Below, piece after piece: positions 1-64,000 of a stretch of DNA of 64,000 bases. The notes under the pieces are model-generated. The model did not search any database. It saw only the letters and a program-made list of their open reading frames with translations, and was not told the origin of the DNA. The stretch comes from Parcubacteria group bacterium Gr01-1014_8. Lineage in GTDB: Bacteria; Patescibacteriota; Minisyncoccia; Phycocordibacterales; UBA2100. The position numbers and the translations under genes were made by a program. The stretch lies in contig VMGC01000002.1 in the NCBI GenBank assembly GCA_007376385.1, forward strand, positions 1 through 64,000, read 5' to 3'. How positions within the stretch are numbered: the first letter of the stretch is position 1; every line of letters starts with the position of its first letter.

Positions 1-209
1 AGAACGTCCGCATGAGTCGCTCTCGCTGCGATCTCCGCTTCAATGTATCATTGCTGCATTACCGGCACGAGAGTGCCAAATGTACTGGACCCGTACAATT
101 GTTTGACATTAGGACGGGGCTTACATATAATCCCGCCACGTTGCGGCTTGCCCGGTAAAGTTTAGGGCTTAACTCCGCATTCATTTTACCAGTCTAGTCT
201 TCAAAAAAA

Positions 210-530
210 ATGAAAAAGGACTCAAAAAAGATCGGTATCATGCCTCTTGGCGACCGCGTGCTTGTGAAGCGTGAGGATACGGCTCAGAAGAAATCGCCCG
301 CTGGGATAATTATTCCAGATACGGCACAGAAGGAGAAATCTAAACGAGGGGTTGTCATAACGGTAGGGCCAGGAAAGATCAACGACGAAGGCACGCTTAT
401 TCCGATGTCGGTCAGACCCGGAGCGGAAGTCATATTCAGCGCAGGCTGGGACAACGAGGTCAAACTTGATGATAGCGAAGACGAATATTTTCTCGTTCAC
501 GAGTCGGATATTCTCGCCATCATCAAATAA
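210..530 (+). CDS. groES: co-chaperonin GroES (Hsp10)
   Basis: 106-aa ORF with typical GroES sequence (LGDRVLVK, IIIPDTA, GAEVIFS). It lies directly upstream of groEL. Confidence 0.92.
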   Translation: MKKDSKKIGIMPLGDRVLVKREDTAQKKSPAGIIIPDTAQKEKSKRGVVITVGPGKINDEGTLIPMSVRPGAEVIFSAGWDNEVKLDDSEDEYFLVHESDILAIIK

Positions 531-582
531 TTCTTCGTATTTATTTAGAACTTCAAACCAACCACGTAAAACCTAATTCAGT

Positions 583-2247
583 ATGGCAAAAAAAGTGATT
601 TTCGATGCAGAGGTTCGCGGAGCCTTGAAACGCGGTGTTGACATCGTTGCTGGCGCCGTACGCGTCACGCTTGGTCCCCGCGGGCGTAACGTCGCTCTCG
701 ACCGCTCGTGGGGTTCTCCTACCATCACGAACGATGGTGTTTCTATCGCGAAAGAAATAACCCTCGCGGACAAATTTGAGAACATGGGCGCGGCCATCGT
801 CAAAGAAGTTGCGACAAAAACAAATGACAAAGCAGGAGATGGGACAACGACAGCCGTTGTTCTCATGCAGGCCATCGTGCATGAAGGCTTGAAGCGCACT
901 GCGCTCGGTGCGAATGCGATGATGGTCCGTCGTGGCATCGAAAGGGCGGCAAAAGATGCCGTCGAAGAACTTAAGAAAATGGCAAAACCAATAAAGGGTA
1001 AGAATGATATCCGCCAAGTCGCATCCATTTCCGCTGAATCAGAAGAACTTGGAATAAAGATAGCGGATGTCGTAGAAAAAGTCGGTAAAGATGGCGTCGT
1101 TACAGTCGAAGAATCGCAGTCTATCGGTATCGAAACTGATTATGTAGAAGGCCTCGAATTTGATAAAGGCTATGTCTCTGCGTACATGATAACCAATGCG
1201 GAACGCATGGAAGCGGAGGCGCGCGATGTGCCAATATTGATAACAGACAAGAAGATATCAACCATCAAAGAGATACTTCCGCTCTTGGAAAAACTTGCTC
1301 AATCAGGAAAGAAAGATCTCGTTGTCATCGCGGATGATGTAGACGGAGAAGCGCTTGCAACATTCGTCGTCAATAAACTTCGCGGCGCATTCAACATTCT
1401 CGCCGTTAAAGCACCGGGATATGGCGACAGAAAGAAAGATATGTTGCAGGACATCGCGATCACCGTCGGCGCGCAAGTCATCTCGGAAGATCTCGGAATT
1501 AAGTTGGAGACCGCGGACCTCTCGATGTTGGGGAGAGCGAATCGCGTTGTTGCGACGAAAGACTCCACAGTCATCGTTGGCGGGAAGGGAAAGAAGTCAG
1601 AGATCGAGGCGCGAGTCGCCTCACTGAGGAAGCAGTCGGAGAACATTGATTCGAAATTCGACAAAGAAAAGATCGAGGAGCGGATCGCAAAACTCACTGG
1701 CGGCGTAGCGGTTATTCGCGTGGGCGCTGCAACAGAAACTGAAATGAAATATTTGAAGGACAAGATAGAGGACGCGGTGAACGCTACGAAGGCAGCCATC
1801 GCCGAGGGTATTGTCCCTGGAGGAGGTTCTGCACTCGCAAAGGTCTCTGAAAAACTTGCACGAAAGATAAATCCGAAATCGCACGATGAGGAAACGATAG
1901 GGTATCGAATTCTTCTCACCGCGCTTTCTGCTCCGCTTCTTCAGATAGCGAAGAATTCCGGACGTGAAGATGGTCCGGTCATCCTGCAGGAAATAATCAA
2001 GAAAGGAGGAAACATCGGATTCAACGCCGCGAGCGAGTCTGTAGACGCTGAAATGGTGGACATGATAGAAGCTGGCATCATTGACCCGGTGAAAGTGACG
2101 CGAAGCTGCGTCGAGAACGCAGCGTCAGCTGCCGCAGTTCTTCTCACAACGGAGGCAGCGGTCGCTGATGAACCAGAAGAAAAGAAATCTTCTGCTGGCG
2201 GCGGTATGCCGGGCGGCATGGGAGGAATGGGTGGGGAGGACTACTAG
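583..2247 (+). CDS. groEL: chaperonin GroEL (Hsp60)
   Basis: 554-aa ORF with a canonical GroEL N-terminus ([17 protein letters not shown]) and a C-terminal GGM repeat tail ([15 protein letters not shown]). Confidence 0.95.
2212..2246 (+). repeat. 35-bp direct repeat, copy 1 (groEL 3' end; left flank of the IS200-like element)
   Basis: ggcggcatgggaggaatgggtggggaggactacta is identical to 3087..3121. Confidence 0.85.
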
Positions 2248-3086
2248 TTGAGTTCAGTTTGTCCACAGCATAAAAACCATCAAGGCGACGCCTTGATGGT
2301 TTTTGCTATTATCCGGGAATGGCATTGCGTCGTCAGTCATTTGAAATCGACGAATGGTACCACTGTTACAACCGGGGAATCGATAAGCGTGCGACTTTTA
2401 AGTACGGGCACGATTACGAGCGTTTTCTGCAACTTCTATACCTCTGTAATGCAAAAGAGCCCGTTCATCGCAGCAATTTGACGGCTCGGACTACAAAAGA
2501 GGTTATGAATGTGCCTCGGCAGGCGGAGATTGTATCCATAGGGGCGTATTGTCTTATGCCTAACCATTTTCATTTGCTCGTGAAGGAAAAAACAATTGGT
2601 GGGATCACAGCATTTATGCAGCGTCTTGGCACGGCATATACAATGTATTTCAATATTAAGCATGGTCGTATAGGAAATCTTTTCTATAAACCGTTTCGAT
2701 CTCGGCATGTGATTGACGACAGATATTTCCAGAGGGTTGTTGAGTATTTACACTGTAATCCCGCGGAGCTTTTTGAAGTCAACTGGAAGCAGGGTGTTGT
2801 TAAAGATATGCAGGCGCTTGAAAAAAGAATCTCATCGTATCGATACTCAAGTTTTTCGGATTATCACGAGGAGAAGCCACGTTCGGAGCGGGTAATACTA
2901 TCGCCCGAAGGATTTGAGATCGCAAACGTACGACCTCTTCGACAGATGCTCGGAGAAGCTCGTGCATATTATGCGGATATTGCAATTGATGAAGCAACTT
3001 CGAAAACCATCAAGGCGTCGCCTTGATGGTGGGGTCGCCTTGAGGCTAGAAATGACGGGGTTTTACGTATCACCGTATTTTGGACA
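2247..3086 (+). mobile_element. IS200/IS605-like (RAYT-like) insertion carrying a single HUH Y1 transposase gene
   Basis: An 840-bp segment between 35-bp direct repeats. A subterminal perfect palindrome AAAACCATCAAGGCG-A-CGCCTTGATGGTTTT lies near the left end (about 2268-2298). A near-identical imperfect palindrome lies at the right end (about 3008-3036). The single ORF has the HUH motif. Confidence 0.6.
2319..3026 (+). CDS. IS200/IS605-family (Transposase_17 / RAYT-like) HUH tyrosine transposase
   Basis: 235-aa ORF. It has the HUH motif (YCLMPNHFHLLV) and a downstream YxxxNP tyrosine motif (VEYLHCNPAE) typical of TnpA(IS200) and REP-associated tyrosine transposases. Confidence 0.8.
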   Translation: MALRRQSFEIDEWYHCYNRGIDKRATFKYGHDYERFLQLLYLCNAKEPVHRSNLTARTTKEVMNVPRQAEIVSIGAYCLMPNHFHLLVKEKTIGGITAFMQRLGTAYTMYFNIKHGRIGNLFYKPFRSRHVIDDRYFQRVVEYLHCNPAELFEVNWKQGVVKDMQALEKRISSYRYSSFSDYHEEKPRSERVILSPEGFEIANVRPLRQMLGEARAYYADIAIDEATSKTIKASP

Positions 3087-3121
3087 GGCGGCATGGGAGG
3101 AATGGGTGGGGAGGACTACTA
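3087..3121 (+). repeat. 35-bp direct repeat, copy 2 (duplicate of groEL tail; right flank of the IS200-like element)
   Basis: Identical to 2212..2246. It is followed by the probable original groEL downstream sequence and hairpin. Confidence 0.85.
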
Positions 3122-3147
3122 ACGGCAATATATCTTGAAGAAATATA

Positions 3148-3180
3148 CAGCGGCTCGTTCCCATTAGGAACGAGCCGCTG
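3148..3180 (+). terminator. 14-bp-stem hairpin downstream of the duplicated groEL tail (terminator-like, no U-tract)
   Basis: cagcggctcgttcc-catta-ggaacgagccgctg forms a perfect stem. It is not followed by a T-run, so function as an intrinsic terminator is uncertain. Confidence 0.4.
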
Positions 3181-3207
3181 CTGTATAAGAGGTGTTAGAA
3201 TTTGTGC

Positions 3208-3816
3208 ATGAGTGAATTGAATAGACCGCGAAGTTTTTCGCCACAAGCAGGTTGGAGAACAAAACTTGCGCTCGCGCTCAGTCTTATGCCGGGGCAACTC
3301 GGAGTTGCTTCACATGCTGTGCATGCAGAACCAGGCAGATTCGACGAGATGATGAGAGACGAACAGGTCTTTTTGCGGGATGAGCGGGAAAGTAAAGAAA
3401 AAAGTGACGCGAGAAAACTTGCAGGAGAATTTGCGTTGAAACGTGCGTCTTTAGCAGAGGAAGAAGGCAAGTTGAAGATCCGTTTTAAAACATTCGAAGA
3501 GAGACAGCAGCGTTTGAAAGGGATAATAAACGAACGCGACTCAGCGGGCTTAAGTAAAGGCACCGTTGAAGAGCGCATGTTAGAAGACGAGGCAGGAGAA
3601 GGGACTATCGAGATGCTGGATCTATTGGAGTGGATACGAAAGAAGTATCCTGATCCGTCAAAGATGATAGAGCAATTTACCGAAGAGAGAGATAGAGATG
3701 CTTTAAAAAACGTGCGGCGCATAACTGAGATAATAGAAAAAATGTTGCAACTGCCTGGGACTCTAAAAGACCAGCAAATACTCCTCGAGTTGCTGCTTAC
3801 CCCTGGTTCTGATTAA
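3208..3816 (+). CDS. hypothetical acidic coiled-coil protein
   Basis: The ORF has a plausible start at 3208 (AAGAGG about 14 nt upstream). It is charged and helical, with no recognisable domain. Confidence 0.45.
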   Translation: MSELNRPRSFSPQAGWRTKLALALSLMPGQLGVASHAVHAEPGRFDEMMRDEQVFLRDERESKEKSDARKLAGEFALKRASLAEEEGKLKIRFKTFEERQQRLKGIINERDSAGLSKGTVEERMLEDEAGEGTIEMLDLLEWIRKKYPDPSKMIEQFTEERDRDALKNVRRITEIIEKMLQLPGTLKDQQILLELLLTPGSD

Positions 3817-3842
3817 AGTAAAGCAAGAATTGTAGAGATCGA

Positions 3843-6800
3843 GTGCATCGCACAAGCTCTCATACACAATGTTTGCTCGGTTCAACTGAAAGTGCAGGAT
3901 ACAATAGAGGCACATATCTCATGTCTGAAAAGACACACACGCCCCAGCATTTTTTTGGGCTCCTTTTGGTGCTCGTTTGTCTTGGTTTAATGTTAACGTT
4001 TGCGTTAAAGATCCCGTCGTCAAAAGCGCTCAGCGAGATTCCCGGCGATCCGAGCCCGGATTGCAAGGGGCCCTATTGTGTCAATAAGTCATTCAAAGGC
4101 AGCCCTTATCTCACAGCTGGTTGTGTTGAGCCTAAACAAGGGGAGACACCGACAAAAGACGGACTTATCGGTAAGAAATGTACTGTCACAAAAGATATTT
4201 CATGCACGGGAACTTGTATTGCCCCTCAACCTATTTGTGGTCACGCGAGTACATGTGATGGTAAGCCGGTAAAGAAAGCGGAAATTCCGAATGACCCGTG
4301 CGGATTAAGTCCTTGCCCTCCACCGCCGAACAATAATCAACAAGCCCCAAATAGTCCCGAAGAATCCGGGGGGCCACCTCCTTCGGAAGGAATGCCTCCT
4401 CCGCAATCCGGACTTGAACCTGATTTTTCGAAGTACGGAGAGTGGGGCGCGGAGCCACCGCCATCTGGAACACCTCCTTCTCCGGGGTCGGACTTCAAGT
4501 TCAGCGATTTTGGGGAATTAGGCAGCCTCCCTCCGCCACCAGATGCGCCCCCTTCTTCTGATGCTCCTCCGGGCAGATCTGGCTCAACTGGGTTTAATCC
4601 GCCGCCATCAGCTGGCGATATTAGCAGCGGTTTGGAGAATGTAGCAAAAGGCCTCGGCGACACGCTTTCAAAGATGGGACAAGATTTTATTCAAGCCGCA
4701 GGAGACGCTCTTAACAAAGGAAGAGAAACACTCGAAGACATCCTGCAAAGGCTTGCTGGTGCGGGGGATGGAACACCAGCTCCAACGCCAGATATTAAAA
4801 ACGAGATAGCAAAGAACGAAACAAAGGCAAGCCCAACACCCGCGGCAGAAAAAGGAATTGCTTCAACATACTGGCAACCGCAGAAACTTGCAGGTGGAGG
4901 ACAATTCAATCCAAACGCGATGACTGCGGCACATAAAACGCTTCCATTTGGGACACGTGTACGGGTTACTAATCTTAATAATGGAAGATCGGTCGAAGTG
5001 AAAATAAACGATCGAGGCCCTTATGTTAAGGGTCGCATAATCGACTTGTCGGATGCCGCGGGTAAGGCCATCGGGATCAATCGTTCAACTGCTCCAGTTA
5101 CAGTGGAGGTACTTGGCAAAGGCGCTGTTTCTTCAGGACCCTCGGGCGCGGCCTCGGGTTATCCGGTCGTTTCTCCCTCGGTCGGGCAAGGTTTAGGAGA
5201 AACCGAGCCGCCGTCATTCAACAACTCCACGTACGATGTTGCGCAAGGACTTGGTGAAAGTGAACCCCCATCGTTCAACAATTCCATGTATGATGTTGCG
5301 CAAGGTCTTGGAGAAACTTCGCCACCAGAATTCGGAAACATTGACTGGAGCCAGTACTCTTCGCAAGAGTTCGTAGGAACAGGACTCGGAGAAACCGAGC
5401 CGCCGTCATTCAACAACTCCACGTACGATGTTGCGCAGGGTCTCGGAGAAACGGAACCGCCAGCATTCGACGGTCCCGTAGAATCGCCACCGCTTGCTGA
5501 CGAGCAAGGTTTTATCGATTACGCGAATCAACTTGCAGACGAAACCTTTGCCGATACCATGGAAAAAGTACTCCAAGAGTGGACGGACGCGAAAGCATTT
5601 GCCGATGACATGGCAAAAGTTCTGCAAGAGTGGACTGAGACCAGAATGGCGGAAATGCAGGCAGCCGCTGAGGCTATGGCTGAGCAGTTGCGGGCATGGG
5701 AACAGGAGGCCAAGGACCTGTTGGCCAATATGGTCGCTCCAGAACCAGAAGAACCGCCTGTTGAAGGGATGGGTTTTGAGAAAGAAATTGAACTCGCAAA
5801 TAAAGTTGGTCAAGAAACAGAAGCGGCGCAAGCCGATAAAGCAGCAGCAGAACAGAAAGCTTCCGACGAAGCAGAACAGCAAAGGCGGGATGAACAGCAG
5901 AGGGCCGGAGAAGAATTACAGCGGCAGGCAGATGCGCAGGCCAAAGCGGAGGAACAGCAGCGAAGTGCAGAAGCGGAGCAAGAACGGCTAGATGAACAAC
6001 AGCGCGCAGGTGAAGAAATGCAACGACAGGAAGATGAAAGAGCTGCCGAGATAGAACGCCTCAAGAACGCAGACGCGGAAGATGCTTCCAAAATACCGGG
6101 CAAAGATGAAAAGATCGATTGGGGCAAATACGAGAAAGTTGACCAGTTTGATCAACAAGACAAGGAGTTAGGCGAGGAAATGAAGAGACAAGCTGACGCG
6201 AAAGCGGCAGAAGAAACGGCACGTGAGAAAAGTGCGGAAGCGGAGCGGCAAAGAAGCGCAGATGCAGAGCAAGAGCGATCGGGCGAACAAACAAGAGCAG
6301 GTGAAGAGTTAGAAAGACAAGCGGATGAGAAGGCACGGCAAGAAAAAGCAGCTGAAGAAGAACGTCAGCGACAGGACGAGATGAAGAGAGCAAGCGATGA
6401 AATGAAACGGCAGGCAGATACGTGGGCCGCGAAGGAAAAGAAATTATTCAAAGATACGACCGATGAACTTCGCGCGTGGGCGAAAGAGGACTGGGATAAA
6501 AACTACAAGGATGTGACGCCGGGTAAAACCGCGCCTGCACCGACACAGGGCAAAACTCCACCCGCAGGACCTCCTGCTAAAGCACCGCCAGCTGGTCCGC
6601 CGTCAGGTCCTCCGGGCGGAGGTACACCACCTCCAGGGGATGGAGGCCAGCCAGAAGGCGGCGGGGGCGGCATGGGAGAAATTCTTGGAAAAATCATGGA
6701 AATGTTGAAAGGGCTTCTTGGCATGGGAGGGGGCGGAGGAGGTGGAGGAGAAGAACAGCCAAGGCAACCAACTACGAACCCGTCCTCAACGAACCAACCA

Positions 6801-7103
6801 GGACCTATAGCGCCTCCTGCGAAAAAAGAACCGACAACAGCGAAACCAGTCGTTATCATGGTGGTGAATCCATCGAAGGTCGTCGAGGGCCATGATGCGC
6901 GCGTGTCATGGTCGAGCGTTCGCACACAAGAATGCGATGTTACAGACTCTGAAGGAAATACGATATCTACTGACGCAACCGATGGCACCGTGCTCATCGA
7001 AGACATGACAATAACAACAACGGTAACCATTACATGTTCAGCAGAAGGAAGAGACCCGATCACATCGGAACGGATCATTACCGTTGAGCCGTTCCCGATC
7101 TGA
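3843..7103 (+). CDS. giant secreted/membrane-anchored protein: N-terminal TM anchor, Cys-rich module, Pro-rich linkers, RlpA-like DPBB domain, tandem repeats, long E/Q/R/A coiled coil, C-terminal beta-sandwich-like domain
   Basis: 1086-aa ORF. The start is more likely about 3921 (MSEKTHT...FFGLLLVLVCLGLM). The DPBB region reads ASTYWQ...TAAHKTLPFGTRVRVTNLNNGRSVEVKINDRGPYVKGRIIDLSDAAGKAIG, which matches the RlpA family. The C-terminal approx. 80 aa (VSWSS..ECDV..TDG..EGRDPIT..ITVE) are shared with the next gene. Confidence 0.8.
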   Translation: MHRTSSHTQCLLGSTESAGYNRGTYLMSEKTHTPQHFFGLLLVLVCLGLMLTFALKIPSSKALSEIPGDPSPDCKGPYCVNKSFKGSPYLTAGCVEPKQGETPTKDGLIGKKCTVTKDISCTGTCIAPQPICGHASTCDGKPVKKAEIPNDPCGLSPCPPPPNNNQQAPNSPEESGGPPPSEGMPPPQSGLEPDFSKYGEWGAEPPPSGTPPSPGSDFKFSDFGELGSLPPPPDAPPSSDAPPGRSGSTGFNPPPSAGDISSGLENVAKGLGDTLSKMGQDFIQAAGDALNKGRETLEDILQRLAGAGDGTPAPTPDIKNEIAKNETKASPTPAAEKGIASTYWQPQKLAGGGQFNPNAMTAAHKTLPFGTRVRVTNLNNGRSVEVKINDRGPYVKGRIIDLSDAAGKAIGINRSTAPVTVEVLGKGAVSSGPSGAASGYPVVSPSVGQGLGETEPPSFNNSTYDVAQGLGESEPPSFNNSMYDVAQGLGETSPPEFGNIDWSQYSSQEFVGTGLGETEPPSFNNSTYDVAQGLGETEPPAFDGPVESPPLADEQGFIDYANQLADETFADTMEKVLQEWTDAKAFADDMAKVLQEWTETRMAEMQAAAEAMAEQLRAWEQEAKDLLANMVAPEPEEPPVEGMGFEKEIELANKVGQETEAAQADKAAAEQKASDEAEQQRRDEQQRAGEELQRQADAQAKAEEQQRSAEAEQERLDEQQRAGEEMQRQEDERAAEIERLKNADAEDASKIPGKDEKIDWGKYEKVDQFDQQDKELGEEMKRQADAKAAEETAREKSAEAERQRSADAEQERSGEQTRAGEELERQADEKARQEKAAEEERQRQDEMKRASDEMKRQADTWAAKEKKLFKDTTDELRAWAKEDWDKNYKDVTPGKTAPAPTQGKTPPAGPPAKAPPAGPPSGPPGGGTPPPGDGGQPEGGGGGMGEILGKIMEMLKGLLGMGGGGGGGGEEQPRQPTTNPSSTNQPGPIAPPAKKEPTTAKPVVIMVVNPSKVVEGHDARVSWSSVRTQECDVTDSEGNTISTDATDGTVLIEDMTITTTVTITCSAEGRDPITSERIITVEPFPI
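5185..5460 (+). repeat. intragenic tandem repeats (approx. 75-bp units encoding GLGETEPPSFNNSTYDVAQ)
   Basis: A 50-nt stretch is identical at about 5199-5250 and 5389-5440, with 3-4 repeat units. Confidence 0.8.
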
Positions 7104-7134
7104 GAACGAGAGCAGTCTTTGCACCGTTGCCAAC

Positions 7135-7151
7135 TTTTGAACAGTTGTTCG
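7135..7151 (+). promoter_or_regulatory. conserved near-palindromic motif TTTTGAACAGTTGTTCG upstream of the 826-aa paralog gene
   Basis: The identical 17-mer occurs at 9686..9702 upstream of the 2389-aa paralog. It lies about 33 bp upstream of the shared TATAAT. Confidence 0.45.
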
Positions 7152-7183
7152 CGCGCCGCACTCATTCGAGCGTTTATTAACTC

Positions 7184-7189
7184 TATAAT
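7184..7189 (+). promoter_or_regulatory. -10-like TATAAT box, 8 nt upstream of the ATG (possibly a leaderless or short-leader mRNA)
   Basis: ctcTATAATGATGAGTAATGCGAAACGCGC is shared 30/30 nt with the region upstream of 10031. Confidence 0.4.
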
Positions 7190-7197
7190 GATGAGTA

Positions 7198-9678
7198 ATG
7201 CGAAACGCGCGCGTCGCGGTTCCTTTGTTCGTAGCAACTATTTTGTGCTGCGCTCTCTTTGTTTTTGTACTTCTTTTCGCACAATCGAGTGAAAGTGCAA
7301 CGCCGCCGGCGGGTTCACCGGTGAATTGCGACGAACCGTACCGGACGTGTATAGCAGCGGCCGATCAAAAGTACGACGTACCGATGTCTACAACAGAAGC
7401 GGACAAGGCAGAGTGCCTAAACCGATGGAAGCTATGCATTACGAAAGACGCCGCATGCCAGTCTACGTTCAAAAGAAACACCGGGGGAAACTGCAGCACA
7501 AAACCGCAATGCAGGCATTGCAAGAACGTGATAACCGACAGCGAGGTGCGCTGCTGCTTTGAGCTGACGCATGGACCAGACGAAGAAAATTCGTGTGCAA
7601 CGAGTTTTGGCGGAAAATGCTATCACGCGGATAGAACATTGAGAAAGCCCCCTCCTTTTCTCGTAGGCTCAAACGATGTGGCGCGCATCATTTGTCCGGA
7701 CTGCATACGAATAGTGAATACCGATGGAAATGTTGTTGCCGTTCACCCGAGTACCCCCGCGCCGCCGAATTTCCAAAGTGTGGACAGCCCGCTCACTACA
7801 ATGGGCGATTTGGCTGCGAGAATTTCGGGCGAGAATGGATTGCCGCCCAACGAACTTCCCATGCAAATTGCACGAGAATACTTCGACTTCAAAAGTCTGA
7901 CTAGTGAGGGCGGATATCTTGACGTAAATACGGGCGAAGAGTATACGGATAGGGCAACAGATCTGGGAAAGACCTTACAGTTCCTGCAAGACAATGCGAC
8001 ATCACTTGACCCGCCAAAGCGTGAAGAGCCGCCTGATGATGGTGCAAATAAGGATACGCCTTGGGAAAAAGACGTCGGGTACAAGGCTGATGACACAAAA
8101 GCTAGCGAAGCGTTGGCGAAAGCGGCTGAACGCGAGCGAGCGGCGGAGCTTCAACGATGGAAAGAGCTCGGGGCCAAGGAAATAGAGGCGCAAAAAAGGG
8201 CAGAGGCCGATGAAGCCAAACGCCGGACAGAGCCGCCGTCTCTTTTGGAGCGCTCGAAGTATGACCTCGAGAAATTCCTGCGCACTGCAGGAATCAAGTC
8301 AACCCTCATTCCTCAAGGTGAGCCTGATGTACCGACGGTTCGTCCGATGTTTCCAACGTCAGCCGATGCTCCAGACCCGAACACAACCGCCGAATCGCGT
8401 TTCGCAGCAGTGCGAGATGCGGCGGAACAGTTTGATAAGTCTTCGAAGGAGCTTAGCGTGCTCCGTGCAGAACACGCAGATAATTATTATGATAAGGATT
8501 TTCGCGACCCGAGACTTCTGTATGCCGAAGAAGTAAATCGTGCCGACCGTGAAAGATTGGCTGCAGCGCTGGGAGCTGCGAAACAAGATCTCCCGCAACC
8601 GCTTGCGGAAAAGCTCGCGGCGCTTGAAAAGATGCACGATGATGCTCGAGCGCGGACAGAGGAAGTGAGAACAGGTTTCGAAAGAGCTACCGCAAATTTT
8701 CAAACGTGGGCAGAACAGAATGGCAAAACCACCCTGGGACATAAAGCAGATACTGATGCATTGTGGCATCGGGAAATACCAAAAGGCGCCGGCTCAAACA
8801 TATTTAACGATTGGTTTCCTGTTTGGATGCAAACGACACAAAGTCCGCAGCGAGAATATAGTGACGTGCGAACATATGACCGAGCGCAGGGGGAAATGTC
8901 CTCGGCAATTCAACGTGCGGAGACCGTCGAGCGTAATGCTGCGGCAGAGATACTTACTATCTTTGCTTCGGCTCCGCCGCCTCCCGTTGTAGCAGCAGCC
9001 GAGCCGAAGGCTTTAGAACCCACGGTGGTTATAGGAGCGGGACTGCCGACGGTTCTGCCATCGGGTCCGCCCCCCGCGCCAGATGATACAGCTGCTCCTC
9101 CTGTGCGACCGCCATCAGAGGACGGACCTGCAGGGCCTCCCTCTAAAACAACGCCGGGAGACGATCCTCCTCCGCCTTCTAAAGCGGCTCCTACGCCGCC
9201 CCCCGCACCCCCTCCGAACGGCCCAGGTCCTTTTCCGTTTCCGACCTACACTGACGGAAATGATAACGGTCAGCAAAACGGTGAAGAAAACAGCGGTGGC
9301 TTCGGTTCCGTTTTTGAGTACTTGAAAAAGGTGCTTGGTTTTGGTACTCCTCCTCAGAATAGTTCGCCTCCTCAACCTCCACCGACTGACCAGAAGACTG
9401 GTCCGGGTTCACAGCCTTACCTCGGTGCGCCGAAAGCAGTTGTCACCTTGATAGTAAGTCCAATAGTCGTTTCCGCTGGGCGTTCAGCGTATGTTTCGTG
9501 GTCAAGTATCAATACGAAAGAATGTGATGTGGGATCTGACGGAAAATTGCTTTCGGACAACAGCACGGACGGGATAGTCACCATCAAAAAGATAAAGACC
9601 TCGACAACTGTTCGCATCTCATGCGTGGTAGAAGGAAGGGACCCGATAACTGCAGAAAAAAAGATCACCGTCGAGTAA
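7198..9678 (+). CDS. secreted Cys-rich/Pro-rich surface protein (paralog family A) with C-terminal beta-sandwich-like domain
   Basis: 826-aa ORF. It has a signal peptide (VPLFVATILCCALFVFVLLFA). The N-terminal Cys-rich module is homologous to that of the 10031 gene. The C-terminal domain is homologous to the C-terminus of the 3843 gene. Confidence 0.8.
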   Translation: MRNARVAVPLFVATILCCALFVFVLLFAQSSESATPPAGSPVNCDEPYRTCIAAADQKYDVPMSTTEADKAECLNRWKLCITKDAACQSTFKRNTGGNCSTKPQCRHCKNVITDSEVRCCFELTHGPDEENSCATSFGGKCYHADRTLRKPPPFLVGSNDVARIICPDCIRIVNTDGNVVAVHPSTPAPPNFQSVDSPLTTMGDLAARISGENGLPPNELPMQIAREYFDFKSLTSEGGYLDVNTGEEYTDRATDLGKTLQFLQDNATSLDPPKREEPPDDGANKDTPWEKDVGYKADDTKASEALAKAAERERAAELQRWKELGAKEIEAQKRAEADEAKRRTEPPSLLERSKYDLEKFLRTAGIKSTLIPQGEPDVPTVRPMFPTSADAPDPNTTAESRFAAVRDAAEQFDKSSKELSVLRAEHADNYYDKDFRDPRLLYAEEVNRADRERLAAALGAAKQDLPQPLAEKLAALEKMHDDARARTEEVRTGFERATANFQTWAEQNGKTTLGHKADTDALWHREIPKGAGSNIFNDWFPVWMQTTQSPQREYSDVRTYDRAQGEMSSAIQRAETVERNAAAEILTIFASAPPPPVVAAAEPKALEPTVVIGAGLPTVLPSGPPPAPDDTAAPPVRPPSEDGPAGPPSKTTPGDDPPPPSKAAPTPPPAPPPNGPGPFPFPTYTDGNDNGQQNGEENSGGFGSVFEYLKKVLGFGTPPQNSSPPQPPPTDQKTGPGSQPYLGAPKAVVTLIVSPIVVSAGRSAYVSWSSINTKECDVGSDGKLLSDNSTDGIVTIKKIKTSTTVRISCVVEGRDPITAEKKITVE

Positions 9679-9685
9679 TTGCACG

Positions 9686-9702
9686 TTTTGAACAGTTGTT
9701 CG
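9686..9702 (+). promoter_or_regulatory. second copy of TTTTGAACAGTTGTTCG motif
   Basis: Identical to 7135..7151. Here it is separated from the TATAAT by the inserted 277-bp TIR element. Confidence 0.45.
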
Positions 9703-9734
9703 AATACAGGCCCCGTTTGAGACGGTATTCGCTC

Positions 9735-10021
9735 TATAACCCCGTGAGATAGTTACGCACTATTTTTAATGCGCGTCTTTATATATCGTTTGCCCCAAGC
9801 AGTTTTAAGATATTTTTCTCGAATGTGCGCGTCCTTAATCGAGGTGGATGCCTCGTAGTAAACAAGTTGCCACGGACCCCTATTTTTTGTTGAGAATACT
9901 TTGTTGCTGTTATGAAGATTGAATCTTCGGCGTAAATTATTCGTAGAGCCCACATAAAACTGCTTGGGGCCACGAATTACATACACATAGTACATGTACC
10001 TAATTATCTCACGGGGTATAA
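9735..10021 (-). mobile_element. TIR-bounded mini-element carrying only a GIY-YIG nuclease gene (TIR CCCCGTGAGATA / TATCTCACGGGG; 5-bp TSD TATAA)
   Basis: The left TIR core is at 9740..9751 and the right TIR core at 10005..10016. TATAA flanks both sides (9735..9739 and 10017..10021). The paralogous empty site at 7181..7210 contains a single TATAA. Confidence 0.6.
9753..9995 (-). CDS. GIY-YIG nuclease family protein (stand-alone URI domain, approx. 80 aa)
   Basis: MYYVYVIRGPKQFYVGSTNNLRRRFNLHN... shows the GIY-YIG signature (YVY..FYVG/YIG, R, H/N). It occupies almost the whole interior of the TIR element. The stop codon abuts the left TIR. Confidence 0.85.
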   Translation of the reverse strand: MYYVYVIRGPKQFYVGSTNNLRRRFNLHNSNKVFSTKNRGPWQLVYYEASTSIKDAHIREKYLKTAWGKRYIKTRIKNSA

Positions 10022-10030
10022 TGATGAGTA

Positions 10031-13000
10031 ATGCGAAACGCGCATGTCGCAGGTGTTTTGTTTGTAATTCTTGCAGCTACTATCTGCAGTGCTGCATTCA
10101 TAGCTCTCGGTTCATCATTTGTGCCTACTGCATCTGCACAAAGTGGACAGGGTAATTGCAAGACGCAATACGATGCGTGTATAAAGGCCGCGAATTCCGC
10201 TGCTGCGAAAGCACAGACCTCTGCGCAAGTACAACAGGCTGCGAAGGATAAAGCATCATGCATGCCGAAGTGGCGCACGTGCATGAACAAATGTAAGCAG
10301 CTTACGAAAGGTGCAGACGGTGCTTCGAGCTGTTCGACGGATAGTGAATGCAAAGGAAAACGCTGCAAGGATACCTATAACGATCTAACGAAAGAGAGAA
10401 AGTGTTGCGTAAATCTTTATGACCTCGGAAAAGAATCGCAAAATTCGTGCCCGAATGAAGTTACCTCTAGTGTAGGGCTGCGATGTTATGAAGATGCTGC
10501 GGCGCCTCATGACCCGACAAAAGGGGGAACGCCTGGGGGCACGCCATCTACGCCAGGCGGACAGCCGGAACAACCTTCGGGAGGAATGCCGCAAATTCCG
10601 CAACCGTCGCCGGGAGAAGGCTCACCGCCGAAAGAGCAACCCAAAGAAGAACCGACGCCAGAGCCGAAAAAGGAACCGACATTGTTTGAGAAATTCGCTC
10701 AGTATCTTGGAGGAGATACACCGAAGACAGATGATGCAAAATCACCGCTCGATTATTTCTTCAAGAAAGATGAGGTTGAGCTTGGTTCAACACCCGCTGA
10801 TACTTTAGGAAAGGATTTCCCCGATGCATCGGACAAATGGTGGAATGATGCTGTTGGGCAAAGCACATTCGGTGCGCCCGAAAATTCAGTAGTAACCACA
10901 GACCAGAGTAATTGGGAGCAATTCAAAGAACATATAGCAAATGGAGATATTGTCGCAGCGGGTGGAGATGTCATTGATGGCGCAAAAAATGTGCTTGGTC
11001 TAGGCGATGAAGTGGCTGCAGAGATTCCAGGCGATACAAAAACACTGACTGATGAAACTCCTGACGTGCCAAAAGAGGGACAACAATATGCTGAAGCAAA
11101 ACCCGGTGCCGCCCCGGAAAAACCGACGTCAGATTTAAGTAAAGAGGAGCAAAAGGCAATCACGGAAAAATCCCTGAAAGATACTGAAGCGAAGATCGCC
11201 GCTACCAACAAGGATCTTCAGAATCCCAATCTTGACGAAGCATCAAAAGAAGCACTTCGGGAAAATCTGAAGGACCTTCAATCGCAGCAAGCGGATCTTA
11301 AAAAGGAAATAAACGATCTCGCTAATCCTCCTGAGGCGATACGGAACAAAGCCATCATGGGTGAAGGTGCGCTAAGTGAACACCAACTGCCGTATGACGC
11401 CGAACCAGGGGGGAGAAAAGTATACGTTGAAACAGATGGACCGAACGGAAAGCATATCGTCGAAGTGGACTCGAAAACGGCGGGGACCGATGCCAATGGG
11501 AAGCCTACGACCCTGGGCGATATCGCCCAAGCAAATGGCGCCGGAAATTCGCCGACAAATCCGCTGCCGATGGATGCAGTGCGGTCAGCGGTGGGTGGAG
11601 ATGAAGGACTGAAGGCAATGACAACTCCTACTATAGAGAAGACAGGCGAGGCTCTTACATACAACCGGCCAGTCGGTCCTAATGATCAGGCAACTCTTGA
11701 TGTTAAAGTCGAAAAAAGTCCGGTCAGCAATTTATATGAAGTCAATCAAGATCCGCTGAAAGTCGCTTCGGAAGGGTATCAAGAGGGAGAGGGCAAAGTG
11801 GTGAACGAGGGCAAATTCCTTTTTGGTGAGGGAGCAAAACCACCACCCGCAGGGGAGCCACCTACAGCGGCGTCTCCGCCACCGCCTGCGGAATCTGAAA
11901 AAAGTGACGCATCAGTCGCACGCTCCCCGAATACGCCCGAAGAATATGCAAAAGCCGCCGAAGAAGCGATCAAGCGATCGATGGTAAATCTGGGGAATGG
12001 TTTTGCAAATGTCGTCGATGCCGCAAGAGAAGGAATTAGTAATGCTGCTGTTGAAGTTCAAAAATGGGCGCACGAGGCGAAACAAGCGGCAGCAGATGCA
12101 TACAATTATGTTGCCGGCACAATAGAAGATATACGTCCCGCAGGAAATCCTACAGACGTACAAGCGCCCTCCCCCGGGCCGGTGGCGCAGCAGCCGAGTC
12201 CATCGCCGGGCGATAATCCAGGCGGAGGCACTGTTGTACCTGATACACAAGGAACCATTCCTATAAAAGCGCCCACTGGTCCCGGAGATCAAAATCCTCC
12301 GGTTAAGTCTGGGGACGGATCGACTGATGGAGGAAAAACGGAACCAACGATTACTCCCACGGATAAACCTGGCAAAGACATAGACGCGCCTGTTCCTGAT
12401 CCGCAAGGGAAAACAAAACAACCGACAACGCCGAGTCCGGAAGGAAAGGAGCAGACGGTACCACAGCCTGCGCCGCCAAGCTCTCCTCCAAATCGGGGTT
12501 GGTTTAAAAGAATCGCCGATGCGCTCCGTGGTTTTCCGATTCCCGGTCCCTCACCTTCGCCGACAAATATCTCACCGTCCGTATTTCAACCGCAGCCACA
12601 AGGTCAAGATCAAAAGCAGGCCCCGCAGCCAACGCCTTCAGAAAAGAAAGGTCAACCGGAACCGGATCCGAAAGGGACCGCAAAAAGTAATTTTGCTCCG
12701 AAAACAAAAAATAACCTCCAGGAGTTTTTGGCAGATGCGCTCAAAAAATTCGCAGATGGAATTGCGAAGCGAACAGGTCAAGATCCTGGAGAAACTCCAG
12801 GAGGACAAGGTCCGAGCAAGACCGCGAAAGATAACGATCCGAATAAACCCCTTGGGAACAGCTTGGAGAATCCGAAGCAAGTGAAAGATGGAATTCCTGC
12901 GAAGAGCAATACCGGCGAAGCTGGAACCGGCAAAGGTCAGGAGGGAAAGCAGCAACAGCAGAAGGGAGCAAAAGACCAGGAAGGGCAGAAAAAAGGAGAC

Positions 13001-16000
13001 GATGGGAAGCAGGGAGTGCCATCTGGCACGCCAAGCAATACACCTGCGCCCCCTGACTTACCGCGACCGAATATGGTCGCGAAATTACAGGTACCGACTC
13101 CTGTAGCTTCGAATGACCCAAAGGGAAAAACCATCGAGGCTCAAAGCAAAGAGAATGTCCAAACACAGCCTGGCGATAGCGGGCAAGGGCAGGGACAGCC
13201 CAAAGGTGGAGGCAAATCTCTGCTTGAGAAACCGAGTTCTGAAAAAGTCGAAAACGCAACGCCGAGCCCGAGTCCTACCAGAGGTTTCCTTGCGAAGCTT
13301 CCAAATCCGCTTGTATCAATTCCAGGAAAAATAGTAGGCGTGAGTGCGCCTGACGGCGATGCAGTGCCAAGTCCGGCAGGCGATGTGATGCGAACGTCGG
13401 ATGGGCGGCTCAAAACACCGAGTATTTCTGGACGTTCATTGGAAGGACAGCCTGTCAAAGCCGTTGGAGATGCGAAGAAACTACTGCCGACTCTCATCTC
13501 GACGAGAGCTGAAGATGTGCGAGATTTTGTGAGAGGAAGCGGGGTCAGAACTCGGTTCGGTATCAAAGATTGTGCGGCAGCCCCTACTGGCTGGGTTTGT
13601 CAGAACTTAGGAGACATAGCGCAAAGGCAAGGATGTTCGCCTGGGGACCATTCGTGTTGGCAATCTGACGTTGCTGATGCGGAGGCATATTGGGCAAAGC
13701 TTCTCATGCAGCCAAATTACACGCGATGTCAGCCACTGACCGTGCAATGCATTATTAGCGGTCCTGATGGGAGAGGCAATTGGGTCGCCGATGATTCTGC
13801 ATGGAGACGTGCGCAAGGATTAGGCGGTACAGGCTCTAACGCTGACCATGTTGGCAGAGTCATCAGATTCATGGCCGAGAAAGGAGTAAATGTCCAGGGG
13901 AACACGCCTCTCGATCTGAATGATGCGAATGTGAGAAGGGCGTTGGCTTACGGTCAATCAAGAGCCGAACTTAGGGCAGGCGAGAGCGCATATGACGATA
14001 GCGTGATTGATACGGGTTATGAACGCGCTGTTGCGCGCGCTGGCGGAGCACCCCCGCCGCCAATTGTGCCGTCCACACCACCTGCGGCGATTCCGGTGCA
14101 ATCAACGCACGCGCAAGCTTTGCAAAAATATCAAGATGCATTGGCCTGCAAGGGCAATGAGTGTAGACAGCAGAAGATAGATGTTCGAAATCCCCAAGGT
14201 GTGTCGCCAGAGCTGGCGGAGCAAATAAAGCAGCGACATAGCACCGCTCCACAAAAACCTGGGTATGGTACGGAAGTGAACAAGGCGACTGTCATAGCCG
14301 ACCTTGCTGCGTGCGAGGCGATGGGGGGCGGCTGTGGCAGATTATCTTCGTCGGCCCGTTCGCCAGGACAGACGAGGCATGGTCCGGGAGATGCGATTGA
14401 CGTCACGTTCACCGACCCACAAACGCAAGGCACATATGCAGCGCTTTTCATGAACGGCGCCCATGCACTCGGGGCAACTCCTGGCATGGGTTTCAATACA
14501 GAATGCAGCACGGGTTGCATCGTACATGCAGACACGGTAGGCGCGAGTGCCGGACCTGGGGCAGCGAACGCGTGGGCCTATGGTCCTAACTGCGGAAGCG
14601 GAAGCAGCGACTGCATAAAAAATATAGTCGACCCACGGGTTCGTTCAATTGCGAATCTCGCGTATGCGGGGCAGCCGGTTCCTAATAACCTTGTTCCAGA
14701 ATCTATTACACCAGGGACTACGGTTCCAGGGGGGACACCCGCGAGTCAGGTTGTCCGTGGCCCACATGTTCCCGGTTCCGAGCCGGGCATTGTTCCGGGA
14801 AAGGAAGAAGCCAGCAGGTCGCCGGAGGAACAAAAGAAATTAGACGACGATGCGGCACGTGAAAAGCCAAGCCCCTCGGCCACAAAGTCTCCGCCTGGTC
14901 TCACTGGTGACGTTGCAAAAGACGCTGTAAATAAATTCTCACACGATCTTGGGCAAAGGGGATTTGTCTTTGGAAAGGACAGTAAGCTCCTCACGCCACA
15001 GGAAGCAGCAGAGCTATTCAAGAAAGGAGAAAAGCCGGATATCTATCTACCTCGCGACAAAGGTCCGAATCCATTTGCGAGCCCGGAGCAAAAAGCACAA
15101 TTTACGAAAGCTCCAAACGGGCAACATTATGAAAAATTCGAAGGGACTTTTGATGAGTATCGTCAGCGTCTGACGCAAGAATTAACAGCAGCCATTGAAA
15201 ATGCGATGCGTGACCAGCAGCTCAATTCGAAACCGGAGACGGAGAAACTTCGGGATGGAGGAAAACTTGTAACGAAGGGTGAGGGCCAGATACGCAATGT
15301 GTTTCGAGAAAAAGACGGAAAACTAAGTGACAAGCCTGTCGGTCAGGTGCGCGAGATAAGCAAAGAATTTGCGCAACTTCGAAAGGCAGTAGAACTGCAA
15401 GGCGACAAAGTGAAAGTGAAAGAAAAAAATGGACAGTTCAAAACAGAAGATGGAAGACGCGTCGAATTGCGTCCTGATACCGGCAAGGATGCGCCGCCGC
15501 CGTGCACTGATTTTACAAAATGTCATACGGGCGGAAAGATAGAGAATGGAAGATTTGTCGGAGCAGATGGTTCTAACATCGTGAATATACCGGGTGTTGG
15601 ACGCGTAAGATTTGAGCACAATCCATTCAGCCCGAATGCAGGAACGCAACGCGGAAATATGAGTGCGCTCGTCATCCATGAATTCAGAAACCCAGGCGGC
15701 GCAAGGAATGTTGATAGTACGGTGAGATGCCATCAGAACGGTTGCCGAGGAGGAGGCGTATATACGCAAGCGTATGTAAGCCAGCCCTATATTGCAGAGG
15801 ATGGAATGAAGGAAATACGCGTAGTTCAGCTCGGTTCGGCGTACGAGCGCAGTGGCCACGCGGGCTCGACACCGCTTGGCAGCCAGCCGGGACCCGGAAT
15901 AGAGAATGCGTGTCACGGAAGAGGAGATTGCAGTGATCCTCTGCAGATTGCGGCGAACGCTATTATGTATGACGCCTATCGTCAGCAATATCCGAATATG

Positions 16001-17200
16001 GCCGTGACGCATCACCAAGGGGATGAAGGTTTGCCTATTGCGCGTGCACTGTACGCACGCGTACAGGGCGGTTTGCAGGGTTCACTATCAGATGAGCCAG
16101 TCGCACTTTTCGCAGTATCGGAAAATGGAGATGCCGAGAAACTGGGCACCAGCATGAAGCCATCTGAACTTCCAGCGGCCGGCGGTACCGAATTCGAAAG
16201 TGTAGGGGACAATGGAAACCCAAATGGAGATGTCCGTATCGAACTTGATCCCATCAAGATAGGCACAGCAGACGTTCAGCCGACAATAGAAGGCGACAAA
16301 CTCGGTTTTGTCCCGACCTATACGCCGCCACCTCCTCCGCCCGCTCCACCGCCTCCTCCATCTTTTAGACAGAGAATGGCAGAAGCAGCGCGACGCCAAT
16401 TGGACAATTTGTCGAACGCGATGAAAAAAATGATGCAGCCGCCTAGCGGGGGCGGTGGAGGACAGCCGCAACCTCAACCGCAGCCACCTGTGCCACCTCC
16501 GCCTCCAATTCCACCAACATCGACAACGGGCGAGCCGAAAATAACCTGTACACCGACCGCTGCGATCGCGGATCAAAAAGTGAGAATTAAATGGTCGTGC
16601 CCTCCAACCCAGCTAGCAGTCGGCGTCGGCTTCGAGACCAAAGGTTTGGCGAATAGCGAAGTAGAAGTGCGCGTATCGAATGATAAGACACTATCGGAAG
16701 CGAAATATTCACTTCGCTGCGGAACGCTTCCGGAGCGTTCATGCACGGTGAAGATAGTCCGCCCGGCTATACTTATGATCGCCCAGCCTGGCGAAGTAGG
16801 ATCTGGGAAGACAACGAATCTAGCATGGGCGGCGACTCAAGTCCGAGTCTGCAAGATATACGACCCCGCATGCAAGGTTGTAGGTTCCGGTAATTCGGGT
16901 GGCAGAATAAAAACGAAAGCTCTGACTCGTTCAAGTACTTTCATGCTCGGCTGTGAGACAATTACAGGCGCAATGACCACGTCATCTGTTGTCGTAAAAG
17001 TGAAAGGAGATACGAAGGAACCACTTCCTGCGTGTCCGGCGGAAAGCATCCAACATGATGTTGTATTTACGACGAGCAGCTTGAACACTAAAAGTACTCC
17101 AACAGCCTACCCAGTACCATCTTCCAGCGGGTCCACAGAGCTGTGCAGTCCAAATCTTGATTTCGATTCTTTTATCAGATGTGTGATGGGTAAGAAGTAA
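10031..17200 (+). CDS. giant (2389 aa) secreted Cys-rich/Pro-rich surface protein (paralog family A) with two C-terminal beta-sandwich-like repeats
   Basis: It has a signal peptide. The N-terminal Cys-rich module is homologous to that of the 7198 gene. It contains long low-complexity P/G/Q/K-rich regions. A mid-region motif SPGQTRHGPGDAIDV resembles the HxxGxAxD zinc motif of peptidase M15/LAS enzymes (low confidence). The C-terminal domains show the VxxGxxxxxxW..C pattern. Confidence 0.85.
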   Translation: MRNAHVAGVLFVILAATICSAAFIALGSSFVPTASAQSGQGNCKTQYDACIKAANSAAAKAQTSAQVQQAAKDKASCMPKWRTCMNKCKQLTKGADGASSCSTDSECKGKRCKDTYNDLTKERKCCVNLYDLGKESQNSCPNEVTSSVGLRCYEDAAAPHDPTKGGTPGGTPSTPGGQPEQPSGGMPQIPQPSPGEGSPPKEQPKEEPTPEPKKEPTLFEKFAQYLGGDTPKTDDAKSPLDYFFKKDEVELGSTPADTLGKDFPDASDKWWNDAVGQSTFGAPENSVVTTDQSNWEQFKEHIANGDIVAAGGDVIDGAKNVLGLGDEVAAEIPGDTKTLTDETPDVPKEGQQYAEAKPGAAPEKPTSDLSKEEQKAITEKSLKDTEAKIAATNKDLQNPNLDEASKEALRENLKDLQSQQADLKKEINDLANPPEAIRNKAIMGEGALSEHQLPYDAEPGGRKVYVETDGPNGKHIVEVDSKTAGTDANGKPTTLGDIAQANGAGNSPTNPLPMDAVRSAVGGDEGLKAMTTPTIEKTGEALTYNRPVGPNDQATLDVKVEKSPVSNLYEVNQDPLKVASEGYQEGEGKVVNEGKFLFGEGAKPPPAGEPPTAASPPPPAESEKSDASVARSPNTPEEYAKAAEEAIKRSMVNLGNGFANVVDAAREGISNAAVEVQKWAHEAKQAAADAYNYVAGTIEDIRPAGNPTDVQAPSPGPVAQQPSPSPGDNPGGGTVVPDTQGTIPIKAPTGPGDQNPPVKSGDGSTDGGKTEPTITPTDKPGKDIDAPVPDPQGKTKQPTTPSPEGKEQTVPQPAPPSSPPNRGWFKRIADALRGFPIPGPSPSPTNISPSVFQPQPQGQDQKQAPQPTPSEKKGQPEPDPKGTAKSNFAPKTKNNLQEFLADALKKFADGIAKRTGQDPGETPGGQGPSKTAKDNDPNKPLGNSLENPKQVKDGIPAKSNTGEAGTGKGQEGKQQQQKGAKDQEGQKKGDDGKQGVPSGTPSNTPAPPDLPRPNMVAKLQVPTPVASNDPKGKTIEAQSKENVQTQPGDSGQGQGQPKGGGKSLLEKPSSEKVENATPSPSPTRGFLAKLPNPLVSIPGKIVGVSAPDGDAVPSPAGDVMRTSDGRLKTPSISGRSLEGQPVKAVGDAKKLLPTLISTRAEDVRDFVRGSGVRTRFGIKDCAAAPTGWVCQNLGDIAQRQGCSPGDHSCWQSDVADAEAYWAKLLMQPNYTRCQPLTVQCIISGPDGRGNWVADDSAWRRAQGLGGTGSNADHVGRVIRFMAEKGVNVQGNTPLDLNDANVRRALAYGQSRAELRAGESAYDDSVIDTGYERAVARAGGAPPPPIVPSTPPAAIPVQSTHAQALQKYQDALACKGNECRQQKIDVRNPQGVSPELAEQIKQRHSTAPQKPGYGTEVNKATVIADLAACEAMGGGCGRLSSSARSPGQTRHGPGDAIDVTFTDPQTQGTYAALFMNGAHALGATPGMGFNTECSTGCIVHADTVGASAGPGAANAWAYGPNCGSGSSDCIKNIVDPRVRSIANLAYAGQPVPNNLVPESITPGTTVPGGTPASQVVRGPHVPGSEPGIVPGKEEASRSPEEQKKLDDDAAREKPSPSATKSPPGLTGDVAKDAVNKFSHDLGQRGFVFGKDSKLLTPQEAAELFKKGEKPDIYLPRDKGPNPFASPEQKAQFTKAPNGQHYEKFEGTFDEYRQRLTQELTAAIENAMRDQQLNSKPETEKLRDGGKLVTKGEGQIRNVFREKDGKLSDKPVGQVREISKEFAQLRKAVELQGDKVKVKEKNGQFKTEDGRRVELRPDTGKDAPPPCTDFTKCHTGGKIENGRFVGADGSNIVNIPGVGRVRFEHNPFSPNAGTQRGNMSALVIHEFRNPGGARNVDSTVRCHQNGCRGGGVYTQAYVSQPYIAEDGMKEIRVVQLGSAYERSGHAGSTPLGSQPGPGIENACHGRGDCSDPLQIAANAIMYDAYRQQYPNMAVTHHQGDEGLPIARALYARVQGGLQGSLSDEPVALFAVSENGDAEKLGTSMKPSELPAAGGTEFESVGDNGNPNGDVRIELDPIKIGTADVQPTIEGDKLGFVPTYTPPPPPPAPPPPPSFRQRMAEAARRQLDNLSNAMKKMMQPPSGGGGGQPQPQPQPPVPPPPPIPPTSTTGEPKITCTPTAAIADQKVRIKWSCPPTQLAVGVGFETKGLANSEVEVRVSNDKTLSEAKYSLRCGTLPERSCTVKIVRPAILMIAQPGEVGSGKTTNLAWAATQVRVCKIYDPACKVVGSGNSGGRIKTKALTRSSTFMLGCETITGAMTTSSVVVKVKGDTKEPLPACPAESIQHDVVFTTSSLNTKSTPTAYPVPSSSGSTELCSPNLDFDSFIRCVMGKK

Positions 17201-17210
17201 TATCAGATGT

Positions 17211-17720
17211 ATGTTACGAGATTTCTTCAGAGGATTGGCCAAACGAGGACTTATACCTGTAAGCGTATTTTTGGTGCTAGCAGCATTTTCAGTGTGGGTT
17301 GGGACCGCACCACGATACGACGAGGAAGAATATCCTTCGTATCAGCAAGACCCGGGAGAGCTCAATATTTTCAACATTCTTGAAGGGGGCACCGTGCCGC
17401 AAACATTCGGCATCATTGGCGTTGCAAACGGTCAGTGGTTCTTTGATGGCTCTATGCCGGTAGAAGTTGTGACACCTGATGGAAACGTTATCTGGACAGG
17501 TCTTGCAGAAGCAACTGCAGGTGACTACATGAAAGACATCGAAATCCCATTTATTGCCAATGTTGACGTTGGAAACTACGTAGGACCCGTGGAAATAAGC
17601 ATTCGGCGCGCCTATCAAGGTGATGACCCTGCGTACGATAAAGAGTTTCGTATGCAGATAATTATCGAAGTTGATACCACGTCAGACCAACAAGACGCGC
17701 CGATGGAAGACTTGAATTGA
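17211..17720 (+). CDS. hypothetical secreted protein, possibly Gmad2/GerMN-like Ig domain
   Basis: 169-aa ORF with an N-terminal TM/signal segment. The pattern GQWFFDGSMPVEVVTPDGNVIWTG...GDYM is reminiscent of Gmad2-type domains. Confidence 0.55.
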   Translation: MLRDFFRGLAKRGLIPVSVFLVLAAFSVWVGTAPRYDEEEYPSYQQDPGELNIFNILEGGTVPQTFGIIGVANGQWFFDGSMPVEVVTPDGNVIWTGLAEATAGDYMKDIEIPFIANVDVGNYVGPVEISIRRAYQGDDPAYDKEFRMQIIIEVDTTSDQQDAPMEDLN

Positions 17721-17747
17721 ACCAGTCGAAGCGTATACTCTCCACAT

Positions 17748-18308
17748 ATGACACTTATCATCACACTTGGCGCAGCTGCGGTTTTGGTTCTTTGGGTTAT
17801 TTATGCATATAACCGACTTATTCAACTTACTAATCGCGGCGAGGAAGCGTGGTCGGATATCGACGTTCAATTGAAGCGCCGTTACGACCTCATTCCGAAC
17901 CTTGTGGAAGCAGTGAAAGGTTACATGACGCACGAAGCAGGAACTTTGCAGAAAGTGACCGAAGCCCGCACGAAAGCAATGGGCGCGCAGTCGGTTGGTG
18001 ACCACGCGGAAGCGGAAAATATGTTGACTGGCGCATTGAAGTCTTTGTTCGCAGTTGCGGAGAGTTACCCGGACTTGAAGGCGAATACGAACTTTGTTGA
18101 ATTACAACGAGAGCTGTCGGATACAGAAAATAAAATTCAAGCGGCTCGCAGGTTCTACAATTCTGTCGTGCAAGACCTTCAGAACGCACTTGAGTCATTC
18201 CCATCGAATATCATAGCCTCTTCATTTGGTTTCAAGACACGAGAATTCTTCACATTGTCGGAATCAGAGGCGGCTGCAGCAAAAGAGCCTGTGAAAGTTA
18301 GTTTTTAG
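17748..18308 (+). CDS. lemA: LemA family protein
   Basis: 186-aa ORF with an N-terminal TM segment and a conserved LemA core (YNRLIQLTN...RRYDLIPNLVE...RRFYN). Confidence 0.85.
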   Translation: MTLIITLGAAAVLVLWVIYAYNRLIQLTNRGEEAWSDIDVQLKRRYDLIPNLVEAVKGYMTHEAGTLQKVTEARTKAMGAQSVGDHAEAENMLTGALKSLFAVAESYPDLKANTNFVELQRELSDTENKIQAARRFYNSVVQDLQNALESFPSNIIASSFGFKTREFFTLSESEAAAAKEPVKVSF

Positions 18309-18331
18309 CCACTAGGGTATAGCCACTAGGG
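18309..18331 (+). repeat. left imperfect inverted repeat (tandem GCCACTAGGG units) flanking four-helix-bundle gene
   Basis: ccactagggtatagccactaggg is reverse-complement-related to 18713..18738 (ccctataccctaatggctaatggcta). Confidence 0.45.
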
Positions 18332-18334
18332 CGG

Positions 18335-18694
18335 ATGCAAACGTACAAAGATTTAATTGTTTGGCAACGGGGTGTCCAACTCGTGACTTCGGTGTACCAG
18401 TTGACAGAGAAATTACCCAAATCGGAAATATTTGGATTGACAAGCCAAATGCGACGATCAGCAGTTTCAATTCCCGCAAATATTGCCGAGGGGTATGCGC
18501 GCAAACATCGTGCGGAATATATCCAGTTCTTGAGAATTGCATATGGTTCGGGAGCGGAACTCGAGACACTCATGATAATCATTCAAAATTTAAGATATGC
18601 AAAAGGATCTGATATCAGAGAAGTCTCGGATTTACTAGATGAGACGATGCGCATGTTAAACAAGTTTATTTCATCGCTTACTCAAAAAACTTAA
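18335..18694 (+). CDS. four-helix-bundle protein (TIGR02436 / 23S rRNA intervening-sequence protein family)
   Basis: 119-aa ORF showing the family hallmarks (KDLIVWQ..., SIPANIAEGY.R....FL.IA.GS..E). Confidence 0.8.
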   Translation: MQTYKDLIVWQRGVQLVTSVYQLTEKLPKSEIFGLTSQMRRSAVSIPANIAEGYARKHRAEYIQFLRIAYGSGAELETLMIIIQNLRYAKGSDIREVSDLLDETMRMLNKFISSLTQKT

Positions 18695-18712
18695 TTTGCA
18701 TTTAACGCTAAA

Positions 18713-18738
18713 CCCTATACCCTAATGGCTAATGGCTA
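18713..18738 (+). repeat. right imperfect inverted repeat flanking the four-helix-bundle gene (overlaps the htpX start)
   Basis: See 18309..18331. Confidence 0.45.
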
Positions 18739-19637
18739 GTCTGTACACCCAAAAAGGAGCGAATATACGGCGGACGTGGCTTCTCATGACCGCGTTCTTT
18801 CTCCTCGTAATCGCGATTGGCTACGTCATGGCGTGGTATCTGGATAATCCAGGCATCCTCTACATCGCCGTCGCATTCAGCATCATGATGAACATCACAG
18901 CATATTGGTTCTCGGATAAGATAGCGTTATCTTCTACGGGCGCGAAAGAAGCAGACCCGACTCAATATCTGGAATTGCATCGTGCTGTCGAGAATCTTGC
19001 TATCACCGCAGGGCTTCCAAAGCCGCGTGTGTACGTCATTGACGACCCTGCGCCAAATGCGTTTGCTGCAGGAAGGAATCCTAAGCATGCGGTTGTTGCG
19101 GTTACTACCGGACTCCTCGCGCGCTTGGAAAAAACAGAATTGGAAGGCGTATTGGCGCACGAACTTTCGCACATTGGGAACAGGGACATTCTCGTAATGA
19201 CAGTAGCCGTCGTCCTCGCGGGATTTGTATCTGTCCTTGCGGATCTCTTCTTGAGATTCAGTTTTTTCAGCGGGGGAAACAGCAACAGTAGAGAGGGGAA
19301 AAATCCCGTGATGCTTATCATGGGTATCGTGGCGATAATTTTGGCACCGATTGCGGCACAATTGATACAGCTTGCGATATCGAGGAAGCGGGAATTTTTG
19401 GCGGACGCCTCCGGCGCGCTCCTCACGCGCTATCCAGACGCGCTAGCCTCAGCACTCAAGAAAATATCTTCGTACCAGGCGCCGATGCGAAGAGCAACAC
19501 ATGCAACTGCGCACCTTTTTATCTCGAATCCATTTGGTGCAGATGGAAGAGGAAAATTCATAGCAAAAATGTTCATGACGCATCCTCCTGTAGAGGAACG
19601 TATTGCCGCACTCGTTGAGATGCGGAATGTGCAATAG
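18732..19637 (+). CDS. htpX: HtpX-like M48 zinc metalloprotease
   Basis: 301-aa ORF with TM segments and an HELSH (HExxH) motif. Confidence 0.9.
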   Translation: MASLYTQKGANIRRTWLLMTAFFLLVIAIGYVMAWYLDNPGILYIAVAFSIMMNITAYWFSDKIALSSTGAKEADPTQYLELHRAVENLAITAGLPKPRVYVIDDPAPNAFAAGRNPKHAVVAVTTGLLARLEKTELEGVLAHELSHIGNRDILVMTVAVVLAGFVSVLADLFLRFSFFSGGNSNSREGKNPVMLIMGIVAIILAPIAAQLIQLAISRKREFLADASGALLTRYPDALASALKKISSYQAPMRRATHATAHLFISNPFGADGRGKFIAKMFMTHPPVEERIAALVEMRNVQ

Positions 19638-19640
19638 CAC

Positions 19641-20189
19641 ATGCACCGTTCTCCATACGGTTTCGTTCGAACCGACATCTGGAGAGAGGGGGATTATCTG
19701 GACTTGTGGAGCGTGCCGCATGTCCTCTCCGGCATCGCGGTCGCGCTCGGGTTGTATGTTTTGAACTTCAGAACGATATCGGCGTTCATCATTGCGTTCC
19801 TTGTGTTCGTGATGTATGAGATGTTCGAGGTGATCGCAAAGATAGAGGAGACGAGAATGAACCGCACACTCGACATAGTAGTGGGAATGGCAAGTTTTGC
19901 GCCGGCATTTTTATTCTCGTCTTATTTTACGTACTACGAACTTGTTCTCGCGTTCGCCGGAATAACTATTGCGGACGGCGTTCTAAGTTTCTTCGGATGG
20001 CGTGAGTCACAAAAAGCAGCGGTGTGGGAAGCAAAGATGCACCATGAATTTATTGAGCAAAGGGCCAAGATGAAGGAGCGCCGGGAGAAACTTAAAGGCC
20101 GATTTCGAAAGGATCGCTATCGAATGAAAAAAGTTGTTCAACGGATAGAGCAAGGCATAGAGCAAGCAGAGTCGAACTTTTCGAAGTGA
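19641..20189 (+). CDS. hypothetical membrane protein
   Basis: 182-aa ORF with 4 predicted TM helices and a basic C-terminal tail. Confidence 0.6.
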   Translation: MHRSPYGFVRTDIWREGDYLDLWSVPHVLSGIAVALGLYVLNFRTISAFIIAFLVFVMYEMFEVIAKIEETRMNRTLDIVVGMASFAPAFLFSSYFTYYELVLAFAGITIADGVLSFFGWRESQKAAVWEAKMHHEFIEQRAKMKERREKLKGRFRKDRYRMKKVVQRIEQGIEQAESNFSK

Positions 20190-20217
20190 GTGCTGGTATT
20201 AGTTATATTTAGAGCCA

Positions 20218-20239
20218 ATATACCGATATATCGGTATAT
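20218..20239 (+). promoter_or_regulatory. perfect 22-bp palindrome ATATACCGATATATCGGTATAT, 3' of the TrpR-like gene
   Basis: Self-complementary. A second copy of the 20-bp core is at 20682..20701. Confidence 0.55.
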
Positions 20240-20251
20240 GCTAGATGAGAG

Positions 20252-20671
20252 TCATCTAGAGCGACGCGATCTAAGCTCCCGAATTCTTTTAGCGTGACGC
20301 GGTCCGGCTATTGATGGCATACCCGCAGAAAGAAATATCTCCAGCGTTTCAAGAAACGAAATATCCGATCTCTTGCCTGTTATCGCATTGCGAATGGGAT
20401 CAAACATGCCTGCCAATAATCTACGATGTAAGCGTTTGATGGTTGAAGTACTTACTTTGAGGGTTTTTTCAATCCGATAGTAGGAGAAATCCTTTTCAAG
20501 CATCACGATGATCGCAAAACGCTTTGCCAGCATGACCTTTTCTGTCGAGGTAAGGAGAGACTGGAGCAACGGCTTGCCTCTATCTGCAGACGTAAAAAAA
20601 GCATTCATCAAGTTGTTGTTAATGCGGTTCTCAATCTTTCTATTCATTGTGTATTTTGATACATGAGTCAT
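20252..20671 (-). CDS. TrpR/YerC-YecD-like HTH DNA-binding protein
   Basis: 139-aa ORF. The helix-turn-helix region (TEKVMLAKRFAIIVMLEKDFSYYRIEKTLKVSTSTIKR) resembles the Trp repressor/YerC family. Confidence 0.55.
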   Translation of the reverse strand: MTHVSKYTMNRKIENRINNNLMNAFFTSADRGKPLLQSLLTSTEKVMLAKRFAIIVMLEKDFSYYRIEKTLKVSTSTIKRLHRRLLAGMFDPIRNAITGKRSDISFLETLEIFLSAGMPSIAGPRHAKRIRELRSRRSR

Positions 20672-20681
20672 ATGTTGCTAT

Positions 20682-20701
20682 TATACCGATATATCGGTAT
20701 A
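20682..20701 (+). promoter_or_regulatory. second copy of the perfect palindrome TATACCGATATATCGGTATA, 11 bp upstream of the TrpR-like gene start (candidate auto-operator)
   Basis: Identical 20-mer core to 20219..20238. Confidence 0.55.
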
Positions 20702-20752
20702 TAGTACTAGTGTCTTTTGAAAAACATTGCTCTGTGACTATACTGCCGTTTT

Positions 20753-20838
20753 GGAGGGTTCGCATAGTGGTCTAGTGCACCACGTTGGAAACGTGGCGTG
20801 GGGAAACCCACCGAGAGTTCGAATCTCTCACCCTCCGA
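20753..20838 (+). tRNA. tRNA-Ser (anticodon GGA)
   Basis: Cloverleaf with a long variable arm. The anticodon loop is TTGGAAA and the T-arm is GAGTTCGAATCTC. CCA is not encoded. Confidence 0.8.
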
Positions 20839-20888
20839 AATTGAGCGAACCGACGACCTCTTATCCTCCGCAACAGGTATAATTAGGC

Positions 20889-21722
20889 GTGATGGCCTTT
20901 CGCTATTTTTCTAAGAACGGAAAGCTGCTTGGGGTGGGAGAGGCGAATATACCGCTCTCAAATATCGAGTACTCATATGGCTTTGGAGTGTACGAGACGA
21001 TCCGCGTTGCGAACAAGACACCGTACTTTCTTGTGGACCATATCGAGCGCTTGGGCGAATCGGCGCGAATGATCGGACTTGAGCATCCATTTGGGGGCGA
21101 AGAAGTAGAGAAATATGTAACGGAACTCATCAAAAAAAATGAGGTCGAAACCGCGAACCTGAAAATGTTACTCATCGGTGCATCTAAGGCAGAAGATGCG
21201 CAGCTGTTCATCATCTGTTTAAATCCGTTGTTTCCTGATAAAAAACTATACCGAGATGGTGCGACATTCATCACATATGAATACGAGCGCGCATTTCCGC
21301 ACGCGAAAACACTCAACATGTTGCAAAGCTATCTTGCCTACAAAAAAGCGAAAGAAGCCGGAGCGTATGATGCACTTCTTGTTAACAGAAATGGCAGCCT
21401 CATCGAGGGAACTCGCACGAATTTTTTCTGCATTCAAGACAAAAACATTTTTACGCCGCGCGAAGAAGAAATATTGCTCGGTGTCACAAGAAAAGCGATG
21501 CTGAAAGTGGCGCTGGATAACGGATACACAGTGCAGGAAGGCGATATATCGTGGGGGGAGATACAAAACAGTGACGGCGCGTTCATCACCAGCACGTCAT
21601 CGAAAATAATTCCCGTGAGATCTATCGACGATACAGAGCTCAAAAGTATTCCTGACTCATTGCGAGACCTCATGCGTATCTTCGATGAATTTTTGGGCGG
21701 ATGCGCTGGAAAAATGGAATGA
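20889..21722 (+). CDS. class IV aminotransferase (branched-chain / D-amino-acid aminotransferase or ADC lyase family)
   Basis: 277-aa ORF with the conserved EGTRTNFF motif and a fold-type IV pattern. Confidence 0.8.
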   Translation: MMAFRYFSKNGKLLGVGEANIPLSNIEYSYGFGVYETIRVANKTPYFLVDHIERLGESARMIGLEHPFGGEEVEKYVTELIKKNEVETANLKMLLIGASKAEDAQLFIICLNPLFPDKKLYRDGATFITYEYERAFPHAKTLNMLQSYLAYKKAKEAGAYDALLVNRNGSLIEGTRTNFFCIQDKNIFTPREEEILLGVTRKAMLKVALDNGYTVQEGDISWGEIQNSDGAFITSTSSKIIPVRSIDDTELKSIPDSLRDLMRIFDEFLGGCAGKME

Positions 21723-21753
21723 TACAATTGCGCTTTGCGTATCAGACCGCACT

Positions 21754-22254
21754 ATGAAATATCTCTTAGCAGTCGTTATTTTCGCTACTGCTGGCGGCCT
21801 TTTCTTCTGGCAAATGAACGTCGCTCAGATGCCTGATACGGCTACTGTGCAGGAAAATGCACAGGCGGGGAACCCATTTGGCGATGATTCTACAGAGGTC
21901 GGGTCTCTCGACGATGATACGAACAGAGAAGTTGAGGTCGAAGACGAAGATGGCGGTACAACGAGTGCAGGAACAGGGACAGCAACCGTTCCCGCTGGCG
22001 GCGCATCCACTGGCTCCGTCATTCGTGCGACGTTAAAACTGCATAACAAGCAGGACGATTGTTGGGTGGCATATAAGAGCGTCGTGTATGATATTACACG
22101 TTGGTTGCCGAGACATCCCGGCTCCGCGGGGGCGATAGTTCCGTATTGCGGTACTGCCGAGGAATTTACCGCAGCGTTTACCAAACAGCATGGTACAAGT
22201 AAGGAAGGACGCTTGAAACAAGAAGCCGTCGTCGAGGGTGCCCTCTCAAATTAA
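21754..22254 (+). CDS. cytochrome b5-like heme-binding domain protein with N-terminal TM anchor
   Basis: HNKQDDCWVAYKSVVYDITRWLPRHPG matches the cyt-b5 family. The start was chosen at MKYLLAVVIF. Confidence 0.6.
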   Translation: MKYLLAVVIFATAGGLFFWQMNVAQMPDTATVQENAQAGNPFGDDSTEVGSLDDDTNREVEVEDEDGGTTSAGTGTATVPAGGASTGSVIRATLKLHNKQDDCWVAYKSVVYDITRWLPRHPGSAGAIVPYCGTAEEFTAAFTKQHGTSKEGRLKQEAVVEGALSN

Positions 22255-22255
22255 T

Positions 22256-22639
22256 ATGAGTACTCAAGGACAATGGGGTCTTACCGTCATACGCGTTGGA
22301 CTTGCAGCTGTGCTGTTATGGTTTGGTAGAGAGCAGCTCCTGCACGCAGCTGATTGGATAGGGTATGTGCCGAACTACGCGATGTCGCTTTCTGGTTTAC
22401 CCGCAACAACGATCGTACTTGCAAATGGTAGCGCGGAAATCGCGTTCGGCCTTCTGCTTTTCCTCGGCCTATTTACAAGAATATCTGCGTTTGTGATGGG
22501 TGTTCATCTTGCGCTGATAGCGTTTTCTCTCGGCTTGAATCAAATTGGCGTCCGCGATTGGGGACTTGCCGCAGCGCTCTTTGGCATTGCGCTTGCCGGG
22601 CCTGGCACTCTAAGCATTGATGGGGATGCGAGTCATTAA
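22256..22639 (+). CDS. DoxX family membrane protein
   Basis: It has four TM helices, and RVGLAAVLLWFGREQL resembles DoxX. Confidence 0.65.
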   Translation: MSTQGQWGLTVIRVGLAAVLLWFGREQLLHAADWIGYVPNYAMSLSGLPATTIVLANGSAEIAFGLLLFLGLFTRISAFVMGVHLALIAFSLGLNQIGVRDWGLAAALFGIALAGPGTLSIDGDASH

Positions 22640-22733
22640 TCTTCCCCTCAACATTAGTTGCGCACAGCGGAAGCTGGCGCGTCTGGTATGAGCCGTTATC
22701 ATTAGAATATCTTACCCGCGTAATGTACCTTGT

Positions 22734-23138
22734 ATGTACGAATTATCACTGTGGTCAATTCTTGGTTCTGCGCTTTCATCAGTCGTTCTTGCTTTCATCT
22801 GGTACAACCCGAAAGTTTTTGGTACTGCGTGGATGCGGCTCTCGAATATCTCCCCGGAAGCGGCCGAAAGGGGAAAGAGGAGGATGCCAATAATGGCCTT
22901 CTTTGCATTTCTTGCCAGCATGATAGTTGCGTATGTGATGACACATTTCGGGATAGCGTGGGGTGTTTTTGATTGGATAGGCGGATTTGAACTTGGTTTT
23001 TGGCTATGGCTTGGGTTTGCCGCACCGGTTCTCCTCGGTTCCGTGCTGTGGGAAGGAAAAAGTTTCAAGTTGTACGCAATAAATGCAGGATATTGGCTCA
23101 TATCACTTATTTTGATGGGCGTTATTCTTTCCTTTTAG
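22734..23138 (+). CDS. hypothetical membrane protein (DUF1761-like)
   Basis: 134-aa ORF with 4 TM helices. Confidence 0.55.
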   Translation: MYELSLWSILGSALSSVVLAFIWYNPKVFGTAWMRLSNISPEAAERGKRRMPIMAFFAFLASMIVAYVMTHFGIAWGVFDWIGGFELGFWLWLGFAAPVLLGSVLWEGKSFKLYAINAGYWLISLILMGVILSF

Positions 23139-23141
23139 CCA

Positions 23142-23603
23142 ATGAGGACGGTTTCAATACTGATCGCGATCCCGATCATCGCGTTTGGCGCGCTATACAT
23201 TTTCTTTTCTTCTGAGTGGTCTCAAAAAAATGGATCTATTGCGGGGAATGAGTTGAAGACGGTTCAGATCGGAGGGGTTCCCGTTAGTGTTACCGTCGTT
23301 GACACTCCCGAGGAGCGAACGCAGGGCCTTAGCGGCCGTGCGGGACTTGCTCAAGATGAGGGTATGCTCTTTGTTTTCCCTAAAGACGGCGATCATGGCT
23401 TTTGGATGAAAGACATGCTCTTTTCGATAGACATTGTCTGGCTCTCGGCTGAAAAAAAAGTGGTCTATATCGAGGAGGGGGTATCTCCCCTCAGCTATCC
23501 ACGCTCATTTAAGCCAACTGCGCCAGCTCGCTATGTTCTGGAGTTGCCCGCGGGGTTCGTGAAGGCGTATACTGTGGACGTAGGAAGCCTTGCAACGTGG
23601 TAA
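23142..23603 (+). CDS. DUF192 domain protein
   Basis: Signal/TM segment followed by ...VSVTVVDTPEERTQGL...GMLFVFP...FWMKDMLFSIDIVWL, typical of DUF192. Confidence 0.65.
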   Translation: MRTVSILIAIPIIAFGALYIFFSSEWSQKNGSIAGNELKTVQIGGVPVSVTVVDTPEERTQGLSGRAGLAQDEGMLFVFPKDGDHGFWMKDMLFSIDIVWLSAEKKVVYIEEGVSPLSYPRSFKPTAPARYVLELPAGFVKAYTVDVGSLATW

Positions 23604-23628
23604 GGGGGATTTACCCCTTTTTGTGGCG
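23603..23628 (+). terminator. putative intrinsic terminator
   Basis: GGGGG-attta-CCCC followed by TTTTTG, directly after the DUF192 stop. Confidence 0.45.
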
Positions 23629-23856
23629 TCGTTCGGACAATATGAAAGCAAGGCTTTCATATTGGTTCCACTCAAGCCGCAATGACACGAGATATCCACA
23701 GTATTGATCGGGTTTCGGACTGGAAAGGCGGGTCTACAATGAGCAGACTTTATTGGGGAGTGTGAACAAGGAGGGACGTGCGGATTTCCGATTGACGGAT
23801 CGGGCGCATAAGAGCCCCCAATATAGAGAAATTTTATTCACGTCATTCAAAGCACC

Positions 23857-26223
23857 ATGACTAACCAGATAGCGGCCAAGGATACGCGACACTCTACACC
23901 AAAAGTGAGGGAGAGTGGTGTCACTTCGAGTGCGATAGCGGGAGTTTACAAAAAATATTTACCGCAAATTCAGAAGCGAGACGGAAGGATCGTTCCGTTC
24001 GGGTTTGACAAAGTAGTGAACGCTATCCAAAAATCAATGGCAGCATCGGGCGAAGGCTCTCATGCAGAGGCTGAAGTTGTCGCGCACAAAGTCGCAGGCG
24101 AAATGGTGCGCATCGCACGTACCTACAAGAACTTTTTGCCGACGGTTGAGGGCTGCCAGGACGAAGTAGAGCGCCAATTGATGCTCTCCGACTATGTTGC
24201 AACCTCGAAGGCATACATTTTGTATCGAGCAGACCGTGCAAAGATACGAAGAGAGCAAGGCGCGGTGCCGGACCACGTAAAAAAATTAGTCGAGGAGAGT
24301 TCAAAGTACTTCAAAGGCAATGCACTTGGTGAATTCGTGTATTTGCGGACATATGCAAGGTGGATAGAAAGCGAACAGCGCAGGGAAACATGGATAGAGA
24401 CCGTTGACCGCTACGTGAATTTCATGAAAGAGAATCTCGGTGACAAGCTCACGAAGCGCGAGTACGCGGAGGTGCGCGACGCCATCCTCAAGCAGGAAGT
24501 GATGCCATCGATGCGCGCGATGCAGTTCTCCGGTGATCCAGCGCGAAAATGCAATACGTGTTTTTACAACTGCACGTTCACGGCGCCGGTAAAATTGGAA
24601 GATTTCGCGGAAATAATGTATCTCTCGATGCAAGGATGCGGCGTTGGATATGCAGTCGAGAGCATCAACATTCAGCAACTTCCGCAGATAGAAAAACAAA
24701 CAGGAGAAAAATTGTCTACACACGTGGTAACCGACACGAAAGAGGGATGGTGCGATGCCTTAACACTCGGACTTCGCACGTGGTATGCGGGGAAAGATGT
24801 TGAGTTCGATCATTCGCTCATACGTCCCGCTGGCGCGCGTCTAAAGACGATGGGCGGAAAGGCATCGGGGCCGGAGCCGCTCCGTTCGCTTCTTGGATTC
24901 GCGCGCGAGAGAATTCTGCGGCGCCAGGGCAGGCGCCTCCGCAACATCGACGCGCACGACATCATCTGCAAAATAGGCGAGTGCGTAGTCGCAGGCGGCG
25001 TTCGCAGAACGGCGATGATCAGTCTCTCCGACTTGGACGATGTGGAGCTGAGGGACGCCAAAAAAGGCCAATTCTTCCTTACTGACCCGTACCGTTCAGT
25101 TGCAAACAATTCCGCCGTCTATGAGACTAGACCTACGAATACTGAACTTATGGACGAATGGGTAGCTTTGATGAAAAGTGGCACAGGTGAACGCGGCATC
25201 TTCAACCGAGGTTCTCTCGCTGCAACGCTTCCGGAGCGCCGATTGAGATTCCTGCAGAAGAAACACGGCAAAAAAAACGGATACATCGGACAGTTGGGGA
25301 CGAATCCGTGCGCGGAGATAATTTTGCAATCAAAACAATTCTGCAATCTCTCTGAAGTTATCGCGCGCGTTGATGATACTGAGAAAACTCTCCTTCGAAA
25401 GGCACGACTTGCGACTCTTCTGGGTACATACCAGTCCACGCTTTCCAAATTCAACTATATCTCTAAGGAGTGGACGGAAAACAACGAAGCAGAGCGGTTG
25501 CTCGGCGTGTCCATCACAGGACAGTGGGACTCTCCCGCTGTTCGAGATCCGAAAGTGATGCGCAAAATGAGAATGGCCACTATTCAGACGAACCAGAAAT
25601 ATGCAAAGCGATTCGGCATCAATACGTCGAATTCAATCACCTGCGTAAAGCCGTCCGGAACCGTGTCGCAGACATTCAATTGCGCATCCGGTCTTCACCC
25701 GCGGCACTCGCAGTATTACATCAGACGCATTCGCATCTCTGCAACCGACTCGCTTTTCAAGATGGTTCGCGACCAAGGGATCCCGCTTCATCCGGAAGTA
25801 GGACAAACAGAAGGAGAAGCGAACACATACGTCCTCGAGTTCCCGGTCAAGTCACCGAACGGTTCTATCTTCAAAAATGACCTCTCTGCGCTTGAGCAGC
25901 TTGAGTACTGGAAGATGGTGAAATTAAATTGGACCGAGCACAACCCATCTGCAACGGTATCTGTGAGCGAAGACGAGTGGATAGCGGTCGTCGAATGGAT
26001 AGAGAAGAATTGGGAGATCATCGGCGGTCTTTCGTTCTTGCCGCGAGATGCGCACGTGTACCGCTTAGCTCCATATGAAGCGATCGATAAAAAAACATAC
26101 GAGCAGATGCAGGCACGATTCCCAAAGATAGACTACTCGAAGCTTGTTATCTACGAGAGAACCGATGAGACAGACAACAAAAAAGAATTGGCGTGCGTAG
26201 GCGGTACGTGCGAGATCATATAG
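23857..26223 (+). CDS. nrdJ: class II (adenosylcobalamin-dependent) ribonucleotide reductase
   Basis: 788-aa ORF with an ATP-cone-like N-terminus and the active-site NPCAEI motif of class II RNR. Confidence 0.88.
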   Translation: MTNQIAAKDTRHSTPKVRESGVTSSAIAGVYKKYLPQIQKRDGRIVPFGFDKVVNAIQKSMAASGEGSHAEAEVVAHKVAGEMVRIARTYKNFLPTVEGCQDEVERQLMLSDYVATSKAYILYRADRAKIRREQGAVPDHVKKLVEESSKYFKGNALGEFVYLRTYARWIESEQRRETWIETVDRYVNFMKENLGDKLTKREYAEVRDAILKQEVMPSMRAMQFSGDPARKCNTCFYNCTFTAPVKLEDFAEIMYLSMQGCGVGYAVESINIQQLPQIEKQTGEKLSTHVVTDTKEGWCDALTLGLRTWYAGKDVEFDHSLIRPAGARLKTMGGKASGPEPLRSLLGFARERILRRQGRRLRNIDAHDIICKIGECVVAGGVRRTAMISLSDLDDVELRDAKKGQFFLTDPYRSVANNSAVYETRPTNTELMDEWVALMKSGTGERGIFNRGSLAATLPERRLRFLQKKHGKKNGYIGQLGTNPCAEIILQSKQFCNLSEVIARVDDTEKTLLRKARLATLLGTYQSTLSKFNYISKEWTENNEAERLLGVSITGQWDSPAVRDPKVMRKMRMATIQTNQKYAKRFGINTSNSITCVKPSGTVSQTFNCASGLHPRHSQYYIRRIRISATDSLFKMVRDQGIPLHPEVGQTEGEANTYVLEFPVKSPNGSIFKNDLSALEQLEYWKMVKLNWTEHNPSATVSVSEDEWIAVVEWIEKNWEIIGGLSFLPRDAHVYRLAPYEAIDKKTYEQMQARFPKIDYSKLVIYERTDETDNKKELACVGGTCEII

Positions 26224-26225
26224 GT

Positions 26226-26354
26226 ATGGCTGACGATGGAACACGCGCGCTTGTTTCTGCAATAGAGAAAATCGCGGCAGAATTGAAAGAGATCAAAGTC
26301 CAGCTTAAATATATCTACGAGTTGCAGAAAACTGACACAGGTCGGCGCTTTTAG
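26226..26354 (+). CDS. possible small protein (42 aa)
   Basis: MADDGTRALVSAIEKIAAELKEIKVQLKYIYELQKTDTGRRF begins 3 nt after the nrdJ stop. It is below the ORF-track cutoff and has weak support. Confidence 0.25.
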   Translation: MADDGTRALVSAIEKIAAELKEIKVQLKYIYELQKTDTGRRF

Positions 26355-26383
26355 TCTCTGAATTATTGTGGCATAATGCTGCC

Positions 26384-26838
26384 CTGCGCTGGGTAGTCGC
26401 CCCGTGAGATAATTGCTCAGATATGTACTACGTGTACGTGCTTTGGGGCAAGGGGTATCTGAAGTTGCGTATCAAACATAGGGAGTAACTATCTCACGGG
26501 GAGGAAAGTCCGGGCACAGGCCCTTTTTGGGCAGCAGGGTAGCGGGTAACGCCCGTACGCCGCAAGGCGAGAGGTGCGAACAGAGACGCTTCCGACGAAA
26601 GGTAGGAAGCATCTCCGAAGGTCGAAAGGCTCTTGGAGACGAGCTCTTCAGGCGACTGGAGAGGTGCAACGGCAAAATCCTTACTTCTGTGCAAGACCGT
26701 GTCCAGTTGGGGTTTTATTCAATTGATAAAACTTCATCTGGAAGAGTCGCTAGAGGTGAGCGGTAACGCTCATCCTAAGATAAATGACTGCACATTCCGT
26801 CTTAGACGGAAGGACAGAACCCGGCTTATAGGCGCAGC
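26384..26838 (+). ncRNA. rnpB: RNase P RNA (bacterial type A-like)
   Basis: It contains the conserved CR-I AGGAAAGTCCGGGC (26501-26514) and CR-V ACAGAACCCGGCTTA (26815-26829). The ends are approximate. Candidate P1/P2 pairing is CTGCGC (26384-26389) with GCGCAG (26832-26837). Confidence 0.75.
26400..26501 (+). mobile_element. copy of the CCCCGTGAGATA/TATCTCACGGGG TIR element (102 bp, no ORF, no TSD) at the RNase P RNA P3 position
   Basis: The TIR cores are at 26400..26411 and 26490..26501. The right TIR abuts AGGAAAGTCCGGGC. Confidence 0.55.
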
Positions 26839-27240
26839 GAAATGAGCGAGGCGAAAAAGCCTCGCTTTTTCGTATCCGAATGAGCAAGCCTAGGAGCGTA
26901 GCGATATAGACGCAGACAGACAGGCGAAGCAGAAATGCTTCGCTTTTCTGCTTCGGAGCAAACGTTAGATCCAGCGAAATGAGCGACCAATTTTTGTTGG
27001 CCGCAGACGTTACAAAAATGGGAGTGCCCCTGTGGTGCGAAACGAAAAAGCTTTGCTTTTTCATTTCCGAATGAGCAAGCTTATATGAGCCTTGGCGAAT
27101 TGAGGCGCAGCGCAGCGAGCAACGCAAACGAGTGTTGCTCGTTTGCGTTTGAACCAGCAAGTTTGGGAGCGTAGCGATATAGCACGCAACAAAAAAGTCA
27201 GCTCGGAAGGCCTCACCTCTTCTTTTTTTCGTATGTTAAA
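26836..27240 (+). repeat. hairpin-rich degenerate tandem repeat region
   Basis: These units repeat: GCGAAATGAGCGA (26837, 26953); CGAAAAAGCYTYGCTTTTTC..TCCGAATGAGCAAGC (26852, 27047); GGAGCGTAGCGATATAG (26893, 27164). There are several 9-10 bp stem hairpins. Confidence 0.6.
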
Positions 27241-27279
27241 ATATCCACTACGCGTTACAAGTGGTAAAATCCTAGATTC

Positions 27280-29547
27280 ATGGCTATGCAAACAGATTCA
27301 TTTTTTTCGTCCATCTCACGATATGCGCTTATCGTACTTGTCGGACTTTTCCCATTTTTCTTTGTTCCTGGAGGAACGGTTATTGTGGCTCAAGGAAAGA
27401 TGCTCATCGCCACGCTCCTTGTTGCGATCGCTGGGGTCAGCTGGTGCGTAGCAGTGCTATTCGGCTCGTCTCGTATTCCCAGACATAGCGTTATCGCGCT
27501 TGCCGCGCTGCTTCCGATAGCGTATGCGATATCCGCAATTCTCTCTGGCTGGCCGACTTCCTCTATCGTAAGCGGAGTCGGCGTCCATGACACCGTCGTC
27601 TCGGCTGCGTTATATTTCGCTGCTCTGCTTGTGGGCGCGGCTGTATTTGCACATGCAACTAAAGGAATTGTCTGGTTTCTTCGCTCTTTGCTCGTGGGGA
27701 CGCTGGTATTAATGCTCTTTCAAGCAGTCAGACTTATGTGGCCGGAACCTTCTTCATTCGGGGTATTTCTAAATCAGGCAAGTACGGCGGCAGGCTCCTG
27801 GCATGACTTTGGCATAGTTCTCGGCCTATCGGTAATTCTCTCGCTGCTGCTTCTTCGCACGTCCGTTGCGCGGAGTTTGTTGTGGCGGGCATGCTTGTTC
27901 GTTACCGCGATCGCTGGCCTTATGTCGATGGTCATAGTGAATATGGCCGATATTTGGTATGTCTTTGGGGCGGTTTCTTTTCTTATCGCGATCTACGTAG
28001 CGTTTCGTCCGTTCGAGGGGAATACATTGCTGCAGATAGCGCTTTGGGTTCTGCTCGCCGCCGCTTCGGCTGCGCTGGGATATTTTGGCTCTCAAGTCTA
28101 CGCATATCTGCCTGCGCCGGTTCAGGTGGCGGCGGTAGAGGTTCGACCTTCGTGGGAGGGTACATTTGCGATCGGTCAGGAGGCGCTTGGAGAGTCTCGA
28201 ACGCTCTTTTTCGGTTCTGGTCCGAACTCTTTCAATCGAAGTTGGGCCCTTCACAAACCTACATCGGTGAACGCTACGGATTTTTGGGCGTTCGATTTTA
28301 ATGCAGGGGTTGGCGTGTTGCCGACTGCTTTCGTTACACTTGGCGTTTTTGGTCTTGCTGCCTGGCTACTCACGAGCGTGGGTTTTTTAGCGGCAATGTG
28401 GCGCATGTTTCGCCGCAAGGAGGGCAATGAATCAAGCATTGCATTCTCATTGGCCGCATCCGTACTCTTTTTGTTCATCTTTCATGTTATGTATGCGCCG
28501 GGTTTCGTGGCCTCGATGCTGCTTTTTATTCTGCTTGGACTTTTTGTTGCGACATCGCTGACTGTGCCGCGGGATCCAGTCGAACAAGTCTTCCGGGTGG
28601 AGGAGAACAGCGCATCAAAGATAGACATGATAGGCGCTGCTCTTGCAGCGATACTCATCGTAGTTATTTCCGGTGTATCAATGAGGGCGCTCGCCTCGGA
28701 CATGATGGTTAATAAGGCCGTAGTCGAATTTGCGAAGGATAGAGACTCGGGAGCAGCCAGCATGGCCATCGAACGCGCGCTCGTCATTTGGCCGTCGAAC
28801 GAACGCGCTCACCGCGCCGCAGTTGAACTCGGCGTGCTTAGCTTGTCCGAACAAGGTGCGAAAGCAAATGACCCGGAGGCGCAAGCTCGCCTTCAAGCAA
28901 CACTGACACAAGCTATTCAGCATGGTTTGTCTGCTGTTTCAATAGGTCGCACTGATTATCAAAACTGGCTGACACTTGCCCAGTTGTACCAGGAATTAGC
29001 AGGAGCAGGAGTGGGAGGGGCGTATGAGCAGGCGAGGGAGGCATATGCGACAGCAAGAGCCGAAAATCCAACAAATCCAGTTCCCGTCTTTCGGCTTGCG
29101 CAACTGGAAGCCGTGCAAGGGAATCGTGACGCGGCAATAGGGCTCTTAAAGGAGACAATACAGCTGAAGCAGAATTTTGCGGCTGCATACTATCTTATTT
29201 CGCAGCTGTATGCTGAAAAGCAGCAGTATCAAGAAGCGACAGAGGCATCGGCCATTGCGGTTCAGCTCGTACCGCAAGATCCCTTGGGCTGGTATAACCT
29301 GGGAACGATCCTCTATGCATCGAAACAGAACCGAGATGCTGCCGCGGCGTTTTCTCAGGCCATTACCTTGATGCCAAACTACTCGAACGCGATATTCATG
29401 CTCGCGCTCACCTACGCTCAGCTAGGAGAAACAGATAGCGCAGCCTTAACAATGGCGCGCGTTGCAGAGCTTAATCCGGATGATGCCGGCGTGCAGCGCA
29501 TGGTGGAGAATATAAAAGCGAAGAAAGATCCGTTTACTGGACTTTAA
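27280..29547 (+). CDS. polytopic membrane protein (O-antigen ligase/Wzy-like) with C-terminal TPR repeats
   Basis: 755-aa ORF. The N-terminal half has more than 10 TM helices. The C-terminus has TPR-like repeats (AYYLISQLYAEKQQYQEA..., GWYNLGTILYASKQNRDA...). Confidence 0.75.
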   Translation: MAMQTDSFFSSISRYALIVLVGLFPFFFVPGGTVIVAQGKMLIATLLVAIAGVSWCVAVLFGSSRIPRHSVIALAALLPIAYAISAILSGWPTSSIVSGVGVHDTVVSAALYFAALLVGAAVFAHATKGIVWFLRSLLVGTLVLMLFQAVRLMWPEPSSFGVFLNQASTAAGSWHDFGIVLGLSVILSLLLLRTSVARSLLWRACLFVTAIAGLMSMVIVNMADIWYVFGAVSFLIAIYVAFRPFEGNTLLQIALWVLLAAASAALGYFGSQVYAYLPAPVQVAAVEVRPSWEGTFAIGQEALGESRTLFFGSGPNSFNRSWALHKPTSVNATDFWAFDFNAGVGVLPTAFVTLGVFGLAAWLLTSVGFLAAMWRMFRRKEGNESSIAFSLAASVLFLFIFHVMYAPGFVASMLLFILLGLFVATSLTVPRDPVEQVFRVEENSASKIDMIGAALAAILIVVISGVSMRALASDMMVNKAVVEFAKDRDSGAASMAIERALVIWPSNERAHRAAVELGVLSLSEQGAKANDPEAQARLQATLTQAIQHGLSAVSIGRTDYQNWLTLAQLYQELAGAGVGGAYEQAREAYATARAENPTNPVPVFRLAQLEAVQGNRDAAIGLLKETIQLKQNFAAAYYLISQLYAEKQQYQEATEASAIAVQLVPQDPLGWYNLGTILYASKQNRDAAAAFSQAITLMPNYSNAIFMLALTYAQLGETDSAALTMARVAELNPDDAGVQRMVENIKAKKDPFTGL

Positions 29548-29603
29548 AAGCGGGCGATGGCTGCTGCGTAACTAGCATGATAGGGTGCATGCTCAAGGTT
29601 TAA

Positions 29604-31340
29604 GTGACGTCGGTCCAGAATAATTCCGCTATGATAGGAACGCTTAGAAGAGGACTCTCAATCACAGGCCGCGCGTTTGAGTTCCTTTCGCGTGAGGTTC
29701 GAGGGATGCATGCTGCAGCGTACATTCTCGGTTTTTCATCTCTTCTGTCGTCGCTGCTTGCACTTCTAAGAGACCGACTTCTTGCGCACACGTTCGGCGC
29801 GGGAATAGAACTCGACCTCTATTATGCAGCGTTCCGCATTCCTGACCTTTTGTTTGTCGCCATCGGCGCGCTCGTGTCCGCGTATGTGCTTATTCCGGTC
29901 CTCGCAACGCGAGACGAGACGGGTCAGCACCGATATATTGACGCCGTCGTCGTCGGATTTTCGATACTTGCTATAAGTGCAAGCGCACTGGCTGCGCTTG
30001 CAGCGCCCTGGCTTCTCGGTTGGTTCTTTCCATCGCTCGCGGCCGGCGCGACGTTTCCGACACTCATACTGCTCACCCGGATCTTATTGCTTCAGCCGAT
30101 ATTTCTAGGTTTCTCGAATATTCTTGCTGCAGTAACGCAGTCACGGCATCGATACGCACTCTATGCGGCCGCGCCCATCGTGTATAACGTCGGCATCATC
30201 TTGGGCATAATTCTTCTATATCCATTTTTTGGTCTCGCTGGTGTCGCGTGGGGTGTCGTCTTAGGCGCGCTCTTGCATGCGCTCATCCAAGTTCCATCCG
30301 TGATCCGCGATGGTTTTTTACGAGTTGAACCCCTCCGAGCGGAGCTGTGGGTCATTTTCGATACCGTTCGAATTTCTTTTCCGCGGGCGCTCGCACTTTC
30401 GATGAATCAGCTTGCTTTCCTAGGTTTGCTCATTATAGCGAGTTCTCTTACAACTGGTTCCATTTCTATTTTTATGTTTGCCTTCAACTTGCAGGCCGTC
30501 CCTCTCGCGATAATTGGCGCATCATACTCTGTCGCGGCGTTTCCGACGCTGGCAACGCTCTCTCGCAACGGTTCGGATGAATTCATGTCCTATGTTGCGA
30601 CAGCTGCACGGCACGTGTTGTTCTGGTCAATGCCGGTCCTGATGCTCATCATTGTCCTTAGGGCGCACGTCGTTCGCGTTGTCTTGGGGTCGGGGGAGTT
30701 CAACTGGATCGACACAAGGCTGACCGCTGCGGCACTCGCTCTATTCGCGATATCTCTTGCGGCACAGGGAATTATGCTGCTTCTTGTTCGCGCATATTAT
30801 GCTTCAGGCAAAACACTGGTCCCGCTCGTGGTTTCGGGGGCGAGCGCTCTCGCTGCTATCCTTCTCGGTCTTTTATTCCTTGGGGCATTTGATGACCCGA
30901 GTGCTCTTACATTCATTGAAGCATTGCTTCGGGTTGAATTCATACGAGGGACAGAGATCCTTGCGCTTCCGCTTGCGTATTCAATGGCATCACTGCTTGG
31001 GATAGTCATACTTGCCATTCACTTTGAGTTTTCCAACAGGGGTTTTTTTGTGTCTGTCGGTCGAGCGTTCGGTGAGAGTATTACTGCAGCGTTCGTGGGC
31101 GCAGTTGCGGCATATGGGACACTTGTTGTTCTCGGTACAGTAACATTTTCCTCGACACTCGCATCGGTCTTGATGCGGGGAGGGGTTGCCGGCCTTGTAG
31201 GCTTGCTCGCAACTGCGATCGCGTACGCGCTTCTCGGAAGCCGCGAATTTTCAGAAACAGTGCAATCGCTTTCCCGTCGAGTCTGGCGCAATGTTGAACC
31301 AGTATCATCTGCTGAAGCGACAGATGTATCGAGAGCGTAA
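29604..31340 (+). CDS. murJ: lipid II flippase MurJ (MviN)
   Basis: 578-aa polytopic membrane protein. LLALLRDRLLAHTFGAGIELDLYYAAFRIPDLLF matches the MurJ N-terminal signature. The true start may be a downstream Met. Confidence 0.85.
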   Translation: MTSVQNNSAMIGTLRRGLSITGRAFEFLSREVRGMHAAAYILGFSSLLSSLLALLRDRLLAHTFGAGIELDLYYAAFRIPDLLFVAIGALVSAYVLIPVLATRDETGQHRYIDAVVVGFSILAISASALAALAAPWLLGWFFPSLAAGATFPTLILLTRILLLQPIFLGFSNILAAVTQSRHRYALYAAAPIVYNVGIILGIILLYPFFGLAGVAWGVVLGALLHALIQVPSVIRDGFLRVEPLRAELWVIFDTVRISFPRALALSMNQLAFLGLLIIASSLTTGSISIFMFAFNLQAVPLAIIGASYSVAAFPTLATLSRNGSDEFMSYVATAARHVLFWSMPVLMLIIVLRAHVVRVVLGSGEFNWIDTRLTAAALALFAISLAAQGIMLLLVRAYYASGKTLVPLVVSGASALAAILLGLLFLGAFDDPSALTFIEALLRVEFIRGTEILALPLAYSMASLLGIVILAIHFEFSNRGFFVSVGRAFGESITAAFVGAVAAYGTLVVLGTVTFSSTLASVLMRGGVAGLVGLLATAIAYALLGSREFSETVQSLSRRVWRNVEPVSSAEATDVSRA

Positions 31341-31393
31341 TGCTGTAGCGATGATGCCACTCATGGGGTATAACCTGTGTGGGACTCACACAT

Positions 31394-31427
31394 ATGAACA
31401 TTCGAAACTTTTCCATCATTGCGCACC
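31394..31427 (+). repeat. decayed duplicate #1 of the lepA 5' end (encodes MNIRNFSIIAH)
   Basis: ATGAACATTCGAAACTTTTCCATCATTGCGCAC compared with the real start ATGGCAAACATAAGAAATTTTTCGATAATAGCGCAC. Confidence 0.7.
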
Positions 31428-31454
31428 CCAGTACCACGACGCTTCGCGTCGGCT

Positions 31455-31494
31455 ACCTGCCTGCGCCGAGGCGTCGGCAGGCAGGCGGGGGCAT
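31455..31494 (+). repeat. GC-rich REP-like palindrome
   Basis: cctgcctgcgccgaggcgtcggcaggcagg. The outer 9 bp are perfectly complementary. It is related to the palindromes at about 55925-55951 and 57310-57336. Confidence 0.6.
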
Positions 31495-31506
31495 GCATTG
31501 ACCACT

Positions 31507-31538
31507 ATGAGTATTAGGAATTTTTCCATAATTGCACC
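31507..31538 (+). repeat. decayed duplicate #2 of the lepA 5' end (encodes MSIRNFSIIAP)
   Basis: ATGAGTATTAGGAATTTTTCCATAATTGCACC. Confidence 0.7.
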
Positions 31539-31719
31539 TATCGTCGCCGCAACCGCGGCTCCTTGGAGAACAATGATGTGGGGCATCATTGTTCCGGTTT
31601 CCTGCGGGTTTTTCCAGGGCGGGAAAACTTCTGAAAAGCTCCTTTACCCGCTTTTCAGTCCCTCGCCCTTTCGAACAATGTGTGCACAACATGCGATTGT
31701 ATTTCCACTTAGCTAGTCT

Positions 31720-33501
31720 ATGGCAAACATAAGAAATTTTTCGATAATAGCGCACATTGATCACGGGAAAAGTACTCTTGCCGACAGGATGCTCGAATTG
31801 ACCGGTACCATTGAGGCGCGGCGAATGCAGGACCAGGTTCTGGACAAAATGGACCTAGAGCGCGAACGAGGCATTACCATCAAAATGGCGCCGGTGCGCA
31901 TGCAGTGGAAAAAGGATTCTACGGACTTTGTGCTTAATCTCATAGACACGCCTGGGCACGTGGACTTTTCGTATGAGGTGTCCAGAGCGCTTACGGCAGT
32001 CGAAGGCGTTATTTTGCTCGTTGATGCGACGCAGGGGGTGGAAGCTCAAACACTGTCCGTACTTGCTGTCGCGAAGCAGTTGGGGCGCGTTATCATTCCG
32101 GTCGTATCGAAGATAGATGCTCCACATGCACGCAGAGCCGACATTACGACGGAGCTCGCCATGCTTCTTGGCATCGAAGAATCGCAGGTACTAGGATGTT
32201 CGGGTAAAACGGGGGAGGGCGTTGTAGAGCTTCTCGATGCAGTTGTGGCTCGGATACCTCCACCGCAAACGATAGGTATTGGAGCGCAGGGTTTGATATT
32301 TGATTTCGGATATTCAGACCACCGCGGCATTATCGTGTATCTGCGCATCTTTGGAGGACAATTCAAAAAAGGAGATTATTTGCGCTTTGTCGCTGCGGAC
32401 GCGGATTTCATAGCGCTTGAGGTCGGTGTATTAACACCTGGCGAGACGCCCCGCGAATCGTTAGGCGAAGGGGAGATAGGCTACATCGTGACAGGAATAA
32501 AAAAGCCTGGCATAGCGTCTGTTGGTGACACCATCACGCAAGCAAAACGCCCTGCAGAGGCACTGCATGGCTACCAGGCGCCTACTCCGGTTATATGGGC
32601 GAGCGTGTACCCTGAATCGCAAGATGACCTTACCATGCTGCGTCAGTCGCTCGATAAATTGAAGTTGTCGGATTCGTCGCTTTCGTACGAAGAGGAATCA
32701 TCCGGCGTGATGGGCCGAGGGTTCCGCTGCGGTTTTTTAGGGATGCTCCATTTGGAGATAATCATCGAGCGCCTTAAACGCGAATTTAATATGGCGCTTG
32801 TAGTAACGCAGCCAACGACAGTGTATGAAATAACGAAGATGAACGGGAATGTAGAGGAAATATATGCGCCAGCGAAGTTTCCCGATGATGGGACGACAAA
32901 GTTAGTGCGGGAAAAATGGGCGAGCGTGACCATACTCACGCCGCCTTCGTATATCGGAAGCATTTCGCAGCTCCTGTATGACCATGAAGCTTCCGTGGGA
33001 CATACTGAAACGCTGCCGGATGGCAAAGTCGAACTTCATTCGGAAATGCCATTGCGGGAGCTGATGCGGGGTTTTTTTGATAAGTTGAAAAGCGCGTCGT
33101 CAGGATTTGCGTCGCTATCCTACGAAATACTGGGCCTTCGCGAGGCGAATGTTGTCAGACTCGATGTGTTGGTGGCGGAGGAAATGGTCCCTGCTTTCTC
33201 GCGCATTGTATCAAAGCGGCGTATCAATACCGAAGCAGAAACTCTCGTAGATAAGCTTGAAGAGCTTTTGCCCCGACAATTGTTCGAGTTAAAGATCCAA
33301 GCGAAGGCAAAAGGGAGGATCATTGCTTCGCGTCGTAAATCGGCGATGCGAAAAGATGTGACGGGTTATCTGTATGGCGGGGACATCACACGAAAGATGA
33401 AATTGTTGGAAAAACAGAAAAAAGGGAAGAAGAAAATGCTTGCACGCGGTAAGGTGGACATTCCAAACGAGGTCTTTTTAAAGGTCGTAAGAGAAAGCTA
33501 G
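31720..33501 (+). CDS. lepA: translation elongation factor 4 (LepA)
   Basis: 593-aa ORF with a GTPase domain (NFSIIAHIDHGKSTL, DTPGHVDF) and LepA-specific C-terminal domains. Confidence 0.95.
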   Translation: MANIRNFSIIAHIDHGKSTLADRMLELTGTIEARRMQDQVLDKMDLERERGITIKMAPVRMQWKKDSTDFVLNLIDTPGHVDFSYEVSRALTAVEGVILLVDATQGVEAQTLSVLAVAKQLGRVIIPVVSKIDAPHARRADITTELAMLLGIEESQVLGCSGKTGEGVVELLDAVVARIPPPQTIGIGAQGLIFDFGYSDHRGIIVYLRIFGGQFKKGDYLRFVAADADFIALEVGVLTPGETPRESLGEGEIGYIVTGIKKPGIASVGDTITQAKRPAEALHGYQAPTPVIWASVYPESQDDLTMLRQSLDKLKLSDSSLSYEEESSGVMGRGFRCGFLGMLHLEIIIERLKREFNMALVVTQPTTVYEITKMNGNVEEIYAPAKFPDDGTTKLVREKWASVTILTPPSYIGSISQLLYDHEASVGHTETLPDGKVELHSEMPLRELMRGFFDKLKSASSGFASLSYEILGLREANVVRLDVLVAEEMVPAFSRIVSKRRINTEAETLVDKLEELLPRQLFELKIQAKAKGRIIASRRKSAMRKDVTGYLYGGDITRKMKLLEKQKKGKKKMLARGKVDIPNEVFLKVVRES

Positions 33502-33505
33502 GTCT

Positions 33506-33634
33506 TTATGCAACGAGCAGGTTGATGACGCCTGGTGCGAAGAAAAATACCATGCCGAGGGCAATGATGACCGCCAATATACCCCAGACGAATTTCATTA
33601 CGCGTCGTGTTTTATGATGGAAAAGAAAGCTCAT
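33506..33634 (-). CDS. possible 42-aa single-TM membrane protein
   Basis: MSFLFHHKTRRVMKFVWGILAVIIALGMVFFFAPGVINLLVA has a hydrophobic core. It is below the ORF-track cutoff. Confidence 0.3.
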   Translation of the reverse strand: MSFLFHHKTRRVMKFVWGILAVIIALGMVFFFAPGVINLLVA

Positions 33635-33676
33635 GTGTTTATTGCCTAAATTTTAAGAATGGTAGGATTATAGCCT

Positions 33677-34051
33677 ATGCGGCCGTTCCTTGAAAGGAAA
33701 GATCCGGTTCGACTTTTGCGGCGGCGGCTCCTCATAGTTTGTCTTCTTCTGCTGATCGCGGTCACGGTGCGAGGTGTCTGGGGAGTCTATAAAAAAGAAC
33801 ACGAATCAAGAGTGCTTCGGGATGAAGCGGAGATACAATTGGCAGACCTTCGAGCACGCGAAGCTTCATTGCGGGGAGATATTTCCAAGCTTAAGAGTGA
33901 TAGAGGAATGGAGGAAGTGCTTAGAGAAGAATATGAACTTGCGAAGCATGGCGAGGGGCTTATCGTCATAGTAGAGCCAAATGCCTCCCTTCCGGATGAG
34001 AAATCTCGAACAATGGAATGGTTGCACAGGGCTCTGCCGTGGTGGTATTGA
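33677..34051 (+). CDS. septum formation initiator (FtsB/DivIC-like)
   Basis: It has an N-terminal TM segment followed by a coiled coil (EIQLADLRAREASLRGDISKLKSD) and RG.EE.LREEY motifs. Confidence 0.55.
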   Translation: MRPFLERKDPVRLLRRRLLIVCLLLLIAVTVRGVWGVYKKEHESRVLRDEAEIQLADLRAREASLRGDISKLKSDRGMEEVLREEYELAKHGEGLIVIVEPNASLPDEKSRTMEWLHRALPWWY

Positions 34052-34306
34052 GGACGCTCGATGACCATACTTCTTTCGGGCACGTGATTTTCCTGCTAGA
34101 AAATCACTCAAATCCTCGCCCGTCGGCTGCGGGGTCCCTCCAGAAGTATGGCCACGCTCGCTTAGAGTAGTCAATGCAAAAAAAGTCTTACATTTGGCGG
34201 CAAAACAACTTATAGTTACATCAGTAAGCTCTGGATTAGTATAGAAGTTAAGGAATCCGTTTTGCGGGCGTAGTTTAGTGGCTCTGTTTTGGATTGCGGC
34301 CGGTGT

Positions 34307-34378
34307 GCGGGATTGGTTCAGTGGTAGAACGACTGCTTCCCAAGCAGTAGACACGAGTTCAATTCTCGTATCCCGCAC
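34307..34378 (+). tRNA. tRNA-Gly (anticodon CCC)
   Basis: Acceptor GCGGGAT/ATCCCGC, D-arm GTTCAGTGGTAGAAC, anticodon loop TTCCCAA, T-arm ACGAGTTCAATTCTCGT. Confidence 0.85.
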
Positions 34379-34534
34379 AGCGACCGCAAAAAATGAAAAG
34401 CTCCTTAAACCGCTTTTCATTCCCTCGCATTAGAAAGGGGTTCGATTCCCCTCGCCCGCACAAAAAATGTCCACAGGGCGCTTAACCAAGGCGTGGTATA
34501 CTGTCTTTCCTTATAAATAATTGTCTGTAACGTT

Positions 34535-34777
34535 ATGGCGGCGCAACCACAGGTAACAATTTATTCGACTCCGACGTGTCATTTTTGCCGTGAAGCAAAG
34601 AATTTTTTCGATGACAACAAGGTCGCCTACACAGACTACAATGTCGCATCGGATATGGTGAAGCGAAAGGAAATGATACAAAAAAGCGGTCAAATGGGAG
34701 TGCCCGTGATCTATATCGGCGACAAACTCGTTGTCGGATACGATCAGGATCAACTTAAGCAATTGCTTAACCTCTAA
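34535..34777 (+). CDS. glutaredoxin-like protein (NrdH/Grx family)
   Basis: 80-aa ORF. TIYSTPTCHFCREAK has the CxxC active site, and GVPVIYIGDKLVVGYD is the Grx C-terminal motif. Confidence 0.85.
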   Translation: MAAQPQVTIYSTPTCHFCREAKNFFDDNKVAYTDYNVASDMVKRKEMIQKSGQMGVPVIYIGDKLVVGYDQDQLKQLLNL

Positions 34778-34810
34778 TTCTTTCGTGGAAAGTTTGCTAC
34801 AGTGCGGTCA

Positions 34811-34883
34811 CCCCGCGTAGTTCAATGGATCAGAACGGACCCGTCCTAAGGGCCTGATCTCGGTTCGATTCCGGGCGCGGGGA
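34811..34883 (+). tRNA. tRNA-Arg (probable anticodon CCU)
   Basis: Acceptor CCCCGCG/CGCGGGG, D-arm GTTCAATGGATCAGAAC, T-arm CTCGGTTCGATTCCGGG. The anticodon stem has one A-C mismatch, so the isotype call is tentative. Confidence 0.6.
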
Positions 34884-34968
34884 ATAGTGTGTGGATAATC
34901 GATTCTGTCCGGCCTGAAAGGTACTGTACAATGGCGGGTAGCGATATATTAAATAATTATTCATACCT

Positions 34969-35196
34969 ATGAAAAAGCATCTATTGAAGTGTTGGTTGTG
35001 GAAAGCATTGTGGGCGCTCAGCGTGATTGCGTTCGTGCTTGCGTGGGTGAGCGTGATCCGGCGCGCACCGATAGGTCAGTTTGATCCGCTGTTCTTGTTC
35101 TGGAATGCGCTTATTCTCGGAGTTCTTGCAGTTCCAATAAAGTTAGATTGTCAGACATGTGAGACATGCACGGTGCCCGCTCCTCGGCAGATGTGA
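34969..35196 (+). CDS. small membrane protein (75 aa)
   Basis: It has two TM segments and a CQTCETC tail. Confidence 0.4.
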   Translation: MKKHLLKCWLWKALWALSVIAFVLAWVSVIRRAPIGQFDPLFLFWNALILGVLAVPIKLDCQTCETCTVPAPRQM

Positions 35197-35199
35197 GCC

Positions 35200-35517
35200 A
35201 TGCAGATAGACGACTTGGATAGAACAGAGCTGGAACAGATATTGAAGCTTACGAAGGAGAATAATCGCATGCTGCATGCGATGAGGCGCAACGCGTGGCT
35301 GGGCGGTATCTTTAAGGTCTTGCTTTGGGCGGGACTTATCATTATCCCGTTCTGGCTGTATATGCAATATCTCGCGCCTGTTATGCAGAGCGCGATGGAC
35401 ACCATGGATCAGCTGCAGGGAACCGGTGCCAAAGCTCAAGCGCAATTCAGTGACCTCAATAACGCGATGCAGAAGCTTCAGGATCTGTACCCGCAATATT
35501 TTCAGAGTAAACAGTGA
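35200..35517 (+). CDS. hypothetical membrane protein (105 aa)
   Basis: It starts one codon after the in-frame TGA of the previous ORF and has one TM helix. Confidence 0.5.
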   Translation: MQIDDLDRTELEQILKLTKENNRMLHAMRRNAWLGGIFKVLLWAGLIIIPFWLYMQYLAPVMQSAMDTMDQLQGTGAKAQAQFSDLNNAMQKLQDLYPQYFQSKQ

Positions 35518-35758
35518 AGCGCGAGCTTCACTTTTAAGAACCCACGGTTCTCAACGCTCGCTCTGCTCACTGCTCTCCTCCTCGGGAAAACTACAGTTTT
35601 CCCGACCCCTTTCGAACTCGCTTTACCTTATTCAAGGCTAAGAACATAGATGGCAAGCGAGGTAGATGGTATAGTGCCTCACGCGCCTGGATATATGTGT
35701 ATCCAGTCGTCGCTCGGAGAAAATGCAAAAGCGAGCTTCCGCATTTTGCTCCTTGTTA

Positions 35759-35832
35759 GCCTGGATAGCTCAGGTAGTCAGAGCATTCCCCTGAAGAGGG
35801 AAGGGTGGTCAGTGCAAGTCTGACTCCAGGCA
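35759..35832 (+). tRNA. tRNA-Phe (anticodon GAA)
   Basis: Acceptor GCCTGGA/TCCAGGC, D-arm GCTCAGGTAGTCAGAGC, anticodon loop CTGAAGA. The T-loop is unusual (TGCAAGT). Confidence 0.75.
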
Positions 35833-35836
35833 CAAT

Positions 35837-36247
35837 CTACTTCTCTTCTTTTAGGATCTCACTTTCAACGAGAGCTATGGCTGTCGCCATGGGAATGCCA
35901 ATTGCGGTAAAACGTCCTATGAGCCAACCTCTGTGCTGATCCCGAAAAGCCTCGACGATCTCAGGCGCTTCGTTGGAAGATCCATATTTTTCCATAGTTC
36001 GTCGGTGATGTTCCTTTGTTTCCCGTAACGTCGTTTCAAAATCCTCGTTCGCCTTTTCAAGCGCCCTGTCGTCGTCAACTGGGTAACCCATGTTGATAAT
36101 ATCTTGCACGATTTTTGCACGGATCCCCGTAAGAGGTTGGCCAGTACCGTATATGGCGACGTTTTTTAGCTCCTTTGCCCTACGTTCCTCGGGCGCCTCT
36201 GCTTTTTCTGGGGCTTGCGTTCTTGTGGGGGTAAGCTCATCGTCCAT
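35837..36247 (-). CDS. hypothetical protein
   Basis: 136-aa acidic ORF in the coding-dense minus-strand block. Confidence 0.55.
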   Translation of the reverse strand: MDDELTPTRTQAPEKAEAPEERRAKELKNVAIYGTGQPLTGIRAKIVQDIINMGYPVDDDRALEKANEDFETTLRETKEHHRRTMEKYGSSNEAPEIVEAFRDQHRGWLIGRFTAIGIPMATAIALVESEILKEEK

Positions 36248-36251
36248 GTTC

Positions 36252-36746
36252 TTATCTGCTTCTCACTTTCAACTTCGTCTGCCTCTTCTTGTTTATTTTT
36301 GGCAATCGGATCATCAAGATCCCGTGCTTTTCTGATGCCTCAGCAAGCTCTACATCTACCTCCTCTGGCAAGAGAATGGTTCGTGAAAATGAGCCCCAGT
36401 AAAGCTCTCGTTGGAAATAGTTGTCCTCCTCAACCTCACGCTCGTCTTCTCGGGTGCCGCTGATGGTAAGCATCTCGCGGGTTAGGGAGATATCAATGGA
36501 TGTAGGCTGCACTCCGGCAACAAGAGCCTTTACCACTATGGCATCCGGCGTTTGATACACATCTACTGCCAACTCACCCCCTTCCTCCGCCTCTCCTAAG
36601 TCGCCTTGGTCGCCAGTAGTGACGTGGGCGTGGCGCTGAGAGCCGCTGCCAGTGAACTTTACATGTTCTGCCTGCGGGTCATCAAAATAGTCATCGTATT
36701 GGTCACCTGCGCCCGTTAGTCTCGCGAAAAATGAGGGTTTTTTCAT
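36252..36746 (-). CDS. Hsp20/alpha-crystallin family small heat-shock protein
   Basis: It has an alpha-crystallin domain (AVDVYQTPDAIVVKALVAGV...GILMIRLPK). Confidence 0.85.
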   Translation of the reverse strand: MKKPSFFARLTGAGDQYDDYFDDPQAEHVKFTGSGSQRHAHVTTGDQGDLGEAEEGGELAVDVYQTPDAIVVKALVAGVQPTSIDISLTREMLTISGTREDEREVEEDNYFQRELYWGSFSRTILLPEEVDVELAEASEKHGILMIRLPKINKKRQTKLKVRSR

Positions 36747-36764
36747 GTGTCTCCAAGCTTAATT

Positions 36765-37460
36765 CTAATTTCTTCTCCAGCGAGGTTTGATACGTTTTAC
36801 GAACTCAATGCCTCCCAACACAACAATCACACCTGCCCATACTATAGCAAACGTTTGAAGCAGGGACTCTTCCGGAGCGTTCAGTATAAGAAAATTGAAG
36901 CCGCTGTGCAAAAGAGATGCGAGGATAACTCCGGCGGCTACGTACCATGCATGGATTTTGTGCGGTTTGTAGAACGAGAAGGCAAGGGCGAGCCCGACGA
37001 CGGCAGAAGAGAGCACGTGAAGCAATGTAGCCCCGACAAATCGCAAATTTCCGGTCATGATGGTCTCGATAGGGGTATTCCCCGCGAGCGGACTCATCAG
37101 AAAAAGGGTATTTTCAAGCGCGGCAAAACCGAGCGCGACAGCAACCATATAGATTACAGGGTCAATCGGCTCATCATCTTCGTGCCGCCAGAGGACCGCG
37201 ATACGCGCCGCGACATATTTCATCACTTCTTCGATGACAGACCACGCTGTAAAAATAGCCGTCGTGCTGACGAGAAAGGGTGCAACGAACTTTTGGAGCG
37301 GAATGACGACACCGACTGTTATCATTCCTGCGAAAAAAGCGAGGGCAATGAGCCGGCGAGGTTCTGGATGAGAATCTTCCCGCCGCCAGAACCAGAGCCA
37401 TGCAAGGGCGGGGAAGAGCCCTCCTGCTATCGCCGCGAGAAACGGATAAAACTCTGACAT
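36765..37460 (-). CDS. PrsW-family intramembrane protease
   Basis: Polytopic membrane protein with EEVMKYVAAR (EExxK) and GFAALEN motifs typical of PrsW. Confidence 0.7.
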   Translation of the reverse strand: MSEFYPFLAAIAGGLFPALAWLWFWRREDSHPEPRRLIALAFFAGMITVGVVIPLQKFVAPFLVSTTAIFTAWSVIEEVMKYVAARIAVLWRHEDDEPIDPVIYMVAVALGFAALENTLFLMSPLAGNTPIETIMTGNLRFVGATLLHVLSSAVVGLALAFSFYKPHKIHAWYVAAGVILASLLHSGFNFLILNAPEESLLQTFAIVWAGVIVVLGGIEFVKRIKPRWRRN

Positions 37461-37474
37461 TGCGTTAAATTGTA

Positions 37475-37804
37475 TCAGGCTTCTGGCCCGTCCTTCTTCA
37501 CACCTCTTGCCGCCCGCGAGGCGTTAACTAGGGTTCGCATGTCTAGATTCTCAATCGGAATTATCACACCACCGACTCGTTGTCCTGGATCATGGAACGT
37601 TCCGCGCAGTTTGGCAGATATCGCATCCATATCTTCGCTACCTGCTGTCCACCACAAATATTTACAATTCTGTCTGAGTGCCTGCTCTTTGAGACTTTTT
37701 ACAAGCTTACTATTAATACCAGCCGCCCGCTCCGCCTCCAATACTTCCAGGTCGATAATGAACATCACATTTCCTTTTATTCTTCCAAGGTTGACCTCCA
37801 TCAC
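37475..37804 (-). CDS. hypothetical protein (109 aa)
   Basis: Its start overlaps the upstream ORF stop by 4 nt (ATGA), indicating translational coupling. Confidence 0.5.
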   Translation of the reverse strand: MMEVNLGRIKGNVMFIIDLEVLEAERAAGINSKLVKSLKEQALRQNCKYLWWTAGSEDMDAISAKLRGTFHDPGQRVGGVIIPIENLDMRTLVNASRAARGVKKDGPEA

Positions 37805-38012
37805 ATCCCAAAAATTACGCCAATTGGCTGGGTGTCTCTACGCAATATCATTCCCGATTCAGGTGTAAGAACCGGAAGCTCCTCCTCTTTTGGGTCAAGC
37901 CCTACAACTCCCGCTTCTATTTCGCGAACGTCTTCTTGGTCTTTGCCGCTTCCCGTGATTACTTCCCAGCGTGAAGGTTGCTTCTCAACTTTGATATCTC
38001 CTTGGTCACTCA
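37801..38012 (-). CDS. hypothetical protein (approx. 70 aa, start MSDQGDIKVEK)
   Basis: This is the internal Met of the longer track ORF. The upstream portion overlaps valS and is probably not translated. Confidence 0.4.
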
Positions 38013-40133
38013 TATGGGCCACTTTGCGACCATGAGGAGTGGTTCGTCCTTGTGCGGCATCTTTTGCCAGATAGCTTCCGTCACGAACGGCATGAACGGG
38101 TGGAGCAGTTTGAGAGAAGTTACAAGCAGCTCGTAGAGCAATCGTTGGCGGGACTGCCTCTCTGTGGGGTCTTCGCTTTTGAGAATGGATTTCGATTCTT
38201 CGATGACTTCGCTCGCGAAGCGATTCCAAAGGAAATGATACAGGTTTTCAGCTGCCAAATAGAATCGATATTTATCTATACTCTCTGTCGTGTCTGCTAT
38301 CACGTACGACATTTCATTAATGAGATCTGCGTCGTAGGTCGTGAATTCTGCCTTCAGGAAATCTGCTGATGCATCTGTATTCTCAAGGACAAAGCGCGCA
38401 ACATTCCAGAGTTTATTCGAAAAGAGTTTATACGCCTTTATCTTTTGTTCGGAGAGGGCCATGTCCATGCCCGGTGTGTTGCCGACAAGGAGCGCCATGC
38501 GCAGTGCGTCGGTCCCAAATACTCTTGTAACTTCCAGGGGGTTGATAACGTTGCCTTTGCTCTTGCTCATTTTCTGTTTCTGGGCATCGCGCACAAGTCC
38601 GTGCAAAAAGACATCCCGGAAGGGAACTTCACCGGTTCGATACAGGCCAAGCATTATCATGCGCATCACCCAAAAGAACAGGATGTCATAACCTGTTTCC
38701 ATGACTGACGTCGGATAGTAGGTTTTGAAGTCCGGCGAGTCAGGATAGCCAAGTGTGGCAAACGGCCACTGTCCTGACGAGAACCATGTGTCGAAGGTGT
38801 CGGGATCCTGTACCCATCCTTCGCCTGGGGATTCCGCTTGAATTTTTATCTCGTCGTCTTTGAACCATGCGGGTATTGGTATGCCCCAGACTATCTGCCG
38901 CGAAATATTCCAATCGCGGAGCCCTTCGAGCCAGTGGAAGAATATCTTTCTGTACTGTTCACTGACGAACGTGATGCGGCCGTCTTCAACTGCCTTGCCT
39001 GCCATATCAGCGAGAGGCTTTATCTTTACGAACCACTGCGGCATGACACGAGGCTCGAGGATGTCGTGCTCGCTTTTGTAATTGACAAGGACGTTGTGCG
39101 TGTACTTTTCATCGACTTTCACGAGCATACCTTTCTCTTCAAGGTCGCGAGCAACGGCTGCACGAGCTTCAAGTATTTTCATGCCCGCATATTTTCCGCA
39201 TTTTTCATTGAGACGCCCAAATTTGTCGATGACTTCGACAACAGGCAAACCATGTCGCTGTGCCACCGCGAAGTCATTTGGGTCATGTGCCGGCGTGATC
39301 TTGACAACGCCCGTACCGAATGCTTGGTCGACGTATTCATCCGCGATGACCTTGAGCTTCACGGTGCCCGTGAGACCCTCGAATTCGATCTCCTTGCCGA
39401 CCCATTTTTTATATCGTTCATCATTCGGATTTACTGCGACGGCTGTATCGCCGAATTTTGTCTCTGGTCTCACGGTCGCGAGTACGAAGGGCCCGTATTT
39501 CAGGTAGTACAGCGGGTCATTTCTCTCGACCACCTTAGTTTCGAGATCGGAAAGCGATGTCTGGTATTTGGTGCTCCAATGAACGGGACGCGAGCCCCGC
39601 ACGACGAGTCCGTCGTTGAACATCTTTTTGAATGTGCCGTAGACGGTAGATACAATTTTCGGGTCGAGTGTAAAGGTATTGCGGCTCCAATCGCACGAAG
39701 CGCCAAGCTCACGCAGCTGTCCTTCCATGAATTTTTTGTTCTCAAGCGTGAAGGCAAGCGTTTCTTTGTAGAATTCATCTCGCGGCATTTTGAAACGCGA
39801 ACGGCCCTCTTTTTCAAGTTTTTTCTCGAATACGATCTGGGTCTCGAATCCGGCATGGTCGCCTCCCGGCAGCCAGAGGGTCTTGTATCCCCGCATTCGT
39901 TTGTAGCGTATAAGAAGGTCTTGGAGGGTTACGAAAAGCGCGTGGCCAACATGAAGAGAGCCGTTGGCGTTCGGCGGCGGCATGATAATGCAGAATGGCT
40001 CCTTGTGTTCTTCGGGAAGGTTATCTGGATTAAAGTAGCCGCTTTGTTCCCATAAGGAATAGATGCCCGGCTCAGTGTCCGCCGGATCGTACGGTTTGAG
40101 GAATTCTTCTGGTGCGCTGCCTCGATTCTCCAC
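38010..40133 (-). CDS. valS: valyl-tRNA synthetase (short form, 707 aa)
   Basis: It has the HIGH motif (SLHVGHAL) and the KMSKS motif (KMSKSKGN). PPPNANGSLHVGHALFVTLQDLLIRYKRMRGYKTLWLPGGDHAGFETQ matches ValRS. It lacks the usual C-terminal coiled coil. Confidence 0.88.
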   Translation of the reverse strand: MENRGSAPEEFLKPYDPADTEPGIYSLWEQSGYFNPDNLPEEHKEPFCIIMPPPNANGSLHVGHALFVTLQDLLIRYKRMRGYKTLWLPGGDHAGFETQIVFEKKLEKEGRSRFKMPRDEFYKETLAFTLENKKFMEGQLRELGASCDWSRNTFTLDPKIVSTVYGTFKKMFNDGLVVRGSRPVHWSTKYQTSLSDLETKVVERNDPLYYLKYGPFVLATVRPETKFGDTAVAVNPNDERYKKWVGKEIEFEGLTGTVKLKVIADEYVDQAFGTGVVKITPAHDPNDFAVAQRHGLPVVEVIDKFGRLNEKCGKYAGMKILEARAAVARDLEEKGMLVKVDEKYTHNVLVNYKSEHDILEPRVMPQWFVKIKPLADMAGKAVEDGRITFVSEQYRKIFFHWLEGLRDWNISRQIVWGIPIPAWFKDDEIKIQAESPGEGWVQDPDTFDTWFSSGQWPFATLGYPDSPDFKTYYPTSVMETGYDILFFWVMRMIMLGLYRTGEVPFRDVFLHGLVRDAQKQKMSKSKGNVINPLEVTRVFGTDALRMALLVGNTPGMDMALSEQKIKAYKLFSNKLWNVARFVLENTDASADFLKAEFTTYDADLINEMSYVIADTTESIDKYRFYLAAENLYHFLWNRFASEVIEESKSILKSEDPTERQSRQRLLYELLVTSLKLLHPFMPFVTEAIWQKMPHKDEPLLMVAKWPI

Positions 40134-40249
40134 AGGGCGATGGTAACAGATTCAGAAGAACCCTGCGAGACGCGTCTTCTATTGTGCTATCGCTTTTCGT
40201 CGGCTACTATGCTTCCGTACCGATCATATAAAGTAGTCACATAGATACT

Positions 40250-40684
40250 ATGGATGAAAAAAAGAGAGCATTTGAATTTAAAGTAGTCACGCAGCTTAAA
40301 GTGGTCCTTGACCATGTGCCTGGATCACTCGCGAGAGTTGCCGAAGCCCTGCAAAAAGCGGACATCAACATCGAAGGGACGTGCAACATGGAAGGCTATG
40401 ACGAGACCATGCCGCTGCGGCTGGTCGTTGATAAGCCTGACGCCGCGAAGAAAGCCATCGAGGCTCTTGGCGAACCCGTAACTATCGAGCAGGCGCTGTC
40501 TTTCAGAAGTCTCGATGACAAGCCGGGTTTCATTGCTGCAGTTGCGCGGAAACTAGGGGACGCGAAAATAAACATTCAAAGCATTTATCACACGTCATCG
40601 GGAAGAGGGGGCGAAGCGACGATATTTATTTCTGTCGACAAAGCAAATCTTGAACGAGCGACGCAGCTGATGCAGTCTCTGTAA
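40250..40684 (+). CDS. ACT-domain protein (two ACT repeats)
   Basis: 144-aa ORF. VLDHVPGSLARVAEAL and FIAAVARKLGDAKINI match the ACT fold pattern. Confidence 0.65.
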   Translation: MDEKKRAFEFKVVTQLKVVLDHVPGSLARVAEALQKADINIEGTCNMEGYDETMPLRLVVDKPDAAKKAIEALGEPVTIEQALSFRSLDDKPGFIAAVARKLGDAKINIQSIYHTSSGRGGEATIFISVDKANLERATQLMQSL

Positions 40685-40690
40685 TTTTTC

Positions 40691-41773
40691 TCACGTGAAC
40701 GATGACGTACCCTCTGCAAGTTTGAGGTTGCCTTGGGCGCGCAGTTGTTCAGGGTTTGAGAATTCTCTTTTTAATGCGCGGAAATAGCCGGCAAGGGCGA
40801 TCATGAGCGCATTATCAGTTGCAAGTTCCACAGGAGGAAGGACAAGTGTTACGCCAATGTCCGCACAAGCCTTAGCTAGTCGTGAGCGGATCTCTGTATT
40901 TGCGGAAACTCCGCCTCCAACAACGAGTGTTCGCGCTCCACATTCCTCGATTGCGCGCGAGGTTTTGTCTACGAGAACATCTGTCACCGCATCTTCAAAT
41001 TCTTGCGCGACCAGTTTTTTAAATTCTTCGGTCACCGATCCCTTTCCTTCAACAATCCTTCGGACGGCCGTTTTCAAACCCGCGAATGAAAAATCAAAAT
41101 TCTTTTTATGCAGCATCGGCCTCGGCAAAATGACCGACATACGATGTCGGTCAGTTTGCCGTGCTTCTTCGGCAAGGCGAGAAATGTGCGGACCGCCAGG
41201 ATAGGGAAGTCCAAGCATACGCGCTACTTTATCGAATGCTTCGCCGACAGCGTCATCTCGTGTTCGGCCGATGTATTCATACTCCATCCATTTCCGGGAC
41301 AGAATTAGATCGGTATGCCCTCCAGAAATAAGGAGGGAGAGCATCGGGAATTGGATTTGTCTGCCTCCATTCTCGGCGAGGGCGGAAATGATGATGTGTC
41401 CCTCCATGTGATTCACCGGTACGATGGGAACATTCCATTTTTTTGCCCACTCCTGTGCAAAAGTGATACCGGTCCACAAACATGGCTCAAGTCCTGGTCC
41501 CATGGTGACGGCAATAGCGTCGATATTAGTCCTTCCTTTTTGCTTTTTCTCTGCTTCGTTCAAGACTTCAGTAAGGAGGAGTGGAAGATTCTTTGCATGC
41601 TCGCTTTTGGCAACATTTGGATAGATGCCGCCGTATTTTGCGTGAAGCTCTGATTGTGTTGTAACGAGGTTCGCGAGCACTTCAAATTTAAAATAACCGC
41701 CAAACGAACCATGTGCGTCAATGAGCGCGATTCCCGTGTCGTCTGCTGATGTTTCGATACCTAGTATTCTCAT
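40691..41773 (-). CDS. tsaD: tRNA N6-threonylcarbamoyladenosine synthase TsaD (Kae1/Gcp)
   Basis: MRILGIETSADDTGIAL..., HMEGHI and GGVSAN motifs. The start was set at MRILG. Confidence 0.85.
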   Translation of the reverse strand: MRILGIETSADDTGIALIDAHGSFGGYFKFEVLANLVTTQSELHAKYGGIYPNVAKSEHAKNLPLLLTEVLNEAEKKQKGRTNIDAIAVTMGPGLEPCLWTGITFAQEWAKKWNVPIVPVNHMEGHIIISALAENGGRQIQFPMLSLLISGGHTDLILSRKWMEYEYIGRTRDDAVGEAFDKVARMLGLPYPGGPHISRLAEEARQTDRHRMSVILPRPMLHKKNFDFSFAGLKTAVRRIVEGKGSVTEEFKKLVAQEFEDAVTDVLVDKTSRAIEECGARTLVVGGGVSANTEIRSRLAKACADIGVTLVLPPVELATDNALMIALAGYFRALKREFSNPEQLRAQGNLKLAEGTSSFT

Positions 41774-41983
41774 TACGGCGATAGTACACAAGATAGTGAA
41801 TAATCTCTACTTAAGTTACCTGCCCATGAACCAACTTTGGCTCACCTCAATAAGCTCGCATTGATCACGAATGAAAGATCTGCCTTGTCGGCGATCGCGG
41901 AATTTTTATCCAAATTTCTGGTAGAGTCAGCGCTTGGTGCGGGGGTAGCGCACATGAAGAAAATGAGCCACGATACGGTGCGT

Positions 41984-42086
41984 TATACCCCATGAGATAA
42001 ATACATTGAAATTAACCGGGCAACTCGAATATATCTACACAAAAGATAACTGCAAAAAACACCACATGACTATCTCACGGGGTATA
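41984..42086 (+). mobile_element. ORF-less copy of the CCCC(A/G)TGAGATA/TATCTCACGGGG TIR element (95 bp) with 4-bp TSD TATA
   Basis: TIR cores at 41988..41999 and 42071..42082. TATA is at 41984..41987 and 42083..42086. The right end sits 9 bp upstream of the ABC transporter ATG and creates a TATACT -10-like box. Confidence 0.6.
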
Positions 42087-42094
42087 CTTGTCCA

Positions 42095-43876
42095 ATGAGT
42101 TCCTACTGGCGTGAAGACATACCACTCGACACGAATCCATTTCGATTCTTTTTGTTTGTCTCGAGAGCTCACTGGAAGATGGTCTGGTTATCTATTGCTG
42201 CAGTTGTCGCAGCCGGCATATGTTCTGCCTTTACCGCGTATTCCTTCAAGATAATCGCCAACGCTGCAACAATGCTCCCGCAAAGTACTGCCTACGATAA
42301 TCTCGTGTGGGGAAGCGGCATATATCTGCTTTCCCTTCTCGCTGCAAAGGCATTTTGGCGATGGAGCGGCTTCACCGGCGGTAAATGGGCGACAGGCTCA
42401 AGGGCCACCGCTCGTCATGCGCTCACTGCCTATGTAACGCTTCATAGCAGAACCTATTTCTCGAACCGTTTTGCAGGCTCAATTGCAAATAAAATAGGTC
42501 ATGCGGCGAGTGGAATGGTTGATATGGTCGAGTTGCTATTGTGGGAATTTATCGAGCTTTTTGTTGCGGTCATCACGAGTTTCATGATCGCTTTCATTGC
42601 TTCTCCCTCTATCGCGATCGTCTTTTTTGCGTGGGTTGTTGCAGTCGCGGTTCTTAATGTTTTTTTCGCGTATAAGCGAACGCCTCTTTCGGCGCGGGCT
42701 CAACAGCTCGAGACGGGTCTAACTGGTGCGACTGTGGATCTTCTTTCAAACATCACTGCTATGCAGGAGTATGCGAGGCGCCCCTTCGAGATAGGGCGCC
42801 TTAGGGATGCGATAGACGAACGAAGAAAAGCGGGACTTCGCAATTGGTGGTACGGGGAGCGTGTGCTCGTCATCAACAATATTCTCCAGACTTTTTTCGG
42901 GGCTCTCATGCTTTTTACCGCGGTAAAACTGGCGATGTCGGGAACTATCTCGCCCGGCGATGTTGTATTGGTGATAACGGTAATTTTCCGAATAGAAGGT
43001 TTGCTGCAGACGCTCGGCTCCAACCTCAATAAAATATCAAATGTGTGGGGAGAGGTCGAAGAAAGCCTCAATGAAATAGTTGAGCCCCACGAGATCCCCG
43101 ACAGGGAAGATGCGATGATGCTTGAAGTTGGCGAAGGGGCGATAGATGTAAATAATATTTCATTTGCTTATGAGGAGACACAAGTCTTTCAGCACCTTTC
43201 CGTACATGTGAAGGCAGGACAGCGCGTAGGGCTTGTGGGTAAAAGCGGTTCGGGAAAAAGTACGCTCATGCGGCTTCTTTTGCACCATCACGATATTCAA
43301 GCGGGCTCTATCACGATAGACGGTGTTGACATAGCGGACGTGAAGCAAGAGAGTTTGCGGCGAGCCATATCGATCGTCCCGCAGGAGCCGTTGTTATTCC
43401 ACCGGAATATTCTTGAGAATATCGGATACGGCAAGCCGAGCGCGACCGCTAAACAGATAATGGAAGCGGCAAAGCTTGCACAGGCGCATGAGTTCATACA
43501 GCATCTCCCTGGCGGATACGATTCCGTCGTCGGAGAGCGCGGAATCAAGCTCTCCGGAGGTGAACGCCAACGTGTTGTTATTGCAAGAGCCATATTGAAG
43601 AACGCCCCTATTCTTCTGTTGGATGAAGCAACATCGGCGCTTGATAGCGAAAGCGAAGTTGCTATTCAGGAGGCGCTTCGAAAATTGATGCAAGGAAAGA
43701 CAGTTATCGCAATAGCGCACCGCCTCTCAACCTTGCGCGAAATGGATCGCATCCTTGTCATGGATGCAGGTAAAATAGTCGAGGATGGCACGCACGATGA
43801 ATTATTGCGCCGCGGAGGTAAGTATTCAGAGTTGTGGGCGCATCAGGCTGGCGGATTCTTGCAGGAAGAGGAGTAG
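42095..43876 (+). CDS. ABC transporter, fused permease/ATP-binding exporter (MsbA-like)
   Basis: Six TM helices, Walker A GKSGSGKST, ABC signature LSGGERQRV and Walker B LLLDEATSALD. Confidence 0.9.
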   Translation: MSSYWREDIPLDTNPFRFFLFVSRAHWKMVWLSIAAVVAAGICSAFTAYSFKIIANAATMLPQSTAYDNLVWGSGIYLLSLLAAKAFWRWSGFTGGKWATGSRATARHALTAYVTLHSRTYFSNRFAGSIANKIGHAASGMVDMVELLLWEFIELFVAVITSFMIAFIASPSIAIVFFAWVVAVAVLNVFFAYKRTPLSARAQQLETGLTGATVDLLSNITAMQEYARRPFEIGRLRDAIDERRKAGLRNWWYGERVLVINNILQTFFGALMLFTAVKLAMSGTISPGDVVLVITVIFRIEGLLQTLGSNLNKISNVWGEVEESLNEIVEPHEIPDREDAMMLEVGEGAIDVNNISFAYEETQVFQHLSVHVKAGQRVGLVGKSGSGKSTLMRLLLHHHDIQAGSITIDGVDIADVKQESLRRAISIVPQEPLLFHRNILENIGYGKPSATAKQIMEAAKLAQAHEFIQHLPGGYDSVVGERGIKLSGGERQRVVIARAILKNAPILLLDEATSALDSESEVAIQEALRKLMQGKTVIAIAHRLSTLREMDRILVMDAGKIVEDGTHDELLRRGGKYSELWAHQAGGFLQEEE

Positions 43877-43882
43877 GATTTG

Positions 43883-43954
43883 TGCGCGGTGAGGGATTTG
43901 AACCCCCGGCCCTCCCCACGTCAAGGGGATGCTCTACCACTGAGCTAACCGCGC
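43883..43954 (-). tRNA. tRNA-Val (anticodon GAC)
   Basis: The reverse complement gives GCGCGGTTAGCTCAGTGGTAGAGCATCCCCTTGACGTGGGGAGGGCCGGGGGTTCAAATCCCTCACCGCGCA. A duplicate of the tRNA 5' end (gagctaaccgcgcata) occurs at about 44024-44039. Confidence 0.85.
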
Positions 43955-44102
43955 ATAGTCTGACCTATTTTACGCTGCACTCGTCTCAGATCCAGAATAT
44001 GTGTCAGCATCGTCCTCCGGAGCTAACCGCGCATATTCTGAATATCTTACACTGTGCGTGCCCAATATAGCAGAAACTCAATATGTTCGGTAGCATTCTC
44101 CT

Positions 44103-44723
44103 ATGGAAATAGTTACGTTAGGGAAAGATTTAGGCGGATGTGTTCTAAAAGCATCAGGAATTTTGCGCCACGGCGGCGTAATCATCTTTCCCACAGACAC
44201 ATTGTATGGTCTTGGGGCTGATGCGCTTTCTGATGAAGCTGTGGCAAAGATATACGGTGTAAAAGGCCGGAATGAAGGAAAGCCAATGCATGCCATCTTT
44301 GCAAATCTTGAAATGGCCGCGGAATATGCAGAGATAAACGATGCAGCAATAAAACTTGCCAAGAAATTTTTGCCCGGTGCGCTTACGCTGGTCTTAAAAA
44401 AGAAAAAAGGAGTTGATACGGGAATCGTAAAGGGCATTGATACGATAGGAATGCGCATACCTGATAACGATTTCTGCCTCGACCTTGCGAAGACTTTCGG
44501 CAAGCCATATACGGCGACAAGTGCCAACAAAGCGGGGAGTCCGCCGCAACTGTCATCCAAGAAAGTATTGGAGCAGCTAGGAAGGAACGCGGAACAAGTT
44601 GACCTCGTTGTCGATGACGGATTGTTGCCGATGCGATTGCCGACGACGGTGGTGAATGTTGTCTCCGACTACCCGGTCATTTTGCGAGAAGGTGCAATAC
44701 CTCCAAGGGAGATTTTGGGTTAA
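44103..44723 (+). CDS. tsaC: L-threonylcarbamoyladenylate synthase (TsaC/YrdC/Sua5 family)
   Basis: VIIFPTDTLYGLGADALSDEAVAKIYGVKGR matches the YrdC domain signature. Confidence 0.85.
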   Translation: MEIVTLGKDLGGCVLKASGILRHGGVIIFPTDTLYGLGADALSDEAVAKIYGVKGRNEGKPMHAIFANLEMAAEYAEINDAAIKLAKKFLPGALTLVLKKKKGVDTGIVKGIDTIGMRIPDNDFCLDLAKTFGKPYTATSANKAGSPPQLSSKKVLEQLGRNAEQVDLVVDDGLLPMRLPTTVVNVVSDYPVILREGAIPPREILG

Positions 44724-45032
44724 AAAGTCCGGACCCGGCGCAGATAAGCTATGCGCGCCGGGTCCGCGGCTTCACGAAGGATCGTCGCGACTTTCCTTTC
44801 GCTCGTCCTCCTCCCCCTCCTTTTGGACTTTGCCAAGGGCGAGAAGACCTTTAATAACGGCGACAAGAACGACGAGGCCGACGATCATCGCAAGCCAGTT
44901 GTCCACCAGGAATCTCCACATGGCGATTCCTCATACCTTTCTTCCCCGGTTTACCCTCAATCTGTCTTTGCCGGGGAGCATGACAGCGGGTGATGGGGAG
45001 AGATTATCCCACGAAATAGCGGCACGTCAAGT

Positions 45033-45602
45033 TTACCATGTGATCCTTTTGTTCACTTTTCGTGCAAGTTCTTGAACGAACTCGTGATACTCCTGGGGAG
45101 AAAATGTCTTAAGGTGCAACGCCTGTGCTTGCAGTAAAATTTTTGTTTGTGTTCTTGCAAGAGTTGTTTTATCCGTAATGCGTTTTTCCGCCTCAAAAAA
45201 CAAAATACCCTTTCCGGCGTTAACAATGCTCCACTCAACTCCTTTATAGATATATACTTCTTTTTTGCGATGCATCTCAAGCCCGCGGGAGAACCCGAGT
45301 ATCTTTACGACCTGCTTCACGGCGCTCAGGTTCGTGCCCGCAAGTTTCAGCGAGATCTCTTCACGTGCGGTGTTGTGAGTTGAGACTTTCTTCTTCACCA
45401 TGATCTCGCATTGTCCGTCGGTATCACGCAGGCGAACGTCAACCTTCCGCTTCGTCGGGTTGGCATGATATCCCGGATAATCGAACAGAAGTATCTGAAC
45501 CCTGTTGTGAGTTTCGAGATGTTTCCCATGTTTTCGCAGGAGCGCTCTCAATCTGAGCGCTTGGGTGTTGGTTAATCTCCCCCGTAGTTCAATTTCTATC
45601 AT
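45033..45602 (-). CDS. CYTH-domain protein (CyaB/ThTPase-like)
   Basis: N-terminal MIEIELRG (the EIE[LR]K CYTH hallmark) and a downstream acidic/basic pattern. Confidence 0.65.
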   Translation of the reverse strand: MIEIELRGRLTNTQALRLRALLRKHGKHLETHNRVQILLFDYPGYHANPTKRKVDVRLRDTDGQCEIMVKKKVSTHNTAREEISLKLAGTNLSAVKQVVKILGFSRGLEMHRKKEVYIYKGVEWSIVNAGKGILFFEAEKRITDKTTLARTQTKILLQAQALHLKTFSPQEYHEFVQELARKVNKRITW

Positions 45603-45606
45603 GATG

Positions 45607-46263
45607 TCAGTCTATCTTTTTCTTCTCCTCATCAGCGACACGCCAAAGGTACCAGGATGCAATGGACGCATGTTCGCGCCATGGTTTTGCAAGTTGCTCC
45701 ATTTCCTCCGGAGTTGGAAGCGAGTCGAGTTGGTACAAGATCTGGAATCCCTTACGGACGCCCAAGTCTCCCGTCGGTAAGACGTCGGGGCGGTTCAGTG
45801 AAAAGATGAGAAACATATGTACGGTCCATACGCCAATGCCTTTGACCTGAGTTAAATGAGCCACTATTTCATCGCTTCTCATTTTATTAAGCGAGCGATG
45901 TCGAATAGTGCCGTCGGAAAACTTTTTCGCCAAATCCTTAAGATAGGCGACTTTTTGTTTTGACAATCCGGCAGAGCGCAGGCGAGCGGGGGACATACGT
46001 ATAACATCTTGAGCGATCGGGAATTTTCTTGCTTTAGGTTTTTCCCAGTCCAACGGCTCTTTCAAATGAATTCCAAAAAGCGCAACGAATTTCTTGTAAA
46101 CGGATGCAGCTGCTTTGCCGGAGATCTGTTGGTAAATGATAGCTCTGCTAAGTGCCTGGAACGTATTCTTGCCACGCTTCAATTTCGGAGGTCCGTGTCT
46201 TTCAATGAGGGCGCGGAATTTGGGGTGTTGCTTGAGTGCGACCAGTGACTTATTCATGTGCAT
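45607..46263 (-). CDS. HhH-GPD DNA glycosylase (AlkA/3-methyladenine DNA glycosylase II-like)
   Basis: Helix-hairpin-helix VKGIGVWTVHMFLIFSL...LPTGDLGVRKG with the catalytic Asp region. Confidence 0.78.
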   Translation of the reverse strand: MHMNKSLVALKQHPKFRALIERHGPPKLKRGKNTFQALSRAIIYQQISGKAAASVYKKFVALFGIHLKEPLDWEKPKARKFPIAQDVIRMSPARLRSAGLSKQKVAYLKDLAKKFSDGTIRHRSLNKMRSDEIVAHLTQVKGIGVWTVHMFLIFSLNRPDVLPTGDLGVRKGFQILYQLDSLPTPEEMEQLAKPWREHASIASWYLWRVADEEKKKID

Positions 46264-46361
46264 ACATTACTGACGACGTAGAGCGAGCGCAATGCGTAAA
46301 TATATTTTCGCATTACCGAGCCGAGGAGTTAGAAAACCCGCTTCTTTTTTTTAAAACAGGT

Positions 46362-46868
46362 TTACCACGAACCCGTATTTTGCATCGATGTCCAGGGCTC
46401 TTCCAGCGGGAGCGCATTACCTATCTGCAGGAGTTCAATTGATATCCCGTCGGGGGAGCGTATGAACGCCATGCGGCCATCGCGGGGAGGGCGGTTGATG
46501 GTGACGTCGAGTTTTTGGAGACGTTCACAGTATTCGTAAATGTTATCTACTGCATACGCTACGTGTCCAAAATTCCGACCGCCTGTATATTCTTCAGGCT
46601 TGCCTAACTGAGCAGGCCAGTTGTACGTGAGTTCAAGCAAAGGTGCTTTCTTTTTGTCCATGTCTACGTCACCTGCCTGCGCCGCGGATTGCGTCGCGGC
46701 AGGCAGGTCGCCTGGCGCCTTTAGAAACACATTCGTGTATTTTCCTTTCTCGTCGTCTCGTCTACTGACCTCTTGAAGCCCGAGCTTATTGCAATAGAAA
46801 TCCAGTGCTTCATCGAGATCTGTAACTCGGACCATCGCGTGCAGGTAATGCATGCAGAAATTGTACAT
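46362..46868 (-). CDS. VOC/glyoxalase I family protein
   Basis: [22 protein letters not shown]... and [17 protein letters not shown] show the glyoxalase beta-alpha-beta-beta-beta pattern. The start is possibly at MHYLHAMV. Confidence 0.78.
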
Positions 46869-46894
46869 TAATCAGATTTTTTCTAAAAGAGGGG

Positions 46895-47578
46895 TTATTT
46901 CTTAGGCAGATCTTTTAGCCACATGTCGTTCGGAAGCTCAACGTCGAGACGGTGCCTGGCTCCCTCAAGGCTCACGAATCCCAAACGGACTGCAATATTA
47001 TCGTCCGTTATCGGTATGTTCTCTTCTCGCAAAAAATTCGTCGCAACTGCTATAGCCTCAGCGTGGATCCTATCTTTAATTTCTCGCGGCGAAACAAAGT
47101 CTCCGCTTTCCCATTTGAACTTTTTCTTGGCACTGTGCCATATTGCGCGAGGTCCTTTTGAGTCGTAGGGGTGTTCTGAGAAATACAAGATATGCCGGAG
47201 TTCCGAGGCGGCAATAAGAGCGCGCGCTAACATAGTTTCCACTATTTTGATGTCAGCATGTATGTGCGAGATTTGCTCATCGGAAAATGCAGCGTCACCC
47301 TCGTCGATGTATCCACGGATGGCTCCCAAGTTTTGAGCGACATTTTTTCGTGCATAGGTCAATTCATCTCGCAGATGCTTCGCTCTTTCGTTATACTTAC
47401 TCGCAACTTTTTTCTCCATAACTCCGCGCATTTGCCCGCCAAGGTATTCGTAATTATTCGCGGAGACAGTAAGCGTTCTCAATAATTCATTTTTCTGGAG
47501 TTCGTTTGCGGTGGGCTCACTGGTGAGCGGGATATTTTGGCGAGGTCGATCGGGAGAATTGCCCATAGGTACCCGCAT
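46895..47578 (-). CDS. hypothetical protein (227 aa)
   Basis: No recognisable domain. Confidence 0.55.
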   Translation of the reverse strand: MRVPMGNSPDRPRQNIPLTSEPTANELQKNELLRTLTVSANNYEYLGGQMRGVMEKKVASKYNERAKHLRDELTYARKNVAQNLGAIRGYIDEGDAAFSDEQISHIHADIKIVETMLARALIAASELRHILYFSEHPYDSKGPRAIWHSAKKKFKWESGDFVSPREIKDRIHAEAIAVATNFLREENIPITDDNIAVRLGFVSLEGARHRLDVELPNDMWLKDLPKK

Positions 47579-47617
47579 TGTATCTCATGCGGTTTTCTAG
47601 CCAAAGAATGAAGAAAC

Positions 47618-48277
47618 TTAATGCGCCAACCCTTTCTTAATGGCATCCAGAAACTCGTGTGCGTCAGATTTTTCATCTCGGGCAACTTTATAGGGGAGCG
47701 TGACGTCTGCGAGTGATATGTATTTCTTTAGGCGGTAGCGAAGTAGTTCTGGATAACAACGAGATAGAGCTTCGAGGTCACTTTCGCCTTTATTGCGATT
47801 GAAAGAATCTCCCCATACTACTGGCTTAGGCTCCGTCATGTACTGTTTGAAAAGCTTCTCGCGAGCAGTTTCGCCCGCCTCAAGGTGAATGACCAGGCTC
47901 CGATCCTTCAGTTGTTTTTGAATATCAGGTGAAAGATACACAACGCTTCCGGTTGCATCAATGATCGTATTGCCTTTGATGGAATGTAGCGCATGACTTA
48001 CAGAGTCTTCTTCAAGTTGAAGATATTGCGCTTCTCGCTCCTTATATAGGGGTGTGTATGGCTGTCCCATCCACGTGCCTAAGCCTGCCACGTCTTCCGA
48101 CTGCAGGAGTCCTGGGATTCGGGAAGCAATGACGTTATCGCAATTAATGTGGCGAAAACCGATAAAGCTGAATTGCTGTCCGCGATACGATTTGCCGATC
48201 GCAGACATACCAATAAACGTAATGACCAGTTTGCCGCTCTCTAGTCGAGAGTCGAATTCTGCAGGGGAGAGGAGCAT
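47618..48277 (-). CDS. P-loop NTPase/kinase-like protein
   Basis: Walker A-like ITFIGMSAIGKSY resembles shikimate/AAA-type small kinases. Confidence 0.55.
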   Translation of the reverse strand: MLLSPAEFDSRLESGKLVITFIGMSAIGKSYRGQQFSFIGFRHINCDNVIASRIPGLLQSEDVAGLGTWMGQPYTPLYKEREAQYLQLEEDSVSHALHSIKGNTIIDATGSVVYLSPDIQKQLKDRSLVIHLEAGETAREKLFKQYMTEPKPVVWGDSFNRNKGESDLEALSRCYPELLRYRLKKYISLADVTLPYKVARDEKSDAHEFLDAIKKGLAH

Positions 48278-48507
48278 AGGTTCAGGTCGTGGCAGAAATG
48301 GAAATAATGTTTCCCATACTACCCTTAATCGGGCAATTTACCAGCATTAAGACTATTGGCCTTATGGCTTGGCTTTCCGAACTGGCGAGTCAGCGTGCAT
48401 GGATAGCCCTAAGTATACGGAAATTGTCGGCCAGCTTGCCGGCTTCTTAATTCGGTTTACTGATACACTGGTACAATTGTATCTATTATCGGGTAACCTC
48501 GACGAAT

Positions 48508-49122
48508 ATGGTAGAGAGTGCTACGCCTGAAAAGGGAGTAACGTCATCAGACGATCAGCTATCAGCAGAGGAAGGTGCGCGATTAGAATCCATTAAACAG
48601 GGAGACACATGGCCTACCGTCGAGTATTTGACGAGCCATCCGCGCGTCATAGATGCCGTCTTGGATAGTCCGGAAGGTATAACCGCGATGCGAGTCCTTA
48701 TAGAGCGCGCAGTAAAGCCGGAACAAAGGAAGAAACTTCTCGCAACCGCCAAAACACTTGTAAAAGAAAAGGCAGGTAATATTGAGACAGCTGACACGAT
48801 TTCTACGGCATCTATTTTTACAGGTGGCATGCTCGGCACAGGTGCGGCACTTTTTGCTGCTGCGCACTTCGTTTTTCAAGACGAATTCGGAGCTGATCCA
48901 AATGCGATGCCCATAGACTTAATTCTGGCACTTATCCTTGTTGTTGCAGCGGTGATCACGTTGGGGGCTGGTGGACTCGCATCAAAAGCGATGAAGGTGC
49001 CGCGTCAGCATCTCGATTCTGTATTTGAGGAATTGTTCGGGCATGAATGGAGAAAGACACGGCAGGGCGCGAATCGTGATCCAAGAAATGGTCCTATGGA
49101 CGATCCGTATCAGTACCTGTGA
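48508..49122 (+). CDS. hypothetical membrane protein (204 aa)
   Basis: Two C-terminal TM helices. The stop overlaps the 3' end of the tRNA-Glu on the opposite strand. Confidence 0.55.
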   Translation: MVESATPEKGVTSSDDQLSAEEGARLESIKQGDTWPTVEYLTSHPRVIDAVLDSPEGITAMRVLIERAVKPEQRKKLLATAKTLVKEKAGNIETADTISTASIFTGGMLGTGAALFAAAHFVFQDEFGADPNAMPIDLILALILVVAAVITLGAGGLASKAMKVPRQHLDSVFEELFGHEWRKTRQGANRDPRNGPMDDPYQYL

Positions 49123-49191
49123 CCTCACGGGGAGTCGAACCCCGGTTACTTGCTTGAAAAGCAAGTGTCCTAACCATTAGACGATGAGGCC
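49120..49191 (-). tRNA. tRNA-Glu (anticodon UUC)
   Basis: The reverse complement gives GGCCTCATCGTCTAATGGTTAGGACACTTGCTTTTCAAGCAAGTAACCGGGGTTCGACTCCCCGTGAGGTCA. Confidence 0.85.
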
Positions 49192-49268
49192 GTGGAGACC
49201 ATACTAGCGCAAAAGGGGGCGAAAAAAAAGTATTCAAATTTAGTACATTCTGCTACACTCGCGGGATT

Positions 49269-49355
49269 GGAGGCGTCGCATAGTGGTCTAGTGCAGCGGT
49301 TTCGAAAACCGCCAGGGTGAATAGCCCTCGTGAGTTCAAATCTCACCGCCTCCGC
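49269..49355 (+). tRNA. tRNA-Ser (anticodon CGA)
   Basis: GGAGGCGTCGCATAGTGGTCTAGTGCAGCGGTTTCGAAAACCGCC... with a long variable arm, ending GAGTTCAAATCTCACCGCCTCCG. Confidence 0.8.
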
Positions 49356-49502
49356 AGATCGAAACTTCTCTGTCTGAAAGGGCGAATCCGTGGGGTTCTG
49401 CCTTTTAGGCATGGGTGGCGCGGTACCTAGGAACTGTACAAACGTCTTGTTAGTTTTGGGCTATAATGCGGGCATTAATTAATATATTCCTCGCAATACG
49501 AT

Positions 49503-50690
49503 ATGTCCGAAGCATTAAGAAGAAATGAGAATCTTGTTGACGAAGAGGCTCCGGAAGTGACGGAATATGAAAGACTGGTTGAAATGCTAAGACACGGAGA
49601 CGCGCAACAGCAATCTGAAACCGTCCCAACAGCTGAAGTCAGCCGGAGATCTGTGTTGCGTGGAGGGGCGGCATTGGCGGCAGTAGCCACGGCTCCGATT
49701 CTCGACCTTGTAATATCAGCTACCACTTCTCCTGCCGAAGCCGCAGAAAAGAAAAAAGAAGTTTATGATGCTGCGCGCAAATTGCTTGCAACCACAAGAA
49801 TCCACAATGGTGTACACATGGTTAACGTGTTCCACAATGGTGCGATAGTGCCTTTGGGTGAACTAAACACACAGGCTCCACTACGGGAGCAGCAGGATGA
49901 GATTGAAGATGACAGAATAGATCAAGTATTTGAAGAGTTGGGTTTCAGCGATGCCGTAGCCTTTGCGGAACGCTATAATGCAGATTTTCCACATCGCGCA
50001 GCAAATGACAAGACACGACTTGTCGAAGACGCGAACTTTGTCGCAAGAATGCGCGCTGCGAATGTAGATATTCCAATCCGTAATCCTCAATTCATTAACA
50101 TTCGCTTGGCAGTAATGATCTGGCTCGCGAGTGAACGTTTGACGCAAGATCATTCCAAAACGTTCATGTTGGGAGGAAAAACCTTTAACACGCCTGAAGC
50201 ATTAAAAGTCTTGCCAGGGCTGAAAGGAAATGGCCTTGCGCGTCTTTTGCTTGACCACGAATTGACTCCTCACTTGGAATTGATGATGGAGCTCGCGAAA
50301 AAGAATCTCCGAATCCCAGATTTAACGCGCCCTTCTGTTCCCGCGGTCGCTCAATTTATACGAGCTGTTGCAGGTGTCACCGCAGGAGGACAAATACCGG
50401 AAGGCATTTTTAGTCAGATGACCAGTATTTATCATCGGATGAGTCCCGATTTACACGGAAAAGGAACGGGAAGCGGCCCATCTTTTATTTACGGTCAATT
50501 CATCGCATCCCCCGTTGGAAAGCAATACAATGCTTTTCTCGATTTACTAAATGGTACGAAATTACCTCGTAATCAATGGGGCGATACGGAGGTTACAAAT
50601 TCAGATTTCGCGAGAGCACTTGAGAAGTTGCCGGCGGATGATCCAAATTTCGTCACCATCAACAAATATCTTCCGTGGTGGGGAAATTAA
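49503..50690 (+). CDS. hypothetical exported protein with twin-arginine (Tat) signal
   Basis: SRRSVLRGGAALAAVATAP is a Tat motif. The rest has no recognised domain. Confidence 0.65.
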   Translation: MSEALRRNENLVDEEAPEVTEYERLVEMLRHGDAQQQSETVPTAEVSRRSVLRGGAALAAVATAPILDLVISATTSPAEAAEKKKEVYDAARKLLATTRIHNGVHMVNVFHNGAIVPLGELNTQAPLREQQDEIEDDRIDQVFEELGFSDAVAFAERYNADFPHRAANDKTRLVEDANFVARMRAANVDIPIRNPQFINIRLAVMIWLASERLTQDHSKTFMLGGKTFNTPEALKVLPGLKGNGLARLLLDHELTPHLELMMELAKKNLRIPDLTRPSVPAVAQFIRAVAGVTAGGQIPEGIFSQMTSIYHRMSPDLHGKGTGSGPSFIYGQFIASPVGKQYNAFLDLLNGTKLPRNQWGDTEVTNSDFARALEKLPADDPNFVTINKYLPWWGN

Positions 50691-50809
50691 GGGCAATAGC
50701 AGATTAGATAATTCTGTACGATGCACCTCGCCCTTTTCCATTTTTCTACTCGTGGTTTGTTGAGAGTGGAGGGAAAGGGGCGAGGCGTAATATATGTTCT
50801 AGCCGGCAA

Positions 50810-51991
50810 ATGCATACAGTAGGAGTTTTATTTCGGATTTGCGATACAATCATTTCTATGAGTAAACTCGACCAGCCAGGCATGAGTCCTGATTTTAATT
50901 CCGACAATTATCTTGCCCGACTCGGCTTGGAGGCTGGCGCAAACAAAAATGATATCCAACAGGCGTTTCGCAGACTCATGAAGGCAAACCATCCTGACTT
51001 ACATCCTGAAGAGCGCGATAAGTTTGTGGAGATAAGTAAATCATTGGGCGAAGCGTACGATGGTCTGAAGAATGGAGTTACTCAAAAACCAAGCGGGCCG
51101 AACATTGCTGCAAGTGGTGTAGGAAACCCATTTGACTCGCCAGAATTCAGGGCAGCTGCTGCTGCGGAGATGCAAATGGAGCAGGCTTGGTATGACGCGG
51201 TTCAATCTCAATACGATGCAGCATACAAAGAGCTGAAACCGCAAGTTGATCTCGTACAAGACGAGTTATGGAAGAAATACGGCATAATAATTTCTACCGT
51301 CCCGCGGAAAGGCGAGAAATATGAAAATCCGAACATACAAGACGTTCTTCGATTGCTGAAAGATGTTGTTGAAAAGGTCGAAAATCTCCATCCGGATGAG
51401 CGTGCGCTTTTGCGAGGTTCTATAATCACGATAGAGACAGAAGAGCATACAAGTCCGTTCAAGTTTAGTACGAATGGCCGTTTTTACAGCGTGTCGAACC
51501 AGGTATATATGTGGGCAAATATTCCTGGCTTTCCATTTTCGGATACCCCATCCTTCGAAATTGCGCAAGACGCAAAACGTCTAAAATGGGCGTCCGGATT
51601 TACGGCGGCGAGTGGAACTTCAAAAATTGACGCGCAGATGATCCGATTGAGCATAACAGGCAAGCGGGAACCGGAGAAAGTAAGCCCGGATCCTTGGATC
51701 AGATTGTTGTCTGCGTTTGCGAGAGATTCCGGGGTTGCTGTCGCGTATGCCCGGGGCGAAAGGTCTCGAGATATTGCCCTGCAAGCAGTTGCAGACCTCC
51801 TATATTTGAAAGAACAGTGCATTGACCTGGGAGTTGATCTCAAGAGTCGCAATTTCAAAATCGAAGGCAAATTTGATACTGAGAAAAAATATTACGTGTA
51901 TACGCTGTTTATAGATGGTCGCAAAGGATACCATCCTGAAGATATGGTCGGAACCGTGTTGCGAATAAAAGATTTAATACGAAATCACTGA
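50810..51991 (+). CDS. J-domain (DnaJ-like) protein
   Basis: YLARLGLEAGANKNDIQQAFRRLMKANHPDL is a J-domain with the HPD motif. The remainder is unique. The start is possibly at 50864. Confidence 0.7.
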   Translation: MHTVGVLFRICDTIISMSKLDQPGMSPDFNSDNYLARLGLEAGANKNDIQQAFRRLMKANHPDLHPEERDKFVEISKSLGEAYDGLKNGVTQKPSGPNIAASGVGNPFDSPEFRAAAAAEMQMEQAWYDAVQSQYDAAYKELKPQVDLVQDELWKKYGIIISTVPRKGEKYENPNIQDVLRLLKDVVEKVENLHPDERALLRGSIITIETEEHTSPFKFSTNGRFYSVSNQVYMWANIPGFPFSDTPSFEIAQDAKRLKWASGFTAASGTSKIDAQMIRLSITGKREPEKVSPDPWIRLLSAFARDSGVAVAYARGERSRDIALQAVADLLYLKEQCIDLGVDLKSRNFKIEGKFDTEKKYYVYTLFIDGRKGYHPEDMVGTVLRIKDLIRNH

Positions 51992-52110
51992 AACGAACAG
52001 TATATCTTCAGAACATCGCTCCTGCCGGAAAGGCAGAACCCCGAACGCTAGCTTCGCCGCTCGAAAAGAGTTCGGACAAAGGATATAATTTCACCGCACG
52101 AAAGAAAACT

Positions 52111-52132
52111 GCGTCCCATGGGACGTTTTTTC
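52111..52132 (+). terminator. intrinsic terminator
   Basis: GCGTCCC-atg-GGACG followed by TTTTTT. Confidence 0.55.
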
Positions 52133-52339
52133 TTTCAGAGGAAGGGATCCGAAAGGCGGAGCGAGGAGTGAAGCGACGAGTGAGTCTAGTGCCGAACCGT
52201 GTCTGTAAATGACCTGGTACACTGTTCGCATGTTTGAGGTGGCCGACCTGTTTGGATATGCTGGAACCCTTACCGGGATATCGTTCATGATTCCCCAGGT
52301 ATATCACACGTACAAAACAAAAAGTGTTGAAGACATATC

Positions 52340-52543
52340 ATGGACGCATATGTGACGCCTACGTTCCGAGGCAGGGGGATTTTTACGTCATTACATTCCA
52401 GGGCAGAGGAGTATCTTCTCCGTGCCGAGCCCATAAAGCTCATTAGGATCACTGTTCTGTCAAACAATGCAGAGGCTGTGCATGCTTACAAAAAGGCTGG
52501 ATATGAGCCAGAAGAGCTCATCATGGTAAAAAAAGTGGTGTAG
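52340..52543 (+). pseudogene. GNAT acetyltransferase C-terminal fragment (67 aa)
   Basis: GRGIFTSLHSRAEEY...AYKKAGYE matches only the C-terminal acetyl-CoA-binding half of GNATs. The N-terminal half is missing. Confidence 0.35.
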
Positions 52544-52633
52544 GCGGCTATCCAAGGGGGGTTGCACACAAAAGGCATAAGGGATGGTACTATAAGGGCA
52601 TAGCAAACAATTAATCAGATAACTAATTCACGT

Positions 52634-52885
52634 ATGGCGAAATCGAATTCAGCATTTATGAAGCCGAAACAGTTGAGTCCAGAGTTGGAAGCTGTGGTTG
52701 GAAAAGGACCAATGCCTCAATCCGAGGTTGTTAAGCAGATGTGGGTATACATCAAGAAGCACGATCTCCAGAACCCAAAGAATAAGAGGAACATCTTGGC
52801 AGACGACAAGCTTAAGGCGATCTTCGGAAAGAACGAAGTCACGATGTTCGAGATGAGCGGGCTCGTCTTCAAACACCTCTCTTAG
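52634..52885 (+). CDS. SWIB/MDM2 domain protein
   Basis: PELEAVVGKGPMPQSEVVKQMWVYIKKHDLQNPKNKRNILADDKLKAIFGK matches the SWIB domain. Confidence 0.8.
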   Translation: MAKSNSAFMKPKQLSPELEAVVGKGPMPQSEVVKQMWVYIKKHDLQNPKNKRNILADDKLKAIFGKNEVTMFEMSGLVFKHLS

Positions 52886-52933
52886 AAGTCAGTTTTGAAA
52901 AAATGAAAGACACGCTATCATAGCGCCTCAGCT

Positions 52934-54226
52934 ATGAATGCTCTTCTGCGTTACCACAATGCGCTAGCCTATATTGAGGGGCTTGCAAATCTGCCGCACT
53001 CGGACGACTACATGTCGGGTCGTACAAAGCCGGCACTATTCTTAAAAAGAACGCGCGCCTTTCTGGACGCGCTTGGCCGCCCTGAGAAGGGCTTCAAGTA
53101 TGTCCACATCAGCGGTACCGCAGGAAAGGGAACTGTGACGACCATGATCCATGACGCGCTACATGCATCAGGGAAGCGCGTGGGTTCGTTCACGTCGCCG
53201 TACGTTACCGCGGCAATAGAAAAAATACGAGTAGGCCTGCCGGGAGAGGGGAACACATATATCTCTCCTGATGAATTTGCCGATATCGTCGATGAATTGA
53301 AACCACACATTGATTCTGCGCACTTTCGCGGTGCCTATGGGCGCCCTTCATATTTCGAGATCTACTTGGGGATGGCCCTCGTCAACTTCAGACAGAAAAA
53401 ATGCGAGTGGGTTATTCTGGAAGTTGGTGCGGGAGGTACGTATGACGCAACAAATATAATTGAGAAACCAGAGGTTACCGCCATCACCAGCATTGATTAT
53501 GACCACGTACAGATATTGGGGAAAACACTCCGCAGCATTGCCGATAACAAAGCGGGGATCATAAAAAAGGGTTCCACGTTCTTCACGTCAGAAAAAAGAC
53601 CCGGTATCGTAAACATGTTCAAAAGAACATGCGACCGCGTTAATGCCGATCTTACATACATCGCTCCCGAAACGGATCATCAGGAAACGAATAAAAAATT
53701 GGCCCAAGCAATATGTGATCATATCGGTCTCAAATCTCACATTTCAAAGAAAGCCATCGATAGCTCGATGCTCCCGTGCAGATTTGAGGTTATCGGGAAA
53801 CGTCCTCGGATCGTGCTTGATGGCGCACACAATCGGGCGAAAATGCAAAGTACTGCGGCAAACATACAAAAACTCCCATTTTCGCGATTGCATCTGGTAT
53901 TTGCAGCCGGCGCAATAAAAGATACGACCGCACTGTTTCAAGTGATAGCGCCTTTTGCGGACTCGGTGTATCTGACCAGATTTCAACACGCCATGGTGCC
54001 TTGTGCGGATCCAAAGATCCTGGCAAAAGACATCAAAAAATATCTCAAGCGCAGTGCATCAGTAACAATGCACCTGGATCTTAATGATGCCTTTGATGCC
54101 GCGCTTCGGGCTGCGGGTGCAGATGACATCATTCTTGTAACCGGTTCTTTTTATTTGAGCGGAGAGTTACGCAAGCGCTGGTATCCAGAGACGTGGGTCC
54201 TGTCGCATCGAAAAAGTTTTCGTTAA
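52934..54226 (+). CDS. Mur-ligase family protein, folylpolyglutamate synthase-like
   Basis: P-loop HISGTAGKGTVTTMI plus Mur ligase middle and C-terminal domain patterns. Confidence 0.78.
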   Translation: MNALLRYHNALAYIEGLANLPHSDDYMSGRTKPALFLKRTRAFLDALGRPEKGFKYVHISGTAGKGTVTTMIHDALHASGKRVGSFTSPYVTAAIEKIRVGLPGEGNTYISPDEFADIVDELKPHIDSAHFRGAYGRPSYFEIYLGMALVNFRQKKCEWVILEVGAGGTYDATNIIEKPEVTAITSIDYDHVQILGKTLRSIADNKAGIIKKGSTFFTSEKRPGIVNMFKRTCDRVNADLTYIAPETDHQETNKKLAQAICDHIGLKSHISKKAIDSSMLPCRFEVIGKRPRIVLDGAHNRAKMQSTAANIQKLPFSRLHLVFAAGAIKDTTALFQVIAPFADSVYLTRFQHAMVPCADPKILAKDIKKYLKRSASVTMHLDLNDAFDAALRAAGADDIILVTGSFYLSGELRKRWYPETWVLSHRKSFR

Positions 54227-54288
54227 TTTGGTAGACTTATCGCCATGCACATCAGCGCGAATAGCAGGAGGGCATAGTCACTTCGGAC

Positions 54289-54870
54289 ATGTTCTTTGAT
54301 CACTATGTTGCAGTTGGGATCGTAGCTACGACAATTGGCCTCATAAGCTACATACCGTACTTTCGAGATATTTTTCGTGGTACAACGAAGCCTCATCCCT
54401 TCTCGTGGTTTGCGTGGGGGACAATTACCGCAGTCGCATTTGCAGCGCAGATCGTTAAAGGCGGCGGAGCAGGAACATGGGCGACAGGCATCACTGTCGT
54501 TGCGTGTTATGGAATTGCGGCGCTCGCTCTTGTCAAAGGAGAGAAGACCATCTCAACGTTAGATTGGTTCTGTTTTGCAGGCGCTCTCTTTGGCATAGCG
54601 CTCTGGATAGCAACGTCAAACCCGCTTGCTGCGGTCGTTATTGTTTGCATTGTTGATCTTATAGCGTTCGTTCCGACGTTTGCAAAAGCATACCGCAAGC
54701 CTGATGAAGAAACCGTCAGCACATATTCACTTGGCGTTGCAAAATGGATCCTCAGCATTCTTGCGCTTCGCTCGGTTAATCTCACAACAGCGCTGTTTCC
54801 CGTCGTTGTTACCGTGCTCAATGCGGTCTTTGTAGTGATGGTTCTATTGAAGCGCAGACGCGCAGCCTAA
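54289..54870 (+). CDS. hypothetical membrane protein
   Basis: 193-aa ORF with 6 TM helices. Confidence 0.6.
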   Translation: MFFDHYVAVGIVATTIGLISYIPYFRDIFRGTTKPHPFSWFAWGTITAVAFAAQIVKGGGAGTWATGITVVACYGIAALALVKGEKTISTLDWFCFAGALFGIALWIATSNPLAAVVIVCIVDLIAFVPTFAKAYRKPDEETVSTYSLGVAKWILSILALRSVNLTTALFPVVVTVLNAVFVVMVLLKRRRAA

Positions 54871-54871
54871 A

Positions 54872-55747
54872 ATGGCCGAAGTCGCATGGCAAAATATACG
54901 AAGTCCTGTTACGATACCAACCATGGAGCGCCATTTCGGGAATCTTCTCGAGGCCCAATGGGACAAGGGCCATTTTTTGTGCGTGGGACTGGATCCGGAT
55001 ATTGAAAAAATTCCTACGACAGAAAAAAAGGCGAGTATTCGCGAGACCATCGCAAGCTTTAATCGCGCCATCGTTGATGCTACAAAAGATATTGTATGCG
55101 CATACAAACCCAACCAAGCGTTTTACGAAGCACAAGGTACCGAAGGCTGGGAAGCGCTCAAAGATACGGTCAGTTACATCAGAGAAGTTGCCTCGAATGT
55201 TCCGATTATTTTGGATGCGAAACGCGGAGATATTGGGAACACCAACAACGGGTACGAACGCATGGCGTTTGATTTTTTCGGCGTGGACGCTATCACCGTG
55301 CATGCGTATCAGGGATGTGAGGCGCTTGAACCTTTTTTTGCGAGGAAAGACAAAGGCGTATTCATACTGGCGCGAACGTCTAATCCCGGGGCGGGCGAAT
55401 TTCAAGACCTTGAAGTGGAAGGTGAGCCGCTCTACAAGATAATCGCACGAGCTGCTGTCAGATGGAATACAAATGCAAACGTGGGCGTTGTCGTCGGTAC
55501 GACATATCCAAAGGAACTGGCCCTCGTCCGAGCAGTTGTCGGAGAAATGCCGATATTGATGCCCGGAACGGGAGCACAGGGAGGCGACTTAGAAGCATCT
55601 GTTCGCTTAGGAAAAAATAAAGTTGGAAAGGGGATCATCATCAACGCATCGCGGGCGATACTGTACGTTTCCAAAAATGCGGATTTTGCGCGTCTGGCAA
55701 GAAGCAAAGCAGAAGAACTTCATAGCGCAATTCAAAAGGCACTGTAA
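54872..55747 (+). CDS. pyrF: orotidine-5'-phosphate decarboxylase (type 2)
   Basis: FLCVGLDPD and ILDAKRGDIGNT motifs. Confidence 0.85.
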   Translation: MAEVAWQNIRSPVTIPTMERHFGNLLEAQWDKGHFLCVGLDPDIEKIPTTEKKASIRETIASFNRAIVDATKDIVCAYKPNQAFYEAQGTEGWEALKDTVSYIREVASNVPIILDAKRGDIGNTNNGYERMAFDFFGVDAITVHAYQGCEALEPFFARKDKGVFILARTSNPGAGEFQDLEVEGEPLYKIIARAAVRWNTNANVGVVVGTTYPKELALVRAVVGEMPILMPGTGAQGGDLEASVRLGKNKVGKGIIINASRAILYVSKNADFARLARSKAEELHSAIQKAL

Positions 55748-55876
55748 TATGACCCCGTAACGAAATGTGCCTTAGGCTTGAACATCATATGAAAACAAAT
55801 CACCAAAACGGACAAATCAACAAAGTCGAACTTTATCTGTCGAGGATAGCAAGCGAAATGCGAAAGCGCAGGTTTC

Positions 55877-56025
55877 GCATTTCCGAGCGACACAGACAGC
55901 AAAGGTTTAAAACCCCGCGGCTTGCCTGCCTGTGCGATGCACGCAGACAGGCCGCGGAATTTGGGAAACGAGCAGCGCTCGTTTTCCAGAGTCCAGGGCT
56001 TGCCCTGGGGGTTGAAACCTTTCAT
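55877..56025 (+). repeat. REP-like repeat copy 1 (with nested GC-rich palindrome insertion)
   Basis: It shares gcatttccgagcgacRcagacagcaaaggtttaaaaccccgcggcttgcc ... gggttgaaacctttcat with 63362..63433. Copy 1 carries an extra approx. 77 bp holding three hairpins. Confidence 0.7.
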
Positions 56026-56084
56026 CCGACCACGCCGCGGCAGCCGGCAGGCGTCTGCCGCAAAGGCACATTTTCTAACGGAGT

Positions 56085-56726
56085 ATGACGAGCACGATGA
56101 CAGAAGCTGATGTACTGGATCTCTTAGAGCGTGTTGGTGCCTTCCGAAAAGGGCATTTTGTGCTTACTTCCGGAAGACACGGTGATACGTATATAAACAA
56201 AGACGCCATATATCCTTACACCCGCGAAACATCTGCGCTGTGTAGGGCGATGGCAGAAAAATTCAAAGACCTCAATATAGAGGTTGTCGTAGGTCCGGCG
56301 GTCGGTGCGGCCATTCTTTCTCAATGGGTCGCCTACCATTTGTCCGAGATGAACGGCCACGATGTACTGGGCATCTATGCGGATAAGGATGGCCAGGGCG
56401 GATTTATCTTGAAACGAGGCTTTGACAAACTGGCGGAAGGGAAACGAGTGATCGTTGTTGAAGATCTGATGACGACAGGCGGCTCGGTAAAAAAGGTCAT
56501 TGATGTCGTCCGTCAAAAAGGAGCAGAGGTCGTCGGAGTCGGGGTTGTGTGCAATCGAGGCAATGTGCTCCCCGAAGATATCGGGGATCCGCCGAAGTTG
56601 ATATCGCTTGTTGATGTGCAGCTCGATTCGTGGGAGGCAGCGGATTGCGCCTTGTGCGAGAGAAAAATACCCGTAAATCCAGACATCGGTCATGGAAGAG
56701 AATTTCTAGCTACGCATGGAATATAA
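56085..56726 (+). CDS. pyrE: orotate phosphoribosyltransferase
   Basis: GHFVLTSGRHGDTYINK and the PRPP-binding motif VIVVEDLMTTGGS. Confidence 0.9.
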   Translation: MTSTMTEADVLDLLERVGAFRKGHFVLTSGRHGDTYINKDAIYPYTRETSALCRAMAEKFKDLNIEVVVGPAVGAAILSQWVAYHLSEMNGHDVLGIYADKDGQGGFILKRGFDKLAEGKRVIVVEDLMTTGGSVKKVIDVVRQKGAEVVGVGVVCNRGNVLPEDIGDPPKLISLVDVQLDSWEAADCALCERKIPVNPDIGHGREFLATHGI

Positions 56727-57792
56727 AGTGCTAAGGCGGCGTACATGCGCCACATGTGCAAGTCTCGCTTTTTTATTATTACCTGTTGCCGCCGCAGCGC
56801 ACGAAGTATACGTCCTGACGCCTGAAGAGATCACGGCAGCGATGGCAGGGGAGCGCTCCTCTCACGTAGCGACCATCGCAGAACACCTCGGTCAATTCAT
56901 GTTCTGGGGTCTTGTTACGTCCATCGTTGTGACCACCGTATTTTTCATGTCCATTTCGCATTGGCTTGAGAATCTCAGCGCGCCATTCTTCCGACGGATC
57001 AAAAGCTACGCGCCGTACGTGTTGCAAGTCGGGTTGGGAGTCAGCCTCCTCTGCACAGCATGGTACGGAGCATTCATGGGGCCGGAGCTGCCCTTCAACG
57101 CAATTTTTGGTTCTGTCGCGTGGCTTGCGAGGGTGATACTCGTACTGTGCGGGGCGAGCATCCTCCTTGGTTACAACGCGCGTTCGGCGGCAATAGCCGC
57201 ACTTCTTCTTTTCCTGCCGGTTGCGGCGAAACACGGAACGTACCTGCTTACATACACTGAATACATCGGCGCGCTCCTATTTGTTGCGATAGGGGGCGGT
57301 GGGTATGCAACACGCATGCCTGTGCGACGCACGCAGACAGGCGAGGCGCGCCTTGCAGCGAGGCTTGAGTCGTGGATGCGAGTGCTTCTGCAATACCGAT
57401 ACGCTATCCTTCGTATGTCATTCGGGTTTGCCGTTATGTTCGCCGCGGTCTACGCAAAAATAGTACACAACTCGCTCGCACTGGCGGTTGTTGATACATA
57501 TGATCTCACAAGCTATGCGCTATTCTCCGCCTTCGAGCCGAACTTTCTTGTTCTCGGAGCGGCACTGATAGAATTTTTGGCCGGCCTCCTCTTATTCTTA
57601 GGCATAGAGATACGACACACGGTTGTGTTTCTGGCGTTCTGGCTGACGCTCTCACTTTTATTCTTTGGCGAGGCTGTGTGGCCGCATATCATACTCTTCG
57701 CGATAGCTGGAACGCTCTTTCTCTACGGATACGACGCGTACTCGCTTGAAGGACGATTCTTCAAGAAGGGGGGCAGGGAGCCTGTTTTGTGA
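56716..57792 (+). CDS. hypothetical polytopic membrane protein
   Basis: 358-aa ORF with signal peptide/TM helices. It contains an in-frame copy of the GC-rich palindrome (about 57310-57336). Confidence 0.6.
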   Translation: MEYKVLRRRTCATCASLAFLLLPVAAAAHEVYVLTPEEITAAMAGERSSHVATIAEHLGQFMFWGLVTSIVVTTVFFMSISHWLENLSAPFFRRIKSYAPYVLQVGLGVSLLCTAWYGAFMGPELPFNAIFGSVAWLARVILVLCGASILLGYNARSAAIAALLLFLPVAAKHGTYLLTYTEYIGALLFVAIGGGGYATRMPVRRTQTGEARLAARLESWMRVLLQYRYAILRMSFGFAVMFAAVYAKIVHNSLALAVVDTYDLTSYALFSAFEPNFLVLGAALIEFLAGLLLFLGIEIRHTVVFLAFWLTLSLLFFGEAVWPHIILFAIAGTLFLYGYDAYSLEGRFFKKGGREPVL

Positions 57793-57911
57793 TAAAGGTT
57801 CCTCATTGAACCTATGTTGACTCCTCGCTCCGAAGTGAACATGCGTACATGCCCGCTTCCCTCGCAACGCTCGTCAATGAAAGGGTCTTCTTGTCTAGAG
57901 CGAGGGAGTGA

Positions 57912-58019
57912 TATACCCCGTGAGATATGTATAAAAAAGGCATCTTAACTAGCTGATTATTCATTTGAATTTATAGATTGTGATGAGAAATTTGGAGTGT
58001 ACCTATCTCATGGGGTATA
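57912..58019 (+). mobile_element. ORF-less copy of the TIR element (100 bp) with 4-bp TSD TATA
   Basis: TIR cores at 57916..57927 (CCCCGTGAGATA) and 58004..58015 (TATCTCATGGGG). TATA is at 57912..57915 and 58016..58019. Confidence 0.6.
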
Positions 58020-58044
58020 CTTCTCACGACAGGCGCTTGTAACC

Positions 58045-58503
58045 ATGAAGTCGATAATTTCGATCGTAGCAGTGTTGCTGATGGCAGGAGTCGCGTACAT
58101 TATATGGCCGCAGTTCGCGAATGCACCGCAAATAGATGATCCTAGCGCGACAGAACGGGTCTCGGAACAGAAGAATGTACCGGTGGATGAGCAATTTGCA
58201 ACACTTATTACGTACACAGATGGGGGGTATAGCCCGCAAACGGTTTCAATAAAAAAAGGTCAGACAGTCAGGTTCGTTAATAACGCAGAACGCCAGGATA
58301 CATGGCCTGCGTCCGCCATACATCCCACCCATTCGATCTATCCGCAAAAAACGGACAGCGATTGTCTAGGGAGTTCATTCGATCCATGCCACGGATTAAA
58401 GCCGGGAGAGTTCTGGGAGTTTACGTTCAATGAAGTCGGGGAGTGGGGTTTCCATGACCACTTGCATCCGTCGAAGTTCGGGAAGATCCTCGTTACTGAA
58501 TAG
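58045..58503 (+). CDS. hypothetical exported protein, possibly cupredoxin-like
   Basis: It has an N-terminal TM/signal segment (MKSIISIVAVLLMAGVAYIIW) and a small beta-rich domain with conserved His/Cys (HPTHSIYP, DPCHG, FHDHLHP). The start was chosen at 58045. Confidence 0.55.
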   Translation: MKSIISIVAVLLMAGVAYIIWPQFANAPQIDDPSATERVSEQKNVPVDEQFATLITYTDGGYSPQTVSIKKGQTVRFVNNAERQDTWPASAIHPTHSIYPQKTDSDCLGSSFDPCHGLKPGEFWEFTFNEVGEWGFHDHLHPSKFGKILVTE

Positions 58504-58518
58504 AGAGAGATACTCGGC

Positions 58519-58615
58519 GGGGGTATGTGTTTTTCCGGGCACCGATCTTTCTTGGAAGAAAGATCCTCGAGTCCTCGGTCGTCACCTGCGGGGTCCCTGC
58601 GAAACACATACCCCC
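58519..58615 (+). repeat. compound hairpin between convergent genes (candidate bidirectional terminator)
   Basis: A 14-bp outer stem (GGGGGTATGTGTTT / AAACACATACCCCC) encloses an inner 9-bp hairpin (ATCTTTCTT-gg-AAGAAAGAT). Confidence 0.5.
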
Positions 58616-58651
58616 GTGCTCGCCGGAAGCTAGAATGCAAAGATCGAATAC

Positions 58652-59578
58652 CTATTTTTGGGCGTGCAATGTAAGATAGATATCCTCTAGAGCTTTCACG
58701 GCGTCTCCCGCAGCTATGTTATTTTGATGGAAAAGGCCGTCGGTCGAATCGCCAGCTGCCCAAATACCTGGCGTTGAGGTGCGCTGCGTGCGGGGGTCAA
58801 CCTTAATACGCGCCCACTCGTTCAATTCCACAACTCCTTTAGCAAGATCTGTCGACGGCACCATGCCGATCTCCACGAAAATGCCAGCGGCAGGGATCTC
58901 CGATGTTTTTCCCGTTGCCGTGTTCTTAACGACAATGCTTTGCACGAACTGCCCTCCTTTTATTTCAATGGGCGCGGTATTGGTAAGCGCTTTCATATTC
59001 GGATGTTTGAGGACAGCTTCTACCGTCGAGGCATCTGCTTTCGAGAAATCTGGGCCGCGATGCAGCAGCGTGACTGATTTTGCATACGCAAGAAGCTGCG
59101 CTGCCGTCTCGAACCCAGCGTTGCCCCCGCCGACAACGATAGTATCTTGGTCTGCGAAAAGAGGTCCGTCGCATGATGCGCAATACGTGAGCCCTTTATT
59201 CTCGTACTCCTTTGCACCAGGGATCTCGAGTTGTTTTCGAAAGCCGCCTGTTGCGATGAGAATTGCCCGCGTATCGTATGCGCTTTTATTTGTTTTTACT
59301 GAAAAGCCTTTCTCGGTTTTTTCTATTTTTTCAACTCGTTCGCCGATGTGTATATCCAGGCCCTGGCTCGCATACGCCCTCAAGTGGCCTTCGAACGCCT
59401 TCGCGAGGTCTTGCCCTGTTATTTTCTCAGTGCCTATCCAGTTCTGTATCTCATTTGAATCAAAACTCTGTCCTCCTATCTTCTCTGCAACGAGAACTGT
59501 CTTGAGGCGTTTTCTCGCGGCGTATACGCCGGCAGATACTCCTGCTGGCCCGCCTCCGATTATGACTAGATCGTACAT
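58652..59578 (-). CDS. trxB: thioredoxin-disulfide reductase
   Basis: FAD motif GGGPAGVSAGVYAAR, redox-active CASCDG and the NADPH motif. Confidence 0.9.
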   Translation of the reverse strand: MYDLVIIGGGPAGVSAGVYAARKRLKTVLVAEKIGGQSFDSNEIQNWIGTEKITGQDLAKAFEGHLRAYASQGLDIHIGERVEKIEKTEKGFSVKTNKSAYDTRAILIATGGFRKQLEIPGAKEYENKGLTYCASCDGPLFADQDTIVVGGGNAGFETAAQLLAYAKSVTLLHRGPDFSKADASTVEAVLKHPNMKALTNTAPIEIKGGQFVQSIVVKNTATGKTSEIPAAGIFVEIGMVPSTDLAKGVVELNEWARIKVDPRTQRTSTPGIWAAGDSTDGLFHQNNIAAGDAVKALEDIYLTLHAQK

Positions 59579-59637
59579 AGTAGGTCAAAGAATAACATGG
59601 CCGTTTGTAGTCCGGCCTCGCTTCGTTCCCACGGTGC

Positions 59638-60840
59638 TTATTTTCGACGAAGGAAGGAAGGAAGTCCACCCCATGCGTCATCGTCGTCGTCAGAAGCCGG
59701 ATCGCTTGCTCGCGGAATTTCCCTTGGAGATGGCGTTTCGCTTGGCTTTTGCGTTTCCACGCTCTTTCTCTCCATTCGCAAAGGCGGCAGCTCGTCAGCC
59801 TTGCGGCCGGCGAGTCTTTGAGGACCAAAAAGCTGTCTCCCTGTTCCTTCTGGAAAGCCTGTCGCGATGACCGTGACTCGTACCTGGCCTTTCTTGAGAT
59901 TGTCGTCCGTAACAGCGCCAAAAATAACCTTTGCCTCCGGGTCGATGGCTTCTGTTATGACATTGGCTGCATCCTGGATCTCCAACATGCCGAGATCCTC
60001 GCCGCCTGCGATGGAGAAGAGGACGCCCTTCGCACCTGTTATAGAAACTTCGAGGAGGGGAGAGTTTATTGCGGCACGAGCAGCGGACTCTGCACGCTTC
60101 TCACCCATAGCCGTTCCGATGCCCATAAGCGCCGAGCCCGCATTTTGCATGATGGTGCGCACGTCCGCGAAGTCTACGTTTATGATACCCGTTGTTGTAA
60201 TGAGGTCGGAAATACCCTCGACCGCCTGTTTTAAGATATCGTCACACATCGCGAAGGCGTTCTTGATGCCAGTATCTCTCGAAACAATAGAGAGAAGTTT
60301 TTCGTTCGGTATGATGATGATGGCGTCAACTGCCTTCCGGAGCTCCGAGATGCCTTGCTCTGCAAGCCTCATTCTCTGCGCTCCTTCAAATGCAAAGGGT
60401 TTCGTGACTACTCCAACCGTGAGGGCGCCAAGCTCGCGCGCTACTTTCGCGATGACGGGAGCCGCACCGGTCCCCGTGCCGCCGCCCATTCCACCGGTAA
60501 TAAACACCATGTCGGAACCTTTGAGGGCATCTTGAATATCTTCCTTCGTCTCTTCCGCCGCTTGTTTGCCAATATCAACATTCATGCCTGCGCCAAGTCC
60601 GCGCGTCAAACTTTTGCCGATATGGATCTTTTTCTTGGCTCTCGATTTATGGAGGTCCTGCGCGTCTGTGTTTATTGAAATGAAATCTACGCCGACGACG
60701 TGGGACGCCACCATGTGATTAACGGCGTTTCCGCCGGAGCCGCCGACGCCAACTACGCGTATCCGAGCAAATGACTCAACGTCGGGCTTGATCTGCTTGG
60801 CCATGGTGAGCCCATGATAGCAGGGTTTTACGAAAGGCAA
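59638..60840 (-). CDS. ftsZ: cell division protein FtsZ
   Basis: Tubulin signature GGGTGTGAAPVIA. The N-terminal domain is typical. Confidence 0.95.
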   Translation of the reverse strand: MPFVKPCYHGLTMAKQIKPDVESFARIRVVGVGGSGGNAVNHMVASHVVGVDFISINTDAQDLHKSRAKKKIHIGKSLTRGLGAGMNVDIGKQAAEETKEDIQDALKGSDMVFITGGMGGGTGTGAAPVIAKVARELGALTVGVVTKPFAFEGAQRMRLAEQGISELRKAVDAIIIIPNEKLLSIVSRDTGIKNAFAMCDDILKQAVEGISDLITTTGIINVDFADVRTIMQNAGSALMGIGTAMGEKRAESAARAAINSPLLEVSITGAKGVLFSIAGGEDLGMLEIQDAANVITEAIDPEAKVIFGAVTDDNLKKGQVRVTVIATGFPEGTGRQLFGPQRLAGRKADELPPLRMERKSVETQKPSETPSPREIPRASDPASDDDDDAWGGLPSFLRRK

Positions 60841-60989
60841 ACCCGCACGCTAATGGTGCCTTGGTTGCGAAGTGTTTTCACAATATTACCAACAAAATTG
60901 CAAGTGTGATATCAGAATATGCGCCGCGGTGACTGACGCTGGAGGGGCAACAAAAACACAAAGGCACCATTTAGTGTGCGGGCAAATCG

Positions 60990-61095
60990 TTGACCCCGTG
61001 AGATAAACATGGTGACGTTCGAGTCGAACATGTGGTTTTGTTGTGGCTCTCAAGCACCGCCTAACAATAAGGAATGGGTTATCTCACGGGGTTGA
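60990..61095 (+). mobile_element. ORF-less copy of the TIR element (98 bp) with 4-bp TSD TTGA, in the ftsA-ftsZ intergenic region
   Basis: TIR cores at 60994..61005 and 61080..61091. TTGA is at 60990..60993 and 61092..61095. Confidence 0.6.
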
Positions 61096-61297
61096 CTTTA
61101 TCTATCGTTTATTGCGGCTAGCGAGGAATCGAGGCGAGAGATTGCTCTCATCTCGTCCGAGCGACGACGCAACATACGGGTCGAATACCCCGCGGCTTGC
61201 CGCGGGTGAGGACGTGCGAAGCGCGTTCCTCATGGTGGGGCTTGCCCCGTGGTATGAATACCCTTTTTATTCCCTGGTGTACGAGAGGGAGGTGAGG

Positions 61298-62470
61298 TTA
61301 GGGCAAAAGCGTCCTAAAACCAGTGCGAAGCGAGTCGATCGTGCGGGAAAGAATGTCTCCAAACGTATGCATTGGCGCGGCGGCGTCTTCCGTGTACGCC
61401 CAGCGGCACAGCCCGTAGGCGACAGCCCACGTCGCGTCCAGACTACCAAGGCGCGGGATACCTGCTGGGACGCCGATCTGCGAAGGAATGCGAAGCGTTG
61501 TGCGTGCAATATCTGTCGCTTGTGCTACACCAGAACCGCCGCCGGTAATAACGATGCCAGCGGGAAGCAGCCGGTGCCGCCCGATAGTTTTTAAGTGTGC
61601 ATTCATCAGCAGGTACATTTCTTTGAGTTGGCTGGAAACAATGCTTCCCATTTTGCGCGGAGGAATGTCGCTGCCGGTTACCGCCCCTCGTTTCATCTGC
61701 TCTGCTTCCGAAAGCGGGATTTGGAACGAAAGCGCTATCGCGTTAGTGATATCCGATGAGCCGATAGGAAACACTTTCACGGAAATAGGTACATCGTTGT
61801 CATAGACGATGATGGAAAGCGTTTCAGCTCCGATATTCGCAAGAACTACACCGGCTGTCTTTTGCGCTTTGGTAAGTGTGACAAAACTCGCGGCGAGAGG
61901 GGAAGCCATCACGCCTTCTACTTCAATGCCGGCCGATTCGACTGCGTCAATAAGATCATCATGGTGCTGCGTCAGGATAGAAATAATGAGCGTGTCTACG
62001 GAAAGTTTTGTACCCTGAAGACCGTGCGGGCGGCCGCGAACAGGGATGCCGTCTATGCGGTACTCAAGAGGTATGGTATGCAGTATTGTACGATTTATGA
62101 GCCTGGAAATTGCCTTTTTTTCACTCTCGCGCTGTGAGCGCTCGATCTCTCTCTCGGTCGCAATTCCTCCCGATGTCGTTAGCGTGACATCTCCGGTCGA
62201 GCGCATTTCTTCTAAGCTGACTCCTCCCATTGCGATGCGGGCGCTCCGTACAGGCGTTTTTGACGCTTGAGCCGCCCTACCGACTGCCTCGCGGATGCTC
62301 CGTGTTACTTCCTTAGGGTCTACAAGATATCCGTGGCGCATGCCTTTCGAAGAGGCAGAGCCGGTGCCGATGATGGTCATTGGCAGCTCGGGTGAATCCG
62401 GGGGACTCGCAATGACTGCTTTCACATGGTACGTACCGATATCAATTCCTGTATAGATAGTTCGGCGCAT
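61298..62470 (-). CDS. ftsA: cell division protein FtsA
   Basis: It has an actin-like ATPase fold (IDIGTYHVKAV..., GGGSGVAQ). It lies upstream of ftsZ. Confidence 0.9.
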   Translation of the reverse strand: MRRTIYTGIDIGTYHVKAVIASPPDSPELPMTIIGTGSASSKGMRHGYLVDPKEVTRSIREAVGRAAQASKTPVRSARIAMGGVSLEEMRSTGDVTLTTSGGIATEREIERSQRESEKKAISRLINRTILHTIPLEYRIDGIPVRGRPHGLQGTKLSVDTLIISILTQHHDDLIDAVESAGIEVEGVMASPLAASFVTLTKAQKTAGVVLANIGAETLSIIVYDNDVPISVKVFPIGSSDITNAIALSFQIPLSEAEQMKRGAVTGSDIPPRKMGSIVSSQLKEMYLLMNAHLKTIGRHRLLPAGIVITGGGSGVAQATDIARTTLRIPSQIGVPAGIPRLGSLDATWAVAYGLCRWAYTEDAAAPMHTFGDILSRTIDSLRTGFRTLLP

Positions 62471-62532
62471 ATGCGTAGCGCCTCATTGTAGCGCGCAATA
62501 CCTGGATTCCAAATGCAGATACGTCGTGGATA

Positions 62533-62931
62533 TTAAAATCCCGCTTTTTTCACGTACCGCTGTTCGAGATCGTCCATTTTTTTACCATGCTTAAGACCCT
62601 TGAGATGCAAACAGCCATGAACAAAGAGAAATGCGGTGTGTCTAGCGATCGAAACTCGAAGTGCGCGGGCTTCCCGCTCGGCTTTTCGCATATTCAGGAA
62701 TATCTCGCCCTCGCTCCTACTAATAGGGAATGAAAGTACGTTTGGCGAGTAGTCTTTTTTGCCTGACCGGCCAGGTCGATATTTTTTGTTTATGACGCGT
62801 GAAAGCGCGTCTCCGCAGACCACAAGGGAGAGAGAATAGTTATTTCCGAGAATTGCTCTCGCTATTTTCTCAAACGAAACGCGCGGCAGCGTGCCGCGAA
62901 TGGAGACCGTAGTATCGAACTGAAATGACAT
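62533..62931 (-). CDS. ybeY: rRNA maturation RNase YbeY
   Basis: The HGCLHLKGLKH zinc-binding motif is present. Confidence 0.85.
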   Translation of the reverse strand: MSFQFDTTVSIRGTLPRVSFEKIARAILGNNYSLSLVVCGDALSRVINKKYRPGRSGKKDYSPNVLSFPISRSEGEIFLNMRKAEREARALRVSIARHTAFLFVHGCLHLKGLKHGKKMDDLEQRYVKKAGF

Positions 62932-63267
62932 CTACCGTGCTATCGGAGTATCCTCGCCGAAACGCGCAGGTGTGGGGGAAGCAGGCGAGCTTTCTCGTGG
63001 AGCAGAGTTTTGCGGCCGGCCGCGGAAACCTCGGCGTGTCGGTGCTTCAGCAATTTTGCCTTCTTTTACGAGACGGCGGAATTCATCGCGACGTTTGATG
63101 CGCTTCAGCGCTTTTTTCTTTGCAACTGCCTTTGATGTGGTACGCACGTAGTACCTGCGTTTTCGAGCATTTTGGATGAGACCGGTGCCCTGTACGCGTC
63201 GGCTGAACTTCCGAATGACCGAGAGCGGGCTTTCGTTTCCGGCCTTATTTACTTCTGCGTTTACCAT
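62932..63267 (-). CDS. rpsU: ribosomal protein bS21 with basic C-terminal extension
   Basis: MVNAEVNKAGNESPLSVIRKFSRRVQGTGLIQNARKRRYY matches S21. The start was taken at the internal Met of the track ORF. Confidence 0.65.
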   Translation of the reverse strand: MVNAEVNKAGNESPLSVIRKFSRRVQGTGLIQNARKRRYYVRTTSKAVAKKKALKRIKRRDEFRRLVKEGKIAEAPTRRGFRGRPQNSAPRESSPASPTPARFGEDTPIAR

Positions 63268-63361
63268 TGCGCTGGACAATAGCACGAGATACACACGTAG
63301 GCAAATAGAGGGGCCCTCTTTATTTGCGAGCGTTGCGAGAGAAACGCAGAAGAGCACTTTT

Positions 63362-63433
63362 GCATTTCCGAGCGACGCAGACAGCAAAGGTTTAAAACCC
63401 CGCGGCTTGCCCGTATGGGTTGAAACCTTTCAT
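63362..63433 (+). repeat. REP-like repeat copy 2
   Basis: See 55877..56025. The imperfect 13-bp stem AAAGGTTTAAAACCC / GGGTTGAAACCTTT forms a stem-loop. Confidence 0.7.
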
Positions 63434-64000
63434 ACGAGAGATGTCGCCGCGATTGATTTGTAACGGCGCAGATAACCAGGAAGTTCTGTGAGTGCAACGG
63501 CTTCCTGCGAGTTCGTTGCGACCTCTCGCACGAGCACCGTTCCTTCCATTGCTTCTTTGTGCCCCATCAGTAAGAGGTGAGACACGCTTGTCTTCTTTGC
63601 GTGTTCCATTTGTTCGCCTAGGCGCTCATACATAAGGGATTGATGCACCGGAATTCCTGCGTGGCGGAGCGTTTCGAGCACAGAGAGTGCCTTGCGGCGC
63701 GCTTCCATGCCAAGGTGTGCGAAATAAAGGGATGGTGCCATGCGCACGGCAGGTTTAACGCGCGTCTTTCCTCGCAGCTCGCAAGCGATGGATACGACGA
63801 CAGCAGGAGTCTCTCGTGCGGCAAAGCGCGAGGCTAGAGGGTCATAGCGTCCGCCGCTTGCGAAAGGAATTCGCGAGCCCGTTTCTTCATCGACTGACGC
63901 CATTTCAAATAACGTATGCGCCCAAAAATCGCGGCTTCCGAGTACGCTGGGCGAGAGTTCGTATGGAACGCCGAATACTTCGAGATATTCAAGGAGGTCC
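63430..64000 (-). CDS. hisS: histidyl-tRNA synthetase, 3' portion (gene continues beyond window end)
   Basis: Motif 3 GGRYD and the anticodon-binding domain are present. The reading frame stays open to position 64000 (...DLLEYLEVFGVPYELSPSVLGSRDFWAH...). Confidence 0.8.
   Translation of the reverse strand, partial: DLLEYLEVFGVPYELSPSVLGSRDFWAHTLFEMASVDEETGSRIPFASGGRYDPLASRFAARETPAVVVSIACELRGKTRVKPAVRMAPSLYFAHLGMEARRKALSVLETLRHAGIPVHQSLMYERLGEQMEHAKKTSVSHLLLMGHKEAMEGTVLVREVATNSQEAVALTELPGYLRRYKSIAATSLV

Follow-up and report, generated by a model that had tools for sequence, protein, structure and literature searches.

The RNase P RNA gene (rnpB) in the stretch of DNA analysed here (64,000 nucleotides in all, hereafter the window) has a P3 helix made of the paired ends of an insert. 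We consider it very probable that these are the ends of a small selfish element, homing-endonuclease-like or like an intervening sequence (IVS), whose movement we infer and whose nuclease gene decayed in place. The evidence comes from the position of the ends within the RNA, from the match between the interior of the insert and a nuclease gene found elsewhere in the window, and from intact copies of the same element at the same site in other genomes.

A default Rfam scan of the window, run at the gathering threshold, returned tRNAs only and missed rnpB because the score of the gene lies just under that threshold. With permissive filters, RF00010 matched positions 26464-26842 with 97.9 bits (E = 1.8e-30), about 2 bits below the gathering score of 100 bits, which is an operational threshold and not a structural feature. 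The shortfall is due to the insert in P3: orthologues with a plain P3 score 107-118 bits with the same model, and an rnpB with a full-length insert scores 51.6 bits, with a model span that leaves the insert out. The neighbours of rnpB in the window are genes for a class II ribonucleotide reductase (RNR), a TPR protein and MurJ. A search with the RNR retrieved 80 loci, all from Patescibacteria and mostly labelled Candidatus Kaiserbacteria, with protein identities of at most 85%, and the window rnpB proved orthologous to 65 rnpB genes of related loci. The resulting set of 66 rnpB genes, including that of the window, consists mostly of genes adjoining an RNR gene. The features of the window gene that bear on its identity, its ends and its core helices are as follows.

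26384-26838, + strand: rnpB, encoding a class A RNase P RNA, with the two strands of P1 as its ends (RF00010, orthology and fold)
26369-26377, + strand: putative promoter, a -10-like box CATAAT (26372-77) after TGG, read by eye, with a predicted start near 26384
26384-26389, + strand: P1 5' strand CUGCGC (DNA CTGCGC), 6/6 pairs with 26832-26837
26393-26398, + strand: P2 5' strand GUAGUC, 6/6 pairs with 26786-26791
26400-26411, + strand: left inverted repeat CCCCGTGAGATA (RNA CCCCGUGAGAUA), the P3 5' strand (repeat search; the identical sequence is P3 in the Rfam alignment of the related locus L061)
26490-26501, + strand: right inverted repeat TATCTCACGGGG (RNA UAUCUCACGGGG), the P3 3' strand, with CR-I directly after it (Rfam alignment; L061)
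26502-26515, + strand: CR-I, the P4 5' strand AGGAAAGUCCGGGC (Rfam alignment, maximal posterior probability)
26786-26791, + strand: P2 3' strand GACUGC (pairing and covariation of P2)
26795-26811, + strand: hairpin UUCCGUC-UUA-GACGGAA in a P19-like position between the P2 3' strand and CR-V (sequence)
26814-26828, + strand: CR-V, the P4 3' strand ACAGAACCCGGCUUA (DNA ACAGAACCCGGCTTA) (Rfam alignment, maximal posterior probability)
26832-26837, + strand: P1 3' strand GCGCAG (covariation of P1)
26844-26872, + strand: terminator-like hairpin (26844-26867) followed by a T run (sequence scan)

The gene has the features of class A: CR-I and CR-V are able to form P4, P1 and P2 are formed from the ends of the RNA, and P3 lies immediately 5' of CR-I. 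The P1 pairing had already been proposed by a reading of the DNA made from its letters alone (hereafter the sequence-only reading), and it covaries in the 48 genes compared: at position 5, 26 genes have G-C, 14 have A-U and 7 have G-U, and at position 6, 23 have U-A and 15 have C-G. For P2, all six pairs are present in 43 of 48 relatives, with compensatory changes at four positions. A scan for both hexamers gave no complete sigma-70 promoter upstream of rnpB; in relatives, boxes resembling TATAAT or TATACT lie equally far from P1. The 5' layout in relatives (-10 box, about 8 nt, CUGCG(U/C), UAG, GCAGUC, G, a short hairpin, A, GGAAAGUCC) is matched in the window, where CATAAT, CUGCGC, GUAGUC and G are followed by the left repeat. 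We conclude that positions 26384-26838 are the class A RNase P RNA gene of a Kaiserbacteria-like member of the Parcubacteria; RNase P activity is predicted from the sequence.

The sequence-only reading had assigned P3 to the repeat pair 26400-26411/26490-26501, and we compared this assignment with that of the Rfam model. The model places the P3 3' strand at 26493-26501, that is, in the right repeat, but its alignment begins at 26464, inside the insert, puts the P3 5' strand at 26476-84, deletes the P2 5' strand and accepts 3 mispairs among the 9 pairs of P3. Formally, the 5' half of this alignment speaks against the repeat pair and the 3' half for it. Taken at face value, it would mean that the RNA starts inside the insert, at 26464, with P1 formed by GUUGCG and CGCAGC, which can indeed pair, with P3 formed by 26476-84 and 26493-501, and with the left repeat outside the RNA. 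We regard this as extremely improbable. Besides the lost P2 strand and the mispairs that it entails, relatives with other interiors are unable to form such a P1, the upstream P1 and P2 are orthologous and covarying, and a -10-like box is found 6 nt upstream of 26384. Further, in L061, where the same repeats surround a loop of just 12 nt, the P3 that this model aligns is CCCCGUGAG...CUCACGGGG, free of mispairs and with P1 and P2 upstream. Because of the L061 alignment, the covariation of P1 and P2, and an unconstrained fold of 26384-26838 in which P1, P2 and the repeat stem all form (-191 kcal/mol, z = -6.4), the placement of the P3 5' strand in the window is an artefact of the 78-nt loop. We conclude that P3 of the window rnpB is the 12-nt inverted repeat pair. 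The motif coordinates of the sequence-only reading (for CTGCGC, CCCCGTGAGATA, TATCTCACGGGG, ACAGAACCCGGCTTA and GCGCAG) were likewise accurate, except that CR-I, given as AGGAAAGTCCGGGC with its start at 26501, starts at 26502, since the repeat extends through G26501.

The same repeats occur elsewhere in the window. A search for CCCCGTGAGATA half-sites with at most one mismatch returned 10, which make up five inverted pairs (expected number 0.21; none of 100 shuffles reached 10). One pair is the copy in P3, which is 102 nt long and has perfect 12-bp repeats; the other four are listed below, and all five fold as hairpins.

9740-10016, - strand: full-length element of 277 bp, the same 12-bp repeats around an apparently intact gene for an 80-aa GIY-YIG protein (9995 down to 9753) (PF01541, translation)
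41988-42082, no strand assigned: short hairpin of 95 nt with the same repeats, intergenic, TATA on both sides (repeat search and fold)
57916-58015, no strand assigned: short hairpin of 100 nt with the same repeats, intergenic, TATA on both sides (repeat search and fold)
60994-61091, no strand assigned: short hairpin of 98 nt with the same repeats, intergenic, TTGA on both sides (repeat search and fold)

The minus-strand open reading frame of the 9740-10016 element, which is flanked by direct repeats TATAA (9735-39 and 10017-21), nearly fills it and encodes the catalytic domain of a GIY-YIG nuclease (PF01541, E = 1.4e-14), for which the closest solved structure is the UPF0213 protein BH0048 (1ZG2, E = 0.005). 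The 80 amino acids comprise the catalytic domain only, with no obvious DNA-binding module. Until this reading frame was seen, the interiors of all five copies had looked unrelated; once it was recognised, processing stems, BHB-type introns, REPIN-like doublets, promoter cassettes and protein-binding modules were dropped as explanations. A search of a phage collection with the region gave no match.

We aligned the P3 copy with the reverse complement of 9740-10016 and found that the two match from end to end save for one internal block of 175 nt. The interior alignment scored 60.4 compared with 27.6 +/- 4.5 for 1000 dinucleotide shuffles, none of which scored as well (z = 7.3). In the opposite orientation the score was 21, so that the match exists only where the sense of the nuclease gene is that of rnpB. 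The parts of the insert that this alignment defines are the following.

26412-26489, + strand: insert interior, the nuclease-gene remnant (alignment with the reverse complement of 9740-10016)
26423-26488, + strand (rnpB sense): remnant reading frame, MYYVYVLWGKGYLKLRIKHRE, then a stop (translation)
26439-26449, + strand: deletion junction, within TGCTTTGGGGC (alignment)

The remnant begins with the start codon and 6-7 N-terminal codons and ends with about 15 C-terminal codons and the stop, and its peptide, MYYVYV...WGKGYLKLRIKHRE to the stop, joins the N-terminal MYYVYV(L) to the C-terminal WGK-Y-K-RIK... of the nuclease; the P3 copy thus retains only the two ends of the gene. Its closest matches are intact elements in P3 of other genomes (66/77 positions, 86%, in L103 and 64/75, 85%, in L151), and its identity to the 9740-10016 copy of its own window is lower (59/74). 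In L103 and L151, the block that the window copy lacks is bounded by direct repeats TGCTTCGGGGC and TGCTTGGGGC, and the loss of 175-176 nt is what would be expected of a microhomology-mediated deletion between two short direct repeats. Because the insert aligns with the nuclease gene, has intact P3-resident elements as its nearest kin and carries the mark of a deletion between repeats, it is, judged from these alignments, a nuclease gene that decayed in place and not a short element that jumped in. We found no evidence that the P3 copy transposed as a short element.

We next describe the unit to which the repeats and the nuclease belong. The complete unit is about 278 bp long and consists of CCCCGTGAGATA, about 10 nt, the 80-codon GIY-YIG gene, about 10 nt and TATCTCACGGGG. 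A protein similarity search found 628 homologues of the nuclease, mostly of 80 aa. A metagenome scan for two exact repeats 235-265 nt apart returned at least 120 loci, among which 118 of the 120 listed encode the nuclease by six-frame comparison, and 95 look intact; at least four of the metagenome units lie in P3 of complete rnpB genes and are co-oriented with rnpB. Because the metagenome scan demanded exact repeats, we took a second sample of 10 nuclease homologues picked by protein similarity alone and inspected their contigs. The left repeat was present in 10/10 and both repeats in 9/10. Six of the ten lie exactly in P3 of complete rnpB genes with the reading frame in the sense of rnpB, and one of these (L213) directly follows an RNR gene, as in the window; the other four are intergenic, three of them with both repeats and TATA-type flanks. 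The P3 of rnpB is a preferred site of the element. In a tree of the nuclease, copies in P3 and copies with TATA flanks form one clade.

At intergenic copies, the flanks are 4-bp direct repeats (TATA, TTGA, TATG or TGAA), which look like target-site duplications and suggest transposition rather than homing. Other units lie inside tyrosine-recombinase (integron-integrase-like) genes at LLGHS/DVSTTMIYTHV, the slash marking the insertion point. Offsets at these junctions differ, being 4, 5 or 6 nt, and a number of the host reading frames have decayed. We considered and rejected splicing or bypass of the unit in the recombinase genes, given these offsets, the lack of a consistent frame rule and the decayed host reading frames; the sequences suggest that the recombinase genes are simply disrupted by the unit, and nothing in them suggests its removal at the RNA level. 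Rfam matched no intron family in the P3 insert region and no family at all in the metagenome units, and a unit of about 278 bp is too small for a ribozyme. The use of G-U versus A-C at stem position 5 as a marker of the transcribed strand was dropped since copies residing in rnpB show both.

Within rnpB, the junction is always G/CCCC...GGGG/AGGAAAG in 13 distinct host contexts (slashes mark the ends of the insert), and the stem is invariant in them except for G-C or G-U at position 5 and one compensatory CCAC/GTGG variant (C-G to A-U). A target-site duplication was found in none of these rnpB copies; that of the window has flanks GTCG / AGGA, as the sequence-only reading had noted. That reading had also asked whether relatives have a short P3 free of the repeats, and most do: in most of the 48 genes in which the spacing between the end of P2 and CR-I could be measured, it is 16-31 nt, the length of a plain P3. 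In the window and in L003, L028, L050 and L077 this spacing is 93-102 nt, with the repeats, and in L061 it is 36 nt. On the RNR tree, a P3 of the repeat type appears in five separate places, beside relatives with a plain hairpin. Comparison of L050 with its close relatives L004 and L001 is especially clear: the native CUGGUGGC-GCAA-GCUACUAG is exactly swapped for the repeat hairpin, the old helix is wholly gone, there is no duplication, and the rnpB cores are otherwise nearly identical. Judged from these sequences, the insert in P3 is a derived state, and most hosts in the tree have a plain P3. The P3 hairpins of L003, L028, L050 and L077 (93-95 nt) have no detectable similarity to the nuclease gene, so that not every P3 of the repeat type is demonstrably a decayed gene. 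Intact copies in P3 were found in L103, L150, L151, L156, L205, L209, L211, L213, L216 and L217; the window has a deleted copy and L061 a minimal one.

These data bear on two opposite accounts of how the repeats and P3 came together, both of which had been raised from the letters alone. One derives the dispersed family from the native hairpin at P3 of rnpB. Among the plain P3 hairpins, several begin with CCCC and finish with GGGG (L023, CCCCGU-CGCAAGA-CAUGGGG; L059, CCCCUGAGAAAUCACGGG), and P3 is the commonest site of the closest nuclease homologues. However, the resemblance of the plain hairpins is confined to 4-7 terminal nucleotides and could just as well have been left by an element since lost, in many metagenomes the same repeats enclose nuclease genes that lie within tyrosine-recombinase genes or between genes, and the P3 of the repeat type is a scattered minority state among hosts. 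We judge this account to be very unlikely.

The other account is that the P3 copy is a classical MITE, a non-autonomous transposon of about 100 bp that jumped into P3 as a short element with a transposase acting in trans. It is in keeping with a family dispersed as five copies in 64 kb, with the abundance of short copies of 93-102 nt, with the 4-bp direct repeats at intergenic copies, with the folding of all copies as hairpins, and with the P3 copy itself, which is short and non-coding and has terminal inverted repeats. We nevertheless consider it unlikely. The P3 copy replaces a helix exactly and without target-site duplication, it is an internal-deletion derivative of a gene-bearing element that resided in P3, and no copy in its own 64-kb window resembles it as closely as do the elements in P3 of other genomes. 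Further, no similarity to the nuclease gene was detectable in the interiors of the hairpins at 41988, 57916 and 60994, and among the short copies in the window the interiors show no relationship to one another, unlike those of an amplified, near-identical family; and the repeats accompany a GIY-YIG nuclease gene and no known transposase. Of the proposal that a MITE was inserted into P3, then, the derived nature of the insert stands, and the word MITE is only loosely right for what is a deletion remnant of a GIY-YIG cassette.

Nor is there any sign that a MITE was domesticated as P3, as had alternatively been suggested. An insert with an RNase P function of its own, for example as a platform for a lineage-specific protein, could account for a repeat that is invariant in 13 host contexts while the adjoining P2 varies, and for those rnpB genes that have up to three hairpins with the same stem. 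Yet the interiors of the P3 copies are not conserved among hosts, most relatives do without the insert, and the stem is equally conserved at sites outside rnpB, which suggests that the constraint lies in the element and not in RNase P. We hold such a function to be distinctly unlikely. The preferred reading remains that of an element that occupied P3 and decayed there.

How would an element come to replace a helix of an essential ribozyme? In the mechanism that we propose, one lineage of the element resides in rnpB, where it would have exactly replaced the native P3 hairpin with its nuclease gene in the sense of rnpB. The paired ends would rebuild, between P2 and CR-I, a helix resembling P3. 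The cargo would loop out distally on this helix, which is peripheral and tolerates extensions at that end, and would leave the core of the ribozyme undisturbed, which would make the insert tolerable. Recombination in the conserved rnpB flanks would carry the element from genome to genome. The window copy would then have lost its 175-176 nt to become a 102-nt hairpin, now a passive extension of P3. By analogy, the data fit a cycle of invasion, decay and loss like that of homing-endonuclease genes, because the junctions are identical in diverged hosts, the distribution is patchy, the orientation is constant, and intact, deleted and minimal copies form a series. By analogy with rRNA IVS, the insert may be kept in the mature RNA or may be cut out by RNase III.

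We note that the two known classes to which we liken the element each fit in part. As in homing-endonuclease genes, intact relatives encode a nuclease of a homing family, and the same precise site is occupied in diverged hosts with a patchy distribution; embedding in a self-splicing intron or intein, which is typical of such genes and not universal, is absent. As in an IVS, a long stem-loop with complementary ends takes the place of a terminal hairpin in a structured RNA. Simple homing is difficult to reconcile with a nuclease that has no obvious DNA-binding module and whose cleavage of the homing type is putative. Further, the exact replacement of P3 without a trace of the old helix is a product that neither homing nor transposition in its simplest form would yield, and it would be explained only by a single origin followed by recombination. 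A bolder reading, which we offer tentatively and consider possible but rather doubtful, is that the unit of about 278 bp is an autonomous mobile element of a kind hitherto undescribed and among the smallest known, with a nuclease acting on its own ends or on hairpin DNA, with pairing ends that serve as a "helix prosthesis" inside essential structured RNAs, and with an rnpB transcript that doubles as the nuclease mRNA in many Parcubacteria.

Several known systems resemble the insert. Group I introns carry homing-endonuclease genes of the GIY-YIG family, such as that for I-TevI, which has a DNA-binding domain. The element shares with these genes a precise site in a conserved gene, a patchy distribution, co-orientation with the host gene and a range of copies from intact to degenerate to lost. 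It differs in having no ribozyme and no splicing, in an 80-aa catalytic domain that lacks the DNA-binding domain of I-TevI, in its inverted repeats and in the apparent target-site duplications at sites outside rnpB. Correia elements of Neisseria, Rickettsia palindromic elements and the STRR repeats in P12 of cyanobacterial rnpB are hairpin repeats tolerated in genes; like the element, they are short and are accommodated in transcripts or structured RNA genes, and STRR repeats provide a precedent for repeats in a peripheral helix of rnpB. They are not known to stem from a nuclease gene resident at the site or to take the place of an entire helix, and the P3 copy differs from them further in its lack of a target-site duplication.

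Insertions that are not introns and encode GIY-YIG proteins were reportedly noted in CPR genes for 16S and 23S rRNA by Brown et al. in 2015. The GIY-YIG-encoding CPR rRNA insertions described by Tsurumaki et al. (2024; PMC11270868) have no group I or group II intron structure, lie at the top or base of stem-loops and were considered by the authors to be "outside homing", according to the part of the article available to us. They are like the P3 insert in radiation, nuclease family, lack of intron structure and placement in a stem-loop, and by this analogy they are probably the same kind of element. In the available part of the same article, a term search finds no mention of RNase P or inverted repeats, and the text there presents no decay series (PMC11270868). 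That part also describes the IVS of bacterial 23S rRNA (helices 25 and 45; Salmonella, Leptospira, Coxiella and others), in which a terminal hairpin is replaced by a longer stem-loop with complementary ends; they are sporadic among relatives, some contain a small open reading frame, and the host RNA is functional (PMC11270868). The P3 insert is like an IVS in that a stem-loop with complementary closing ends stands in for a hairpin of an essential RNA and in its sporadic occurrence, and differs in its host, which is RNase P RNA, in its cargo, which is a GIY-YIG gene and not that of the 23S_rRNA_IVP protein, and in a fixed 12-bp closing stem common to dispersed copies.

To our knowledge, neither a protein-coding gene nor its remnant has been reported before as nested in a helix of a bacterial RNase P RNA, and here such a gene or remnant recurs across Parcubacteria. 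A literature search that covered a minority of subscription journals found no nuclease gene or mobile element described in rnpB and no previous description of an element class with 12-bp inverted ends and a minimal GIY-YIG protein. What we regard as new is RNase P RNA as the host, the defined unit, the replacement of a whole helix and the decay into MITE-like hairpins. The unit gives a defined architecture to the hitherto unclassified insertions, other than introns, of structured RNA genes in the CPR, and suggests a testable substrate for the poorly understood minimal GIY-YIG proteins of the UPF0213/YhbQ type. It also points to a simple route by which selfish DNA could persist in an essential ribozyme without splicing, its ends pairing to replace a helix.

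The insert further bears on the detection of rnpB. Lui et al. (2021; PMC8172020) report, in the part of their article available to us, that RNase P RNAs of the CPR fall below Rfam thresholds and needed lowered ones, and that they have large helix extensions and required manual refolding; there, the extensions are not identified as mobile-element sequence or as protein-coding (PMC8172020). The window rnpB is one such diverged gene, and the insert provides a concrete cause for "large helix extensions" that drop CPR rnpB below detection, which matters for annotation and for completeness checks. Insertions are also present in some relatives at the site of the P19-like hairpin (26795-26811).

Hairpins with the family stem, i.e. 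the stem formed by the 12-bp inverted repeats that surround the GIY-YIG nuclease gene, recurred within rnpB, the RNase P RNA gene, of related loci (L003 to L077, from the set of Patescibacteria retrieved by their RNR genes; L081 upward, mostly metagenome loci). Those of about 94 nt lay in P3, at the post-P5 hairpin or within the P15-17 arm, and a single rnpB contained up to three family hairpins.

Family-stem hairpins of about 94 nt in rnpB of related loci
L003 2451-2544 and 2660-2755, two hairpins in rnpB
L014 3760-3855, hairpin in rnpB
L028 12901-12995, hairpin in rnpB
L050 12848-12940, hairpin in rnpB
L077 12904-12997 and 13178-13273, two hairpins in rnpB
L103, L151 and L156, hairpins in the rnpB cores

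Three UCGGAG-like motifs were present in several of these copies, and no similarity to the nuclease gene was found in any of the listed hairpins. More generally, the length of the short copies clustered at 93-102 nt, both in the window (41988-42082, 57916-58015 and 60994-61091) and in related loci, and their interiors could be aligned neither with each other nor with the nuclease gene. We also noted that the rnpB of L040 (about 13060-13490) contains three or four hairpins with a common stem sequence, CCAGCUCUAAUUUU / AAAAUUAGGGCUGG, at positions that include P3 and a site before CR-V; this stem was not seen in the rest of the L040 locus.

The rnpB genes of L003, L010, L014, L015, L029, L061, L064, L073 and L077 also contained another recurrent module, about 100-125 nt long, with the layout GCCUGCCGCAGGCAG-UUGCAAAAUCGAG...CUCGAUUUUGUAGCC-ACCUGCGGUGG. 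This module resembles a four-way junction in which the loops of two small hairpins (GCA and UGC) are mutually complementary. The module occupied three different sites, namely P3, the post-P5 hairpin and the position directly 5' of CR-V, and was confined to rnpB genes in the 1.36 Mb of related DNA searched. When one copy (that of L061) was scanned against Rfam, RNase P RNA was the sole match there.

A further insertion hot spot in the rnpB of relatives lies between the P4/P5 5' strands and P7, where both they and the window carry an extra hairpin, which in the window is scored as an insertion by the class A model.

Window 26516-26533, + strand, extra small hairpin (GGCCCUUUUUGGGC) of rnpB

Separately, in L065 the P15-17 arm of rnpB harbors a GIY-YIG pseudogene (6573-6877) that is interrupted by an in-frame stop; it lies in the rnpB sense orientation, within a loop closed by a perfectly paired 19-bp stem whose sequence (TCCAGCCCCAGTTCTAGGT) differs from the family repeat.

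Outside rnpB, repeat-plus-nuclease units were inserted, co-oriented, in integron-integrase-like tyrosine recombinase genes of metagenome loci (L081, L088, L090, L113, L115, L120, L123, L144, L147, L159, L178, L180 and L196, among others). In at least 21 metagenome loci the insertion point fell within the catalytic motif, between LLGHS and DVSTTMIYTHV, and two further conserved motifs of these genes were also hit. The units were flanked by TTCA on one side and TAAA(N) on the other; some host reading frames were intact for 340-350 codons and others had decayed. Further, in L061 (19461-19574), variant family repeats with both arms changed (CCCCGTTAGATA / TATCTAACGGGG) enclose a complete tRNA-Gly(CCC) gene (19476-19547).

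Finally, we note that the intergenic copies ending at 10016 and 42082 of the window directly adjoin -10-like boxes, in TATAAT-GATGAGTA-ATG (10016-10033) and TATACT-TGTCCA-ATG (42082-42097). Because each box abuts the copy end and the start codon follows 6-8 nt past the box, the TATA duplication lies within the apparent promoters of genes that look leaderless.

Follow-up and report, generated by a model that had tools for sequence, protein, structure and literature searches.

The window analysed here (64,000 nucleotides of Parcubacteria group bacterium Gr01-1014_8, GCA_007376385.1 VMGC01000002.1:1-64000) contains murJ followed by lepA, and between the two genes and at the start of the latter the peptide IRNFSIIA is encoded three times within 340 nt, always on the + strand. 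We refer to the two upstream, orphan occurrences as copies A and B, and to the start of the intact gene as copy C. The features of the locus are as follows:

29604 to 31340, + strand: murJ, the upstream neighbour (Pfam MurJ, E = 7e-51), whose stop fixes the position of the ancestral lepA start
31360 to 31374, + strand: promoter-like motif CTCATGGGGTATAAC upstream of copy A, with a -10 box (TATAAC) at 31369-74
31394 to 31425, + strand: left part of orphan copy A, ATG...GCG CA, encoding M N I R N F S I I A plus the first two bases of a His codon
31426 to 31495, no strand assigned: class I palindromic element CCCCAGTACCACGACGCTTCGCGTCGGCTAC...GGGGGCATG, 70 nt, splitting the His codon of copy A
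31456 to 31485, no strand assigned: second palindrome CCTGCCTGCGCCGAGGCGTCGGCAGGCAGG, nested inside the class I element
31496 to 31505, + strand: resumed codons of orphan A, comprising C (third base of His) and ATTGACCAC (31497-31505; I-D-H)
31507 to 31537, + strand: orphan copy B, ATGAGTATTAGGAATTTTTCCATAATTGCAC, encoding M S I R N F S I I A and opening a 69-codon upstream ORF
31538 to 31719, + strand: spacer 2, with palindromes at 31568-94 (GAACAATGATG..CATCATTGTTC; D18) and 31632-31666; z = -3.1
31720 to 33501, + strand: functional lepA (EF4), 593 aa, starting MANIRNFSIIAHIDHGKST

Successive copies are separated by 80 and 182 nt, and the ATG of copy B lies one base after the end of the resumed I-D-H codons. 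Copy A (ATGAACATTCGAAACTTTTCCATCATTGCGCAC, 31394-31426) has an in-frame GTG at 31379, and the promoter-like CTCATGGGGTATAAC matches a repeat motif of the window, TCTCAYGGGGTATAMT (family D3), which precedes the ATGs at 10031 and 42095 by 5-8 nt. The window LepA is 100% identical to a Logan protein and 91% identical to Kaiserbacteria EF4; the Logan assembly SRR8863434 (L001), which may come from the same sample, is identical over 31250-31800.

A six-frame scan of the 64-kb window for RNF[SAC]I[IV]A returned three matches only, copies A, B and C, all on the + strand. Given codon degeneracy, the chance of I/R/N/F/S/I/I/A is ~5e-11 per position, so that two extra copies within 330 nt are not the product of chance. 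A preliminary description had pointed to the resemblance of 31394 and 31507 to the true start at 31720, which is present as described, and had asked whether it might merely reflect AT-rich starts, which these figures exclude. That description went on to call the copies decayed duplicates of about 35 bp, each followed by a hairpin insert, and in these respects it needs correction. The nucleotide differences among the copies are all synonymous (5-6 of 24 positions, with at least 8 substitutions in the 8 shared codons, where ~25% synonymous would be expected at random); A and C encode an identical IRNFSIIAH, while B encodes IRNFSIIA but no longer has the His codon. Duplication extends from the ATG to the end of the I-D-H codons, ~45 nt rather than 33-35, and the first palindrome lies inside orphan A, splitting its His codon, and not between repeats.

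The spacer palindromes, by comparison, are all present as listed in that description, including the one repeated near tRNA-Gly (31632-31666 against 34394-34428, a 35-nt match with 3 mismatches, equalled in 0 of 100 shuffles). The first 30 nt of spacer 1, which fall within the class I element, share 93% identity with L145 and 90% with L089. The class I family has a single copy in the 64 kb, the nested one; other members run from ..GGCTAC directly into GGGGCA and lack the nested palindrome, which itself has a relative at L130:6747-6778 and similar sequences in the window at 55924-52 and 57314-42 (D19). BLAST against the fetched loci recovered no DNA similar to spacer 2 except the tRNA-Gly-side palindrome, and neither protein searches nor BLAST of these loci yielded donors of copies B, C or spacer 2. 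The 69-aa ORF-B peptide had no homologue in a protein search, and a 141-aa ORF spanning the stack had no Pfam match. No Rfam family was detected in 31300-31800 (one chance-level match, E = 3), only tRNAs reached the gathering score in the whole window, and a search of L014 found no family, its AsrC match being just lepA sequence.

Copy A starts 53 nt after the murJ stop. In the relatives L002-L004 (91% LepA identity), which like L085 retain the murJ-lepA synteny, a single start (MNIRNFSIIAH) lies 48-66 nt after murJ without an upstream ORF; the comparison of this interval proposed in the preliminary description thus recovers one start and no conserved upstream ORF in relatives. The MANIRNF N-terminus of copy C is absent from the 120 closest LepA proteins. 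Judged by the position of the single start in its closest relatives, by its ancestral peptide and by the -10 motif upstream, copy A is the ancestral lepA start and not a decayed duplicate.

The stacked-start architecture is found in 2 of 78 species-representative Parcubacteria genomes that retain the lepA 5' end (L014 and L048), and in 58 metagenome contigs. Together with L001, L014 and L048, these contigs give 64 unique units in 54 loci, in which the units are not phylogenetically independent and decayed orphans are left out by the metagenome pattern, which demanded N-F-[STC]-I-I-A in both copies. Breakpoints recur, falling after the first His codon in 25 of the 64 units and after I-D-H in 23. 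In 14 unique units (13 plus the window) the element splits the His codon as CA/Y and lepA codons resume after it, according to a shared layout GCN CA / CCCC..GGGGCARG / Y ATH GAY CAY. Stacks may also be modular: with U for the upstream region, o for an orphan, X and Y for two distinct cassettes and R for the real gene, L128 reads U-o-X-R, L094 reads U-o-Y-R and L090 reads U-o-X-o-Y-R. The units carry palindromes of two conserved-foot classes, and in the class II contigs LepA is 50-65% identical to Parcubacteria references, two of them (L137 and L140) having 63-64% G+C. In the literature on CPR bacteria we came across no account of stacked lepA starts, nor any of these palindromes.

The synonymous character of the differences extends beyond the window. 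Copies 2 and 3 of L014 differ at 9 nucleotides in 13 codons, all synonymous, and in 51 pairs the codons unforced by the search pattern comprise 57 synonymous, 8 nonsynonymous and 37 identical cases, against a random expectation of 27% synonymous. The same-codon fraction between the window copies (~0.33-0.5) is comparable to that between the window lepA and its closest relatives, which is ~0.4 along the whole gene; with synonymous sites saturated, no mosaic boundary was detected, and as this saturation holds even against the closest relatives the events are not datable. Clustering of orphan and real copies in L091, L093, L109, L102 and L106 shows a slight cross-position similarity, too weak to separate transfer from vertical descent.

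The orphan reading frames are also distinctive. In the window, upstream ORF A ends, in a shifted frame, at TGA 31499-31501, 5 nt before the ATG at 31507, and the TAG that closes upstream ORF B (31714-16) precedes the lepA ATG at 31720 by 3 nt. In 59 of the 64 units the orphan frame closes no more than 20 nt before or after the next ATG, compared with 41 of 128 alternative frames (Fisher p = 2e-16), and 94% of orphan frames are open to -20 as against 53% of alternative frames and 59% of shuffles. No sigma-70-like promoter or terminator consensus was found before B or C. A Shine-Dalgarno-like motif precedes only ~4 of 46 genes, and in many genes the ATG follows a -10 box at a distance of 11-16 nt. 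Open orphan ORFs that end beside the next ATG argue for delivery of ribosomes to lepA and not for their diversion, and the orphan frames are probably short upstream ORFs that pass ribosomes to the real lepA. The earlier suggestion of decoy initiation sites comes near to this, but has the direction of the effect inverted.

Our preferred explanation, which we judge to be evenly poised between right and wrong, is a serial replacement of the lepA 5' end, in which former starts would have been stacked and kept as a coupled relay of upstream ORFs. At least two successive replacements of the first 11-14 codons would have left two former 5' ends: copy A would be the native start behind its native promoter, B the working start after the first event, and C the present start. 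In each event a new ATG-to-His segment would be installed just upstream of the P-loop codons and the displaced segment left behind, its His codon in A now holding the conserved-foot palindrome. We infer that the unit of orphan, palindrome, spacer and new 5' end spreads by being copied into naive or already invaded lepA genes by homologous recombination, for example after DNA uptake, since homology to any lepA is present on either side of it; the 5' end of the recipient would then become the next orphan. Such spread would explain the synonymous-only differences, the recurrent breakpoint codons and a stacking order in which the oldest copy lies furthest from the gene. Transcription would start from the ancestral promoter, with ribosomes initiating at A, crossing the palindrome and stopping at 31499-31501, restarting at 31507 for 69 codons, stopping at 31714-16 and restarting at 31720, in effect a termination-reinitiation relay in a genome almost without Shine-Dalgarno sites.

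An alternative that we consider unlikely is that the stack is a selected cis-regulatory leader, formed by local partial tandem duplication of the lepA 5' end (two duplications in the window), in which an upstream ORF and a hairpin regulate lepA translation in the manner of an attenuator or by coupling, with peptide and stem under long-term purifying selection. The open orphan frames ending at the next ATG, and the conservation of amino acids over diverged synonymous sites, would both be expected of such a leader. Moreover, near-identical orphan and real copies, or plain tandem arrays that include upstream sequence (L048, L102, L106, L125, L137, L140), indicate that local duplication makes at least some units. 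In the L091/L093/L109 clade the I-D-H codons, the spacer and the stem all persist in near-orthologous units, conservation is higher in palindrome and spacer than in the coding sequence, and one stem change is compensatory (T.A to C.G), a pattern that could reflect functional constraint rather than transfer. However, among the 24 unique hairpins built as CCCC(A)GTA..TACGGGG, with a median z of -3.8, Watson-Crick pairs number 339 and G-T pairs only 5, and both strands fold equally well; the near-absence of G-U pairs and the equal stability of both strands disfavour an RNA structure, and the hairpins are better read as DNA palindromes. The same family also occurs where translation is irrelevant: in an orphaned piece of tRNA-Phe beside the intact copy (L048, L009), in an orphaned piece of tRNA-Gly beside the intact copy (L102), and in an orphaned lepA 3' end (L002 and L004), where the orphan VFLKVVRES* differs synonymously from the intact copy. 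Arrays that combine different tRNA-Gly alleles, in L119 and in the window itself, belong with these cases. Throughout 1.2 Mb around lepA all family copies lie in such orphaned pieces of conserved genes, with the exception of L105, where a pair of foot motifs brackets a tRNA-Arg gene. Furthermore, element lengths are often not a multiple of 3, such that the peptide after the insert is not conserved; whether units occur, and how many, varies among close relatives; decay is visible in some of the orphans (L092, L100, L105, L107); and the model does not account for a leader peptide that copies LepA residues 1-14.

Less probable again is the insertion of hairpin transposons (MITE- or REP-like) into the lepA 5' end, each generating a target-site duplication of ~35 bp whose upstream copy then drifted, essentially the reading of the preliminary description. 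Exact 35-nt repeats do flank the 72-nt insert of L048, and likewise a Y1-transposase insert at the groEL tail of the window; the palindromes have GTA(G/C) feet resembling those of GTAG-type REPs (PMC3733652), and the window holds a RAYT-like Y1 gene (2319-3026). The likeness drawn earlier to the groEL-tail duplication is well founded, this being the same kind of phenomenon, as is the tRNA-Gly neighbourhood. Nevertheless, synonymous-only divergence at the level seen between species cannot be produced by neutral decay of a target-site duplication. Consequently, of the repeated insertion events proposed earlier we retain at least two successive, palindrome-associated events at the lepA 5' end, but not a duplication of ~35 bp in each followed by decay. 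The anatomy is equally at odds with such duplications, which should drift neutrally from identical repeats and enclose the insert between repeats of fixed length: the class I palindrome sits inside the orphan with no flanking duplication of its own, and duplicated lengths vary from 13 nt (tRNA-Phe) through 33-50 nt (lepA) to 80-90 nt including the promoter (L014, L097). To our knowledge, Y1 enzymes of the IS200/IS605 type do not make target duplications. Genes of the Y1 (RAYT-like) family are numerous in these bacteria and have hairpins of their own on either side, which belong to a different family (CCAGCAAGGCGACGCCTTGCTGG). We considered the RAYT-like Y1 transposase as the responsible enzyme and found no support for it, the hairpin family being another one and two homologues of the transposase, in L146 and L147, lacking any gene-end duplication.

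We regard as very improbable an origin by integrase-mediated integration, under which phages or ICEs would use the lepA 5' end as attB, supply a replacement 5' end and promoter, and leave att-like scars after deletion of their bodies. Replacement gene ends that differ synonymously, with breakpoints that recur, are a hallmark of such elements, and the orphan tRNA-Gly 3' half of the window begins at the anticodon loop, a typical integrase crossover site. Gene-sized inserts also exist: L014 and L097 have them between copies, and L085 has one that separates murJ from an IIAH remnant. No recognisable mobility gene was present in these three inserts, the ORF of L014 lacking a Pfam match, that of L085 (281 aa) lacking a precomputed Pfam domain, and that of L097 being what we take, from its translation read by eye, to be a DapB-like fragment. 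However, more than 60 units have only 30-184 nt between copies, with the same conserved-foot palindromes in the same place, an outcome that independent deletions would not give, and the young units whose repeats are identical are tiny already (L048, L125). Neither within nor beside the units did we find a nuclease, recombinase or integrase gene, and a scan of viral contigs for the lepA/CCCAGTA junction gave no match. Lastly, while the window belongs to a metagenome-assembled genome and the copies resemble allelic variants, an artefact whereby an assembler mis-joined strain variants of the conserved lepA start is scarcely credible, given that two assemblies agree base for base (the Logan one perhaps from the same sample), the junctions share no k-mer with lepA or each other, the architecture recurs in contigs with MEGAHIT-, SPAdes- and JGI-style names from many projects (some >100 kb), and stop-codon placement is non-random.

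Returning to serial 5'-end replacement, of which we found no bacterial description, the closest known architecture is that of the WHO homing elements. At FBA1 of Torulaspora and Lachancea yeasts, these elements have repeatedly replaced the end of the gene (Coughlan et al. 2020, PMC7282813). In the yeasts, and on our reading at lepA, one end of a universal conserved gene is replaced repeatedly, older ends are pushed outward and the newest lies nearest the intact gene, and in the lepA stack, too, the native end is furthest out. We liken the two further in that a WHO fragment serves as the homology arm for copying into a naive allele, and in that the replaced end differs mostly silently. WHO elements, however, carry an endonuclease gene, which the lepA units lack, act at the 3' end and spread meiotically, whereas lepA units measure 90-220 nt, hold no ORF, affect mainly the 5' end (though also tRNAs and the lepA 3' end) and contain a conserved-foot palindrome.

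Bacterial elements that restore the gene they enter include SXT/R391 at the 5' end of prfC, and phage 21 and e14 at the 3' end of icd; prfC, like lepA, encodes a translational GTPase, is hit near its G1 motif and also receives a promoter from SXT. As in the lepA units, a conserved-gene end is targeted, a new end is supplied and the old end left, and the differences are largely synonymous, so that the silently replaced end is common to both. SXT-type elements are nonetheless kilobases in size, with tyrosine integrases and defined att cores, whereas lepA units are tiny, occur up to four in tandem and have no recombinase in their body.

REPs and REPINs share with the lepA-type palindromes a length of 35-50 nt, near-perfect DNA symmetry, a conserved GTA(G/C) foot and a variable interior (PMC3733652; PMC2817692). 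REPs are present in high copy and mostly intergenic, whereas the palindromes considered here, despite their GTAG-type foot, are neither, residing in orphaned gene pieces, and differ from those at the RAYT gene. We know of no REP insertion coupled to the duplication of a gene end.

Two further comparisons concern displaced relics and translation. Arrays of orphan immunity genes in the type VI secretion system (T6SS) loci of Vibrio cholerae are built by sequential displacement (PMC5361080). There, too, a displaced resident piece is retained, giving ordered stacks of relics; these are whole genes without palindromes or a translational role, whereas the lepA stack consists of gene ends of 35-50 nt. 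Incoming T6SS modules recombine via conserved neighbouring sequence that serves as an anchor. Upstream ORFs that drive a main ORF by termination-reinitiation or coupling are a general bacterial mechanism (PMC13285730, PMC8092293). Their stops lie within a few nt of the main start or overlap it, and the main start lacks a Shine-Dalgarno site; the lepA upstream ORFs have the same anatomy, with an open frame and a stop beside the main start, but differ in being former starts of the same gene, chained two deep, and beginning at an apparently leaderless promoter.

More tentatively, and on balance doubtfully, there may exist a protein-less "gene-end replacement cassette" of ~100 nt that homes, non-lethally, into universal genes of ultra-small bacteria. 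Its components would be a DNA palindrome with a conserved foot and the spare first or last dozen codons of a gene, or part of a tRNA; its targets would be lepA, tRNA-Phe, tRNA-Gly and possibly groEL; and DNA uptake and homologous recombination would carry it from one lineage to another, with the universal gene providing both homology arms. The palindrome might be a recognition site for a nuclease or recombinase acting in trans, or an uptake signal. Such cassettes, if real, would amount to selfish elements of a new class, or to a new way for promoters and leaders to turn over, and would leave chains of reinitiation ORFs before core genes.

At the practical level, annotation pipelines mishandle such loci: the deposited LepA is 23 residues short, and the 141-aa ORF was called across the stack. 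More broadly, in streamlined uncultured bacteria core genes can, on this interpretation, renew their 5' ends by replacement rather than point mutation, leaving relics behind, and a relay of reinitiating upstream ORFs offers a testable way in which a gene that has lost its leaderless position might be translated without Shine-Dalgarno sites. Should the cassettes spread by uptake and recombination, they would provide a natural marker of gene flow among Patescibacteria, and they may lead to a nuclease or recombinase that recognises CCCC..GGGG-footed palindromes.

The window encodes LepA at 31720-33501 (the deposited Gr01-1014_8 record of the identical protein is annotated 23 residues short), and comes from a Kaiserbacteria-like bacterium of the Candidate Phyla Radiation (CPR). 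Three lepA-start-like sequences, copies A, B and C (C being the functional start), lie where the preliminary description placed them, and the palindromes that it listed are likewise present. Scanned in all six frames, the window contains the peptide RNF[SAC]I[IV]A just three times, always on the + strand and within 340 nt.

31394, + strand: ATG of copy A, 53 nt past the murJ stop, encoding exactly MNIRNFSIIAH and preceded by CTCATGGGGTATAAC, the genome's recurrent motif TCTCAYGGGGTATAMT
31426-31495: 70-nt palindromic element following the GCG-CA of copy A, with a nested 30-nt palindrome inside
31499-31501: TGA stop of the in-frame ORF from copy A, 5 nt upstream of the ATG of copy B
31507, + strand: ATG of copy B, opening a 69-codon ORF that runs through three further palindromes
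31714-16: TAG stop of that ORF, 3 nt before the lepA ATG (copy C)

Past the 70-nt element the lepA reading picks up again, since C-ATT-GAC-CAC supplies the third base of the His codon and then I-D-H, and the ATG of copy B lies one base after these resumed codons. The eight codons common to A, B and C (I R N F S I I A) show 5-6 nt differences per pair, and at least eight substitutions are needed among them, every one synonymous, where only about a quarter of random substitutions would be expected to be so. We found no sigma-70-like promoter or intrinsic terminator before B or C.

Three relatives (L002, GCA_016217965; L003; L004), whose LepA is 91% identical to that of the window, keep the murJ-lepA order and possess a single lepA start, ATGAAYATYCGAAAYTTYTC (MNIRNFSIIAH), 48-66 nt past the murJ stop. 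Judged by its position after murJ, its peptide MNIRNFSIIAH and the genome motif before it, copy A is the native lepA start, orphaned by approximately 326 extra bases, and the current N-terminus MANIRNF is absent from all 120 closest LepA proteins. The same-codon fraction is about 0.4 along the whole of lepA even against the closest relatives, such that synonymous sites are saturated, and consequently dating and mosaic tests on the window are uninformative. L085 (2094-3096; also L086 and L087) has a 281-aa ORF between murJ and lepA, with no precomputed Pfam domain, and only an ATAATTGCGCAT (IIAH) remnant 24 nt ahead of the ATG of lepA; gene callers produce a fused 625-aa LepA here. L079 (4001-6328) encodes a LepA with an in-frame G-domain insertion of about 180 aa between VRM.. 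and LNLIDTPGH that, by eye only, resembles a GxxExxY-type small domain.

Stacked lepA starts recur elsewhere. We fetched 80 species-representative Parcubacteria loci with LepA, and two of the 78 with a preserved 5' end carry extra upstream copies: L048, with a 72-nt insert flanked by an exact 35-nt repeat, and L014, with three copies, the nearer pair of which differ by 9 nt in 13 codons, all synonymously. A search of metagenomes for full lepA starts with an orphan N-F-[STC]-I-I-A segment 65-95 nt further upstream yielded 58 contigs, which together with L014, L048 and the Logan assembly of the present region (L001) provide 64 unique units (an orphan start segment plus the palindrome and spacer before the next ATG) in 54 loci. 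The period is usually 88-114 nt, with two to four units in some contigs. Breakpoints concentrate at two places, past the first His codon (25 units) and past I-D-H (23 units). Among three related contigs, one has only cassette X before lepA (L128), one only cassette Y (L094) and one X then Y (L090), indicating a modular organisation in which close relatives gain or lose units. Local duplication or unequal exchange occurs too, as shown by young units whose copies are nearly identical (L048, L102, L106, L125) and by tandem arrays taking in upstream sequence (L137, L140). The first 30 nt of the spacer between A and B, all part of the 70-nt element, match L145 at 93% identity and L089 at 90%.

The palindromes fall into two classes. 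Class I has the form CCCC(A)GTA - variable stem-loop - TACGGGGCARG and interrupts a His or Asp codon after its second base; the lepA reading continues on its far side, with the next ATG 1-14 nt further on. This layout is found in 14 site-1 units, including the window, and three site-2 units. In class II, GAYCA is followed by a CCCGCC..GGCGGG-type hairpin, CGAGAC(T/A), about 25 AT-rich bases, often with a -10-like box within, and the ATG. Folding of the 24 unique class I hairpins is much more stable than that of shuffles (median z = -3.8). Their feet are conserved, and the interiors show no sequence relationship but are complementary in every case. As pairs are almost exclusively Watson-Crick (339, versus 5 G-T) and both strands are equally foldable, the palindromes match REP-type DNA palindromes better than selected RNA structure; Rfam holds no matching family.

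Outside the lepA 5' end, the class I family occurs at a handful of sites in the fetched loci, and at all of them except L105 it lies in an orphan fragment of a conserved gene that has an intact copy alongside.

L048 and L009: orphan tRNA-Phe 5' piece (first 12-13 nt), with the palindrome family
L102: 5'-truncated tRNA-Gly, with the palindrome family
L002 (~5780-5870) and L004: orphan of the last nine lepA codons (VFLKVVRES*), just past the working lepA stop

The orphan tail in L002 and L004 reads ..NE, class I palindrome, VFLKVVRES*, with only synonymous differences from the working end; it is the equivalent, at the 3' end, of the 5' stacks. In L105 (130-250), the feet of a class I-type palindrome (CCCCAGTAGTAAT.. 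/ ..ATAATACGGGGCAAGC) bracket a whole tRNA-Arg gene on the opposite strand, which looks as if it sits inside the element. In L119 (3051-3270), an intact tRNA-Gly(CCC) precedes two 5'-truncated copies of different alleles with a repeated linker, CAAAACTTGCTAGG. L145 (631-783), L105 (1331-1457) and L084 (6695-7002) have an intact tRNA-Gly(CCC) with one or two truncated copies of other alleles. Truncated copies across these four loci show compensatory stem differences.

The window has similar arrangements, and the preliminary description's repeat of a spacer palindrome near tRNA-Gly holds: the 35-nt match between 31632-31666, in the spacer between B and C (31538-31719), and 34394-34428 is far beyond chance.

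34263-80: orphan 18-nt 5' piece of the relatives' tRNA-Gly allele, GCGGGCGTAGTTTAGTGG
34307-34378: tRNA-Gly(CCC), whose allele differs from the relatives'
34427-63: orphan 36-nt 3' half of the relatives' allele, from anticodon stem to 3' end, directly after the shared palindrome (34394-34428)

The first 9 nt of tRNA-Phe (35759-35833), GCCTGGATA, are repeated 72 nt upstream (region 35687-35833), with a pair of small palindromes, CTGGATATATGTGTATCCAG and AAAATGCAAAAGCGAGCTTCCGCATTTT, after the repeat, a layout like that of the orphan tRNA-Phe pieces in L048 and L009. At the groEL tail, an exact 35-nt repeat (2212-2246, ending TAG, and 3087-3121, ending TAA, the latter with a terminator-like hairpin next) encloses an 840-nt insert in which copies of the palindrome AAAACCATCAAGGCGNCGCCTTGATGGT (2273-2303, 3003-3030) lie on either side of a 235-aa Y1_Tnp (RAYT-like) gene. 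Homologues of this gene in L146 and L147 are flanked by a related palindrome, CCAGCAAGGCGACGCCTTGCTGG, and show no gene-end repeat.

Across 51 unique orphan/real pairs, the two codons just upstream of the part forced by the search pattern (Ile/Val, Arg) are identical in 37 cases, synonymous in 57 and nonsynonymous in 8, against about 27% synonymous expected for random changes, and about half of the pattern-forced codons differ at the third position. These mostly synonymous differences show that the divergence between orphans and working copies took place under constraint on the protein: either different working alleles were the sources, or the orphans are still constrained. Clearly decaying orphans exist (L092, L100, L105, L107). 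In 59/64 units the stop of the orphan-frame ORF falls no more than 20 nt to either side of the next ATG, versus 41/128 for the other frames from the junction (Fisher p = 2e-16, optimistic given non-independent units, although the effect is large), and the frame is open to -20 in 94% of orphan frames, 53% of other frames and 59% of shuffles. Shine-Dalgarno-like motifs precede only about 4 of the window's 46 long genes, many of which have a -10 box 11-16 nt upstream of the ATG, and a promoter-like motif recurs window-wide, ending 5-8 nt before start codons. The genome appears to depend mainly on leaderless or coupled initiation.

10004-10026, 42070-42092, 58003-58025, 61079-61101 and 31360-31374: examples of the motif TCTCAYGGGGTATAMT

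Further repeats occur in the window. A 69-nt direct repeat (34071-34139 and 58530-58598, 71% identity), with no Rfam match, has its second copy bracketed by a 22-nt inverted repeat (58518-39, 58595-616). A 54-nt stretch preceding the S21 gene recurs 7.5 kb away at 96% identity, adjoining a palindrome, GCCTGCCTGTGCGATGCACGCAGACAGGC, that resembles the one nested in orphan A.

63358-63411: segment upstream of S21
55873-55926: its second copy
57314-42: second occurrence of GCCTGCCTGTGCGATGCACGCAGACAGGC
55873-55952, 57314-57342, 61179-61201 and 63358-63411: full coordinates listed with this repeat and its palindrome

Related hairpin-containing repeats (80-nt and 47-nt families, GCGAGGCGAAAAAGCCTCGC...CCGAATGAGCAAGCCTA) occupy 26830-27182, intergenic, before a TPR gene. 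The large neighbouring genes 7198-9678 and 10031-17200 have promoter region and first codons in common (TATAATGATGAGTAATGCGAAACGCGC..; MSNAKRA; areas 7135-7233 and 9686-10066), the genes preceding them have C-terminal codons in common (EGRDPIT), and they are probably tandem paralogues.

Serial replacement of the lepA 5' end is the best-supported account. Displaced ends would stack upstream, the oldest most distant from the gene, and may be kept as translated upstream ORFs, ribosomes being passed on by termination-reinitiation; possible drivers include a trans-acting nuclease or recombinase, or uptake-biased recombination. The main rival, that units are selected regulatory leaders arising from local duplication, accounts for the open frames and conserved stems. 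However, it leaves unexplained the tRNA and lepA 3'-end cases, the Watson-Crick-only stems, and the presence/absence differences among close relatives. Hairpin insertions that each duplicated about 35 bp of target, with subsequent decay, as originally proposed, are contradicted by both the synonymous-only divergence and the palindrome position. An assembly artefact is very unlikely, the independent Logan assembly of run SRR8863434 having the same lepA gene and matching base for base over 31250-31800.

Our full-text literature search found work on REP/RAYT, WHO and T6SS arrays, and none describing CPR bacteria with stacked lepA starts or with these palindromes. Under serial replacement, the stacks resemble target-restoring integrative elements, for example SXT at prfC and phage 21 or e14 at icd. 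Their architecture is the same as that of WHO elements at the yeast FBA1 gene, where each homing event replaces the gene end, pushes the old end outward and employs the fragment as a homology arm (PMC7282813). Unlike all of these, lepA units are about 100-200 nt long, encode nothing and are marked by palindromes with conserved feet. The lepA stacks are a variant of gene-end replacement with stacked relics, and there is a real chance that they represent a new class of protein-less cassette.

Follow-up and report, generated by a model that had tools for sequence, protein, structure and literature searches.

Miniature inverted-repeat elements that share their arms with a 277-bp GIY-YIG nuclease cassette in a Parcubacteria genome

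Four short elements without an open reading frame (ORF) in this genome carry the same terminal inverted repeats, or arms, as a cassette that encodes a small GIY-YIG nuclease. We consider it probable, at roughly 65%, that the four are non-autonomous members of a miniature inverted-repeat family moved with this cassette. In its complete form the element is a cassette of about 277 bp, in which two 12-nt arms (CCCCGTGAGATA and its complement) surround a single gene for an 80-aa GIY-YIG nuclease.

Results

Arm pairs in the window

In the window, by which we mean the whole 64-kb stretch of DNA that was analysed, the motif CCCCRTGAGATA was matched 11 times at up to one mismatch, against 0.40 matches expected, and none of 100 shuffled sequences reached 11. 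Ten of these matches pair up as five inverted pairs of the form CCCCRTGAGATA...TATCTCAYGGGG. Four of the pairs have 12-nt arms, contain no ORF and measure 95-102 bp between arm ends. The preliminary description had placed these four copies correctly, but the total is five, since an ORF-bearing pair of 277 bp lies at 9740-10016.

The first ORF-less copy (41984-42086) consists of TATA at 41984-41987, a left arm CCCCATGAGATA at 41988-41999, an interior of 71 nt, a right arm TATCTCACGGGG at 42071-42082 and a second TATA at 42083-42086. Its left neighbour is tsaD, which is divergent, and on its right the hexamer TATACT (42083-42088) ends 6 nt, and not 9 bp as previously given, before the ATG of an ABC transporter gene at 42095. 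The second copy (57912-58019) has TATA on both sides and arms at 57916-57927 and 58004-58015 that include one G.T pair on the + strand; the ATG at 58045, which starts a gene for a cupredoxin-like protein, follows TATACT (58016-58021) at a distance of 23 nt. The third copy (60990-61095), with arms at 60994-61005 and 61080-61091, is flanked by TTGA on both sides and is situated in the spacer between ftsA (61298-62470, - strand) and ftsZ (59638-60804, - strand), about 190 nt upstream of ftsZ. The fourth (26400-26501, + strand) forms helix P3 of the RNase P RNA. With the third copy in the ftsA/ftsZ spacer and the fourth inside an RNA gene, the earlier statement that all copies lie next to gene starts does not hold. 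The ORF-bearing copy occupies 9735-10022 on the - strand and comprises TATAA (9735-9739), an arm (9740-9751), the GIY-YIG ORF (9753-9995, 80 aa plus stop), a second arm (10005-10016) and TATAA(T) at 10017-10022, the last of which is a -10 box 8 nt before the ATG of a giant gene at 10031.

A sequencing or assembly artefact was rejected as the source of these copies, because the same sites return in independent assemblies and in conserved contexts. Within the window no identical copies were found at different sites, which gives no sign of recent movement there, and no arm pair encloses a larger gene. A solitary arm-like sequence, CCGCATGAGATA, is present at 47581-47592 (- strand), 2 nt before the ATG of an ORF at 46895-47578 whose 227-aa product has no Pfam match.

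Several other repeats surround genes in the window. A perfect 28-nt hairpin-forming repeat, ACCATCAAGGCGACGCCTTGATGGTTTT, occurs at 2276-2303 and 3003-3030 around an ORF at 2319-3026 (235 aa) with an IS200-like Y1 transposase domain (Y1_Tnp, E 1.2e-6); this REP/RAYT- or IS200-like cassette has its own hairpins, which are unlike the arms. An 18-nt inverted repeat (18305-18322 and 18715-18732) surrounds an ORF at 18335-18694 for a 119-aa '23S rRNA intervening sequence protein' (PF05635, E 7e-38), a gene that is free-standing in intergenic DNA, outside any rRNA gene. Identical 21-nt palindromes, ATATACCGATATATCGGTATA, which may be operators, lie at 20218-20238 and 20682-20702 and flank an ORF at 20252-20671 (- strand) for a Trp-repressor-like helix-turn-helix protein. 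Finally, a 22-nt inverted repeat at 55752-55773 and 56063-56084 starts with the faintly arm-like ACCCCGTAACGA and holds an ORF at 55765-56088 (107 aa), which has no Pfam match and contains GC-rich internal hairpins.

The full element and its nuclease

The 80-aa product of 9753-9995 matches the Pfam GIY-YIG family (PF01541, E 1.4e-14). Its AF2 model is a single domain with a pLDDT of 93, in which a separate C-terminal DNA-binding domain with a linker is absent. Foldseek related the model with probability 1.00 to 1ZG2 (UPF0213 protein BH0048) and 7CQ3 (Slx1), and the best matches by sequence among solved structures were likewise UPF0213 protein BH0048 and Slx1. The catalytic-type residues Y3, Y5, Y14, R24, H28 and E48 are invariant in the alignment. 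By its fold and these residues the protein is a GIY-YIG nuclease of the Slx1/URI/UPF0213 branch. A protein of Parcubacteria group bacterium Gr01-1014_8 matches it with 100% identity. At E<=1e-5 a search found 628 relatives; the 120 that were listed have 77-105 aa, mostly exactly 80 aa, and those with names come from CPR bacteria.

The 5' arm together with the next bases reads TGAGATAAT, and this sequence lies 7 nt before the ATG of the nuclease in the window element. In 8 of 8 CPR-type elements the same sequence (once TGAGATAAA) is located 6-8 nt before the nuclease ATG. Because this spacing equals that of the host promoters, the 5' arm probably carries the nuclease's own promoter. A 285-nt stretch around the full element folds far better than shuffled sequences (z -7.8 in sense and -6.7 in antisense orientation). 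It contains an inner 16-bp stem, 9792-9807 with 9955-9970, that is invariant in 6 of the 8 CPR-type elements and has one substitution in each of the other two. A search of positions 9700-10060 against Rfam at E<=10 gave nothing meaningful.

Distribution and covariation of the arms

An exact-match scan for CCCCGTGAGATA-N60-90-TATCTCACGGGG, with one genome per species, found the pattern in 116 stretches, and all 80 that were listed belong to metagenome-assembled genomes. The hosts include Saccharibacteria, Parcubacteria, Kaiserbacteria, Omnitrophota, Pirellulales, Phycisphaerales, Verrucomicrobiia, Ignavibacteria, Bacteroidota, KSB1, Calditrichaceae and others, and several copies per genome are common. 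The arms thus recur over many phyla, in the CPR, PVC and FCB groups, in Omnitrophota and in others. When the ORFs of the 116 loci were clustered, GIY-YIG was the only family tied to the arms, which are 264-304 bp apart around it. An arm-blind control, in which 80 metagenome loci were found by protein alignment alone, had both arms within 70 nt of the ORF in 67 loci, and the modal length of the arm pairs in this set was 278 bp.

At least 10 variant classes of the arms were recognised, with both sides changing together; they include CCCCGTTAGATA/TATCTAACGGGG, TCCCGTTAGAGA/TCTCTAACGGGA, GCCCGTGAAATA/TATTTCACGGGC and CCACGTGAGATA/TATCTCACGTGG. Double changes occur at 8 of the 12 pairs and 96.8% of cells are paired, values that none of 500 shuffles reached. 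In elements that could be oriented by their ORF, the pairs of the 12-bp core with a single change were G.U on the sense strand in 12 cases and A.C in 5. The excess of G.U is suggestive of pairing in the sense RNA, but the difference is not significant.

The elements also take other arrangements. Complete hairpins of 41 and 51 nt stand in tandem in other genomes, where nested half-sites are found as well, and solo arms were few in the fetched loci. In one locus (L070) 41-nt hairpins flank a nuclease gene, a single one on one side and three on the opposite side. Another (L028) holds two identical 96-bp ORF-less copies with different flanks, one on each side of the nuclease gene. In at least eight Kaiserbacteria-like CPR genomes an ORF-less element abuts the tmRNA gene (L083, 2775-2861; L056, L071, L106, L111, L084, L018 and L076). 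The mature RNA starts, in its acceptor stem, with the final three G of the element's arm, and the flanks have a common 3-nt repeat, GGT. Phages as vectors were rejected, as no viral contig had the arm pattern and only two viral proteins, both weak, were related to the nuclease. Rfam covariance models matched no copy at gathering scores. In the open-access papers searched, neither the arm sequence nor GIY-YIG inverted-repeat elements or insertion sequences were described, and no GIY-YIG gene was reported in a bacterial RNase P RNA.

Flanking bases and empty sites

Two elements of the window can be compared with sites that lack them. For the ORF-bearing element the empty site is paralogous. The genes at 7198-9678 and 10031-17200 are adjacent paralogs (826 and 2389 aa) with shared N-terminal regions and near-identical promoter and start sequences, and CTCTATAATGATGAGTA (7181-7197, + strand) directly precedes the ATG of the former. 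When the element at 9740-10016 and one TATAA are taken out, the DNA upstream of 10031 aligns without gaps with that upstream of 7198, including 30 identical bases, CTCTATAATGATGAGTAATGCGAAACGCGC. For the copy at 41988 the empty sites are orthologous, and here the comparison with related promoters that the preliminary description had proposed came out in its favour. The window reads gcgtTATA[element]TATACTtgtccaATG; at the orthologous ABC transporter, gggtTATAATtgccacATG is found in a Kaiserbacteria genome (84% identity) and gcgGTATACTggtgctATG in a 75% relative, and both (L206 and L207) have the promoter site and no element. Target duplication against an empty site is established in this way for the 41988 (TATA) and 9740 (TATAA) copies. 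As judged from these alignments, the TATA-class elements of this Parcubacteria/Kaiserbacteria-like CPR lineage are shown to be insertions into the TATA of predicted -10 boxes.

Outside the CPR the picture is different. Over all phyla (132 elements) the outer four bases follow YTYR on the left and YRAR on the right (TTYA/CTYG/TATA and TRAA/CRAG/TATA, respectively), and few of them are direct repeats. In non-CPR elements with an ORF the reading frame continues through the arm (TAT CTC ACG GGG, giving ...YLTG and stop) and ends at the 3' flank, whose TAA or TGA is its stop codon; the 5' flank is a near-complement of this stop codon. No duplication was found further out from the non-CPR elements, and there the four flanking bases belong to the element itself. 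The earlier reading of the flanking tetranucleotides as target duplications is thus sustained for TATA and TATAA by the paralogous and orthologous empty sites, but not for the non-CPR flanks, which are element-borne. Conversely, the idea that the flanks are mere extensions of the inverted repeat is valid for the non-CPR elements and is overturned for the TATA class by the empty sites. Where elements stand in tandem in other CPR genomes, only one TATA separates neighbours and serves both. Insertion into pre-existing hairpins was also rejected, since complementarity of the flanks beyond 4 nt was not enriched (4.28 vs 4.11).

Position relative to start codons

In CPR loci, the start of a long ORF lies within 60 nt of 37 of 55 TATA-flanked ends. 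The distances to the start codon peak sharply at 12 nt precisely, with 14 cases, corresponding to TATACT-N6-ATG, and this peak is absent at ends that are not TATA-flanked. For CPR genomes these figures agree with the association with -10 boxes that had been proposed for the window. TATACT-N6-ATG is the layout that would be expected for leaderless genes. Among genes of the window that lack an element, TAnnnT is common 6-9 nt upstream of the ATG, so that leaderless or short-leader promoters look like the local norm. At many gene starts of the window this hexamer is present and no Shine-Dalgarno sequence is evident, which suggests that most mRNAs of the organism are leaderless or have very short leaders.

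Because an insertion has TATA on both sides, a -10 hexamer stays in place for the host gene, 6-8 nt ahead of a start codon that is probably leaderless. T is found at the last position of the hexamer at 25 of 28 gene-proximal ends vs 6 of 27 distal ends, so that the -10 box is retained at those ends that need it. It had been suggested that the insertions may rewire transcription. They appear instead to be promoter-preserving, because the duplication restores the -10 hexamer. The association with -10 boxes could also reflect the survival of harmless insertions rather than a targeting of TATA. Across phyla the elements occur in every intergenic orientation (+E+ 26, -E- 23, -E+ 16 and +E- 13, convergent genes included), and a general role as promoter elements was therefore rejected.

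Helix P3 of RNase P RNA

The class A RNase P RNA gene of the window lies at 26384-26842 (+ strand) with an extended -10 sequence, TGGCATAAT, at 26369-26377. It begins with the 5' strands of P1 and P2 (CTGCGCTGGGTAGTCG, 26384-26399), which are followed by the element and then by AGGAAAGTCCGGGC. In four relatives (L119-L122) with the same gene order, a class II ribonucleotide reductase and then RNase P, the RNA reads CTGCGYTAGGCAGYYG, a P3 hairpin of 17-29 nt and AGGAAAGTCCGG (TAGG for GAGG in L122). In the window CTGCGCTGGGTAGTCG, the 102-nt element and AGGAAAGTCCGGG align with these, with the element at the position of the short P3 of the relatives; the element at 26400-26501 is therefore helix P3. 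Infernal recovered the RNA only at 26464-26842 with 97.9 bits, against a gathering score of 100, and forced P1-P3 into the element. The low score is probably due to the 102-nt insertion in P3, and a scan at the gathering threshold therefore misses this gene.

The arm-blind set contains four close CPR relatives (L124, L127, L128 and L190) in which P3 holds a full-length element, with RNase P downstream and the element on the strand of the ribozyme. The element is preceded by ...GGCAGYCG in L124 and L127 and by GATAGTTG / GATAATTG in L128 and L190, and AGGAAAGT... follows. An intact 80-aa ORF in P3 was read in L124, L127 and L128. Positions 12-38 of the 26400 copy are 96% identical to the start of the L127 ORF (27 nt) and positions 32-66 are 89% identical to its end (35 nt), and the copy reads MYYVYVL joined directly to WGKGYLKLRIKHRE and a stop. 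The P3 copy of the window is therefore an internal deletion of a P3-resident GIY-YIG element; by inspection, the deletion took place between short direct repeats, TGCTT.GGGGC. This deletion, together with the shared arms, supports the earlier view that the ORF-less copies are related to an ORF-bearing inverted-repeat element. It had also been reported that no direct repeat flanks the 26400 copy, and this is correct: P3 copies take the exact place of the native hairpin, and a duplication is absent from them.

Arm-like short hairpins are also present at other helices of the RNase P RNA, in L122 at 5449-5481 (CCCATGGGATA...TATCTCACGGG) and in L120 at 5513-5545 (CCCCGTGAAATC...TATTTCACTGGG), and may be degenerate short members of the family.

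Interiors of the ORF-less copies

The interiors of the four ORF-less copies in the window have no mutual similarity (blastn-short, E<=1), as had been noted before. In the exact-match scan the total length of the elements peaks at 95-98 bp. Over 123 elements the folding of the interiors (z -0.40) is at the level of control or neighbouring DNA (z -0.35), so that there is no extra structure; conserved structured RNA was rejected on this result. In the same 123 elements the GC content was 41% in the interiors and 50% in the flanks, and that of the interiors follows the GC content of the host (r = 0.75). As for decayed ORFs, a remnant was detectable in the interiors of only 3-4 of 126 ORF-less copies. 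Copying from elsewhere was rejected as well, with zero matches in the window or in the fetched loci.

Discussion

How the elements may move

We suggest that the nuclease, expressed from the extended -10 sequence in the 5' arm, would recognise the arms and cut TATA-like targets, and in this way would move copies with and without the ORF. In read-through RNA the paired arms would extrude the interior. Insertions may be tolerated in a ribozyme helix, in the ftsA-ftsZ spacer and next to tmRNA because the paired arms extrude what lies between them. The conservation of the arms amid drifting interiors may result from the need for recognition or from conversion between copies. Some findings count against this model. 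Simple MITE amplification from one progenitor would not predict unrelated interiors with intact arms; the narrow length peak is without explanation; and the P3 copies and the non-CPR members have no duplication. To our knowledge GIY-YIG enzymes are hydrolytic nucleases, and we know of no strand-transfer activity among them; the present one, moreover, lacks a separate DNA-binding domain.

A further step would be to regard the cassette as a candidate new class of autonomous DNA transposon of about 277 bp. Its sole protein would be the 80-aa Slx1/URI-type GIY-YIG nuclease. Its arms would act at once as recognition sites, as an inward promoter from which the nuclease is expressed on a leaderless mRNA, and as an RNA helix by which the element could reside within structured RNAs, and it would have a recurrent home in P3 and a range over CPR, PVC, FCB and other phyla. 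We hold this broader reading tentatively and would not give it even odds. We know of no smaller autonomous DNA transposon.

Other explanations

Among the alternatives, the one with the most weight is that the arm pairs are RNA hairpins selected by the host for processing, stabilising or insulating, or are portable promoter modules, and that the nuclease gene merely carries one. It agrees with arms that stay intact and covary strongly while the interiors have diverged, with the ratio of G.U to A.C pairs in the ORF-bearing elements, with one copy that serves RNase P RNA as a functional helix, with elements that abut the mature 5' end of tmRNA, and with the proper -10 box kept at gene-proximal ends. 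However, where relatives lack the elements, the promoters and the P3 at those sites are still normal, and the pairs occur in all intergenic contexts, convergent ones included. An RNA stem requires complementarity, but not one sequence that is conserved between phyla, and the nested and tandem copies look selfish. We therefore consider this explanation unlikely.

Slightly less likely again is the view that the arms are the ends of an unrelated transposase encoded elsewhere, such as an IS1380/piggyBac-like DDE enzyme; the ORF-less copies would then be its ordinary MITEs, and the GIY-YIG gene would be carried as a passenger or for addiction. DDE elements of the IS1380/piggyBac type have CC... ends and AT-rich duplications of 4-5 bp, and the ends described here start with CCC and have a 4-5 bp duplication at TATA or TATAA. 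The piggyBac terminal repeat, CCCTAGAAAGATA, resembles CCCCGTGAGATA, and GIY-YIG nucleases are not known as transposases. On the other hand, GIY-YIG was the sole family tied to the arms when ORFs were clustered in the 116 loci from many phyla, and the arms stand immediately around the ORF in most of the loci selected by protein (67 of 80). The arm pairs of the window enclose no larger gene, solo arms are few in the loci, and the last codons and stop of the ORF, or its promoter, fall inside the arms.

It is very improbable that the repeats border invertible promoter switches flipped by a site-specific recombinase: they are short inverted repeats around AT-richer DNA just upstream of genes (41% vs 50% GC), but the interior of the 41988 copy has one orientation in 3 of 3 independent assemblies, ORF clustering linked no recombinase family to the arms, one copy lies in a ribozyme and one holds a gene, and the -10 box is outside the repeats.

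Comparison with known systems

Returning to a family moved with the nuclease cassette, we find that it resembles several known systems. Like MITEs, the copies are small and intergenic near promoters, and they have short flanking duplications and terminal inverted repeats in common with an ORF-bearing partner. This partner, however, is only 277 bp long and has an 80-aa GIY-YIG nuclease with a putative role as transposase, in place of a DDE, HUH, serine or tyrosine transposase; its interiors are unrelated from copy to copy, with no kinship over the whole length, and some copies lack a duplication. With REP/REPIN-RAYT systems the family shares hairpin repeats scattered in intergenic DNA, tandem arrays and a small nuclease gene that is itself flanked by the repeats (as in L070). 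It differs in having GIY-YIG (PF01541) and not an IS200-like Y1 HUH enzyme, in the lack of a GTAG/CGTC tag, in arms that are kept across phyla and are not species-specific, and in loops from 11 to more than 250 nt.

Bacterial 23S rRNA intervening sequences (IVS) are stem-forming insertions at a terminal hairpin, with or without a small ORF for a PF05635 protein, and are excised by RNase III. The P3 copies resemble them as stem-forming insertions, some with a small ORF and some lacking one, that stand in for a structural RNA's terminal hairpin; but here the host is RNase P RNA, the ORF is GIY-YIG and not PF05635, and the same element is found in promoters too. The catalytic domain with its conserved Tyr, Arg, His and Glu is shared with GIY-YIG homing endonucleases (I-TevI and the Seg proteins) and with Slx1/UPF0213 (YhbQ-like) proteins, and one site in a conserved RNA gene, P3, that is occupied in several lineages is reminiscent of homing. 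Unlike homing endonucleases, the present element has no DNA-binding domain and no intron, is essentially absent from viral contigs, and has inverted repeats, duplications and many copies per genome at non-homologous sites. In summary, the copies work like MITEs, at P3 they work like rRNA IVS, and the layout of gene and hairpins resembles that of REP/RAYT; membership among MITEs, REP/RAYT systems or homing endonucleases fails in each case on a defining feature.

Significance

Whatever the mechanism, a protein-coding gene is nested in the P3 sense strand of an essential ribozyme gene in several CPR lineages, and a 12-nt inverted repeat is unchanged, or present in a few co-varying variants, over very distant phyla. 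The element in P3 probably accounts for an RNase P RNA score in the window that falls just under the Rfam gathering threshold. If the nuclease does move the element, GIY-YIG would join the catalytic classes of DNA transposases and a new lower size limit would be set for autonomous mobile elements. If the cassette is indeed a transposon class of its own, RNase P RNA would also be a messenger RNA. In the streamlined CPR genomes, in which promoter architecture is largely unmapped, the elements flag probable leaderless promoters of the form TATAYT-N6-ATG.
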